Positions 1-64,000 of a stretch of DNA of 64,000 nucleotides are shown here, in pieces (the first letter of the stretch is position 1; the number at the start of each line of letters is the position of its first letter). The stretch covers positions 172,174,001 through 172,238,000 of the forward strand of contig OZ024743.1 of NCBI GenBank assembly GCA_964016885.1, in the 5' to 3' direction. The position numbers and the translations under genes are program-made. Under the pieces are notes generated by a model. The model worked only from the letters and a program-made list of their open reading frames with translations, ran no database searches and was not told the origin of the DNA. The DNA comes from Eledone cirrhosa (Eukaryota).

Positions 1-3000
1 TAATTCTCAAAAACATTATCATCACAAACAAAATAAACATTACTGACTTAAATCATCTCTATTATGCATCGGCTAAAGTCACCACTCACTTATGTGGAGT
101 GAAGATGAAAAAACAAAGGAATTCCCACAAGAAATCTACTTGGCAAGATAACATCAATCGCCAAATAAACCTTCTCCGATCTGACATAGAAATTTTAACA
201 AACTATAAAGTAGGTGAACATGTTAAACAAACTAAACTTAGAAAATTGAAAAAAAAGTACAGTATAAGATCAACATGTGACATAGACATGCTGATAGAAA
301 CAATCAAGCAAAAAGTGTCGGCCAAAGCTGCTCGTATAAGGCGCTTTGAAAAACGATCTAGATTCTATAAGGACAATAATATGTTCAAAAACAACCAAAG
401 AAACTTCTACAGAAAAATTGTCAACAATAACTGCTAAATCAATACCACCCAAGGAGGAAGTGCAAGAATTCTGGGAAAAGATCTGGGCCGAAGAAAAAGT
501 TCATAACATACATGCCCCATGGATAGACAGACAAATGAAAGAAACAGCTCACCTTGAAGAACAAACATGGGAAAATATAACAGTTGAACAGCTGCGCTTG
601 GCTCTAAGAAAAACCAGCAAATGGAAATCCCCAGGAAAAGACAAAATACAAAACTTTTGGATAAATGCCTTCACAGAGTCTCATGAGCTGTTAGCCCAAC
701 TTTACAATGAAATAGTTAAGGAGCCAGAAAAGATACCATCATGGCTAGTTAACGGCATTACATTCCTGCTACCGAAGAATGATGAGACAAACAATCCCAA
801 AAATTACAGACCGATAACCTGCTTGACCACAATGTATAAAATTTTAACATCAGTCCTAACTGAATACACATATGACCACCTGATAACAAATGACCTATTT
901 CCCATTGAGCAGAAAGGGTGTAAACGAGGCTCATATGGCTGTAAGGATCAGTTCTGGTTAACAAAATGATACTGGAAGATTGTCATAATAGACACAAAAA
1001 TCTATCGATTGCTTGGATAGATTATAAAAAAGCATTTGATAGTTTGCCACACAGTTGGATTGAAAGATGTTTAGAGATTTTCAAAATATCCCCCGTTGTC
1101 AGGAGGTTTTTGTCATTCAGTATGAGGACATGGAGAACGACACTCCTTTTGAATAGTGAAACAAAATCACTGGAAGCTGGAGAAGTTAACATTAATTGTG
1201 GAATTTTTCAGGGTGACTCTTTATCACCGCTTTTATTCTGCATCGCACTTATACCATTAAGTAAAATGCTCAATGAAACAAAACATGGATATAGAGTCTA
1301 TGACAAAACCATTAATCACCTGTTCTACATGGATGACCTGAAACTATTCGCAAAAAATGATGAACAATTGCAAGGGCTATTATCCACTGTGAAGCAGTTC
1401 AGTGATGACATTAAAATGGAGTTTGGACTGGATAAATGCGCCAAAGCAACGTTCACCAGAGGAAAGCTGCTGAAGAGTTCAGACATTAATCTTGATCGGG
1501 GGAACGTGATAAGAGAGCTTGATCAAGAACAAACTTACAAATATCTAGGTGTTTGTGAAGGAGACGGAATCAAGCACTCGACAATGAGGGAAAGGATAAG
1601 GAAGGAATGTTACCGCAGAGTCAGAGCAATCTTAAGAACGGAATTGAATGCAAGGAATAGGATCGATGCCATAAACACGCTTGCCATACCAGTAGTAACC
1701 TACAGTTACAATGTCATCAACTGGTCAAGCACAGAGATCCGTAGGCTCGATACAAAAATCCGAAAATTCTTAACCATGCACAGAATGCATCACCCTAAGG
1801 CAGACATAGATAGAATATATCTCCCTAGGAAAGAAGGAGGACGTGGGTTAATCCAGTTAGACATTGCGTTGAAAACTGCAACAATTGGATTATCCACATA
1901 TCTAAGGGAATCACATGATTGGATGATCAAACTCGTTTTGAAACACGAAAGCACCAAAAGATCATATTCCATTACAAAAGATGCACAAAGATACAGTAAT
2001 GGACTACAAATTTCAGAAGTCCCATTTACTGCTGAAATGGAAAACACAGAAAAAGCAAAGCAGGTAAAAGTAACTGCAAAGAAAGAACTGCTACAGAAAC
2101 TGGCTAAGAAATGGCAAGAAAAGCCTCTGTATGGAAAATACCCAGAGCGAGCTAACAATCCTGATGTTGACAAAACTTTAACCCATCAGTGGTTGGCATC
2201 CTCTGGACTGAAATCGGAGACTGAAGGACTGATTATATCCGCACAAGATCAGTGTCTGCCAACAAAAAATTACCAAGCCAACATAATAAAAAATGGGTGC
2301 AGCCCATTATGCCGTGTATGCAAAAAACAACCAGAGACCATTGACCATATAATTTCAATGTGCAGTCCTATAGCTCCAACCGAATACCTAAACAGGCATG
2401 ACAGAGCTGCACAATACATACATTGGATAATGTGTAAGCATTTTGACCTGCCCCATCAAAAGAATTGGTGGGAGCATCAACCACCTCCCATACTTGAAAA
2501 AGATCACATCTCAATCTTGTGGAACTTTAGCATCCAAACAGACCGAAAAATAGATGCAAATAGACCTGATATAATGTTGAAGGACTTTCAAAGGAGAGTA
2601 TGCCTGCTAATTGATATGTCTGTTCCAATAGACAAGAATGTATCTATAAAAACATTTGAAAAATTGAGCAAGTATAAGGACCTGGAGATAGAAATTGGAA
2701 AAATGTGGAAATTGAGAACTAAAACAATACCAGTGGTTGTAGGCGCTCTGGGAATGATACCTAAGGGGTCTAACGACTACTTATCGCAAATCCCAGGAAA
2801 CCCGCGTATAGGAGAAATACAAAAGATAGTACTAATGGGAACTGCCCATATACTAAGGAAGATCCTGTCAATATAAGTACATCACAAGTCTAAACACTAA
2901 GGATGCATGTGTGAATATGTGTGTTCTTTCTTGAACATGGCGGACCTTGTTGTCTCTTGAGGTCACTGGTTGTGACTTGGTGATAACTCGTATAAACATA

Positions 3001-3016
3001 AAGCAAGATAAATGCA
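1..3016 (+). mobile_element. R4/Dong-clade non-LTR retrotransposon, family A copy A1 (starts before the window)
   Basis: RT motifs ([27 protein letters not shown]), CCHC (CRVC..HIISMC), RLE motifs (RHD, RPD, KLSKY), ~140 nt 3' UTR ending in (AAT)9. Confidence 0.92.
99..2876 (+). pseudogene. Dong-A RT-RLE polyprotein with two frameshifts (ORFs 99-437, 346-969, 966-2876)
   Basis: Relative to copy A4, 4 nt are missing at ~420 and 1 nt at ~952; otherwise near-identical. Confidence 0.88.
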
Positions 3017-3043
3017 AATAATAATAATAATAATAATAATAAT
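3017..3043 (+). repeat. (AAT)9 tail/target spacer
   Basis: Read directly from sequence. Confidence 0.98.
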
Positions 3044-4814
3044 ATACCATTAAGTAAAATGCTCAATGAAACAAAACATGGATATAAAGTCTATGACAAA
3101 ACCATTAATCACCTGTTCTACATGGATGACCTGAAACTATTTGCAAGAAATGATGAACAATTGCAAGGGCTATTATCCACTGTGGAGCAGTTCAGTGATG
3201 ACATTAAAATGGAGTTTGGACTAGATAAATGCGCCAAAGCAACGTTCACGAGAGCAAAGCTGCTGAAGAGTTCAGACATTAATCTTGATCGGGGGAATGT
3301 GATAAGAGAACTTGATCAAGAAAAAACTTACAAATATCTAGGTGTTTGTGAAGGAGACGGAATCAAGCACTCGACAATGAGGGAAAGGATAAGGAAGGAA
3401 TGTTACCACAGAGTAAGAGCAATCTTAAGAACGGAATTGAATGCAAGGAATAGGATCGATGCCATAAACACGCTTGCCATACCAGTAGTAACCTACAGTT
3501 ACAATGTCATCAACTGGTCAAGCACAGAGATCCGTAGGCTCGATACAAAAATTCGAAAATTCTTAACCATGCACAGAATGCATCACCCTAAGGCAGATAT
3601 AGATAGAATATATCTCCCTAGGAAAGAAGGAGGACGTGGGTTAATCCAGTTAGACATTGCGTTGAAAACTGCAACAATTGGATTATCTACATATCTAAGG
3701 GAATCACATGATTGGATGATCAAACTCGTTTTGAAACACGAAAGCATCAAAAGATCATATTCCATTACAAAAGATGCACAAAGATACAGTAATGGACTAC
3801 AAATTTCAGAAGTACCATTTACTACTGAAATGGAAAACACAGAAAAAGCAAAGCAGGTAAAAGTAACTGCAAAGAAAGAACTGCTACAGAAACTGGCTAA
3901 GAAATGGCAAGAAAAGCCTCTGTATGGAAAATACCCAGAGCGAGCTAACAATCCTGATGTTGACAAAACTTTAACCCATCAGTGGTTGGCATCCTCTGGA
4001 CTGAAATCGGAGACTGAAGGACTGATTATATCAGCACAAGATCAGTGTTTGCCAACAAAAAATTACCAAGCCAACATAATAAAAAATGGATGCAGCCCAT
4101 TATGCCGTGTATGCAAAAAAGAACCAGAGATCATTGACCATATAATTTCAATGTGCAGTCCTATAGCTCCAACCGACTACCTGAACAGGCATGACAGAGC
4201 TGCACAATACATACATTGGATAATGTGTAAGCATTTTGACCTGCCCCATCAAAAGAATTGGTGGGAGCATCAACTACCTCCCATACTTGATAAAGATCAC
4301 ATCTCAATCTTGTGGAACTTTAGCATCCAAACAGACCGAAAAATAGATGCAAATAGACCTGATATAATATTGAAGGACTTTAAAAAGAGGGTATGCCTGC
4401 TAATTGATATGTCTGTTCCAATAGACAAGAATGTATCTATAAAAACATTTGAAAAATTGAGCAAGTATAAGGACCTGGAGATAGAAATTGGAAAAATGTG
4501 GAAATTGAGAACTAAAACAATACCAGTGGTTGTAGGCGCTCTGGGAATTATACCTAAGGGGTCTAATGATTACTTATCGCAGATCCCAGGAAACCCGCGT
4601 ATAGGAGAAATACAAAAGATAGTTCTAATGGGAACTGCCCATATACTAAGGAAGAGTCTGTCAATATAAGTACATCACAAGTCTAAACACTAAAGATGCA
4701 TGTGTGAATATGTATGTTCTGCCTTGAACATGGCGGACCTTGTTGTCTCTTGAGGTTACTGGTTGTGACTTGGTGATAACTAGTATGAACATAAAGCAAG
4801 ATAAATGCAACTGT
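3044..4814 (+). mobile_element. Dong-A copy A2, 5'-truncated
   Basis: Begins mid-RT directly after (AAT)n; same 3' UTR as A1, ending gcaactgt. Confidence 0.92.
3059..4669 (+). CDS. Truncated Dong-A ORF (C-terminal RT, CCHC, RLE), 536 aa
   Basis: FYMDD, CRVC..H..C, RPD motifs; open frame. Confidence 0.8.
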   Translation: MLNETKHGYKVYDKTINHLFYMDDLKLFARNDEQLQGLLSTVEQFSDDIKMEFGLDKCAKATFTRAKLLKSSDINLDRGNVIRELDQEKTYKYLGVCEGDGIKHSTMRERIRKECYHRVRAILRTELNARNRIDAINTLAIPVVTYSYNVINWSSTEIRRLDTKIRKFLTMHRMHHPKADIDRIYLPRKEGGRGLIQLDIALKTATIGLSTYLRESHDWMIKLVLKHESIKRSYSITKDAQRYSNGLQISEVPFTTEMENTEKAKQVKVTAKKELLQKLAKKWQEKPLYGKYPERANNPDVDKTLTHQWLASSGLKSETEGLIISAQDQCLPTKNYQANIIKNGCSPLCRVCKKEPEIIDHIISMCSPIAPTDYLNRHDRAAQYIHWIMCKHFDLPHQKNWWEHQLPPILDKDHISILWNFSIQTDRKIDANRPDIILKDFKKRVCLLIDMSVPIDKNVSIKTFEKLSKYKDLEIEIGKMWKLRTKTIPVVVGALGIIPKGSNDYLSQIPGNPRIGEIQKIVLMGTAHILRKSLSI

Positions 4815-4820
4815 AATAAC

Positions 4821-4874
<54 letters not shown>
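4815..4874 (+). repeat. (AAT)20 spacer between tail-to-tail A2 and T1
   Basis: Read directly; one AAC unit. Confidence 0.98.
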
Positions 4875-4876
<2 letters not shown>

Positions 4877-5137
4877 TTTCTTTATTAACCACAAGGGTTT
4901 ACATAAAGTAGACATTAAGGACAGTGCAGGACATTGCAGGACGGTACAAATGGGCATTTCTGCGTGTAAAAAAAACAAAAACAGAGGAAGTAACAAAAAT
5001 AACAATGAAAATAACAATGAAAAATTCCCCAATAGGGGGGAGACTTCGGAGGGACATTTGTGGAGAAAGCCCAGTAAAAAGCCACAATGACCCTGACCAC
5101 CAAGGCAAGTGCCCTCTCCCAGTTTTCCACCTTTAGT

Positions 5138-8100
5138 TTACAGATATATACTCAGAGTCGGCCCATTCACTCGGGCCATTCTTGCTTCTCTCACCCATCT
5201 TTCAACAAAATGCTGGGAAGAGAGCACTTCCTTCTCTACTCTGATTTTCCTTTTCAAATGAAATTTGAAAAAGTCAATCAGAGCATCACCGAAGAGGTAA
5301 GTGCTCGTCTTCAGCCCTTTCAAACGTGTCCACCATACTATCTCTTTCGCCATGGCCACCAGACAGATAAAAACTGCCTGCCCTTCCCGGCTAAAGGAGG
5401 AGGGCGGGGCAATCCTCACGATAGACTCAGATGATAGCTGGATCCGTCCTAAACGCGACAGCAGGTGTTCGACATAAACCCACAAGTCAGCAATTTTCGG
5501 ACACTGGACGAGTGCGTGCAGGACGGTTTCGTCGCCCAGCGCGCATCTCGGACATGCCCGGCTGACGGCACCTCCATGCCTGTAGAGTTTATCCCGAACT
5601 GGCAAGGCTCCTCGGTAGCACTGCCAGGCCAGAGATTTCTGGAAGTTGTCCATAGGCCCTGGCCCGAAAGTTCTTCCGAAGAGATTGGCTAGTTGATTTT
5701 CGTCGACGCCTAGAGTTTCCCCAAGTACGTCGTCGCTCTTCTCCTCCACTAATCCTCTATAGAACGCCGAGGTGGAGTTTCCACCGATCACATTGCCCGA
5801 TTGGTCGAGGGCTGTGAGCGCCTGAAGACATTCCAGTCTCCAGGCGCTCCCTCTCGGTCTTCGCTTGACCCAGGACTGCAGCTCCGTCAAGGAAACGAGC
5901 TGGGGAAAAACGCGTCTAGCAAACGGCGACCACACCTGATCACCGTCGAGGAAGAGGTGGAGATGTCGTAGCCTGAGCGCGTGCCTGCGCATCATCAGCC
6001 ACGGCATGCCCAGCCCTCCACGTAGCGGGTGTTGACAACAGATGGACCGCCTGACCATCGGAGCACGTCCCTTCCACAAAAAGCGAAAGAGCAAACGCTC
6101 CAGCGCAGTCAGGCGAGGCTTAGGACAAGGTACGACGGTTAGGCGGTAGCAGATGACAGACGCGATGTACGCGTTAGCCACCTCCGCTCGACCTTTCAGG
6201 GATAGCTTCCTCTCCGCCCATTTCTGGGTGAGAGAAGCCACCCTGCTCGTCACCTCGTCCCAGTTTTTGTCCGTCTGGAGGTCCGGACCGAACCAGACCC
6301 CTAGCAATTTAACCGGTCCGTCCGTCCAGCGCCCGACGACGCTGTTGGACGGCATGGACCTGCCTCTCCAGGTGCCGAGCTGCAGGCCCACTGACTTTTC
6401 CTGGTTGATCATTGCTCCTGTCACCGCTTCGTATTCTCTTAGTGTAGTGCCGATCGCCTCGATGTGTTTGGCGTTCGACACCACTACGGTGACATCGTCC
6501 GCATATGCTGACACGGATCTTCCGCATCCTAGTTCGCGCGGGACTCCCCTCAACGTCTCCAGTTTGTGCAGTAATGGCTCGAGCGTCAATACGTACAAGA
6601 GGGACGAGAGGGGACATCCTTGGCGGACCGAGCGCATGATGTTGAACGGTTCCGACAGGTGACCGTTCACTCTCACCACAGAGCAGATGTCGCTGTGCAT
6701 GGCAGCGATCCAGCCTCTGAAGACGGGCCCAAAGCCAGCCGCCCTCAGGACTGCCGCTAGGTAACGATGGTCGACCCTATCGAAAGCTTTCGACTGATCT
6801 AAATTGATCAAGGACCCACCCGTGCCAGGTTCCCTAGCTACCCTCTCTACGATGTATCGCATGAGGTGGAGGTTGTCGTGGATGGATCTGTCGGGAATGG
6901 CGCATGTCTGCGCCTCTCCCACCAGACCACCAACGACAAGCGCCAACCTCTTTGCTAGCACCTTGGCCAAAATCTTAAACTCTGTGTTTAGCAGAGTTAT
7001 GGGCCGGAAATTTTCTATGTTATCCCCCTTGTTCGGATCCTTTCTCAGCAGTGCCACCGCTCCTCGGCTCACAGAACTGGGAATTCTCCCGTTCTGTTGC
7101 CAGTTGCAGTAGACGTCCGCCAAGAGGCCTCCGAACAAGTCTGGCATCTGTACGTAAAGTTCATAGGGCAGACCATCCAAACCAGGCGATTTACCCCTTG
7201 TGCAGCCAGTCATTGCCTCCCTTACTTCAGCGGCTGTTATCGGCTTTTCGCAACACTTCGCCTCAGTGGCCGAGAGCCGCGGCAGTCCGTCGAGGTAGAC
7301 ACTAAAGTCCATCCCTCTACCCGGCCCACCGCTGCCCCCGAACAGCTGAGCGAAGTGTCGCTGAAAAGCTTCACACATTTGCCCGGGATCGAGTAGCATG
7401 CGCCCGTCGTGGTCCACCAAAGACCGGATCGTGGCTTTGTTGCCACGACGCGCCTCCGCCACTCGGGCCCATTGCACGGCTTTCATCCCCTCGTGTCTGA
7501 GAGCACGCACCCTTGCTCTGACAACGCAGCCTTCGTGCTTTGCATTGAAGAATTGGTCAAGGGCCAATTTCGCCGCAAGCACGTCGGTCGCAATGCCTTT
7601 GCTAAGCGCCTCGTCTAATTTTCTAACTAGTTCTCCCTCTGCTCTATTTTTCTCTATTGCTAAAGCCTTACTAAACCTAATCGATTCTATTCTAATCGCT
7701 CTTTTCAGAGCAAACCACCACTTGTTGTTGACGATGGCCCCCGTCAACGCCCGCTTAACTAGTTCGCTAATCTGGTCTCTGTAGGCCTTGCGCGCTGGTA
7801 AGGACGCGTTTAGCTTCCAGTAGCCGGGTCCTCGTCTATGAAGCCTATCTAAGTCAAGCACACAGATCACGAATTTGTGGTCCGTGTAGCTGACTATCTT
7901 GAATTGTGGACAGCCTATGCTAGACCTATCTATTTCCCTACAAAATACTCTATCTAGATATGATCTGGATGACCCTATGCGGTTTGTCCAAGTCCACATT
8001 GGCACATTCGGGAAATCCAATCGGTACCTGTCAGACAGTTCAAAACGCCTGAGCAGGTTGGTGAGGCTCTTGCACCCTCCACCCCTATCCGCTAATCCCA

Positions 8101-8557
8101 CACAGTCCCAGCGTGCATCTAAGATCCCGTTCCAGTCGCCCACTAACACTAAAGAGCGGGACGTTCCAAGAAAGGTCTCCAGACGCCGGAATAAATCAGG
8201 CCGCCCTGCTCCTGTCGGGGCATAGACGGCCACTAGCCTGAAAGCTTGCCCGTCTCCGCTGGTCACGTCCAGCACCACCAGCTTACCCTCTGGGTCCAGG
8301 AAGATGGCCCGTATGGCGAGATCCAAACCTCTCCGAAAAAGCACAGCAACTCCTCCACCGGATCCAGGACGGCTGGGAGATGCGTACACATCGAAGCCGC
8401 CGAAGATCGGTGCGAAGGCCCGTGCTTCGGAGATTCTGGTCTCGCTGATGGCCACTACATCTATGTTTAGTGACCTGAGGTCGTTGAGCAGGTGACCCTG
8501 CTTCCATGACGACCCCAAGCCACGCGCATTTATGCTGCCTATTCTGAGTGAGGTCAT
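5138..8557 (-). CDS. Tx1-type ORF2: AP-like endonuclease + reverse transcriptase + zf-RVT, 1139 aa
   Basis: APE motifs SINARGL, ISET, GDWN, SYLDR, TDH; RT motifs KSPGLDG, QGCPLS, YADD; CPRC..ETVLHALVQC. Confidence 0.95.
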   Translation of the reverse strand: MTSLRIGSINARGLGSSWKQGHLLNDLRSLNIDVVAISETRISEARAFAPIFGGFDVYASPSRPGSGGGVAVLFRRGLDLAIRAIFLDPEGKLVVLDVTSGDGQAFRLVAVYAPTGAGRPDLFRRLETFLGTSRSLVLVGDWNGILDARWDCVGLADRGGGCKSLTNLLRRFELSDRYRLDFPNVPMWTWTNRIGSSRSYLDRVFCREIDRSSIGCPQFKIVSYTDHKFVICVLDLDRLHRRGPGYWKLNASLPARKAYRDQISELVKRALTGAIVNNKWWFALKRAIRIESIRFSKALAIEKNRAEGELVRKLDEALSKGIATDVLAAKLALDQFFNAKHEGCVVRARVRALRHEGMKAVQWARVAEARRGNKATIRSLVDHDGRMLLDPGQMCEAFQRHFAQLFGGSGGPGRGMDFSVYLDGLPRLSATEAKCCEKPITAAEVREAMTGCTRGKSPGLDGLPYELYVQMPDLFGGLLADVYCNWQQNGRIPSSVSRGAVALLRKDPNKGDNIENFRPITLLNTEFKILAKVLAKRLALVVGGLVGEAQTCAIPDRSIHDNLHLMRYIVERVAREPGTGGSLINLDQSKAFDRVDHRYLAAVLRAAGFGPVFRGWIAAMHSDICSVVRVNGHLSEPFNIMRSVRQGCPLSSLLYVLTLEPLLHKLETLRGVPRELGCGRSVSAYADDVTVVVSNAKHIEAIGTTLREYEAVTGAMINQEKSVGLQLGTWRGRSMPSNSVVGRWTDGPVKLLGVWFGPDLQTDKNWDEVTSRVASLTQKWAERKLSLKGRAEVANAYIASVICYRLTVVPCPKPRLTALERLLFRFLWKGRAPMVRRSICCQHPLRGGLGMPWLMMRRHALRLRHLHLFLDGDQVWSPFARRVFPQLVSLTELQSWVKRRPRGSAWRLECLQALTALDQSGNVIGGNSTSAFYRGLVEEKSDDVLGETLGVDENQLANLFGRTFGPGPMDNFQKSLAWQCYRGALPVRDKLYRHGGAVSRACPRCALGDETVLHALVQCPKIADLWVYVEHLLSRLGRIQLSSESIVRIAPPSSFSREGQAVFICLVAMAKEIVWWTRLKGLKTSTYLFGDALIDFFKFHLKRKIRVEKEVLSSQHFVERWVREARMARVNGPTLSIYL

Positions 8558-8592
8558 GTTTAAAATAGAGTGGAAAAGATGGGAAAGACCAC

Positions 8593-10689
8593 TTACCGTA
8601 CTTTTGGTAGAGGAGGGATGGTTTTTACATCCCTTTTCACTTGATCGTCTGGTGAAGGGACCGTTGAATCGTCCCTTCGGCTGGTCGTCGGCTCTTCTAA
8701 GAGAATGTCTGAGTATACTCTTCGATTGATGGTTCCTCCTAGGTCCCTGAAATCACCAACTGCGTTGGGGAATTTCGTTTTAATATTTGTGTATTGTTTC
8801 TGTGCTATTTTTAGCAGTCTTATGTTAGTTGGCGTTTTGATTGGTGCTGGTATTATGTAGTCCTGTTGTGAAATGTCTGTGTGTTCAATTATGTAAGTCA
8901 TTAGTTTCTTGTTGTGTGTATTTATTGCCGTGCATTTGTTTTTCTGGGGGTGGGGTGTGGTTCTGCTATTTTCTTGTCGTTGTTGCTGGGTGTGTGTGTT
9001 TTGTTGTTGTGTTTGCGATGTTGGTGCTTGTGGTGGTGGTGTTGAAGGTGTTGTTGGCGGTGGGGTTGTCGCCGGTGGTGATGGTGGCGCTAGTGTGGGT
9101 GGTGATGGTGTTGGTGTTGTTGCTGCTGTGGGTCTCTTTGCAGTAGACTTTACCCTTTTCTCATTTCTTTCCTCCCTTTTCAAAGGCGACGATGCGCTGC
9201 TTCTGCGTTTGTGCCTTCTTGCGACCTTTTGCCATCCCTCTCCCACCTCACACTCCATGTCTGATTCTGTAAGGTCGGGGAGGGGTACCAGCTCCACTCT
9301 TTCACTTGTTGTTGTTGGTGATGTTTGCACTGGAGTCTCTGTTGCAGCTGCATTTGGTATTGCTGTTGTTGTTGTTAATATTTCCACTGCTGCTGCTGTC
9401 TTTGATTTCCGTGGAGTGGGTATGGGTGCCACGGACCTATCGTTCCTGGTTGCCGCTTGTCCTGTTGCTGGTAGCCGTGGAGCCGGATTCGGAAGGAGGG
9501 GGGTTTTCTCCTTTCTCAGGGTCTTCTCGTTGCAGAAGGCCCTGAGGTGAGTCTTCGATCCACAGCGAAAGCATTTCGGGCGTTTGCCCTCAACACTTAT
9601 GGGCAGTTGAGTGCCGTTATCGAAGTCTATCACATCCGGGATAGCTTCGATGCACTCCTGGTTGGTTTGGATTAGCATCTCAATGGAGGAGCCGACCCAA
9701 TCTTCTCTTACTTTTTTCTGTACTTGCAGTACAGTTGTTTTGTCCTCGATTCCGACGAGGACAGACGCGGCCAGCCAAGAAGGGGTCATTCCGGGGGGGA
9801 CGTGGGTCAGTTTGACCCTCACAATTTTTTGCCCGCAATAGGAGGGCACCAACACCATTTCCTCGCTCCTTAGGGTCACTACTGATTGGGCCTTTGCCTC
9901 CTGGGGTGTGGCAAAAAGTACGTCTACGGTGGCGTATTTTTTGCCTCGGGTGATGTGCGTTTTCCTCTGCCACACAGACCCCAAGGCTTTTTGTATTTGG
10001 GCCTCTGTGGCTCTTTCCACCCTACGGGATTTTGTACTTATTGTACGGTACGTGACCGTACAGTGCTCTTGGGTTTCGAAAAAATTTTTCGCTGCCTTGC
10101 AGATTGCTCGGTGTCCGTTCTTTGTCACCATCTTCTTCGCTTCCTCTAATTCCTCATTTGTTATGAGGATTGTTTCCAAGTTTTTCGCAATACCTGCAAA
10201 TGAGATTGGTTTTTCTCTGCTGTTGTTGTTGTCGTCAGAGCTGCTGGTACTTTTGTTGTTGCTGCAGGTACTACGACTACTGCCTCCGCCGCTGTTGCTG
10301 TGGTTGTTGTTGGTGTTGCTGCTGCTAATGCTGTTGTTGTTTATGCTGCTGGTGATGCTGTTGCGGCTGCTACTGTTGTTTTCATTGTCACTGTTGCTGT
10401 TGTTATTACGGCTGCTACTGCTATTATTCCTGACGTCAGACGAATGAACTGGGATTTCGTATTTCCCGCACACCTGTTTCGTCGCTGTCGTCGTCGTCGT
10501 GGAGAAACCTTGCACGCTTTGCACGAGACTTTTCTTTTCTTTCGTCACTTGCGAAAGAGAAGGGAGGGAGAGAGACACATTTAAAGAAGGGAGGGAGAGA
10601 GACAATCTTCTCTCTGCTGTAGTGATGATTGAGGAAGAAGAAGACGGAATGAGTGGGAGTGACGTATGAAATTTTTTTTTCGTAGCCAT
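8593..10689 (-). CDS. Tx1-type ORF1 (nucleic-acid binding, single CCHC zinc knuckle), 698 aa
   Basis: CFRCGSKTHLRAFC; N/S-rich and P/T-rich low-complexity arms; lies upstream of ORF2. Confidence 0.88.
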   Translation of the reverse strand: MATKKKFHTSLPLIPSSSSSIITTAERRLSLSLPSLNVSLSLPSLSQVTKEKKSLVQSVQGFSTTTTTATKQVCGKYEIPVHSSDVRNNSSSSRNNNSNSDNENNSSSRNSITSSINNNSISSSNTNNNHSNSGGGSSRSTCSNNKSTSSSDDNNNSREKPISFAGIAKNLETILITNEELEEAKKMVTKNGHRAICKAAKNFFETQEHCTVTYRTISTKSRRVERATEAQIQKALGSVWQRKTHITRGKKYATVDVLFATPQEAKAQSVVTLRSEEMVLVPSYCGQKIVRVKLTHVPPGMTPSWLAASVLVGIEDKTTVLQVQKKVREDWVGSSIEMLIQTNQECIEAIPDVIDFDNGTQLPISVEGKRPKCFRCGSKTHLRAFCNEKTLRKEKTPLLPNPAPRLPATGQAATRNDRSVAPIPTPRKSKTAAAVEILTTTTAIPNAAATETPVQTSPTTTSERVELVPLPDLTESDMECEVGEGWQKVARRHKRRSSASSPLKREERNEKRVKSTAKRPTAATTPTPSPPTLAPPSPPATTPPPTTPSTPPPQAPTSQTQQQNTHTQQQRQENSRTTPHPQKNKCTAINTHNKKLMTYIIEHTDISQQDYIIPAPIKTPTNIRLLKIAQKQYTNIKTKFPNAVGDFRDLGGTINRRVYSDILLEEPTTSRRDDSTVPSPDDQVKRDVKTIPPLPKVR

Positions 10690-10904
10690 GTTGTTTTTTG
10701 TTTAAAATGAAATTTTGGGTACAAAACCCCAATAACTGGTTATTTAACCCCGAAGGGCCAAATGACGGACAGAAAGACCCCTCTCACGAGGAGGAGGGTG
10801 TCTTTATCAACAATTTGGTTCAAGTTTTAAACAATTTACAATTGTTTTAACGGTTAAAAATTACTATACCTTACAGAGCCGAGCCTCCGTCAACCATGGC
10901 ATTC

Positions 10905-10937
<33 letters not shown>
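10905..10937 (+). repeat. (AAT)11 spacer between head-to-head T1 and B1
   Basis: Read directly. Confidence 0.98.
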
Positions 10938-10938
<1 letters not shown>

Positions 10939-11741
10939 TATTGTTATAAGGCTAAAATATTCAAATATTCAACTTTGTATTGTACAATGTATATCCAAAA
11001 AAAAAAAAAAAAAAATGGCTATAAATGGAAGAAGAAGAACCCCCCCCCCTCCTCTCCTCTGGCTACACTATATAGGACAGCTAAACTCACCAACACCAGA
11101 AACTAGATACACCACCCACCCCATCATCTGTGTACACTAAACACAACAGCCAGATAACGACATTTTCACCTTCACCGCCACCGCTCACTACGGCCATCAT
11201 TACCACCACTATCCCATCACCGCCGCCACTACCCCTTGACTCCTTCACTGCTGCCACCGCTACAGCACCATCACTACAGTAATACGGTCGCATCACCGCC
11301 ACCACTGCCTCGGTATCGACATCACCACCACCACTGTCTCAGTATCGCCAACGCCGCCAGTCTCCCACTTCTCCCTTGGCTGCTACTTCCACATTATAGA
11401 ATTCCTACTACTAACAAAGAGGAAGGCATCAAAATATATAGATAGACTCAAAAGAAAAAAGAAAAAACAAACAACAAAACCAAAGCAGCACAGCAACAAC
11501 AGCAAAAACGAGAAAAACAGAGAAAAACAAAAACAAAAAAAGAAACCCCAAAAACGTAAAGAAAATAAGAATGAAGAGAGAAGCAGGCGGACGGACAGAG
11601 AAGAGGGGGGGGGGGAGTAAAACTTAAAAAACAAAAACTAAGTCAGACATTCGAATACTACATTACAATGAAACTTATGCTTATTCATTTTTGGGGCCCT
11701 TTCTGCCCGTGTGTTTGTTTGTTTATGTGTGTTCGTGTACA

Positions 11742-11860
11742 GCGTGGTGATAATGCCACACAAGGGCCAAGTGGGATGGTGGATCCACAGATGGCTATGT
11801 AAACATACATTCGCCAATCCTCGATAAGAGTGTTTAAATATCGAACATAAACAGTTCGAA
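11742..11860 (+). other. Candidate structured RNA upstream of the Dong-B ORF (also 21608-21725 and 56658-56792)
   Basis: Series of stems plus a loop-to-downstream pairing; several substitutions keep pairing through G-U. Confidence 0.42.
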
Positions 11861-11870
11861 TAACGGTGAA

Positions 11871-14800
11871 ATGGAGACTAGAACGTCATGTGACAGACTC
11901 TCACCCAACAGGTGCCCCCTGGCTCAGCAGCAGGAACCTGACTGTCAACCAAATACTGCTGATGTTGGAGGAAGAAGAAGAAGGAAAGGGGCCAGAACCA
12001 ACTGGACGAAAGAATTGAATAGAACTGTTATGCAATGCTACCTGAAAAGTAACCCCAAGGAGAGGGGCTACAGGAGACGGATGCATAACATCTGGAACGA
12101 GATTGGTTTATTTAAATTAGATGAACACAAATTGGCCGGGCAGGCTCGGGTAATAAGAACTAATGGGTGGATAAGCGAGCTGGAACTGGAGGAACTGAGC
12201 AGAGAGAATGGCTTGGAGATGGCGGGTGTAGTATGCCAGACAAGCGAGCCGGTGGGAAATGAAGGTGAGGAGGTCCTGAGAACGGAGAAACCACCCGAAG
12301 CAGACAATGATCTGAATACTGAGATAAATAATACCTGGAACAGAGATACGGCCACTGAGGAGATGAATGCTGACGGGCTAGGACAAGATTCGGTTGACAT
12401 CCTAAATTTAGTGGTAGATGAATTGAACAATGATAGTGGGAGACCTATGAACCTAAGATTTGTAGACAGGAAAAAGTTAAAAGAAACAACAGCTAAGGTA
12501 AACAAAGTCATCCCATACCTTGAGGCGAGGAGCCTTCACCAGTGCAACAATATCCTCAAAGCAACAGCAAATACGGTGAGGAAACTACTTGGTATAAAAG
12601 CGAGAGGAAACAACAGACAAGAAAGAGCAGAGCCGTGGTGGAAGAAGCGACTGAGTGGGCAAATCGGGGAAATGAGAAATGACATAGGAAAGCTTGAGTC
12701 ACTACTGAATGGGACACTAAAAAACATAGGCACTAAAAATAGACTGGAAATAAAATACAAAACTAGGAGTAAAAAGCTAAATATTATCATAGAGGAATTG
12801 AAGCAACGCATTGTAGCAAAGAGTGCCAAAATCAGGCGATACGAGAACAGAGTCAGTCAGTATAAACAGAACCGCATGTTCGACAACAACCAGAAGATGC
12901 TGTTTGGACAGCTTGAGGGGAAAGAAAGAGGCAACGACTTGATCCCTAGGGCGGAACAAACTAAAACATTCTGGAGAGGAATATGGGAGCAGGATGTTAG
13001 ACACAATGCCCAGGCAGGGTGGATTGAGACAGTACAGAGGGAGATCGGTGAGCAGGCACAACAACAAACTGATTTGAGTATCACAGTTGAAACTCTTAAG
13101 GGGCAGGCCAAAAAACTAACCAACTGGAAATCACCAGGCCCAGATGGTGTGCAGGGCTATTGGATTAAACATTTAACATCCCTCCACCCGAAGCTGACGG
13201 CCATGTTCAATGACTGCTTGGTGTCGGGTGAGGTGCCAGAGCGGTTGACAAAAGGTACCACAGTTCTGATAATGAAAGACCGAATCAAGGGTAATGATGT
13301 TACCAACTATAGACCTATCACATGTCTGCCCGTAATGTGGAAACTGTTGACGAGCATTGTGTCTGAGGAAATCTACCATCACCTCCACACAAACAACTTG
13401 TTACCGGACGAACAGAAAGGATGCCGAAAGAAGTCACGTGGTACAAAGGACCAGTTGCTTATTGATAAGATGGTAATGGGGAATTGCAGGAGGAGACACA
13501 CTGATCTTGCCATGGGATGGATAGACTACAGAAAGGCATTTGACATGGTGCCTCATTCCTGGATCACCAAAAGCCTGGAGATCTTCAGGGTGGCAGATAA
13601 CATCAGACAGTTGCTAGGCAGGAGTATGGGGTCCTGGGAGACAGAGTTGACATCAACTGGAGTATCCTTGGGAAGCGTGAAGATCAAGAGAGGTATCTTC
13701 CAGGGAGATAGCCTGTCCCCTCTGTTGTTTGTCCTTGCCCTGATGCCCTTGACCATTATGCTGCGAAAAGTGAGAGCAGGATACAAGTTGGGAAGGGGAG
13801 AGCTTACCATCAATCACCTCCTCTTCATGGACGATCTTAAGCTCTTCGGGAAAAGTGAGAATGGAGTTGGATGTGCTTGTTGACACTGTCCGTATTTTCA
13901 GCAGTGATATATGTATGCAGTTTGGTATTGGTAAATGTGGAGTCATTGTGATGAAGAGGGGTAGGTTGAGCAGAAGTAACGGGATCCAGACACCAACAGG
14001 TGAGATGATAAAGGAAATTGACTCTGAGGAAGGATACAAGTATTTGGGCGTTCTGGAGGCTGATGGCATAAAGAACAAAAAAATGAAGGAATTGTTAAGA
14101 ACTGAATACATTCGGAGAGTAAGGAGCGTATTGAAGTCACATCTGAACAGCAGAAATGCCATAAGCGCAGTAAATTCCCGAGCTGTGTCTATTATTAGGT
14201 ACAGTGCGGGAATTCTGAGATGGAATGTTGCTGAACAAAAAGAAATGGATAGGAAGACTAGGAAGCTATTGACTATCTACAACATGTTCCACAAGAGGAG
14301 TGATGTCGATAGACTCTACCTAAGGAGATCTGAGGGTGGAAGAGGTCTTATCAGCATAGAGGACTGTGTTCAGATGGAGAAAAACAACCTATACAAATAC
14401 GTGACCTATAGTAAGGAGCCAATGCTCAGAACTGTACTGAAGGAGGGGACAGTAGGCCAGGGGATGTCCAAGGAGGAAATAACATCAAGGAGGAAGAGCA
14501 GCCTTAAGGGAAAATCCCTTCATAGTACCTTCTTTGAGAAAACTGAATTTAGAGATCCACAGACATGGAACTGGTTGAGAAGAGGAGACCTCAAAAAGGC
14601 TACAGAAGGAATGCTAATGGCTGCGCAGGAGCAGGCCCTCAAAACGAAGTGGTTGAAGCACCATATCTACAAGGAGGAGGCTAGCCCACTGTGCAGGATC
14701 TGTGGAGAGAGAGGAGACTGTGGCTCACATTGTGTCCGAGTGTAAACACCTAGCCCAGACCCACTATAAGGGCTGGAGACACGATGTGATGGGCAGGGTG

Positions 14801-15262
14801 ATCCACTGGCACCTGTGCAAAGTAAACAATCTACCACATTCTGAGAAATGGTATGAGCATAGGCCAGAGGCGGTGATGGAGAACAGTCAGGTGAAGGTGC
14901 TGTGGGATTTTAGGATACAGACGGACAAAAAACTGGAACACAATAGACCTGACCTGGTGGTTGTGGACAAAGAAAAAAGATCGTGCCTGATTGTGGATGT
15001 GGCCTGCCCGTTCGACACGAGAGTGCAAGAGAAGGAGAGGGAGAAAATTAACCGATACCAGGACCTAAAGTGGGAGGTGAAAAGGATTTGGAACTGCCAT
15101 GAAGTCAAAGTGATCCCGATTGTCATAGGCGCACTGGGGACTATCTCCAAAAGTTTCCAGGGATGGTTAAAGAAAATCGACCCCTTCACGCTTTTTGGAA
15201 CGCTTCAAAAGGCATGCTTGCTTGGAACAGCAAGAACCCTCCGATACGTCCTGAATATCTGA
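11871..15262 (+). pseudogene. Dong-B polyprotein with frameshifts at ~13862 and ~14710
   Basis: ORFs 11871-13883, 13855-14745 and 14702-15262 join into one protein by comparison with B4; Myb-like N-terminus (NWTKELN..). Confidence 0.88.
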
Positions 15263-15336
15263 GGCTGCAGGTAGTGGCTTGATATTCAATCCAACGGACT
15301 TTCCAGTTAACCAACATCAATGACTGAGATTCAAGG

Positions 15337-15372
15337 AATAACAATAACAATAATAATATTAATAATAATAAT
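15337..15372 (+). repeat. Imperfect (AAT)n spacer
   Basis: Read directly. Confidence 0.95.
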
Positions 15373-18300
15373 GCTTTCTTTATTAACCACAAGGGTTTAC
15401 AAACAGTACAGGTCAATACAGGACGGCACAAATGGACATTTCTGCGTGTAAAAAACAAAAACAGAGGATGTAACAAAAAATAACAATGAAGAATTCCCCA
15501 ATAGGGGGGAGACTTCCGAGGGACATTTGTGGAGAAAGCCCATTAAAAGGCCACAGTGACCCTGACCACCAGGGCAAATGCCCTCTACCAGTTTTCCACT
15601 TTTAATTTACAGACACATACTCAGAGTATTATTCATTCGGGCCATTCTTGCTTCTCTCACCCATCTTTCAACAAAATGCTGGGAAGAGAGCACTTCCCTC
15701 TCTACCCTGATTTTCCTTTTCAAATGAAATTTGAAAAAGCTAATCAGGGCATCACCGAAGAGGTAAGTGCTCGTCTTCAGCCCTTTCAAACGTGTCCAAC
15801 ATACTATCTCTTTCGTCATGGCCACCAGACAGATAAAAACTGCCTGCCCTTCCCGGCTAAAGTAAGAGGGTGGGGCAGTGCTCACGGTGGATTCAGCTGA
15901 TAGCTGGATCCGTCCTACACGCGACAGCTGGTGTTCGACATAAACCCACAAGTCAGCAATGCTCGGACACTGGACGATTGCGTGCAGGACGGTTTCGTCG
16001 CCCTGCGCGCATCTTGGACATGCCTGGCTGACGGCACCTCCATGCCTGTAGAGTTTATCCCGAATTGGCAAAGCTCCTCGGTAGCACTGCCAGGCCAGGG
16101 ATTTCTGGAGGTTGTCCATAGGCCCCGGCCCGAAAGTTCTTCCGAAGACATTGGCTAGTTGATTTTCGTCGACTCCTAGAGGTTCCCCAAGTACGTCATC
16201 GCTCTTCCCCTCCACTAATCCTCTATAGAACGCCGAGGTGGAGTTTCCACCGATCACATTGACCGATTGGTCGAGGGCTGTGAGCGCCTGAAGACATTCC
16301 AATCACCAAACGCTCCCTCTCGGTCTTCGCTTGACTCAGGACTGCAGCTCCATCAAGGAGACGAGCTGGGGAAAGACGCGTCTAGCAAACGGCGACCACA
16401 CCTGATCACCGTCGAGGAAGAGGTGGAGATGTTAGGACAAGGTACTACGGTTAGGCAGTAGTAGATGACGGACGCGATGTACGCGTTAGCCACTTCCGCT
16501 CGACCTTTCAGGGATAGCTTCCTCCCCGCCCTGCTCGTTACCCTACCCGTCACTTCGTCCCAGTTTTTGTCCGTCTGGAGGTCCGGACCCCCAGCAATTT
16601 AACCGGTCCGTCCGTCTAGCGCCCGACGACGCTGTTGGACGACATGGACCTGCCTCTCCAGGTGCCGACTTTTCCAGGTTGATCATTGCTCCTGTCACCG
16701 CTTCGTATTCTTTTAGTGTAGTGCCGATCACCTCAATGTGTTTGGCGTTCGACACCACTACGGTGACATCGTCCGCATATGCTGACACGGATCTTCCGCA
16801 TCCTAGTTCGCGCGGGACCCTCCTCAACGTCTCCAATTTGTGCAGTTATGGCTCGAGAGTCAATACGTACAAGAGGGACGAGAGGGGACATCCTTGGCGG
16901 ACCGAGCGCATGATATTGAACGGTTCCGAAAGGTGACCGTTCACTCTCACCACAGAGCAGATGTCGTTGTGCATGGCAGTGATCCAGCTTCTGACGACGG
17001 GCCCAAAGCCAGCCACGCCTCGTCTAATATTCTAACTAGTTCTCCCTCTGCTCTATTTTTCTCTATAGCTAAAGCCTTACTAAACCTAATGGACTCTATT
17101 TTAATCGCTCTTTTCAGAGCAACCACCACTTGTTGTTGACGATGGCCCCCGTCAACGCTCATTTAACTAGTTCGCTAATCTTGTCGCTGTAGGCCTTGCG
17201 CGCTGGTAAGGATGCCTTTAGCTTCCAGTAGCCGGGTCCTCGTCTATCAAGCCTATCTAAGTCAAGCACACAGATCACGAATTTGTGGTCCGTGTAGCTG
17301 ACTATCTTGAATTGGGAACAGCCTATGCTAGAACTATCTATTTCCCTACAAAATACTCTATCTAGATATTATCTGGATGAGCCTATGCGATTTGTCCAAG
17401 TCCACATTGTCACATTCGGGAAATCCAATCGGTACATGTCAGACAGTTCAAAAGGCCTGAGCAGGTTGGTGAGGCTCTTGCACCCTCCTCTCCTATCCAC
17501 TAACCCCACACAGTCCTAACGTGCATCTAAGATCCCGTTCCAGTCGCCCACTAACACCAAAGAGCGGGACGTTCCAAGAAAGGTCTCCAGACGCCGGAAG
17601 ATATCAGGCCGCCCTGCTCTTTTCGGGACATAGACGGCCACTAGCCTGAAAGCTTGCCCTTCTCCGCTGGTCACGTGTCCAGCACCACCAACTTACCTTC
17701 TGGGTCCAGGAAGATGGCCCGTATGGCGAGATCCAAACCTCTCCGAAAAAGAACAGCAACTCCTCTCCCGACCCAGGACGGCTGGGAGATGCGTACACAT
17801 CGTAGCCGCCGAAGATCGGTGCGAAGGCCCGTGCTTCGGAGATTCTGGTCTCGCTGATGGCCACTACATCTATGTTTAGTGACCTGAGGTCGTTGAGCAG
17901 GTGGCCCTTCTTCCATGAAGACCCCAAGCCACGCGTATTTATGCTGCCTATTCTGAGTGAGATCATGTTGAAATGGAGTGGAAAAGATGTGAAAGACCAC
18001 TTACCTTACTTCTCGTAGAGGAAGGATGGTTTCTCCATCCCTTTTCACTTGATCGCCTGGTGAAGGGACCGTTGAATCGTCTCTTCGGCTGGTCGTCGGC
18101 TCTTCTGTGAGTATATCCGAATATACTCTCCAGTTGAGTGTCCGTCCTAGGTCTCTGAAATCACCAACTGCGTTGGGGAATTTCATTTTGATGTTTGTGT
18201 ATTGTTTCTGTGCTATTCTTACCAGTATTATGTTCGTCGGTGTTTTGATTGGTGCTGGTATTATGTAGTAGTGCTGTGAAATGTCTGTGTGTTCAATTAT

Positions 18301-19688
18301 GTAAGTCATTAGTTTCTTGTGTGTATTTATTGCTGTGCATTTCTTTTTCTGGAGGTGGGGTGTGGTTCTGCTATTTTCGTGTCGTTGTTGCTGGGTGTGT
18401 GTATTTTGTTGTTGTGTTTGCGATGTTGGTGCTTGTGTTGGTGGTGTTGAAGGTGTTGTTGTTGTTGGCGGTGGGGTTGCCGCCGGTGGTGATGGCGTTG
18501 GTGGTGTTGCTGCTGTAAATCTCTTTGCACTAGCCTTTACCCTTTTTTCATCCCCCCCCCCCATTTTTCGAAGGCGACGATGCGCTGCTTCTGCGTTTGT
18601 GCCTTCTTACAACCTTTTGTCATCCCTCTGCCACCTTACACTCCATGTCCGATTCTGTGAGGTTGGGGAGGGGGTACCAGCTCCACTCTTTCACTTGTTC
18701 TTGTTGGTGATGGTTGCAGTGGAGTCTCTGTTGCAGCTGCAGTTTGTATTACTCTTGTTGTTAATACTTCCACTGCTGTTCTTGATTTCTGTGGCGTGGG
18801 TATGGGTGCCACGGACCCATCCTTCCTGCTTTCCGCCTGTCCTGTTGCTGGTAGCAGTGGAGCCGGTTTCGGAAGGAGGGAGGTTTTCTTCTTTCTCAGG
18901 GTCTTCTCATCGCAGAAGGCCCTGAGGTGAGTCTTCGACCCACAGCGAAAGCATTTCGGGCGTTTGCCCTCAACACTTATGGAAGTTGAGTGTCATTATC
19001 GAAATCTATCACATGTGGGATAACTTCGATGCACTCCTGGTTGGTTTGAATTAACATCTCAATGGAGGTGCCGACCCAATCTTCTCGTACTTTTTTCTGT
19101 ACTTGCAGTACAGTTGTTTTGTCCTCGATTCCGACGAGGACAGACGCGGCCAGCCAAGAAGGGGCCATTCCGGGGGGGTACGTGGGTCAGTTTGATCCCC
19201 TCAATTTTTTGCCCGCAGTAGGAGGGCATCAACACCATTTCCTCGCTCCTTAGGGTCACTAAGGATTGAGCCTTTGCCTCCTGGGGTGTGGCAAAAAGCA
19301 CGTCCACGGTGGCATATTTCTTACCTCGGGCGATATGCGTTTTCCGCTGCTACACTGACCCTAAGGCTTTTTGTATTTGAGCCTCTGAGGCTCTTTCAAC
19401 CCTACGTGATTTTGTGCTTACTGTACGGTACGCGACCGTACAGTGCTGTTGGGTTTCGAAAAGTTTTTTGGCTGCCTTGCAGATTGCTCGGTGTCCGGTT
19501 TTCGTCACCATCTTCTTTGCTTCCTGTAATTCCTCATTTGTTATAAGGGTGGTTTCCAGGTTCTTTGCGATATCTGCAAACGAGATTGTTTTTTCTTTCT
19601 TGTTGTTGTTGTTGTTTTTATCGTCAGACTGCTGTTACTTTTGTTGTTGCTGCTAGTACTACGACCGCCGCTGCCGCTGTTGCTGTGG

Positions 19689-19719
<31 letters not shown>

Positions 19720-19725
19720 TGTTGT

Positions 19726-19756
<31 letters not shown>

Positions 19757-20346
19757 TCTGCTGCTGCTGATGTTGTTGCGGCTGCTACTAGTGTTTTCCT
19801 TGTCACTGGTGCTGCTGCTGCTGTTATTACGGCTGCTGCTGCTATTCTTCATGACGTCAGACGAATGAAATGGCTTTCCGTATTTACCGCACACATCTTT
19901 CGGTGTTGTCGTCGTTGTGGGGAAATGTTCCACGGAATGCACGTTCTCTTGGTGGAAGCTACTAGAAACTATATTTTTCTTTTTCTTTAATGGCGTCGCT
20001 TGCGAAAGAGGCGACACCACATTTAGAGAAGGGAGGGAGAGAGACAATCTTCTCTCTAATGAAGTGACGATTGAGGAAGAAGAGGACGGAAAGAGTGGGA
20101 GTGACTTGAGAAAATTATTTTTTGTAGCCATGTTTTTTTACGGTTTAAAATGAATATTGGGCACAAAACTTCAATAAGTGGTTATTTAACCCCGAAGGGC
20201 CAAATAACGGGCAGAAATACCCCACTCACGAAGAGGAGGGTCTTTTTATCTACAGTTTGGTTCAAGTTTTAAAAGATTTACAATTGTTATAGCGGTTAAA
20301 AATTACTATATCTTACAGAGCCGAGCCTCCGTCAACCATGGCATTC
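15373..20346 (-). mobile_element. Tx1 copy T2 (ORF1 type 1), both ends present, internally deleted and degenerate
   Basis: Same termini as T1; deletions near 16430, 16530 and 17015; ORF1 and ORF2 fragmented. Confidence 0.9.
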
Positions 20347-20364
20347 AATAATAATAATAATAAT

Positions 20365-20423
20365 TCTTTCTACTTTTGGCACAAGGCCAGCAATTATCCC
20401 AGTGCATTACTGGTACTTTATTT

Positions 20424-20426
<3 letters not shown>
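20365..20426 (-). mobile_element. SINE 3' fragment
   Basis: Matches the 3' part of the full SINE at 60234-60420. Confidence 0.82.
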
Positions 20427-20507
<81 letters not shown>

Positions 20508-20607
20508 TGTTTCTACGTTAGGCACAAGGCCAGCAATTAACCAGTGTATTACTGGTACTATATTTTGTCGACCCCGTAAGGATGAAAGGCAAATTAACCT
20601 CGGCGGG

Positions 20608-20609
<2 letters not shown>
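20508..20609 (-). mobile_element. SINE 3' fragment, truncated within the B box
   Basis: Matches ~60234-60337. Confidence 0.85.
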
Positions 20610-20666
<57 letters not shown>

Positions 20667-20679
20667 TATTATTATTATT

Positions 20680-23600
20680 CACGAGGTGACGGAGGTCATG
20701 AAATCGCTCCCGTAAGTTTTGAATGTTTTACATATTTAAATCATTTGTGAAATAACAACTCTTAGTACAAATGCTACGTAAAGCACGCGGCTTGAGCCCC
20801 AAAAAATTCGCACCCAAAATATATTGTTATAAGGCTCAAATATTCAAATATTCAACTTTGTATTGTACACTGTATATCCAAAAAAGAAAATGGCTATAAA
20901 TGGAAGAAGAACCCCCCCCCCCTCCTCTCCTCTGTCTACACTATATAGGACAGCCAAACTCACCAACAGCAGAAACTAGATACACCACCCACCCCATCAT
21001 GTGTGTACACTAAACACAACAGCCAGATAACGGCATTTTCAACCGCTCACTACGGCCATCATTATCACCATTATCCCATCACCGCCGCCACCACCCCTTC
21101 ACTCCTTCACTGCTGCCACCGCTACAGCACCATCACTACAGTAATACGGTCACATCACCGCCACCACTGCCTCGGTATCGACATCACCACCACCACTGTC
21201 TCAGTATCGCCACCGCCGCCAGTCTCCCACTTCTCCCTGCTGGCTGCTACTTCCACATTATAGAATTCCTACTACTAACAAAGAGGAAGGCATCAAAATA
21301 TATAGATAGACTCAAAAGAAAAAAGAAAAAACAAACAACAAAACCAAAGCAACACAGCAACAACAGCAAAAACGAGAAAAACAAACAGAAAAACAAAAAA
21401 AAAAAAAAAAACCCAAAAAAACGTAAAGAAAATAAGAATGAAGAGAGAAGCAGGCGGACGGACAGAGAAGAGGGGGTAAAAACTAAAACTTAAAAAACAA
21501 AAACTAAGTCAGACATTCGAACATTACATTACAATGAAACTTATGCTTATTCATTTTTGGGGCCCTTTCTGCCTGTGTGTTTGTTTGTTTATGTGTGTTC
21601 GTATACAGCGTGGTGATAATGCCACACAAGAGCCAAGTGGAATGGCGGATCCACAGATGGATATGTAACCATACATTCGCCAATCCTCGATAAGAGTGTT
21701 AAATATCGAACATAAACAGTTCGAATAACGGTGAAATGGAGACTAGAACGTCATGTGACAGACTCTCACCCAACAGGTGCCCCCTGGCTCAGCAGCAGGA
21801 ACCTGACTGTCAACCAAATACTGCTGATGTTGGAGGAAGGAGAAGAAGGAAAGGGGCCAGAACCAACTGGACGAAAGAATTGAATAGAACTGTTATGCAA
21901 TGTTACCTGAAAAGTAACCCCAAGGAGAGGGGCTACAGGAGACGGATGCATAACATCTGGAACGAGATTGGTTTATTTAAATTAGATGAACAAAAATTGG
22001 CCGGGCAGGCTCGGGTAATAAGAACTAATGGATGGATAAGCGAGCTGGAACTGGAGGAACTGAGCAGAGAGAATGGCTTGGAGATGGCGGGTGTAGTATG
22101 CCAGACAAGCGAGCCAGTGGGAAATGAAGGTGAAGAGGTCCTGAGAACGGAGGAACCACCCGAAGCAGACAATGATCTGAATACTGAGATAAATAATACC
22201 TGGAACAGAGATACGGCCACTGAGGAGATGAATGCTGACGGGCTAGGACAAGATTCGGTTGACATCCTAAATTTAGTGGTAGATGAATTGAACAATGATA
22301 GTGAGAGACCTATGAACCTAAGATTTGTAGACAGGAAAAAGTTAAAAGAAAAAACAGCTAAGGTAAACAAAGTCATCCTATACCTTGAGGCGAGGAGCCT
22401 TCACCAGTGCAACAATATCCTCAAAGCAACAGCAAATACGGTGAGGAAACTACTTGGTATAAAAGCGAGAGAAAACAACAGACAAGAAAGAGCAGAGCCG
22501 TGGTGGAAGAAACGACTGAGTGGGCAAATCGGGGAAATGAGAAATGACGTAGGAAAGCTTGAGTCACTACTGAATGGGACACTAAAAAACATAGGCACTA
22601 AAAATAGACTGGAAATAAAATACAAAACTAGGAGGAAAAAGCTAAATATTATCATAGAGGAACTGAAGCAACGCTTTGTAGCAAAGAGTGCAAAAATCAG
22701 GCGATACGAGAACAGAGTCAGTCAGTATAAACAGAACCGCATGTTCGACAACAACCAGAAGATGCTGTTTGGACAGCTTGAGGGGAAAGAAAGAGGCAAC
22801 GACTTGATCCCTGGGGCGGAGCAAACTAAAACATTCTGGAGAGGAATATGGGAGCAGGATGTTAGAGACAATGCCCAGGCAGGGTGGATTGAGACAGTAC
22901 AGAGGGAGATCGGTGAGCAGGCACAATAACAAACTGATTTGAGTATCACAGTTGAAACTCTTAAGGGGCAGGCCAAAAAACTAACCAACTGGAAATCACC
23001 AGGCCCAGATGGTGTGCAGGGGTATTGGATTAAACATGTAACATCCCTCCACCCGAAGCTGACGGCCATGTTCAATGACTGCTTGGTGTCGGGTGAGGTG
23101 CCAGAGTGGTTGACAAAAGGTACCACAGTTCTGATAATGAAAGACCGAATCAAGGGTAATGATGTTAGCAACTATAGACCTCTCACATGTCTGTCCGTAA
23201 TGTGGAAACTGTTGACGAGCATTGTGTCTGAGGAAATCTACCATCACCTCCACACAAACAACTTGTTACCGGACGAACAGAAAGGATGCCGAAAGAAGTC
23301 ACGTGGTACAAAGGACCAGTTACTTATTGATAAGATGGTAATGGGGAATTGCAGGAGGAGACACACTGATCTTGCCATGGGATGGATAGACTACAGAAAG
23401 GCATTTGACATGGTGCCTCATTCCTGGATCACCAAAAGCCTGGAGATCTTCAGGGTGGCAGATAACATCAGACAGTTGCTAGGCAGGAGTATGGGTCCTG
23501 GGAGACAGAGTTGACATCAACTGGAGTATCCTTGGGAAGCGTGAAGATCAAGAGAGGTATCTTCCAGGGAGATAGCCTGTCCCCTCTGTTGTTTGTCCTT

Positions 23601-25201
23601 GCCCTGATGCCCTTGACCATTATGCTGCGAAAAGTGAGAGCAGGATACAAGTTGGGAAGGGGAGAGCTTATCATCAATCACCTCCTCTTCATGGACGATC
23701 TTAAGCTCTTCGGGAAAAGTGAGAAGGAGTTGGATGTGCTTGTTGACACTGTCCGTATTTTCAGCAGTGATATATGTATGCAGTTTGGTATTGGTAAATG
23801 TGGAGTCATTGTGATGAAGAGGGGTTGGTTGAGCAGAAGTAACGGGATCCAGATACCAACAGGTGAAATTATAAAGGAAATGGACTCTGAGGAAGGATAC
23901 AATTATTTGGGCGTTCTGGAGGCTGATGGCATAAAGAACAAAAAAATGAAGGAATTGTTAAGAACTGAATACATTCGGAGAGTAAGGAGCGTATTGAAGT
24001 CACATCTGAACAGCAGAAATGCCATAAGCGCAGTAAATTCCCGAGCTGTGTCTATTATTAGGTACAGTGCGGGAATTCTGAGATGGAATGTTGCTGAACA
24101 AAAAGAAATGGATAGGAAGACTAGGAAGCTATTGACTATCTACAACATGTTCCACAAGAGGAGTGATGTCGATAGACTCTACCTAAGGAGATCTGAGGGT
24201 GGAAGAGGTCTTATCAGCATAGAGGACTGTGTTCAGATGGAGAAAAACAACCTATACAAATACGTGACCTATAGTAAGGAGCCAATGCTCAGAACTGTAC
24301 TGAAGGAGGGGACAGTAGGCCAGGGGATGTCCAAGGAGGAAATAACATCAAGGAGGAAGAGCAGCCTTAAGGGAAAATCCCTTCATAGTACCTTCTTTGA
24401 GAAAACTGAATTTAGAGATCCACAGACATGGAACTGGTTGAGAAGAGGAGACCTCAAAAAGGCTACAGAAGGAATGCTAATGGCTGCGCAGGAGCAGGCC
24501 CTCAAAACGAAGTGGTTGAAGCACCATATCTACAAGGAGGAGGCTAGCCCACTGTGCAGGATCTGTGGAGAGAGAGAGGAGACTGTGGCTCACATTGTGT
24601 CCGAGTGTAAACACCTAGCCCAGACCCACTATAAGGGCTGGAGACACGATGTGATGGGCAGGGTGATCCACTGGCACCTGTGCAAAGTAAACAATTTACC
24701 ACATTCTGAGAAATGGTATGAGCATAGGCCAGAGGGGGTGATGGAGAACAATCAGGTGAAGGTGCTGTGGGATTTTAGGATACAGACGGACAAAAAACTG
24801 GAACACAATAGACCTGACCTGGTGGTTGTGGACAAAGAAAAAAGATCGTGTCTGATTGTGGATGTGGCCTGCCCGTTCGACACGAGAGTGCAAGAGAAGG
24901 AGAGGGAGAAAATTAACCGATACCAGGATCTAAAGTGGGAGGTGAAAAGGATTTGGAACTGCCATGAAGTCAAAGTGATCCCGATTGTCATAGGCGCACT
25001 GGGGACTATCTCCAAAAGTTTCCAGGGATGGTTAAAGAAAATCGGCCCCTTCACGCTTTTTGGAACGCTTCAAAAGGCATGCTTGCTTGGAACAGCAAGA
25101 ACCCTCCGATACGTCCTGAATATCTGAGGCTGCAGGTAGTGGCTTGATATTCAATCCAACGGACTTTCCAGTTAACCAACATCAATGACTGAGATTCAAG
25201 G
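20680..25201 (+). mobile_element. Dong-B copy B2, full-length
   Basis: ~1055 nt leader, ORF and 3' UTR matching other B copies; AAT tail. Confidence 0.92.
21736..25127 (+). pseudogene. Dong-B polyprotein with premature stop (22927-22929) and frameshift (~23495)
   Basis: CAA>TAA and a missing G relative to B1/B4/B5. Confidence 0.88.
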
Positions 25202-25210
25202 AATAACAAC

Positions 25211-25273
<63 letters not shown>
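25202..25273 (+). repeat. (AAT)24 spacer with AAC units
   Basis: Read directly. Confidence 0.98.
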
Positions 25274-25276
<3 letters not shown>

Positions 25277-26095
25277 GGGAGAAGACGCACGAGGTGGTAG
25301 AAGGTCATGAAATCGCTCCCGGAAGTTTTGAATTTTTAACATATTTAAATCATTTGTGAAATAACAACTCTTTGTACAAATGCTACGTAAAGCATCCGGC
25401 TTGAGCCCCAAATAAATTCGGACCCAAAATATATTGTTATAAGGCTCAAATATTCAAATATTCAACTTTGTATTGTACATTGTATATTCAAAAAAGAAAA
25501 TCGCTATGAATGGAAGAAGAACCCCACCCCCCCCTCCTCTGTCTACGCTATATAGAACAGCCAAACAACACCAGAAACTAGATACAACACCTACCCCGTC
25601 AGCTCTCTGTGTACACTAAACACAGATAACGGCAATTTCACCACCACCACTCACTACTGCCATCATTACCACCACTATCCCATCACCGCCGCCACCACTC
25701 CTTCATTGCTGCCACCGCTACAACACCATCGCTACAGTAATACGATCACGTCACCGCCACCACTGCCTCGGTATCGACATCACCACCACCACAGTCTCAG
25801 TATCGATACCGTCGCTACTGTCTCCCACATCTCCCCGCCGCCACCACTCCTTCAAATGCTACCACCACTATTCCCTGTTAACTTGAGAGAGAAAGGGGAA
25901 GGTGGCTGTATCACTAGACAAGGGAGAGGCTAGCAAAAGATATAAATAGATTGACTTAGTGACCTGGCCACATCAACAATTATGGGACTGCTGGTTCACC
26001 CCTTCCTCACCAACGATATAAAAAGCCCCGGCACCACCACCGACATAGCCAACAACAATAACAGCCAACCACAACAAAAAGTATATTATATTATT

Positions 26096-26140
26096 GTAAT
26101 GCACTGGGTGATTGCTGGCCTTGTGCCTGGAGTGGAGACA
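26096..26140 (+). mobile_element. SINE 3' fragment inserted in the A3 leader
   Basis: gtaatgcactgggtgattgctggccttgtgcc..gagaca flanked by attatt; the equivalent site in A5 (~61310) is empty. Confidence 0.75.
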
Positions 26141-26232
26141 ATTATTAATAATTTCATTCTTAAGCCACGCAATGCTCACATTAAGGAACCACTCATGATA
26201 ATAACAACTTAAAAAAACAACAAAAAGAAAAC

Positions 26233-26372
26233 CCCGCGACCAAGAAATACCTGGATTGCGGCCGGCGGGAATAGCCGTGTCTCTAGGGGAGAACGACCCC
26301 TCTAGTCTTGGTTGACACTCGTTCTAGAAGTGGTAACACGAAATGATTACCCCTTGGCAGATAAGGATAAAA
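26233..26372 (+). other. Candidate pseudoknotted RNA structure upstream of the Dong-A ORF
   Basis: Complementary segments found by eye; one compensatory pair versus A5 (61405-61545). Confidence 0.5.
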
Positions 26373-26390
26373 CGCGACAAAATAAAGTAA

Positions 26391-29300
26391 ATGTCTAATG
26401 ATAAAATCTCATACCGGATCGGCCGTCACCCGGGTAAAAAAGGGCCGCGTCCCTCAGAGAGGAACCAGACTGGGGTCGAAAAATCAGCTAATGGTTCAAA
26501 CCTTCCCATCACTTCGGAGCTGGAGACCTCCCATAACCGGAATACTCCTACTGTTGGCCCTCCATGCTCACCACCAAGAAATCCAAAGAAAAAGAGAGAA
26601 AAATGGTCAAGGGAAGATAATAAAGAAGTCCTTGAGGCTTTCTACACTGCCGTGTACTACCCATCAAATACATCGAATACAGAACAGACATATATCAACT
26701 GGAAAAAGAAACATCCCGAAAAAAGAGGCTATATTGACAGCAACAAACTAGCCAATATACGAAGAAATATTGTAAGAAAAAAGTTACTAACTGATATAGA
26801 AATTGATCAGATCAAGCTATTAGCACAAAGTCAGCGAAGGGAAAATAAAGCATGTGTCAGTGAAAACGAGGTAAACTGTAACACTTCCAATCCCAGGGTT
26901 GGGGCGGAATCACTGGCAACAGAAAAAATTAAAGAAAGGATCGAAAAAGTGGAGGGAGTGCATGCTCAGGATGAAACTCCAAATGAAAATAATGAGATAG
27001 TAAATGATAAAGAAATGAATGAGAATGAACTTGCCAACTTGAAGGATGAAATTATGATCGAATGGATGAAAATGAAAGAATCTGACATGGGGCAACGAGA
27101 CACCCTCCCTAAGATCCAGAACTCCAAACAGAACCAAAAGATAATACACAAGACTAACATAATTCTCAAAAACATTATCATCACAAACAAACTAAACATT
27201 ACTGATTTAAATCATCTCTATTATGCATCGGCTAAAGTCACCACTCACTTATGTGGAGTGAAGATGAAAAAACAAAGGAATTCCCACAAGAAATCTACTT
27301 GGCAAGAGAACATCAATCGCCAAATAAACCTTCTCCGATCTGACATAGAAATTTTAACAAACTATAAAGTAGGTGAACATGTTAAACAAACTAAACTTAG
27401 AAAATTGAAAAAAAAGTACAGTATAAAATCAACATGTGACATAGACATGCTGATAGAAATAATCAAGCAAAAAGTGTCGGTCAAAGCTGCTCGTATAAGG
27501 CGCTTTGAAAAACGATGATCTAGATTCTATAAGGACAATAATATGTTCAAAAACAACCAAAGAAACTTCTACAGAAAAATTGGTAAGTCAACAATAACTG
27601 CTAAATCAATACCACCCAAGGAGGAAGTGCAAGAATTCTGGGAAAAGATCTGGGCCGAAGAAAAAGTTCATAACATACATGCCCCATGGATAGACAGACA
27701 AATGAAAGATACAGCTCACCTTGAAGAACAAACATGGGAAAATATAACAGTTGAACAGTTGCGCTTGGCTCTAAGAAAAACCAGCAAATGGAAATCCCCA
27801 GGAAAAGACAAAATACAAAACTTTTGGATAAATGCCTTCACAGAGTCTCATGAGCTGTTAGCCCAACTTTACAATGAAATAGTTAAGGAGCCAGAAAAGA
27901 TACCTTCATGGCTAGTTAACGGCATTACATTCCTGCTTCCGAAGAATGATGAGACAAACAATCCCAAAAATTACAGACCGATAACTTGCTTGACCACAAT
28001 GTATAAACTTTTAACATCAGTCCTAACTGAATACACATATGACCACCTGATAACAAATGACCTATTTCCCATTGAGCAGAAAGGGTGTAAACGAGGCTCA
28101 TATGGCTGTAAGGATCAGCTTCTGGTTACCAAAATGATACTGGAAGATTGTCATAATAGACACAAAAATCTATCGATTGCTTGGATAGATTATAAAAAAG
28201 CATTTGATAGTTTGCCACACAGTTGGATTGAAAAATGTTTAGAGATTTTCAAAATATCCCCCGTTGTCAGGAGGTTTTTGTCATTCAGTATGAAGACATG
28301 GAAAACGACACTCCTTTTGAATAGTGAAACAAAATCACTGGAAGCTGGAGAAGTTAATATTAAGTGTGGAATTTTTCAGTGTGACTCTTTATCACCGCTT
28401 TTATTCTGCATCGCACTTATACCATTAAGTAAAATGCTCAATGAAACAAAACATGGATATAAAGTCTATGACAAAACCATTAATCACCTGTTCTACATGG
28501 ATGACCTGAAACTATTTGCAAAAAATGATGAACAATTGCAAGAGCTATTATCCACTGTGGAGCAGTTCGGTTATGACATTAAAATGGAGTTTGTACTAGA
28601 TAAATGCGCCAAAGCAACGTTCACCAGAGGAAAGCTGCTGAAGAGTTCAGACATTAATCTTGATCGAGGGAACGTGATAAGAGAACTTGATCAAGAAAAA
28701 ACTTACAAATATCTAGGTGTTTGTGAAGGAGACGGAATCAAGCACTCGACAATGAGGGAAAGGATAAGGAAGGAATGTTACCGCAGAGTAAGAGCAATCT
28801 TAAGAACGGAATTGAATGCAAGGAATAGGATCGATGCCATAAACACGCTTGCCATACCAGTAGTAACCTACAGTTACAATGTCATCAACTGGTCAAGCAC
28901 AGAGATCCGTAGGCTCGATACAAAAATTCGAAAATTCTTAACCATGCACAGAATGCATCACCCTAAGGCAGATATAGATAGAATATATCTCCCCAGGAAA
29001 GAAGGAGGACGTGGGTTAATCCAGTTAGACATTGCGTTGAAAACTGCAACAATTGGATTATCTACAGGGTAACTGCAAAGAAAGAACTGCTACAGAAACT
29101 GGCTAAGAAATGGCAAGAAAATCCTCTGTATGGAAAATACCCAGAGCGAGCTAACAATCCTGATGTTGACAAAACTTTAACCCATCAGTGGTTGGCATCC
29201 TCTGGACTGAAATCGTAAACTGAAGGACTGATTATATCAGCACAAGATCAGTGTCTGCCAACAAAAAATTACCAAGCCAACATAATAATAAATGGATGCA

Positions 29301-29874
29301 GCCCATTATGCCGTGTATGCAAAAAACAACCAGAGACCATTGACCATATAATTTCAATGTGCAGTCCTATAGCTCCAACCGAATACCTAAACAGGCATGA
29401 CAGAGCTGCACAATACATACATTGGATAATGTGTAAGCATCTTGACCTGCCCCATCAAAAGAATTGGTGGGAGCATAAACCACCTCCCATACTTGAAAAA
29501 GATCACATCTCAATCTTGTGGAACTTTAGCATCCAAACAGACCGACAATAGATGCAAATAGACCTGATATAATATTGAAGGACTTTAAAAAGAGGGTATG
29601 CCTGCTAATTGATATGTCTGTTCCAATATACAACAATGTATCTATAAAAACATTTGAAAAATTGAGCAAGTATAAGGACCTGGAGATAGAAATTGGAAAA
29701 ATGGGGAAATTGAGAACTAAAACAATACCAGTGGTTGTAGGCGCTCTGGGAATGATACCTAAGGGGTCTAATGATTATTTATCGCAAATCCCAGGAAACC
29801 CGCGTATAGGAGAAATACAAAAGATAGTACTAATGGGAACTGCCTATATACTAAGGAAGATTCTGTCAATATAA
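26391..29874 (+). pseudogene. Dong-A polyprotein with frameshift (~27516), deletion (~29067) and stops
   Basis: ORFs 26391-27518, 27543-29072 and later fragments; Myb-like KWSREDN; QGD changed to QCD. Confidence 0.87.
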
Positions 29875-30043
29875 GTACGTCAGAAGTCTAAACACTAAAG
29901 ATGCATGTGTGAGTATGTATGTTCTTTCTTGAACATGGCGGACCATGTTGTTTCTTGCGGTCACTGGTTGTGACTTGGTGATAACTCGTATGAACATAAA
30001 GCAAGATAATTGCAACTGTAATAATAATAATAATAATAATAAT

Positions 30044-30372
30044 CATTCGACACGTGAGTGCAAGAGAAGGAGAGGGAGAAAATTAACCGATACCAGGACT
30101 TAAAGTGGGAGGTAAAAAGGATTTGGAACTGCCATGAAGTCAAAGTGATCCCGACTATCATAGCCGCACTAGGGACTATCTCAAAAAGTTTTCAGGGATG
30201 GTTAAAGAAAATTGGCCCGGCCACGCTTTTTGGAACACTTCAAAAGGCATGCTTGCTGGGAACAGCAAGAACCCTCCGATACGTCCTGAATATCTGAGGT
30301 TGCAGGTAGTGGCTTGATATTCATTTCAACAAACTTTCCAGTTAACTAACATCAATGACTGAGACTCAAAGA

Positions 30373-30374
<2 letters not shown>
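30044..30374 (+). mobile_element. Dong-B copy B3, ~330 nt 3' fragment (variant closer to B6 in the 3' UTR)
   Basis: Encodes ..RYVLNI; 3' UTR tcatttcaacaaactttcc..gagactca; (AAT)n on both sides. Confidence 0.88.
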
Positions 30375-30423
<49 letters not shown>

Positions 30424-33009
30424 GAAACAATCAAGCAAAAAGTGTCGGCCAAAGCTGCTCGTATAAGGCGCTTTGAAAAACGATCTAGATTCTATAAGGA
30501 CAATAATATGTTCAAAAACAACCAAAGAAACTTCTACAGAAAAATTGGTAAGTCAACAATAACTGCTAAATCAATACCACCCAAGGAGGAAGTGCAAGAA
30601 TTCTGGGAAAAGATCTGGGCCGAAGAAAAAGTTCATAACATACATGCCCCATGGATAGACAGACAAATGAAAGAAACAGCTCACCTTGAAGAACAAACAT
30701 GGGAAAATATAACAGTTGAACAGCTGCGCTTGGCTCTAAGAAAAACCAGCAAATGGAAATCCCCAGGAAAAGACAAAATACAAAACTTTTGGATAAATGC
30801 CTTCACAGAGTCTCATGAGCTGTTAGCCCAACTTTACAATGAAATAGTTAAGGAGCCAGAAAAGATACCATCATGGCTAGTTAACGGCATTACATTCCTG
30901 CTACCGAAGAATGATGAGACAAACAATCCCAAAAATTACAGACCGATAACCTGCTTGACCACAATGTATAAAATTTTAACATCAGTCCTAACTGAATACA
31001 CATATGACCACCTGATAACAAATGACCTATTTCCCATTGAGCAGAAAGGGTGTAAACGAGGCTCATATGGCTGTAAGGATCAGCTTCTGGTTAACAAAAT
31101 GATACTGGAAGATTGTCATAATAGACACAAAAATCTATCGATTGCTTGGATAGATTATAAAAAAGCATTTGATAGTTTGCCACACAGTTGGATTGAAAAA
31201 TGTTTAGAGATTTTCAAAATATCCCCCGTTATCAGGAGGTTTTTGTCATTCAGTATGAGGACATGGAGAACGACACTCCTTTTGAATAGTGAAACAAAAT
31301 CACTGGAAGCTGGAGAAGTTAACATTAATTGTGGAATTTTTCAGGGTGACTCTTTATCACCGCTTTTATTCTGCATCGCACTTATACCATTAAGTAAAAT
31401 GCTCAATGAAACAAAACATGGATATAGAGTCTATGACAAAACCATTAATCACCTGTTCTACATGGATGACCTGAAACTATTTGCAAAAAATGATGAACAA
31501 TTGCAAGGGCTATTATCCACTGTGAAGCAGTTCAGTGATGACATTAAAATGGAGTTTGGACTGGATAAATGCGCCAAAGCAACGTTCACCAGAGGAAAGC
31601 TGCTGAAGAGTTCAGACATTAATCTTGATCGGGGGAACGTGATAAGAGAGCTTGATCAAGAACAAACTTACAAATATCTAGGTGTTTGTGAAGGAGACGG
31701 AATCAAGCACTCGACAATGAGGGAAAGGATAAGGAAGGAATGTTACCGCAGAGTCAGAGCAATCTTAAGAACGGAATTGAATGCAAGGAATAGGATCGAT
31801 GCCATAAACACGCTTGCCATACCAGTAGTAACCTACAGTTACAATGTCATCAACTGGTCAAGCACAGAGATCCGTAGGCTCGATACAAAAATCCGAAAAT
31901 TCTTAACCATGCACAGAATGCATCACCCTAAGGCAGACATAGATAGAATATATCTCCCTAGGAAAGAAGGAGGACGTGGGTTAATCCAGTTAGACATTGC
32001 GTTGAAAACTGCAACAATTGGATTATCCACATATCTAAGGGAATCACATGATTGGATGATCAAACTCGTTTTGAAACACGAAAGCACCAAAAGATCATAT
32101 TCCATTACAAAAGATGCACAAAGATACAGTAATGGACTACAAATTTCAGAAGTCCCATTTACTGCTGAAATGGAAAACACAGAAAAAGCAAAGCAGGTAA
32201 AAGTAACTGCAAAGAAAGAACTGCTACAGAAACTGGCTAAGAAATGGCAAGAAAAGCCTCTGTATGGAAAATACCCAGAGCGAGCTAACAATCCTGATGT
32301 TGACAAAACTTTAACCCATCAGTGGTTGGCATCCTCTGGACTGAAATCGGAGACTGAAGGACTGGTTATATCCGCACAAGATCAGTGTCTGCCAACAAAA
32401 AATTACCAAGCCAACATAATAAAAAATGGGTGCAGCCCATTATGCCGTGTATGCAAAAAACAACCAGAGACCATTGACCATATAATTTCAATGTGCAGTC
32501 CTATAGCTCCAACCGAATACCTAAACAGGCATGACAGAGCTGCACAATACATACATTGGATAATGTGCAAGCATTTTGACCTGCCCCATCAAAAGAATTG
32601 GTGGGAGCATCAACCACCTCCCATACTTGAAAAAGATCACATCTCAATCTTGTGGAACTTTAGCATCCAAACAGACCGAAAAATAGATGCAAATAGACCT
32701 GATATAATATTGAAGGACTTTCAAAGGAGGGTATGCCTGCTAATTGATATGTCTGTTCCAATAGACAAGAATGTATCTATAAAAACATTTGAAAAATTGA
32801 GCAAGTATAAGGACCTGGAGATAGAAATTGGAAAAATGTGGAAATTGAGAACTAAAACAATACCAGTGGTTGTAGGCGCTCTGGGAATGATACCTAAGGG
32901 GTCTAACGACTACTTATCGCAAATCCCAGGAAACCCGCGTATAGGAGAAATACAAAAGATAGTACTAATGGGAACTGCCCATATACTAAGGAAGATCCTG
33001 TCAATATAA
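30355..33009 (+). CDS. Dong-A RT-CCHC-RLE ORF, 884 aa; N-terminus is chimeric (B3 3' UTR ATG + poly-Ile)
   Basis: Complete RT, zinc finger and RLE motifs in one frame; lacks the native N-terminal domain. Confidence 0.8.
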
Positions 33010-33149
33010 GTACATCACAAGTCTAAACACTAAGGATGCATGTGTGAATATGTGTGTTCTTTCTTGAACATGGCGGACCTTGTTGTCTCCTGAGGTCACT
33101 GGTTGTGACTTGGTGATAACTCGTATAAACATAAAGCAAGATAAATGCA
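30421..33149 (+). mobile_element. Dong-A copy A4, 5'-truncated with an uninterrupted frame
   Basis: Near-identical to A1; follows (AAT)15. Confidence 0.93.
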
Positions 33150-35091
33150 AATAATAATAATAATGTGGAAACTGTTGACGAGCATTGTGTCTGAGGAAAT
33201 CTACCATCACCTCCACACAAACAACTTGTTGCCGGACGAACAGAAAGGATGCCGAAAGAAGTCACGTGGTACAAAGGACCAGTTGCTTATTGATAAGATG
33301 GTAATGGGGAATTGCAGGAGGAGACACACTGATCTTGCCATGGGATGGATAGACTACAGAAAGGCATTTGACATGGTGCCTCATTCCTGGATCACCAAAA
33401 GCCTGGAGATCTTCAGGGTGGCAGATAACATCAGACAGTTGCTGGGCAGGAGTATGGGGTCCTGGGAGACAGAGTTGACATCAACTGGAGTATCCTTGGG
33501 AAGCGTGAAGATCAAGAGAGGTATCTTCCAGGGAGATAGCCTGTCCCCTCTGTTGTTTGTCCTTGCCCTGATGCCCTTGACCATTATGCTGCGAAAAGTG
33601 AGAGCAGGATACAAGTTGGGAAGGGGAGAGCTTACCATCAATCACCTCCTCTTCATGGACGATCTTAAGCTCTTCGGGAAAAGTGAGAAGGAGTTGGATG
33701 TGCTTGTTGACACTGTCCGTATTTTCAGCAGTGATATATGTATGCAGTTTGGTATTGGTAAATGTGGAGTCATTGTGATGAGGAGGGGTAGGTTGAGCAG
33801 AAGTAACGGGATCCAGATACCAACAGGTGAGATGATAAAGGAAATTGACTCTGAAGAAGGATACAAGTATTTGGGCGTTCTGGAGGCTGATGGCATAAAG
33901 AACAAAAAAATGAAGGAATTGTTAAGAACTGAATACATTCGGAGAGTAAGGAGCGTATTGAAGTCACATCTGAACAGCAGAAATGCCATAAGCGCAGTAA
34001 ATTCCCGAGCTGTGTCTATTATTAGGTACAGTGCGGGAATTCTGAGATGGAATGTTGCTGAACAAAAAGAAATGGATAGGAAGACTAGGAAGCTATTGAC
34101 TATCTACAACATGTTCCACAAGAGGAGTGATGTCGATAGACTCTACCTAAGGAGATCTGAGGGTGGAAGAGGTCTTATCAGCATAGAGGACTGTGTTCAG
34201 ATGGAGAAAAACAACCTATACAAATACGTGACCTATAGTAAGGAGCCAATGCTCAGAGCTGTACTGAAGGAGGGGACAGTAGGCCAGGGGATACCCAAGG
34301 AGGAAATAACATCAAGGAGGAAGAGCAGCCTTAAGGGAAAATCCCTTCATAGTACCTTCTTTGAGAAAACTGAATTTAGAGATCCACAGACATGGAACTG
34401 GTTGAGAAGAGGAGACCTCAAAAAGGCTACAGAAGGAATGCTAATGGCTGCGCAGGAGCAGGCCCTCAAAACGAAGTGGTTGAAGCACCATATCTACAAG
34501 GAGGAGGCTAGCCCACTGTGCAGGATCTGTGGAGAGAGAGAGGAGACTGTGGCTCACATTGTGTCCGAGTGTAAACACCTAGCCCAGACCCACTATAAGG
34601 GCTGGAGACACGATGTGATGGGCAGGGTGATCCACTGGCACCTGTGCAAAGTAAACAATCTACCACATTCTGAGAAATGGTATGAGCATAGGCCAGAGGC
34701 GGTGATGGAGAACAGTCAGGTGAAGGTGCTGTGGGATTTTAGGATACAGACGGACAAAAAACTGGAACACAATAGACCTGACCTGGTGGTTGTGGACAAA
34801 GAAAAAAGATCGTGCCTGATTGTGGATGTGGCCTGCCCGTTCGACACGAGAGTGCAAGAGAAGGAGAGGGAGAAAATTAACCGATACCAGGACCTAAAGT
34901 GGGAGGTGAAAAGGATTTGGAACTGCCATGAAGTCAAAGTGATCCCGATTGTCATAGGCGCACTGGGGACTATCTCCAAAGGTTTCCAGGGATGGTTAAA
35001 GAAAATCGGCCCCTTCACGCTTTTTGGAACGCTTCAAAAGGCATGCTTGCTTGGAACAGCAAGAACCCTCCGATACGTCCTGAATATCTGA
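33145..35091 (+). CDS. Truncated Dong-B RT-CCHC-RLE ORF, 648 aa
   Basis: [23 protein letters not shown]. Confidence 0.8.
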
Positions 35092-35166
35092 GGCTGCAGG
35101 TAGTGGCTTGATATTCAATCCAAACGGACTTTCCAGTTAACCAACATCAATGACTGAGATTCAAGG
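33161..35166 (+). mobile_element. Dong-B copy B4, 5'-truncated with an open frame
   Basis: Starts at taatgtggaaac within (AAT)5. Confidence 0.93.
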
Positions 35167-35203
35167 AATAACAATAACAATAATAATAATAATAATAATA
35201 ATA

Positions 35204-38200
35204 ATTGGTTTATTTAAATTAGATGAACAAAAATTGGCCGGGCAGGCTCGGGTAATAAGAACTAATGGATGGATAAGCGAGCTGGAACTGGAGGAACTGA
35301 GCAGAGAGAATGGCTTGGAGATGGCGGGTGTAGTATGCCAGACAAGCGAGCCAGTGGGAAATGAAGGTGAAGAGGTCCTGAGAACGGAGGAACCACCCGA
35401 AGCAGACAATGATCTGAATACTGAGATAATTAATACCTGGAACAGAGATACGGCCACTGAGGAGATGAATGCTGACGGGCTAGGACAAGATTCGGTTGAC
35501 ATCCTAAATTTAGTGGTAGATGAATTGAACAATGATAGTGGGAGACCTATGAACCTAAGATTTGTAGACAGGAAAAAGTTCAAAGAAACAACAGCTAAGG
35601 TAAACAAAGTCATCCCATACCTTGAGGCGAGGAGCTTTCACCAGTGCAACAATATCCTCAAAGCAACAGCAAATACGGTGAGGAAACTACTTGGTATAAA
35701 AGCGAGAGGAAACAACAGACAAGAAAGAGCAGAGCCGTGGTGGAAGAAGCGACTGAGTGGGCAAATCGGGGAAATGAGAAATAACATAGGAAAGCTTGAG
35801 TCACTACTGAATGGGACACTAAAAAACATAGGCACTAAAAATAGACTGGAAATAAAATACAAAACTAGGAGTAAAAAGCTAAATATTATCATAGAGGAAT
35901 TGAAGCAACGCATTGTAGCAAAGAGTGCAAAAATCAGGCGATACGAGAACAGAGTCAGTCAGTATAAACAGAACCGCATGTTCGACAACAACCAGAAGAT
36001 GCTGTTTGGACAGCTTGAGGGGAAAGAAAGAGGCAACGACTTGATCCCTGGGGCGGAACAAACTAAAACATTCTGGAGAGGAATATGGGAGCAGGATGTT
36101 AGACACAATGCCCAGGCAGGGTGGATTGAGACAGTACAGAGGGAGATCGGTGAGCAGGCACAACAACAAACTGATTTGAGTATCACAGTTGAAACTCTTA
36201 AGGGGCAGGCCAAAAAACTAACCAACTGGAGATCACCAGGCCCAGATGGTGTGCAGGGGTATTGGATTAAACATTTAACATCCCTCCACCCGAAGCTGAC
36301 GGCCATGTTCAATGACTGCTTGGTGTCGGGTGAGGTGCCAGAGTGGTTGACAAAAGGTACCACAGTTCTGATAATGAAAGACCGAATCAAGGGTAATGAT
36401 GTTACCAACTATAGACCTATCACATGTCTGTCCGTAATGTGGAAACTGTTGACGAGCATTGTGTCTGAGGAAATCTACCATCACCTCCACACAAACAACT
36501 TGTTACCGGACGAACAGAAAGGATGCCGAAAGAAGTCACGTGGTACAAAGGACCAGTTGCTTATTGATAAGATGGTAATGGGGAATTGCAGGAGGAGACA
36601 CACTGATCTTGCCATGGGATGGATAGACTACAGAAAGGCATTTGACATGGTGCCTCATTCCTGGATCACCAAAAGCCTGGAGATCTTCAGGGTGGCAGAT
36701 AACATCAGACAGTTGCTAGGCAGGAGTATGGGGTCCTGGGAGACAGAGTTGACATCAACTGGAGTATCCTTGGGAAGCGTGAAGATCAAGAGAGGTATCT
36801 TCCAGGGAGATAGCCTGTCCCCTCTGTTGTTTGTCCTTGCCCTGATGCCCTTGACCATTATGCTGCGAAAAGTGAGAGCAGGATACAAGTTGGGAAGGGG
36901 AGAGCTTACCATCAATCACCTCCTCTTCATGGACGATCTTAAGCTCTTCGGGAAAAGTGAGAATGGAGTTGGATGTGCTTGTTGACACTGTCCGTATTTT
37001 CAGCAGTGATATATGTATGCAGTTTGGTATTGGTAAATGTGGAGTCATTGTGATGAAGAGGGGTAGGTTGAGCAGAAGTAACGGGATCCATATACCAACA
37101 GGTGAGATGATAAAGGAAATTGACTCTGAGGAAGGATACAAGTATTTGGGCGTTCTGGAGGCTGATGGCATAAAGAACAAAAAAATGAAGGAATTGTTAA
37201 GAACTGAATACATTCGGAGAGTAAGGAGCGTATTGAAGTCACATCTGAACAGCAGAAATGCCATAAGCGCAGTAAATTCCCGAGCTGTGTCTATTATCAG
37301 GTACAGTGCGGGAATTCTGAGATGGAATGTTGCTGAACAAAAAGAAATGGATAGGAAGACTAGGAAGCTATTGACTATCTACAACATGTTCCACAAGAGG
37401 AGTGATGTCGATAGACTCTACCTAAGGAGATCTGAGGGTGGAAGAGGTCTTATCAGCATAGAGGACTGTGTTCAGATGGAGAAAAACAACCTATACAAAT
37501 ACGTGACCTATAGTAAGGAGCCAATGCTCAGAACTGTACTGAAGGAGGGGATAGTAGGCCAGGGGATGTCCAAGGAGGAAATAACATCAAGGAGGAAGAG
37601 CAGCCTTAAGGGAAAACCCCTTCATAGTACCTTCTTTGAGAAAACTGAATTTAGAGATCCACAGACATGGAACTGGTTGAGAAGAGGAGACCTCAAAAAG
37701 GCTACAGAAGGAATGCTAATGGCTGCGCAGGAGCAGGCCCTCAAAACGAAGTGGTTGAAGCACCATATCTACAAGGAGGAGGCTAGCCCACTGTGCAGGA
37801 TCTGTGGAGAGAGAGAGGAGACTGTGGCTCATATTGTGTCCGAGTGTAAACACCTAGCCCAGACCCACTATAAGGGCTGGAGACACGATGTGATGGGCAG
37901 GGTGATCCACTGGCACCTGTGCAAAGTAAACAATTTACCACATTCTGAGAAATGGTATGAGCATAGGCCAGAGGCGGTGATGGAGAACAATCAGGTGAAG
38001 GTGCTGTGGGATTTTAGGATACAGACGGACAAAAAACTGGAACACAATAGACCTGACCTGGTGGTTGTGGACAAAGAAAAAAGATCGTGCCTGATTGTGG
38101 ATGTGGCCTGCCCGTTCGACACGAGAGTGCAAGAGAAGGAGAGGGAGAAAATTAACCGATACCAGGACCTAAAGTGGGAGGTGAAAAGGATTTGGAACTG

Positions 38201-38440
38201 CCATGAAGTCAAAGTGATCCCGATTGTCATAGGCGCACTGGGGACTATCTCCAAAAGTTTCCAGGGATGGTTAAAGAAACGCGGCCCCTTCACGCTTTTT
38301 GGAACGCTTCAAAAGGCATACTTGCTTGGAACAGCAAGAACCCTCCGATACGTCCTGAATATCTGAGGCTGCAGGTAGTGGCTTGATATTCAATCCAACG
38401 GACTTTCCAGTTAACCAACATCAATGACTGAGATTCAAGG
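35204..38440 (+). mobile_element. Dong-B copy B5, 5'-truncated, frameshift at 36964
   Basis: ORFs 35150-36985 and 36957-38366; family B 3' UTR and tail. Confidence 0.92.
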
Positions 38441-38452
38441 AATAACAACAAC

Positions 38453-38488
<36 letters not shown>
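38441..38488 (+). repeat. (AAT/AAC)16 spacer
   Basis: Read directly. Confidence 0.97.
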
Positions 38489-38489
<1 letters not shown>

Positions 38490-38711
38490 TTTTCTTTATT
38501 AACCACAAGGGTTTACATAAAGTAGACATTAAGTACAGTACAGGACAATACAGGACGGTACAAATGGGCATTTCTGCGTGTAAAAAATAACAAAGACAAA
38601 TTCCCCAATAGGGGTAGACTTCCGAGGGACATTTGTGGAGAAAGCCCATTAAAAGACCACAGTGAATCTGACCACCAAGGCAAGTGCCCTCTCCCAGTTT
38701 CCACCTTTAAT

Positions 38712-41700
38712 TTACAGACACATACTCAGAGTATTATTCATTCGGGCCATTCTTGCTTCTCTCACCCATCTTTCAACAAAATGCTGGGAAGAGAGCATTT
38801 TCCTCTCTACCCTGATTTTCCTTTTCAAATGAAATTTGAAAAAGTTAATCAGGGCATCACCGAAGAGGTAAGTGCTCGTCTTCAGCCTTTTCAAACGTAT
38901 CCACCATACCATCTCTTTCGCCATGGCCACCAGACATATGAAAACTGCCTGCCCTTCCCGGCTAAAGGAAGAGGGCGGAGCAATCCTCACGATGGACTCA
39001 GCTGATAGCTGGATCCGTCCTACACGTGACAGCAGGTGTTCGACATAAACCCACAAGTCAGCAATGCTCGGACACTGGACGAGTGCGTGCAGGACGGTTT
39101 CGTCGCCCTGTGCGCGTCTCGGACATGCCCGGCTGACGGAACCTCCATGCCTGTAGAGTTTATCCCGAACTGGCAAAGCACCCCGGTAGCACTGCCAGGC
39201 CAGGGATTTCTGGAAGTTGTCCATAGGCCCCGGCCCGAAAGTCCTTCCGAAGAGATTGGCTAGTTGATTTTCGTCGACGTCTAGAGTTTCTCCAAGTACG
39301 TCGTCGCTCTTCCCCTCCACTAATCCCCTATAGGACGCCAAGGTGGAGTTTCCACCCATCACATTGCCCGATTGGTCGAGGGCTGTGAGCGCCTGAAGAC
39401 ATTCCAGTCTCCAAGCGCTCCCTCTCGGTCTTCGCTTGACCCAGGACTGCAGCTCCTTCAAGGAGACGAGCTGGGGAAAAACGTGTCTAGCAAACGGCGA
39501 CCACACCTGATCACCGTCGAGGAAGAGGTGGAGATGTCGTAGCCTGAGCGCGTGTCTGCGCATCATCAGCCACGGCTTGCCCAGCCTTACACGTAGCGGG
39601 TGTTGACAGCAGATGGACCGCCTGACCATCGGAGCGCGTCCCTTCCACACGAAGCGAAAGAGCAAACGCTCCAGCGCAGTCAGGCGGGGCTTAGGACAAG
39701 GTGCGACGGTCAGGCGGTAGTAGATGACGGACGCGATGTACGAGTTAGCCACCTCCGCTCGACCTTTCAGGGATAGCTTCCTCTCGGCGCATTTCTGGGT
39801 GAGAGAAGCCACCCTGCTCGTCACCTCGTCCCAGTTTTTGTCCGTCTGGAGGTCTGGACCGAACCAGACCCCTAGCAATTTAACCGATCCGTCCGTCCAG
39901 CACCGGACGACGCTGTTGGACGGCATGGACCTGCCTCTCCAGGTTCCGAACTGCAGGCCCACTGACTTTTCCTGGTTGATCATTGCTCCTGTCACCGCTT
40001 CGTATTCTCTTAGTGTAGTGCCGATCGCCTCGATGTGTTTGACGTTCGACACCACTACGGTAACATCGTCCACATATGCTGACACGGATCTTCCGCATCT
40101 TAGTTCGCGCGGGAGCTCCCTCAACGTCTCCAGTTTGTGCAGTAATGGCTCGAGAGTCAATACGTACAATAGGGAGGAGAGGGGTCATCATTGGCGGACC
40201 GAGCGCATGATGTTCAACGGTTCCGAAAGGTGACTGTTCACTCTCACTACAGAGCAGATGTCGCTGTGCATGGCAGCGATCCAGCCTCTGAAGACGGGCC
40301 CAAAGCCAGCCGCCCTCAGGACTGCCGCTAGGTAACGATGGTCGACCCTATCGAAGGCTTTCGATTGATCTAAATTGATCAACGACCCACCCGTGCCAGG
40401 TTCCCTAGCTACCCTCTCTACTATGTATCGCATGAGGTCGTGGAGGGATCTGTCGGGAATGGCGCATGTATGTGCTTCTCCCACCAGACCACCAACGACA
40501 AGCGCCAACCTCTTTGCTAGCACCTTGGCCAAAATCTTGAACTCTGTGTTTAGCAGAGTTTTGGGCCTAAAATTATGTTATCCCCCTTGTTCGGATCCTT
40601 TCTCAGCAGCGCCACCGCTCCTCGGCTCACAGAGCTGGGAATTCTCCCGTTCAGTTGCCAGTTGCAGTAGACGTCCGCCAATAGGCGTTCGAACAAGTCT
40701 GGCATTTGTACGTAAAGTTCATAGGGCAGACTATCTAAACCAGGCGATTTACCCCTTGTGCAGGCAGTCATTGCCTCACGTACTTCAGCGGTTGTTATCG
40801 GCTTTTCGCAACACTCCGCCTCAGTGGCCGAAAGCCGCGGCAGTCCGTCGAGGTAGACACTAAAGTCCATCCCTCGATCCGACCCGCCACTGCCCCCGAA
40901 CAGTTGAGCGAAGTGTCGCTGAAAAGATTCACACATTTGCCCGGGATCGAGTAGCATGCGCCCGTCGTGGTCCACCAAAGACCGGATCGTGGCTTTATTG
41001 CCACGACGCTCCTCCGCCACTCGGGCCCATTGAACGGCTTTCGTCCCCTCGTGTCTGAGAGCACGCACCCTAGCTCTGACAACGCAGCCTTCGTGCTTTG
41101 CATTTAAAAATTGGTCAAGGGCCAATTTCGCCGCAAGTACGTCGGTCGCGATGCCTTTGCTAAGCGCCTCTTCTAATTTTTTAACTAATTATCCCTCTGC
41201 TCTATTTTTCTCTATTGCTAAAGCCTTACTAAACCTAATGGACTCTATTCTAATTGCTCTTTTCAGAGCAAACCACCACTTGTTGTTGACGATGGCCCCC
41301 GACAACGCCCGCTTAACTAGTTCGCTAATCCGGTCTCTGTAGGCCTTGCGCGCTGGTAAGGACGCGTTTAGCTTCCCGTAGCCGGGTCCTCGTCTATGAG
41401 GCCTATCTAAGTCAAGGACACAGATCACGAATTTGTGGTCCATGTAGCTGACTATCTTGAATTGTGGACACCCTATGCTAGACCTATCTATTTCCCTACA
41501 AAATACTCTATCTAGATATGATCTGGATGACCCTATGCGATTTGTCCAAGTCCACATTGGCACATTCGGGAAATCCATTCGGTACCTGTCAAACAGTTCA
41601 AAACGCCTGAGCAGGTTGGTGAGACTCCTGCACCCTCCTTCCCTATCCACTAATCCCACACAATCCCAGCGTGCATCTAAGATCCCGTTCCAGTCGCCCA

Positions 41701-42115
41701 CTAACACTAAAGAGCGGGACCTTCCAAGAAAGGTCTCCAGACGCCGGAAGATATCAGGCCGCCCTGCTCCTGTCGGGGCATAGACGGCCACTAACCTGAA
41801 AGCTTGCCCTTCTCCGCTGTTCACGTCCAGCACCACCAACTTACCTTCTGGGTCCAGGAAGATGGCCCGTATGGCGATATCCAAACCTCTCCGAAAAAGA
41901 ACAGCAACTCCTCCCCCCGATCCCGGACAGCTGGGAGATGCGTACACATCGTAGCCGCCGAAGATCGGTGCGAAGGCCCGTGCTTCGGAGATTCTGGTCT
42001 CGCTGATGGCCACTACATCTATGATTAGTGACCTGAGGTCGTTGAGCAGGTGGCCCTTCTTCCATGACGACCCCAAGCCACGCGCATTTATGCTGCCTAT
42101 TCTGAGTGAGGTCAT
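38712..42115 (-). pseudogene. Tx1 ORF2 (APE-RT) with stops and a frameshift; YVDD
   Basis: Fragments 41189-42115, 40550-41125, 40188-40532, 38712-40169. Confidence 0.88.
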
Positions 42116-42149
42116 GTTGAAAAGGAGTGGAAAAGATGGGAAAGACCAC

Positions 42150-44148
42150 TTACCTTACTTCTCGTAGGGGAAGGACGGTTTTTCCATCCTTTTCACTGCT
42201 TGTGGCCTCCTCAGGAAGGATGTCCTTATAAATCCTCCTGGAGAGTGCTTGTCGGAAGTCTCCGATGTCTTTGGGGAATTTTTGTTTTCGTGTCATGTAC
42301 GTTTTCTGTGCGATGCGAGTGATTTGTATGTGTGGAGGTGGTGTGAATTTTGGGGTTGTTGTGTAGTCTTTTTCTGTGATGCTGGTGTTGTGTTGGATGT
42401 AGTGTAATAATTGCTTGTTGTTCAAATTTAATGCTGTGTAGTGTGTATCGTTTTGGTTGTTTTGTTTTGTTTGCGTTTGTTGTGGGTTTGTTTCTGTTTC
42501 GCATTTTGGTGACTTTTGTGGTGTAGGTGATGGTGGTGTTGGGGTTAATGATGGTGATGGTGTTGGTGTTTGGGTTGATGGGGTTGGTGATGCTGGTGTG
42601 GATGGTGGCATATCTGTCCTAAATTTTTTGTTTGTTAATTTATTTGTTTCCCTCTGTATTTTGTTTTTGGAGGGGGAAGGAAGAGAATTTTTTCTTTTTT
42701 GGTTTCTTTTTTTTTTCCTGATACCGTTTCCCACTCCTCGTCGTCACAATCTGTCTCCAGTTGTGATAGGCCGGGGAGTGGAAAATTCTCCACAGGCGTT
42801 AGTTTTGGTTGTGGCGTGGTGGATGGTGTAGGCGCTGGTGCTAGTTCTGAAGCGTTGGGTGGTGGTTGTGTTGGTTTTGCTGGTGGTGGTGGTGTTGGTT
42901 TTGCTACTGTTGCTGGGGTTGTTGCTGTTATAGTTGCTTCTGTTGTTGCTGCTACAGTTGTTGCTGCCATCTCTGCTACTGGTGGTGTTGATGGTTGTGT
43001 CACTGGGGTGGGTAGGAGAGGTGGCCTCAACCTTTTAGCCTGAGGGCAGAAAGCCCTTAGGTGGGTTCCTTCACCACAAACGACACACCTAGGCCTTCTG
43101 CCCTCGACAATTACGGTGAGGTGGCTGCCGTCAGTGAGGTCTATTACCTCTGGGATCTCCTCAATGCTTTTTTTGTCCGCTTGGATCAGGAGCTCCATCC
43201 CAGATCCGGACCAGTTCTCCTGCTTTTCTTTTGCTATTGCTATTATCTTTGTGTTGGCTTCGATGCCGGCGAGGACGGCCGCTATTAGCCAGGGAATTTC
43301 GATGGGCGGTGGAACGTGGGTCACCCTGATCTTTACGAGTCTCTGGCCACAATAGCTTGGGACGAGTGTGAAGTCGTCACTTCTTAATGGGGCCATGGAG
43401 TGTTCTCTAGCCTCCTCTGGTGTTTCAAAGAACACGTCCACCGTTCCATACTTCTGCCCACGTCTGATGTGGGTTTTTCTTGCCCACACATGTCCCAAAG
43501 CTTTTTGGATGTGGGACTCGGATGCCCGTTCCACTCGGCGCGATTTTACATTTATTGTTCGATACGACACGGTGCATAGACGCCGATGCTCCCTTTTATT
43601 AGGTGGGGCGGGGGTGAGGCTGACCCTGTACCCATCTTTCTTTACCATTTGTTTGGCATTTTCTAAATCCTCCTGAGTTACCGTAAATGCTTCGAACTGT
43701 TTTGCTACTCTGGCAAAACTCAGGGTGTTTTTTTAATGTCATTGTTGTTGTTGTTGCTATCGTTATTTTTGTTATTATTAATTTTAGTTTCAGTTGTGGT
43801 GGTGGTGACGTCATTGAAAGTCGGTTTGGGAGAGTCCATTTTGGTTGAAAATATTTCGACATCACGAGTTGATTTATTTTTTGCTTTTGTTTCTGTTGTT
43901 GCGGTGGTGGTGGTGGTGGTGGTGGTGGTGGTGGTGGTGGTTGTCGCGGTGGTGGTGGCGGCTTTAACACCTTCAGTCATTGGTAATGGCGGGAAATGAA
44001 TGTCTGCCTGAAACAAATTTAAAATATTGCTAGTGCTTAAATTGTTTGTGTTGGCAAACGTAGTATCATTTACAATGGTGGTGTCGGTGTGAGGTGTTAA
44101 TTTGTGAGGAAGGCTTTCAGCTGCTTGGTGCAGAGGTGAATTAGCCAT
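42150..44148 (-). pseudogene. Tx1 ORF1 type 2 with two frameshifts in A-tracts
   Basis: MANSP.. / ..CVVCGEGTHLRAFC.. / ..PLREVR fragments. Confidence 0.83.
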
Positions 44149-44357
44149 TTTTTTTCAAAGAAATTTTTTGATAATCATAAAAGTTTAAATTTTGTGTACA
44201 AGGCCCCAATCTTTTTGGGTGTCCTTTTCGGAAAACAATGTATGTGCGCTTATATATAGTTAACAATAAAAACTTTCCATAAATGGCAATTTTTAACAAA
44301 CGGAAATAACAAACCTTTGCGGAGCTCACGATGATACGATTTACTACGTAGGTCGCC

Positions 44358-44396
<39 letters not shown>

Positions 44397-44398
<2 letters not shown>

Positions 44399-47300
44399 TT
44401 TTTTATTAACCACAAGGGTTTACATAAAGTAGACATTAAGGACAGTACAGGACAATACCGGCCGGTACAAATGGGCATTTCTGTGTGTAAAAAAAACAAA
44501 AACAGGATGTAACAAAAAAATAACAATGAAAAATTCCATAATAGGGGGGAGACTGCCGAGGGACATTTGTGGAAAAAGCCCATTAAAAGGCCACAGTGAC
44601 CCCGGCCACCAGAGCAAATGCCCTCTCCCAGTTTTCCACCTTTAATTTACAGACAGATACTCAGAGTAGGCCCATTCACTCGGGCCATACTTGCTTCTCT
44701 CACCCATCTTTCAACAAAATGCTGGGAAGAGAGCATTTCCCTCTTTACTCTGATTTTCCTTTTCAAATGAAATTTGAAAAAGTTAATCAGGGCATCACCG
44801 AAAAGGTAAGTGCTCGTCTTCAGCCCTTTCAAACGTGTCCACCATACTATCTCTTTCGCCATGGCCACCAGACAGATAAAAACTGCCTGCCCTTCCCGGC
44901 TAAAGGAAGAGGGCGGGGCAATCCTTACGATGGACTCAGCTGATAGCCGGATCCGTTCTACACGCGACAGCAGAGGTTCGACATAAACCCACAAGTCAGC
45001 AATGCTCGGACACTGGACGATGCGTGCAGGACGGTTTCGTCACCCTGCGCGCATCTCGGACATGTTCGGCTGACCACACCTCCATGCCTGTAGAGTTTAT
45101 CCCGAACTGGCAAAGCTCCTCGGTAGCAGTGCCAGGCCAGGGATTCTGGAAGCTGTCCATAGGCCCCGGCCCGAAAGCCCTTCCGAAGAGATTGGCTAGT
45201 TGATTTTCGTCGACGCCTAGAGTTTCTCCAAGTACGTCGTCGCTCTTCCCCTCCACTAATCCTCTATAGAACGCCAGTTGGAGTTTCCACCCATCAGATT
45301 GCCCGATTGGTCGAGGGCTGTGAGCGCCTGAAGACATTCCAGTCTCCAAGCGCTCCCTCTCGGTCTTCGCTTGACCCAGGACTGCAGCTCCGTCAAGGAG
45401 ACGAGCTGGGGAAAGACGTGTCTAGCAAACGGCGACCACACCTGATCACCGTCGAGGAAGAGGTGGAGATGTCGTAGCCTGAGCGCGTGTCTGCGCATCA
45501 TCAGCCACGGCTTGCCCAGCCTTACACGTAGCGGGTGTTGACAGCAGATGGACCGCCTGACCATCGGAGCGCGTCCCTTCCACACGAAGCGAAAGAGCAA
45601 ACGCTCCAGCGCAGTCAGGCGGGGCTTAGGACAAGGTGCGACGGTCAGGCGGTAGTAGATGACGGACGCGATGTACGAGTTAGCCACCTCCGCTCGACCT
45701 TTCAGGGATAGCTTCCTCTCGGCGCATTTCTGGGTGAGAGAAGCCACCCTGCTCGTCACCTCGTCCCAGTTTTTGTCCGTCTGGAGGTCTGGACCGAACC
45801 AGACCCCTAGCAATTTAACCGATCCGTCCGTCCAGCACCGGACGACGCTGTTGGACGGCATGGACCTGCCTCTCCAGGTTCCGAACTGCAGGCCCACTGA
45901 CTTTTCCTGGTTGATCATTGCTCCTGTCACCGCTTCGTATTCTCTTAGTGTAGTGCCGATCGCCTCGATGTGTTTGACGTTCGACACCACTACGGTAACA
46001 TCGTCCACATATGCTGACACGGATCTTCCGCATCTTAGTTCGCGCGGGAGCTCCCTCAACGTCTCCAGTTTGTGCAGTAATGGCTCGAGAGTCAATACGT
46101 ACAATAGGGAGGAGAGGGGTCATCATTGGCGGACCGAGCGCATGATGTTCAACGGTTCCGAAAGGTGACTGTTCACTCTCACTACAGAGCAGATGTCGCT
46201 GTGCATGGCAGCGATCCAGCCTCTGAAGACGGGCCCAAAGCCAGCCGCCCTCAGGACTGCCGCTAGGTAACGATGGTCGACCCTATCGAAGGCTTTCGAT
46301 TGATCTAAATTGATCAACGACCCACCCGTGCCAGGTTCCCTAGCTACCCTCTCTACTATGTATCGCATGAGGTCGTGGAGGGATCTGTCGGGAATGGCGC
46401 ATGTATGTGCTTCTCCCACCAGACCACCAACGACAAGCGCCAACCTCTTTGCTAGCACCTTGGCCAAAATCTTGAACTCTGTGTTTAGCAGAGTTTTGGG
46501 CCGGAAATTTTCTATGTTATCCCCCTTGTTCGGATCCTTTCTCAGCAGCGCCACCGCTCCTCGGCTCACAGAGCTGGGAATTCTCCCGTTCAGTTGCCAG
46601 TTGCAGTAGACGTCCGCCAATAGGCGTTCGAACAAGTCTGGCATTTGTACGTAAAGTTCATAGGGCAGACTATCTAAACCAGGCGATTTACCCCTTGTGC
46701 AGGCAGTCATTGCCTCACGTACTTCAGCGGTTGTTATCGGCTTTTCGCAACACTCCGCCTCAGTGGCCGAAAGCCGCGGCAGTCCGTCGAGGTAGACACT
46801 AAAGTCCATCCCTCGATCCGACCCGCCACTGCCCCCGAACAGTTGAGCGAAGTGTCGCTGAAAAGATTCACACATTTGCCCGGGATCGAGTAGCATGCGC
46901 CCGTCGTGGTCCACCAAAGACCGGATCGTGGCTTTATTGCCACGACGCTCCTCCGCCACTCGGGCCCATTGAACGGCTTTCGTCCCCTCGTGTCTGAGAG
47001 CACGCACCCTAGCTCTGACAACGCAGCCTTCGTGCTTTGCATTTAAAAATTGGTCAAGGGCCAATTTCGCCGCAAGTACGTCGGTCGCGATGCCTTTGCT
47101 AAGCGCCTCTTCTAATTTTTTAACTAATTATCCCTCTGCTCTATTTTTCTCTATTGCTAAAGCCTTACTAAACCTAATGGACTCTATTCTAATTGCTCTT
47201 TTCAGAGCAAACCACCACTTGTTGTTGACGATGGCCCCCGACAACGCCCGCTTAACTAGTTCGCTAATCCGGTCTCTGTAGGCCTTGCGCGCTGGTAAGG

Positions 47301-50296
47301 ACGCGTTTAGCTTCCCGTAGCCGGGTCCTCGTCTATGAGGCCTATCTAAGTCAAGGACACAGATCACGAATTTGTGGTCCATGTAGCTGACTATCTTGAA
47401 TTGTGGACACCCTATGCTAGACCTATCTATTTCCCTACAAAATACTCTATCTAGATATGATCTGGATGACCCTATGCGATTTGTCCAAGTCCACATTGGC
47501 ACATTCGGGAAATCCATTCGGTACCTGTCAAACAGTTCAAAACGCCTGAGCAGGTTGGTGAGACTCCTGCACCCTCCTTCCCTATCCACTAATCCCACAC
47601 AATCCCAGCGTGCATCTAAGATCCCGTTCCAGTCGCCCACTAACACTAAAGAGCGGGACCTTCCAAGAAAGGTCTCCAGACGCCGGAAGATATCAGGCCG
47701 CCCTGCTCCTGTCGGGGCATAGACGGCCACTAACCTGAAAGCTTGCCCTTCTCCGCTGTTCACGTCCAGCACCACCAACTTACCTTCTGGGTCCAGGAAG
47801 ATGGCCCGTATGGCGATATCCAAACCTCTCCGAAAAAGAACAGCAACTCCTCCCCCCGATCCCGGACAGCTGGGAGATGCGTACACATCGTAGCCGCCGA
47901 AGATCGGTGCGAAGGCCCGTGCTTCGGAGATTCTGGTCTCGCTGATGGCCACTACATCTATGATTAGTGACCTGAGGTCGTTGAGCAGGTGGCCCTTCTT
48001 CCATGACGACCCCAAGCCACGCGCATTTATGCTGCCTATTCTGAGTGAGGTCATGTTGAAAAGGAGTGGAAAAGATGGGAAAGACCACTTACCTTACTTC
48101 TCGTAGGGGAAGGACGGTTTTTCCATCCTTTTCACTGCTTGTGGCCTCCTCAGGAAGGATGTCCTTATAAATCCTCCTGGAGAGTGCTTGTCGGAAGTCT
48201 CCGATGTCTTTGGGGAATTTTTGTTTTCGTGTCATGTACGTTTTCTGTGCGATGCGAGTGATTTGTATGTGTGGAGGTGGTGTGAATTTTGGGGTTGTTG
48301 TGTAGTCTTTTTCTGTGATGCTGGTGTTGTGTTGGATGTAGTGTAATAATTGCTTGTTGTTCAAATTTAATGCTGTGTAGTGTGTATCGTTTTGGTTGTT
48401 TTGTTTTGTTTGCGTTTGTTGTGGGTTTGTTTCTGTTTCGCATTTTGGTGACTTTTGTGGTGTAGGTGATGGTGGTGTTGGGGTTAATGATGGTGATGGT
48501 GTTGGTGTTTGGGTTGATGGGGTTGGTGATGCTGGTGTGGATGGTGGCATATCTGTCCTAAATTTTTTGTTTGTTAATTTATTTGTTTCCCTCTGTATTT
48601 TGTTTTTGGAGGGGGAAGGAAGAGAATTTTTTCTTTTTTGGTTTCTTTTTTTTTTCCTGATACCGTTTCCCACTCCTCGTCGTCACAATCTGTCTCCAGT
48701 TGTGATAGGCCGGGGAGTGGAAAATTCTCCACAGGCGTTAGTTTTGGTTGTGGCGTGGTGGATGGTGTAGGCGCTGGTGCTAGTTCTGAAGCGTTGGGTG
48801 GTGGTTGTGTTGGTTTTGCTGGTGGTGGTGGTGTTGGTTTTGCTACTGTTGCTGGGGTTGTTGCTGTTATAGTTGCTTCTGTTGTTGCTGCTACAGTTGT
48901 TGCTGCCATCTCTGCTACTGGTGGTGTTGATGGTTGTGTCACTGGGGTGGGTAGGAGAGGTGGCCTCAACCTTTTAGCCTGAGGGCAGAAAGCCCTTAGG
49001 TGGGTTCCTTCACCACAAACGACACACCTAGGCCTTCTGCCCTCGACAATTACGGTGAGGTGGCTGCCGTCAGTGAGGTCTATTACCTCTGGGATCTCCT
49101 CAATGCTTTTTTTGTCCGCTTGGATCAGGAGCTCCATCCCAGATCCGGACCAGTTCTCCTGCTTTTCTTTTGCTATTGCTATTATCTTTGTGTTGGCTTC
49201 GATGCCGGCGAGGACGGCCGCTATTAGCCAGGGAATTTCGATGGGCGGTGGAACGTGGGTCACCCTGATCTTTACGAGTCTCTGGCCACAATAGCTTGGG
49301 ACGAGTGTGAAGTCGTCACTTCTTAATGGGGCCATGGAGTGTTCTCTAGCCTCCTCTGGTGTTTCAAAGAACACGTCCACCGTTCCATACTTCTGCCCAC
49401 GTCTGATGTGGGTTTTTCTTGCCCACACATGTCCCAAAGCTTTTTGGATGTGGGACTCGGATGCCCGTTCCACTCGGCGCGATTTTACATTTATTGTTCG
49501 ATACGACACGGTGCATAGACGCCGATGCTCCCTTTTATTAGGTGGGGCGGGGGTGAGGCTGACCCTGTACCCATCTTTCTTTACCATTTGTTTGGCATTT
49601 TCTAAATCCTCCTGAGTTACCGTAAATGCTTCGAACTGTTTTGCTACTCTGGCAAAACTCAGGGTGTTTTTTTAATGTCATTGTTGTTGTTGTTGCTATC
49701 GTTATTTTTGTTATTATTAATTTTAGTTTCAGTTGTGGTGGTGGTGACGTCATTGAAAGTCGGTTTGGGAGAGTCCATTTTGGTTGAAAATATTTCGACA
49801 TCACGAGTTGATTTATTTTTTGCTTTTGTTTCTGTTGTTGCGGTGGTGGTGGTGGTGGTGGTGGTGGTGGTGGTGGTGGTTGTCGCGGTGGTGGTGGCGG
49901 CTTTAACACCTTCAGTCATTGGTAATGGCGGGAAATGAATGTCTGCCTGAAACAAATTTAAAATATTGCTAGTGCTTAAATTGTTTGTGTTGGCAAACGT
50001 AGTATCATTTACAATGGTGGTGTCGGTGTGAGGTGTTAATTTGTGAGGAAGGCTTTCAGCTGCTTGGTGCAGAGGTGAATTAGCCATTTTTTTTCAAAGA
50101 AATTTTTTGATAATCATAAAAGTTTAAATTTTGTGTACAAGGCCCCAATCTTTTTGGGTGTCCTTTTCGGAAAACAATGTATGTGCGCTTATATATAGTT
50201 AACAATAAAAACTTTCCATAAATGGCAATTTTTAACAAACGGAAATAACAAACCTTTGCGGAGCTCACGATGATACGATTTACTACGTAGGTCGCC
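44397..50296 (-). mobile_element. Tx1 copy T4 (type 2), a T5/T3 chimera created by tandem duplication
   Basis: 3' ~1 kb matches T5, remainder matches T3 (offset 5935-5939). Confidence 0.9.
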
Positions 50297-50335
<39 letters not shown>

Positions 50336-50337
<2 letters not shown>

Positions 50338-53300
50338 TTTTTTATTAACCACAAGGGTTTACATAAAGTAGACATTAAGGACAGTACAGGACAATACCGG
50401 CCGGTACAAATGGGCATTTCTGTGTGTAAAAAAAACAAAAACAGGATGTAACAAAAAAATAACAATGAAAAATTCCATAATAGGGGGGAGACTGCCGAGG
50501 GACATTTGTGGAAAAAGCCCATTAAAAGGCCACAGTGACCCCGGCCACCAGAGCAAATGCCCTCTCCCAGTTTTCCACCTTTAATTTACAGACAGATACT
50601 CAGAGTAGGCCCATTCACTCGGGCCATACTTGCTTCTCTCACCCATCTTTCAACAAAATGCTGGGAAGAGAGCATTTCCCTCTTTACTCTGATTTTCCTT
50701 TTCAAATGAAATTTGAAAAAGTTAATCAGGGCATCACCGAAAAGGTAAGTGCTCGTCTTCAGCCCTTTCAAACGTGTCCACCATACTATCTCTTTCGCCA
50801 TGGCCACCAGACAGATAAAAACTGCCTGCCCTTCCCGGCTAAAGGAAGAGGGCGGGGCAATCCTTACGATGGACTCAGCTGATAGCCGGATCCGTTCTAC
50901 ACGCGACAGCAGAGGTTCGACATAAACCCACAAGTCAGCAATGCTCGGACACTGGACGATGCGTGCAGGACGGTTTCGTCACCCTGCGCGCATCTCGGAC
51001 ATGTTCGGCTGACCACACCTCCATGCCTGTAGAGTTTATCCCGAACTGGCAAAGCTCCTCGGTAGCAGTGCCAGGCCAGGGATTCTGGAAGCTGTCCATA
51101 GGCCCCGGCCCGAAAGCCCTTCCGAAGAGATTGGCTAGTTGATTTTCGTCGACGCCTAGAGTTTCTCCAAGTACGTCGTCGCTCTTCCCCTCCACTAATC
51201 CTCTATAGAACGCCAGTTGGAGTTTCCACCCATCAGATTGCCCGATTGGTCGAGGGCTGTGAGCGCCTGAAGACATTCCAGTCTCCAAGCGCTCCCTCTC
51301 GGTCTTCGCTTGACCCAGGACTGCAGCTCCGTCAAGGAGACGAGCTGGGGAAAGACGTGTCTAGCAAACGGCGACCACACCTGATCACCGTCGAGGAAGA
51401 GGTGGAGATGTCGTAGCCTGAGCGCGTGTCTGCGCATCATCAGCCACGGCATGCCCAGCCCTCCACTTAGCGAGTGTTGACAGCAGATGGACTGCCTGAC
51501 CATCGGAGCGAGTCCCTTCCACAAAAATCGAAAGAGCAAACGCTCCAGCGCAGTCAGGCGGGGCTTAGGACAAGATACGACGGTCAGGCGGTGTAGATGA
51601 CGGACGCGATGTACGCGTTAGTACCTCCGCTCGACCTTTCAGGGATAGCTTCCACTCCGCCCATTTCTGGGTGAGAGAAGCCACCCTGCTCGTCACCTCG
51701 TCTCACTTTTTGTCCGTCTGGAGGTCCGGACCGAACCAGACCCCTAGCAATTTAACCGGTCCGTCCGTCCAGCGCCCGACGACGCTGTTGGACGGCATGG
51801 ACCTGCCGCTCCAAGTGCCGAGCTGCAGGCCCACTGACTTTTCCTGGTTGTTCATTGCTCCTGTCACCGCTTCGTATTCTTTTAGTGTAGTGTCGATCGC
51901 CTCGATGTGTTTGGTGTTCGATACCAATACGGTGACATCGTCCACCTATGCTGACACGGATCTTCCGCATCCTAGTTCGCGCGAGACCCCCCTCAACGTC
52001 TCCAGTTTATGCAGTAATGGCTCGACAGTCAATACGTACAAGTGGGACGAGAGGGGACATCCGTGGCGGACCGAGCGCATGATGTTGAACGGTTCCGAAA
52101 GGTGACCGTTCACTGTCACCACAGAGCAGATATAGCCGTGCATAGCAGCGATCCAGCCTCTGAAGACGGGCCCAAAGCCATCCGCCCTCAGGACTGCCGC
52201 TAGGTAATGATGGTCGACCCTATCGAAAGCTTTCGACTGATATAAATTGATCAAGGACCCACCCGTGCCAGGTTCCCTAGCTACCCTCTCTACGATGTAT
52301 CGCATAAGGTGGAGGTTGTCGTGGATGGATCTGTAGGGAATGGCGCACGTCTGCGCTTCTCCCAGCAAACCACCAACGACAAGCGCCAACCTCTTTGCTA
52401 GCACCTTGGCCAAAATCTTGAACTCTGTGTTTAGCATGGTTATGGGCCTGAAATTATCTATGTTATTCCCCTTGTTCGGATCCTTTCTCAGCAGCGCCAC
52501 AGCTCCTCGGCTCACAGAGCTGGGAATTCTCCCGTTCTGTTGCCTGTTGCAGTAGACGTCCGCCAAGAGGCCTCCGAACAAGTCTGGCATCTATACGTAA
52601 AGTTCATAGGGCAGACCATCCAAACCAGGCGATTTACCACTTGTGCAGCCAGTCATTGCCTCCCGTACTTCAGCGGCTGTTATGGGCTTTTCGCAACACT
52701 CCGCCTCAGTGGCCGAGAGCCGCGGCAGTCCGTCGAGGTAGACACTAAAGTCCATCTGTCGCTCCGGCCCACCGCTGTCCCTTAACAGCTGTGCGAAGTG
52801 TCGCTGGAAAGCTTCACACATTTGCCTGGGATCGAGTAGCATGCGCCCGTCGTGGTTCACCAAAGACCGGATCGTGGCTTTGTTGCCACGACGCACCTCC
52901 GCCACTCGGGCCCATTGAACGGCTTTCGTCCCCTCGTGTCTGAGAGCACGCACCCTAGCTCTGACAACGCAGCCTTCGTGCTTTGCATTGAAGAATTGTT
53001 CAAGGGCCAATTTCGCCGCAAGTACATCGGTCGCGATGCCTTTGCTAAGCGCCTCGTCTCATTTTCTAACTAGTTCACCCTCTGCTCTATTTTTCTCTAT
53101 TGCTAAAGCCTTACTAAACCTAATGGACTCTATTCTAATCGCTCTTTTCAGAGCAAACCACCACTTGTTGACCATGGCCCCCGTCAACGCCCGCTTAACT
53201 AGTTCGCTAATCCGGTCTCTGCAGACCGTGCGCGCTGGTAAAGACGCGTTTAGCTTCCAGTAGCCGGGTCCTCGTCTATGAAGCCTATCTAAGTCAAGCA

Positions 53301-56130
53301 CACAGATCACGAATTTCTGGTCCGTGTAGCTGACTATCTTGAATTGTGGACAGCCTATGCTAGACCAATCTATTTCCCTACAACATACTCTATCTAGATA
53401 TGATCTGGATGACCCTATGCGATTTGTCCAAGTCCACATTGGCACATTCGGGAAATCCAATCGGTACCTGTCAGACAGTTCAAAAGGCCTGAGCTGGTTG
53501 GTGAGGCTCTTGCACCCTCCTCCCCTATCCGCTAATCCCACACAGTCCCAGCGTGCATCTAAGATCCCGTTCCAGTCGCCCACTAACACTAAAGAGCGGG
53601 ACGTTCCAAGAAAGGTCTCCAGACGCCGGAAGAAATCAGGCCGCCCTGCTCCTGTCGGGGCATAGACGGCCACTAGCCTGAAAGCTTGCCCTTCTCCGCT
53701 GTTCACGTCCAGCACCACCAACTTACCTTCTGGGTCCAGGAAGATGGCCCGTATGGCGATATCCAAACCTCTCCGAAAAAGAACAGCAACTCCTCTCCCG
53801 ACCCGGGATGGCTGGGAGATGCGTACACATCGTAGCCGCCGAAGATCGGTGCGAAGGCCCGTGCTTCGAATATTCTGGTCTCGCTGATTGCCACTACATC
53901 TATGTTTAGTGACCCGAGGTCGTTGAGCAGGTGGCCCTGCTTCCATGGCGACCCCAAGCCATGCGCATTTATGCTGCCTATTCTGAGTGAGGTCATGTTG
54001 AAATGGAGTGGAAAAGATGGGAAAAACCACTTATCTTACTTCTCGTAGAGGAAGGATGGTTTCTCCATCCCTTTTCACTGCTTGTGGCCTCCTCAGGAAG
54101 GATGTCCTTATAAATCCTCCTGGAGAGTGCTTGTCGGAAGTCTCCGATGTCTTTGGGGAATTTTTGTTTTAGTGTCGTGTACGTTTTCTGTGTGATGCGA
54201 GTGATTCGTATGTGTGGAGGTTGTGAGAACTTTTGGATTGTTGTGTAGTCTTTTTCTGTGATGATGGTGTTGTGTTGGATGTAGTGTAATAATTGTTTGT
54301 TGTTTAAATTTAATTGTTTCTACTTTTGGCACAAGCCCAGCAATTTTTCCAGTGTATTACTGGTACTTTTTCAAATTTAATGCTGTATAGTGTGTATCGT
54401 TTTGGTTGTTTTGTTTTGTTTGCGTTGTCATGGGTTTGTTTCTGTTTCGCTTTTTGGTGACTTTTGTGGCGTTTGTGATGGTGGTGTTGGGGTTAATGAT
54501 GGTGATGGTGTTGGTGTTTGTGGTGATGGGGTTGGTGATGCTGGTGGGGATGGTGGCATATCTGTCCTAACTTTTTTGTTTGATAGTTTATTTGTTTCCC
54601 TCTGTATTTTGTTTTTGGAGGGGGAAGGAAGAGAATTTTTTTCTTTTTTGGTTTCTTTTTTTCTTTTTTGCTGATACCGTTCCCCACTCCTCGTAGTCAC
54701 AATCTGTCTCCAGTTGCGATGGGCCGGGGAGTGGAAAATCCTCCACAGGCGTTGGTTTTGGTTCTGGCGTGGTGGATGGTGTAGGCGCTGGTGCTAGTTC
54801 TGGCGCGTTGGGTGGTGGAGTGGAAAATCCCCCACAGGCGTTGGTTTTGGTTGTGGTCTGGTGGATGGCGTAGTCGCTGGTGCTAGTTCTGGCGTGTTGG
54901 GTGGAGGTGGTGGTGTTGGTTTTGCTACTGTTGCTGGGGTTGTTGCTGTTACAGTTGCTTCTGTTGTTGCTGCTACAGTTGTTGCTGCCATCTCTGTTGC
55001 TGGTGGTGTTGATGGTTGAGTCACTGGGGTGGGTAAGAGAGGTGGCCTCAACCTTTCAGGCTGAGGGCAGAAAGCCCTTAGGTGAGTTCCTTCACCACAA
55101 AGGAAACACCTAGGCCTTCTGCCCTCGACGATTACGGTGAGGTGGCTGCCGTCAGTGAGGTCTATTACCTCTGGGAACTCCTCAATGCCTTCTTGGTCCG
55201 CTTGGATCAGGAGCTCCATCCCAGATCCGGACCAGTTCTCCTGCTTTTCTTTCGCTATTTCGATTATCTTGGTGTTGGCTTCGAAGCCGGCGAGGACGGA
55301 AGCTATTAGCCAGGGAATTTCGATGGCCGGTGGAACGTGGGTCACTCTGATCTTCACGAGTCTCTGGCCAGAATAGCTTGGGACGAGTGTAAAGTCGTCA
55401 CTTCTTAATGGGGCCATGGAGTGTTCTCTGGCCTCCTATGGTGTTTCAAAGAACACGTCCACGGTTCCATTTTATTAGGTGGGGTGAGGCTGACCCTGTA
55501 CCCATCTTTCTTTACCATTTTTTTGGCTTCTTCTAATTCCTCCTGAGTTACCTGAAATGCTTCGCACTGTTTTGCTACTCTGGCAAAACTCAGGGTGGTT
55601 TTCTTAATTTCATTGTTGTTGTTATCGTTATTTTTGTTATTGTTAATTTTAGTTTCAGTTGTGGTGGTGGTGGCGTCAGTGGTGTTCGGTGTGGAAGAGT
55701 TTATTTTGGTTGAATTCATTTCGATATCACGAGTTAATTTATTTTTTTCTCTTGTTTCTCTTGTCGCTGTGGTAGTGGTGGGGGTGGCGGCTTTAACAGA
55801 TGCAGTCATTGGTAATGGCGGCAAATGAATGTCTGCCTGAGACAAATTTAAAATATTGCTACTGCTTATATTTTTAGTGTTGGCAAACGTAGTAATATTT
55901 ACAATGGTGGTGTCGGTGTGAGGTGTTAGTTTGTGAGGAAGGTGTGACTTTGAGTCATTCATGATTTTTTTCAAATAGATTTTTGTTTGATAATTATAAA
56001 AGTTTAAATTTTGGGCTCAACGCCCCAATCTTTTTGGGTGTCCTTTTCAGAAAACAGTGTATGTGCACTCATATTCAGTTAACAATAAAAATTTTCCATA
56101 AATGGCAATTTTAAACAACTTAAACAGCAA
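50336..56130 (-). mobile_element. Tx1 copy T5 (type 2), older and degenerate, extreme 5' end missing
   Basis: Fragmented ORF2 (50586-53996) and ORF1; SINE insertion; internal duplication near 54730-54905. Confidence 0.9.
54315..54369 (-). mobile_element. SINE 3' fragment inside T5 ORF1 with a 12 bp TSD
   Basis: tttaaatttaat (54303-54314) and ttcaaatttaat (54370-54381); empty site in T3/T4. Confidence 0.85.
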
Positions 56131-56221
56131 AAAAATAATTATTATTGTTGTTGTATCTCTAAACTCTCTCAAAATGTTTAGTTTACACGATGTCAAATCT
56201 AAACTATAATATAATAATAAT

Positions 56222-56332
56222 TGTTTCTACTTTTGGCACAAGGCCAGCAATTACCCAGTGTATTACTGGTACTTTATTTTATCGACCCCATAAGCAGAAA
56301 GGCAAAGTTAACCTCGGCGGGATTTGAGCTCA
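56222..56332 (-). mobile_element. SINE 3' fragment including the B box
   Basis: Matches ~60234-60347. Confidence 0.85.
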
Positions 56333-59300
56333 ATGATAAGCAAAAGTCAAAAAATTACAGAACAGAACACAGACAAAAACAAATGCAACAACAAAAGAAA
56401 AACAATTTCAAAAGTTTTGAACGCAACAACCCCTACTTCCCTCGTAGCTAAAATAAAAAATAGCAGCAACAGAAGCAACAGCAGCAACAGCAGCAACAGC
56501 AGCAACAACACTAGTAACCGATGTTACTGGCCTTGAAAAACAAAAAGGAAACAAAAAACAAAAAAAACTAAGACAGACATTCAAACATTACAATGAAACT
56601 TATGTTTATTTTTTAAAGTTTTTTCTATTTGATGTTTATTTATTTATGTTCGTCTACGGCGTGATGGTGTCACGCTAAAATCACCCGGGGTGATGAAATC
56701 CCTGGGGGTAATGAAATCACCGATGGTTATGTAACCATACATTCACCGATCCTCGATATGAGTGTTTAAATGTCGAACCTAAACAGTTCGAATAACGGTG
56801 TAGAGGAGACTGGAAAGTCATGTGAAAGACTCTCACCCAACAAGTGCTCCCTGGCCCAGCAGCAAAGACCTGGCTGTCATACAAATACTGCTGGTGTTGG
56901 AGGAAGAAGAAGAAGTAAAGGAACAAGAACCAACTGGACGAAAGAATTGAATAGAACTGTCATGGAAGAGTCGTTGGAAGAGTCGTTGGAAAAAGGCTAT
57001 AGGAAACGGATGCATAACATCTGGAACGAGATTGGTCTATTTAAATTAGATAAACAAAAATTGGCCGGGCAGGCTCGGGTAATAGGAACTAATGTATGGA
57101 TGAGCGAGTTGGAACTGGAAGAACTGAACAGAGACGTTAAGTTGGAAATGGAGAGTGGAGCATGTCAGGCAAGCGAGCCAGTGGGAAATGAAGGTGAAGA
57201 GGTTGAGAGACCTGAGGAAGCATCCGAAGCAGACAATGATCTGAATGCTGAAATACATAACATCGGTAACAAAGATACGGCCATTGAGGAGATGAATGCT
57301 GACGGGCTAGCACAAGATTTGGTTGATATCCTGAACTTAGTGGTAGATGAAATGAACAATGATAGTGGAAACCCTATTAACCTAAGATTTGTATACAGGA
57401 AAAAGTTAAAAGAAACAACAGCTAAGGTAAACAAAGTCATCCCATACTTTGAGGCGAGGAACCTTCACCAATGCAACAATATCCTCAAAGCAACAGCAAA
57501 TGGGGTGAGGAAATTACTTGGCATAAAACGAGAGGAAACAGCAAACAAGAAAGATCAGAACATTGGGGGAAGAAACGACTGAATGGTCAAATCAAGGAAA
57601 TGACAAAAGACATTGGAAAGCTTGAGTCCCTACTGAATGGGACATTACAAAACATAGACACTGAAAATAGATTGGAAATAAAGGACAAAACTAGGGGGGA
57701 AAGCTAAATATTATCATAGAGGAACTGAAGTAACGCATTGTAGCAAAGAGTGTAAAGATTAGGCGGTATGAGAGCAGAGTCAGTCAGTATAGACAGAACC
57801 GCATGTTTGAAAACAACCAAAAGATGTTGTTTGGACAACTTGAAGGGATAGAAAGAGGCAACGGCTTGATCCCTGAGGCGGAACAGACTAAGACATTCTG
57901 GAGAGGAATATGGAAGAAGGATGTTGAACATAATGGTCAGGCAGTGTGGATTGAGACAGTACAAAAGGAGATTAGTGAACAAGCACACCAACAAACTGAT
58001 TTGAGTATCACAGCTGAAACTCTTAAAGGACAGGCCAAAAAACTAACCAACTGGAAATGAGGCCCAGATGGTGTGCAGGGGTATTGGATTAAAAATATAA
58101 CATCCCTCTACCCGAAACTGACAACCATCTTCAATGACTGCGTAATGTCGGGTGAGGTACCAGAGTGGTTGACAAAAGATCCCACAGTTCTGGTAATGAA
58201 AGACCAAAGCAAAGGTAATGATGTTACCAACTATAGACCTATCATATGTCTGTCCGTAATGTGGAAACTGTTAACAAGCATTGTGTCTGAGGAAATCTAC
58301 AATCACCTCCACATAAACGACTTGTTACCGGACGAACAGAAAGGATGCCGAAAGAAGTCCCGTGGTACAAAATACCAGTTACTTATTGATAAGATGGTAA
58401 TGAGGAATTGCAAGAGGAGATACACTGGTCTTGCCATGGGATGGATAGATTACACAAAGGCATTCGACATGGTACCTCATTCTTGGATCACCAAAAGCCT
58501 AGAGATCTTCAAGGTGGCAGATAACATCAGACAGTTGTTGAGCAAAAGTATGAAGTCCTGGAAAACAGAGTTAACATCGGGTGGAGAATCCTTGGGAGGC
58601 GTGAAGATCAAGAGAGGTATCTTCCAGGGAGATAGTCTGTCACCTCTGTTGTTTGTCATTGCCCTGATGCCCCTGACCATTATACTGTGAAAAGTGAGAG
58701 TAGGATACAAGTTGGGAAGAGGAGAGCTTACCATCAACCACCTCCTCTTCATGGACGATCTTAAACTCTTTGGGAAGAGTGAGAAGGAGTTGGATATACT
58801 TGTTGACACTGTCCGTATTTACAGAAATGATATATGTATGGAATTTGTTAATAATAAGTGTTGTGTCCTAGTGATGGAGAGGGGTAAATTGAGCAGAAGC
58901 AACGGAATCCAGGTACCAACAGGTGAGATGATAAAGGAAATTGACACTGAAAAGGGATACAAATATTTAGGTGTTCTGAAGCCAGATGACATCAAGAACT
59001 AACAAATGAAGGAATTGATAAGATCTGAAACATTAGGAGAATAAGGAGCGTATTAAAATCACATCTAAATAGTAGGAATGTGAATATCCGAGCTGTGTCT
59101 ATTATTAGGTACAGTGCTGGAATTCTGAGATGAAATGTTGCTGAACAAAAAGAAATGGATAGGAAGACTAGGAAGCTATTGACTATCTACATCATGTTCC
59201 ACAAGACGAGTGATGTCGATAGACTCTACTTAAAGAGATCTGAAGGTGGAAGAGGTCTTATCAGCATAGAGGACTGTGTTCAGATGGAGAAAAACAACGT

Positions 59301-60220
59301 GCACAAATACATGACTGACAGTAGGGAGCCAATGCTCAAAATGGTACTGAAGGAGAGGACAATAGACCACGGGATGTCCAAGGAGGAAATAACAACAAGA
59401 AGGGAGAGCAACGCTCATGAAAAATCCCTTCATAGTACCTTCTTTAAGAAAACTGAATTTAAAGATCCACAGACATGAAACTGGTTAAAAAGAGGAGACC
59501 TTAAAAAGGCTACAGAAGGAATGCTAATGGCTGCGCAAGAGCAGGCCCTCAGAACGAAGTGGGTGAAACACAATATTTACAAGGAGGAGGCTAGTCCACT
59601 GTGTAGGATCTGTGGAGAGATAGAGGAGACTGTGGCTCACATTGTATCCGAGTGTAAACACCTAGTTCAGACTCAGTATAAAAGCTAGAGACATGATGTG
59701 ATAGGCAGGGTGATCCACTGGCACCTATGCAAAGTAAATAATTTACCACATTCTGAGACGTGGTATGAGCATAAGCCAGAGTCGGTGATAGAAAACGATC
59801 AGGTGAAGGTGGTATGGGCTTTTAGGATACAGACGGACAAGAAATTAGAACACAATAGGCCTGTCCTGGTGATTTTGGACAATGAAAAAAGATCGTGCCT
59901 GATTCTAGATGTAGCCTGCCCATTTGACACGAGAGTGAAAGAAAGGGAGAGGGAGAAAATTAACTGATACCAGGACTTAAAGTGACAGGTAACAAGGATT
60001 TGGAACTTCCATGAAGTCAGGGTCGTCCCGATTGTCATAGACGCTGTAGGTACTATCTCAAAGAGTTTCCAAGGATGGTTAAAGAAAATTAGTCCAGCCC
60101 CGCTTTTTGGAACACTTCAAAAGGCATGCTTGCTGGGAACAGCAAAAACCCTCCGATACGTCCTGAATATTCATTTCAACAAACTTTCCAGTTAAATAAC
60201 ATCAATGACTGAGACTCATA
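56333..60220 (+). mobile_element. Dong-B copy B6, old diverged copy with a different distal leader
   Basis: ORF remnants 56770-60170 with many stops; homology to the B1/B2 leader begins only at ~56560. Confidence 0.88.
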
Positions 60221-60233
60221 GAATAGCAATAAT

Positions 60234-60420
60234 TGTTTCTACATTTGGCACAAGGCCAGCAATTACTCCAGTGTATTACTGGTACTTTATTTTATCGACC
60301 CCGTAAGGATGAAAGGCAAAGTTAACCTCGGCGGGATTTGAACTCAGTCCGTAAAGGGACGTAACTGTGCTGCAAAGCATGGCGTCCGACCCTCTACCGA
60401 TACTGCCAATCCACCGCCTT
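60234..60420 (-). mobile_element. Full-length tRNA-derived SINE (~187 nt) with a 16 bp TSD
   Basis: Minus strand: A box TGGCAGTATCGG, B box GAGTTCAAATCCC, central gcctttcatccttacggggtcgataaaataaagtaccag (resembles the MetaSINE-type core as I recall it); TSD atagaatagcaataat at 60218-60233 and 60421-60436. Confidence 0.9.
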
Positions 60421-60436
60421 ATAGAATAGCAATAAT

Positions 60437-63400
60437 AAGAAGAAGGGAAGAAGACGCACGTGGTAGATAGAGTGTAATGGAATCGATCCCGTAAGTTTTT
60501 GATTTTTCACATATTTAAAACAATTGTGATATAACAATTCTTAGTACAAATGGGACATAAGGCACCAGTCTGAGCTCTCAGGAAATGAGAACCCATAATA
60601 TCCTCTTATATCGCTCAAATATTCAATTTTGTATTATAAATTTTATTTTCAAAAAAGAAAATGGTTATAAATGGAAGAAATCCCCCTATGTCTACACTAT
60701 ATAGAACAGCCAAATAACTGCAATTTCACCACCACCTATCCCCTCTATGTACACTAAATACAACAGCCAGATAACGGCAATTTCACCACCACCACCACCA
60801 ATCCCAGCATAATAATAATAATTACTTCTATTGTATCTCAATAATTACTATTATTGTATCTCAAGTTTTCTCGAAATGTTTAATTCAAATATTAAGGAAA
60901 TATGTCTACATATATATTAAACATAGGCGATAAACCGCATAGATATACAGATCAAACAAACGCATACTAGCTACAGTCTATTCAACAGAACTCGGTAGCA
61001 ACAACGCCATCACCTTAGTCACCGCCGCCACGACTCCATCATTGCTACCACCATCCCATCACCGTCGCCACCACTCCACCATTGCTACCCCACTACCTTC
61101 TGTTAACTTAAGAAAGAGGAAGGTGGCGGTATCACTAGACAAGGGAGAGACTAGCAAAATATAATACTTAGGGGCTTAGTGACCCGGTCAAACGTCAACG
61201 ATTATGGCACTGCTGGCTCCCCCCTTCCCCACCAACAATAGAAAAAAACCCACACCACCATAGTTATAGCCAACAACAATAACAGGCAATTTCAACAAAA
61301 AGTGTATTATATTATTAATAAGAATTTCATTCTTAAGCCACACAGTGCTCACATTAAAGAACCACTCATAATAATAACAATTTAAAAAACCCAAAAAAAG
61401 AAAACCCCGTGATCAAGAAATACCGGGATGGCGGCCGGCAGGGAATAGCCGTGTTTCTAGGGGAGGACTACCCCTCTAGTCTTTGTTGACACTCGTCCTA
61501 GGAGTGGTAACACGAAATGATTATCCCTTCGCGGTTAAGGATAAAACGCAACAAAATAAAGCCAATGTCAAATGATAAAATCTCATACCGGATTGGCCGT
61601 CATCCTCAGAGAGGAACCAGACTGGGGTCGAAAAATCAGCTAATGGTTCAAACCTTCCCATCAATTCGGAGCTGAAGACCTCCCATAACCGGAGTACTCC
61701 TACTGTTGGCCTTCCATGCTCACCACCAAGAAATCCAAAGAAAAAGAGAGAAAAATGGTCAAGGGAAGACTATAAAGAATCCTTGAGGTTTCTTCATTGC
61801 CATGTACTACCCATCAAATATATCGAATACAGAACTGACATATATCAACTGAAAAAATAACATCCCGAAAACAGAGGCTATATTGACAGTAACAAACTAG
61901 CCAATATACGAAGAAATATTGTTAAAAAAAAGTTACTAACTGATATAGAAGTTGATCAGATCAAGCTATTAGCACAAAGTCAGCGAAGGGAAAATGAAAC
62001 ATGTGTCAATGAAAACGAAGTAAATTGTAACACTTCGAATCGCAGGGTTGGGGCGGAATCACTGACAGCAGAACAAATTAAAGAAAGGATCGAAAGAGTG
62101 GCGGGAGTGCATGCTCAAGATGAAACTCAAAATGAAAATAATGAGATCGTAAATGATAAAGAAATGAATGAAAATGAACTTGCCAACTTGAAGAATGAAA
62201 TTATGATCGAATGGACGAAAATGAAAGAATCTGACATGGGGGAACGAGACACACTCTCCCTAAGATCCAGAACTCCAAACAGAACCAAAAGATAATACAC
62301 AAGACTAACATAATTCTCAAAAAATTTTATCATCACAAATAAACTAAACATTACTGATCTAAATCATGTTTATTATGCATTGGCTAAAGTCACCATTCAC
62401 TTATGCGGAGTGAAAATGGAAAAACAAAGGAATTTCCACAAAAAAACCTACTTGGCAAGAGAACATCAATCGCCAAATAAACCTTCTCCGATCTGACATA
62501 GGGATTTTAACAAACTATAAAGTAGGTGAACATGTTAACCAAACTAAACTTAGAAAATTGAAAAGAAAATACAGTATAAAATCAACAAGTGACATAGACA
62601 TGCTGATAGAAACAATCAAGCAAAAAGTGTCGGCCAAAGCTGCTCGTATAAGGCGCTTTGAAAAAGGATCTATATTCTATTAGGACAATAATATGTTCAA
62701 AAACAACCAAAGAAACTTCTACAGAAAATTTGGCAAGTCAACAATAACTGCTAAATCAATACCACCCAAGGAGGAAGTGCAAGAATTCTGGGAAAAGATC
62801 TGGGCCGAAGAAAAAGTTCATAATATACATGCCCCATGGATAGACACACAAATATTGAAAGATACAGCTCACCTTGAGGAACAAACATGGGAAAATATAA
62901 CATTTGAACATCTGCGTTTAGCTCTTAGTAAATCCAGCAAATGGAAATCACCAGGGAAAGACAAAATGCCAAATCTTTGGATAAATGCCTTCACGGAGTC
63001 TCATGAGCTGAAAGCCCAACTTTACAATGAATTGGTTAAGGAGCCAGAAAAGATACCATCATGGCTAGTTAACGGCATTACATTCCTGCTTCCGAAGAAT
63101 GATGAGACAAACAATCCCAAAAATTACAGATCGATAACTTGCTCGACCACAATGTATAACATTATAACATCAGTCGTAACTGAATATACATATGACCACC
63201 TGATAACAAATGACCTATTTCCCATTGAGCAGAAAGGGTGTAAACGAGGTTCATATGGCTGTAAGTATCAGCTTTTTGTTAACAAAATGATACTGGAAGA
63301 TTGTCATAATAGACAGAAAAATCTATCAATTCCTTGGATAGTTTGCCACACAGTTGGATTGAAAAGTGTTTAGAGATTTACAAAATATCTTCCGTTGTCA

Positions 63401-64000
63401 GGAGGTTCCTGTCATTCAGTAAGAAACATGGAAAACGACACTCCTTTTGAGTAGAGAAAAAGAATCACTGGAAGCTGGAGTAGTTAATATGTATTGTGGA
63501 ATTTTTCAGGGTGACTCTTTATCACCGCTTTTATTCTGCATCGCACTTATACCATTAAGTAAAATGCTCAATGAAACAAAACATGGATTTAAAGTCTATG
63601 ACAAAACCATTAATCACTTGTTCTACATGGATGACCTGAAACTATTTGAAAAAAATGATGAGCAATTGTAAGGGCTATTATCCACTGTGAAGCAGTTCAG
63701 TGATGATGTTAAAATGGAGTTTGGACTAGACAAATGCGCCAAAGCCACGTTCACCAGAGGAAAGCTGCTGAGAAGTTCAGACATTAATCTTGATCGGGGG
63801 AACTTGATCAAGGGGAAACTTACAAATATCTAGGTGTTTGTGAAGGAGACGGAATCAAGCACTTGACAATGAGGGAAAGGGTCAGGAAGGAGTTTTACCG
63901 CAGAGTAAGAGCAATCTTAAGAACGGAATTGAATGCAAGGAATAGGATCGATGCCATAAATATGCTTGCCATACCAGTAGTAACCTACAGTTACAATGTC
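60437..64000 (+). mobile_element. Dong-A copy A5, old, 5' end present, runs off the window
   Basis: Leader homologous to A3; ATG at 61565; degenerate RT fragments (62693-63373, 63447-63671 with FYMDD). Confidence 0.9.

Follow-up and report, generated by a model that had tools for sequence, protein, structure and literature searches.

The R2, R4 and Dong elements that have been tested rely on co-transcription and self-cleavage and, to our knowledge, the transcription of RLE elements outside rDNA is poorly known. The 5' end of Dong in Bombyx mori is an active HDV-like ribozyme with its cleavage site at the junction (PMC3774820), and the (TAA)n target of Dong/R4 elements has been described (PMC7998251). 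For mammalian L1, the recruitment of 5' UTRs is established (PMC3600994, PMC5381506), and the coral element R4-1_ADi, together with Ingi-3_AC, carries an RTE 5' UTR domain (PMC5786205). Dong-R4 and L1-Tx1 elements are both abundant in Octopus vulgaris, with 1129 recent insertions given for Dong-R4 (PMC13282606, Table 1 therein).

The window, by which we mean the whole 64,000-nucleotide stretch of Eledone cirrhosa DNA under study, consists of non-LTR retrotransposons stacked within (AAT)n. Dong-like elements of families A and B lie on its plus strand, and Tx1-like elements with an ORF1 and an APE-RT ORF2 lie on its minus strand (Table 1). The genome searched with sequences from this window comprised 3.0 Gb. 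The labels T1 to T5, A3, A5, B1 and B2 are those of an initial annotation made from the window alone, and the labels T6 to T17, C, and groups I and II were coined in the present analysis.

Table 1. Features of the window discussed in the text, with positions counted from its first nucleotide.
Feature	Position	Strand	Basis or remark
T1 ORF1 (zinc knuckle) and ORF2 (APE, RT, zf-RVT)	5138..10689	-	
T1 5' UTR	10683..10904	-	Distant member of the same UTR family
T1 UTR 12-bp hairpin, UUCG loop	10739..10766	-	Kept in Tx1 types, lost in Dong
B1 leader, 5'-truncated	10935..11021	+	3' third only
T2 5' UTR, older T1 type	20125..20347	-	B2 faces it head to head
B2 leader module, newest version	20680..20896	+	Almost certainly homologous to Tx1 group I 5' UTRs
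GCTCCCGTAAGTTTT block, 5' splice donor-like	20706..20720	+	Common to Tx1 group I UTRs; alignments
ATG at the Tx1 ORF1 start position	20890..20892	+	In Dong opens a short upstream ORF only
CAC/AAC-rich stretch common to A and B leaders	20897..21250	+	ORF1 homology undetectable
B-specific 5' UTR portion	21251..21735	+	A/B alignment fails from here
Dong B ORF, broken copy	21736..25127	+	Putative Myb-like N-terminus, RT, CCHC, PD..D endonuclease
A3 leader module, new version, family A element	25277..25506	+	Tx1-only profile 16.7 bits, E 9e-5
Internal region, probably the native 5' end of the A/C Dong lineage	26229..26390	+	Structured; sequence conserved in A as well as C
Dong A ORF, 5' part, broken copy	26391..29072	+	
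T3 5' UTR	44143..44357	-	Tx1 group I member
T4 5' UTR	50082..50296	-	Copy of T3
T5 5' UTR, partial	55960..56124	-	T3 type
A5 leader module, older version	60445..60667	+	Tx1-only profile 47.6 bits, E 3e-14

By their ORF layout and target, families A and B appear to be Dong-like (R4 clade, RLE). Intact copies contain a single ORF, of 1216 aa in A (copy L246) and 1130 aa in B (copy L096), with RT, CCHC and C-terminal PD-(D/E)xK endonuclease motifs and no APE. These ORFs gave a match to RVT_1 and none to Exo_endo_phos, and the PDB matches of both proteins were R2 proteins only. A conserved Trp-containing block is present in the N-terminal region of A and B, where no Pfam match was obtained, and the 5' flanks showed that the copies sit in (TAA)n in a fixed orientation. 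The A and B proteins are 36% identical, and B falls in another part of the protein tree than A, among homologs from other sources, while the sister of A is a third family, C (SH 94). Copy L297, considered as a sister family of A, proved to be an ordinary A element with frameshifts, and its two rows in the protein tree are to be disregarded.

The T1 element has an ORF1 with a zinc knuckle and an ORF2 with an N-terminal APE, an RT and a C-terminal zinc finger, and the best PDB match of its ORF2 was L1 ORF2p (E 6e-52). Copies of T1, T3, T6, T7 and T10 are directly preceded by (ATT)n. The label Tx1, as opposed to L1, is a putative one that follows the naming of the initial annotation and the domain layout.

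The leader at the start of the Dong elements was used in a genome search that returned 1473 first-look candidates, 40 of which were scored. All 30 fetched loci continued into B, 27 of them colinear over 1.7 kb and three with an internal deletion or duplication, and in these 30 loci, whose flanks are unrelated, the 5' junctions of the leader clustered at one start behind (AAT)n, with a spread of a few bases. An A or B pre-ORF region followed 48 of 60 distinct leaders; amongst the remaining 12, four had short flanks and eight were truncated or interrupted. The dispersed B copies are 98% identical to the leader of B2, which is missing the initial ~12 nt of its family's leader. The leader of A3 is ~92% identical to that of B2, and over positions 20608-21240 the B2 region is 86% identical to A3.

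Three versions of the leader could be distinguished. The newest was followed by B in 25 cases, by A in two and by neither in five; the old version by A in 16 cases, by B in two and by neither in six; and the oldest by B in 25 of 30 cases and by A in none. Additionally, two old B copies (L099 and L104) carry an old-type leader stacked before a remnant of the oldest leader. Since A and B lie far apart in the protein tree while their leaders are 80-92% identical, vertical inheritance does not account for the leader, which moved between A and B at least twice.

The initial annotation had proposed that these leaders begin with a module homologous to a Tx1 5' UTR, and the motifs that it quoted were found where it had placed them: AATTTTTAAC at 25331 (+) and 10853 (-), TTAAAACAATTGT at 60515 (+) and 10838 (-), TGACGGAGG at 20687 (+) and 10884 (-), and ATGGCTA at 20890. 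The distances that it gave from the 5' end to the ATG (210, 215 and 209 nt) were also correct. The weight of some of these motifs changed on alignment. The exact TGACGGAGG match is present in the newest leader only, with older versions differing at that place, so that it is either derived or due to chance. In the multi-family alignment, the Dong ACCCAAAAT falls opposite the CCCATAAT block, ~85 nt ahead of the ATG, and not opposite the ACCCAAAAT of T1, which lies near the ATG.

Pairwise comparisons within the window gave a modest signal. The B2 leader aligned to the T1 UTR with a score of 232, corresponding to z 4.0 when dinucleotide shuffles served as the reference (a score reached by 1 of 500) and to z 2.8 with local shuffles in 20-nt windows (reached by 3 of 500); the shuffle comparison that had been suggested for this pair thus came out above chance but marginal, at z 2.8-4.0. 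Scores for A5 with T1 and with T3 were somewhat higher (z ~6 and ~4.1-4.6, 0 of 500 shuffles as high), and with BLAST-like scoring most Dong-Tx1 pairs in the window were weak or non-significant. As these scores are at the level of T1 against T3, the window alone cannot separate homology from a shared layout. Such modest scores are compatible with convergence or chance, in which AT-rich sequences of promoter type would look alike once they hold a donor-like site and are A-rich around the start, and in locus L113 an unrelated element likewise begins GC-rich and continues with GTAAGT. We nevertheless regard convergence as hardly credible, given the results obtained with profiles.

Sampling across the genome, by way of neighbours in the fetched loci and profile cross-searches, yielded about 15 types of Tx1-like 5' UTR, which fall into group I (T3, T6, T8, T10-T14 and T17) and group II (T7, T9 and T15), with T1 between them. 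A profile built from T3, T6, T8 and T10-T14, from which Dong sequences were excluded (the Tx1-only profile), was run on 1.37 Mb of real DNA, where its matches to old Dong leaders reached 59.9 bits (E 1e-16). The best unrelated match in the same 1.37 Mb reached 9.0 bits, and the reversed database gave 3.6; a higher, unclassified match (L254) turned out to be another Tx1-type UTR and not background. Median scores were 49.0 bits for the oldest leaders (n=30), 36.6 for the old (n=25) and 18.9 for the new (n=15), against a maximum of 3.1 bits in 350 local shuffles with 10-nt windows. When T10 was left out of the profile, the medians were 27.2, 16.8 and 3.8 bits (oldest, old and new), and shuffles reached at most 2.4. 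The colinear match between the Tx1 profile and the Dong leader spans about 190 nt.

In the window search, the Tx1-only profile matched the B2 leader over 20705-20886 with 14.9 bits (E 3e-4), a weak signal that is explained by B2 being the most derived version, and its strongest match within the window was the A5 leader. The T1 5' UTR scored 14.3 bits (E 5e-4) with the Tx1 group I profile and 14.5 bits with the Dong profile in the same search. The group II profile gave no match to Dong leaders (at most 2.3 bits), although the donor-like site, the T-rich stretch and the A-rich context of the start recur in group II UTRs; layout alone therefore does not produce the match. The oldest leader was 63-64% identical to the UTRs of L348 and T10 (L242), with z 8-10, and aligned with L348 over ~145 columns nearly without gaps. 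Altogether, these observations uphold the homology first proposed from motifs, and the ~220-nt leader of A and B is almost certainly homologous to Tx1-like 5' UTRs.

In the form proposed by the initial annotation, which drew its comparison chiefly with T1, Dong would have taken a T1-type promoter with an ORF1 stub from a neighbouring element in their common (AAT)n target. Some observations agree with this proposal, namely the pairwise z values of 3-4 (B2 with T1) and 4.6-6 (A5 with T1), the exact 9-mer common to T1 and the newest leader, and an AU test that does not reject a grouping of Dong with T1. Most of the evidence points elsewhere, and we consider capture in that form very improbable. 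A T1-only profile matched none of 15 new-type leaders and gave a median of 1.1 bits (at most 6.2) on 25 old-type leaders. In one alignment, the oldest leader was 60% identical to T10, 55% to T3 and 47% to T1, so that an old Tx1 group, found elsewhere than in the window, is much closer than T1, and a donor role of T1 or T3 is not supported. The P/T/H-rich stretch that had been taken for an ORF1 stub resembles Tx1 ORF1 in composition only: a reversed-sequence control scored equally, and BLAST and profile tests with reversed controls gave low-complexity matches only.

The insertion polarity bears on the same point. Tx1 insertions run in the opposite direction to those of Dong, which means that the UTR of a neighbour faces away and would be captured in antisense, and an adjacent neighbour is thus no donor. 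Amongst 199 Tx1 UTRs, no capture intermediate was found; Dong lay downstream of these in opposite sense in six cases and in the same sense in one, the latter not being a clean insertion.

The search for a Tx1 subfamily with a matching UTR was successful in that it led to the old group T10, albeit at only ~60-64% identity. The UTR of L242, which belongs to T10 and follows (ATT)n, was matched by the T3 profile with 34.8 bits and by the old-Dong profile with 27.1 bits. T10 is Tx1-like, as 19 of 20 extended loci lead in sense into pieces of ORF1, APE or RT, and the full order ORF1-APE-RT-C was seen behind the UTR in five of the 20. By identity (~60-64%), this old group contains the closest relatives of the Dong leader. 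Because the nearest Tx1 sequences are only ~60-64% identical, the true donor is not among the sequences found.

In the UTR tree, the Dong leaders form one clade (100/99) on the group I side of a split that is itself supported at 100/99. Neither a grouping of Dong with T1 (p-AU 0.10) nor a sister position of Dong to the whole of group I (p-AU 0.41) was rejected by AU tests. As these tests do not single out a donor, the direction of transfer rests on diversity, the hairpin, the ATG, family C and the ribozyme at the 5' end of B. mori Dong. About 15 Tx1 UTR types, most of them leading into ORF1, stand against a single Dong clade, and the midpoint root of the tree lies between the Tx1 groups. A 12-bp hairpin located 45-80 nt before the ATG is intact in T1 (with a UUCG loop), T6, T8, T10 and T13, with five two-sided changes; it is weaker in T3, T7, T9, T12, T14 and T15, and absent from all three Dong leader versions. 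The ATG of the leader is the start of ORF1 in Tx1 and opens only 4-72 codons in Dong (20 oldest-type copies). Upstream of family C, none of 30 loci had a sense match to the module within 1.5 kb; C copies are old and interrupted and their flank was covered for 1.5 kb only, which counts against this point.

The alternative that the module arose in Dong, in some host gene or in another, third element and entered Tx1 group I from there, or reached both independently, would accommodate the placement of Dong outside any supported Tx1 subclade (p-AU 0.41) and the lack of a donor above ~64% identity amongst the sequences found. It appears improbable in view of the far greater UTR diversity in Tx1, which extends beyond group I to T1 and T7, the hairpin and ORF start that Tx1 kept and Dong lost, the position of the midpoint root and the absence of the module from Dong C. 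The direction from Tx1 to Dong, as originally suggested, is the best reading of the Tx1 UTR diversity, the losses in Dong and the state of family C, and is very probably correct.

Given precise 5' ends, an unstructured start, no ribozyme, homology to L1-type UTRs and better-kept positions 10-115, a promoter role of the module in Dong is quite probable, and the module is a likely, if putative, internal Pol II promoter. The first 125 nt of the leader are unstructured (z +1.3 and +1.5), and a search against Rfam found no ribozyme in the leaders or in the pre-ORF regions of A and B. Between the oldest and newest versions, leader positions 10-115 are 83% identical (85/103) and positions 115-175 are 50% identical (30/60; p 2e-5). 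The leader contains a CAC(G/A)TG box, which may be an E-box, and a GCTCCCGTAAGT block. A host-promoter pattern was not enriched over its control (14 against 19 matches), and its 14 loci gave background only (best 3.9 bits).

The same data also bear on a different function. The Tx1-derived module may be no promoter but an RNA-level element (e.g., a U1-binding donor-like site) or a passenger, with Dong RNA arising by read-through of the array and cut near the module start. At the fourfold sites of the B ORF, the same copy sets are 96% identical (66/69), which exceeds the 83% of the leader; the leader thus diverges faster and is no better conserved than a neutral yardstick, and the comparison gives no sign of purifying selection. 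This excess could reflect a longer history of the leader through family A. Furthermore, the best-kept motif is the GTAAGT-like block, and the 5' regions of Dong A and C hold antisense Tx1 3' fragments and SINE pieces, which indicates that Dong picks up flanking DNA. We consider a non-promoter module unlikely nonetheless, considering its precise 5' ends in unrelated flanks, the absence of a ribozyme-like fold, its retention through several exchanges between A and B, and its stacking before older leaders.

The path from a transcript starting at the module to the Dong protein is a point that counts against the promoter reading. The module lies ~1.05-1.1 kb before the Dong ORF and the leader puts 12-14 ATGs ahead of it, so that the route to translation of this ORF must be accounted for. 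No joined genomic copy was found for splicing from the donor-like site to an AG before the B ORF (one B junction), and no GT..AG joint was present among 15 of the 16 joints listed (four contig runs).

A candidate for the 5' end that preceded the leader was found further downstream. A 160-nt pre-ORF region is common to A and C, and C copies start there after (AAT)n, which suggests that it is the probable native 5' end of the A/C lineage. About 22 distinct A copies start at this end (24 matches, two overlapping), whereas 947 continue upstream, and the native end is thus not cut efficiently now. The native A end was considered as a hot spot, and a pattern for it was compared with a control pattern that gave 0 matches, but the control fits the youngest A copies only, so that the contrast is weak. 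The copies that start at the native end were considered as a pre-capture subfamily, and the 12 loci examined were scattered among leader-bearing copies. The region was also considered as an HDV-like ribozyme; two helices in HDV-like order could be drawn by eye, with no matching core and a negative Rfam result.

The reading that we favour on balance is that the module was captured once from the 5' UTR of an old Tx1 group and that it now acts as an internal Pol II promoter of Dong. The module forms the constant 5' terminus of dispersed copies of A and B and is colinear with group I UTRs from the 5' block to the ATG, and the capture would have joined it, in sense, from Tx1 to the body of a Dong element. 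For this, the Dong RT may have jumped between templates, or a Dong element may have inserted in sense into a run of AAT/AAC that lies just within a Tx1 ORF1. In composition, and in nothing more, the CAC/AAC-rich stretch agrees with the second route. As for the first, template jumping by the RT is known for R2. Strand switching has been discussed for L1 (PMC3600994).

The sequences show a pattern in which, after the capture, the RNA hairpin and the reading frame decayed, with the first ~115 nt changing less than the middle. The leader passed between A and B at least twice, with newer versions stacked before the oldest remnant in some old B copies. Transcripts would start at the module, and the native 5' end would consequently no longer need to be cut from a host co-transcript. 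Whether an RLE lineage dropped ribozyme release, took up the promoter of an APE-clade element with which it has its microsatellite target in common, passed it between two deeply diverged Dong lineages and owes its expansion across the genome to this promoter is, as a whole, evenly poised.

If the promoter role is true, an element whose relatives depend on host transcripts could start its own transcription, and the captured promoter would replace ribozyme-based co-transcription. The case thereby offers a traceable answer about RLE transcription for an abundant and recently active family. Modules would have passed over the deepest divide within the non-LTR elements. Together with the ~15 Tx1 UTR types, the leader in its three dated versions forms a series for mapping core promoter elements in a genome of cephalopod type.

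A Tx1-derived whole 5' end on a Dong/R4 or other RLE element was not described in the full-text literature searched, a body of text with Repbase, Dfam and subscription journals outside it. The elements studied here resemble B. mori Dong and Ascaris R4 in their single ORF, putative Myb-like N-terminus, RT, RLE and (TAA)n target (PMC3774820, PMC7998251), and differ from the ribozyme 5' end of these two in carrying an unstructured, probably Tx1-derived module. Like R4-1_ADi, an element of the R4 clade, they share 5' UTR sequence with a distant APE clade (PMC5786205). In R4-1_ADi, the shared part is a mid-UTR piece of 45 nt (135-179 of 652), for which no donor lineage or history is shown (PMC5786205), whereas here the whole 5'-terminal UTR is involved in a graded series of versions.

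In the cockroach BLAG R2-like elements, RLE copies likewise share extra upstream sequence that is read as outside promoters (PMC7650587); where these are discussed, the authors propose host promoters beside the insertion and not cross-clade capture from a retrotransposon, unlike the reading favoured here (PMC7650587). As with Pr77 of L1Tc/ingi, a 5' module is found in several retroelements, and in Pr77 it is an internal promoter (PMC3383444), but Pr77 stays within one clade and its derivatives and includes a ribozyme, unlike the module described here (PMC3383444). The closest parallel in history is mammalian L1, where a non-LTR lineage also gains a new 5' end that is exchanged between families, and where a 3' part of young age takes on a 5' end that is older than itself (PMC3600994, PMC5381506). 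The recruitment of 5' UTRs is thus already known, and what is new is that it would cross the RLE/APE divide and that its source, which L1 studies often could not name, can be named as an old Tx1 group. In L1 the exchange takes place among L1 families or involves unknown sources, whereas here the source is identified on the other side of the RLE/APE divide.

Comparison of T1 and T3, two minus-strand copies of the APE-bearing Tx1 elements, revealed 93% identity in ORF2, about 52% identity in the ORF1 core and UTRs that could scarcely be aligned. Because of this disparity, the sequences argue that UTR and ORF1 have been swapped as blocks among Tx1 lineages in this genome. In the T3-type array, the two full-length elements have identical UTRs and show 97% identity to the next unit over ~10 kb, which suggests that the array arose through tandem duplication. 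At L242, a locus elsewhere in the genome, a Tx1-like 3' end is joined, across a short stretch, to a UTR of the old T10 group, and this is a Tx1-type copy with an internal deletion. Additionally, the GC-rich start and GTAAGT site of the UTR layout are also found in a MITE-like element.

Foreign pieces were also identified in the 5' regions of Dong, the RLE retrotransposons. An antisense Tx1 3'-end fragment followed by AAT is fixed in the A/C 5' region and represents an older capture of flanking DNA. Further 5' extensions differ among family C subfamilies, and leaders with fixed SINE fragments occur in some subfamilies of A and of oldest B. At two loci, an old-type leader stands ahead of what is left of the oldest leader of B; in other B copies, the leader 3' part and a low-complexity stretch are tandemly repeated. 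B2, a window copy with the newest leader version, lacks its first ~12 nt, and directly 5' of it an (AAT)n array changes to (ATT)n.

Coordinates of the features, in window numbering or by locus
Feature	Position	Strand	Remarks
T1 vs T3 comparison	4827-8641 vs 38441-42197		also L103
T3-type array	38449-54314		three elements, head to tail
T10 UTR joined to Tx1-like 3' end	L242:4546-5000	+	
MITE-like element	L113:2515-3010	+	short terminal inverted repeats
Antisense Tx1 3'-end piece, then AAT	~26170-26225	+	also L228, L217, L302-L330
SINE fragments in leaders	26096-26158		loci L359-L361
Stacked leaders	L099:6824-7950; L104:6567-7740		
Tandem repeats in B copies	L048/L091:8370-9250; L088:7946-8500		
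Array switch	20666-20679		adjoins B2
U-rich tract ending TACAG	~21540-21590	+	5' of B ORF
Hairpins, loop motif, repeat units	~21640-21735 and 56650-56800	+	B pre-ORF region
A/C-conserved pre-ORF region	26229-26390	+	also C loci L301-L330

The U-rich tract 5' of the B ORF, with its terminal TACAG, resembles a splice acceptor; a search for joined genomic copies using this acceptor-like site found none. The B pre-ORF region contains hairpins, a TCCTCG loop motif and, in old copies, repeated 17-nt units; its likeness to HDV is weak, and an Rfam search of the region was negative. Immediately 5' of the ORF in Dong A and C, a stretch conserved between both families forms a first 7-bp helix opening with G-U and a second, also of 7 bp, with a two-sided change. 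This stretch is possibly a decayed or unusual ribozyme: although the usual core is missing, its helices lie in an HDV-like order.
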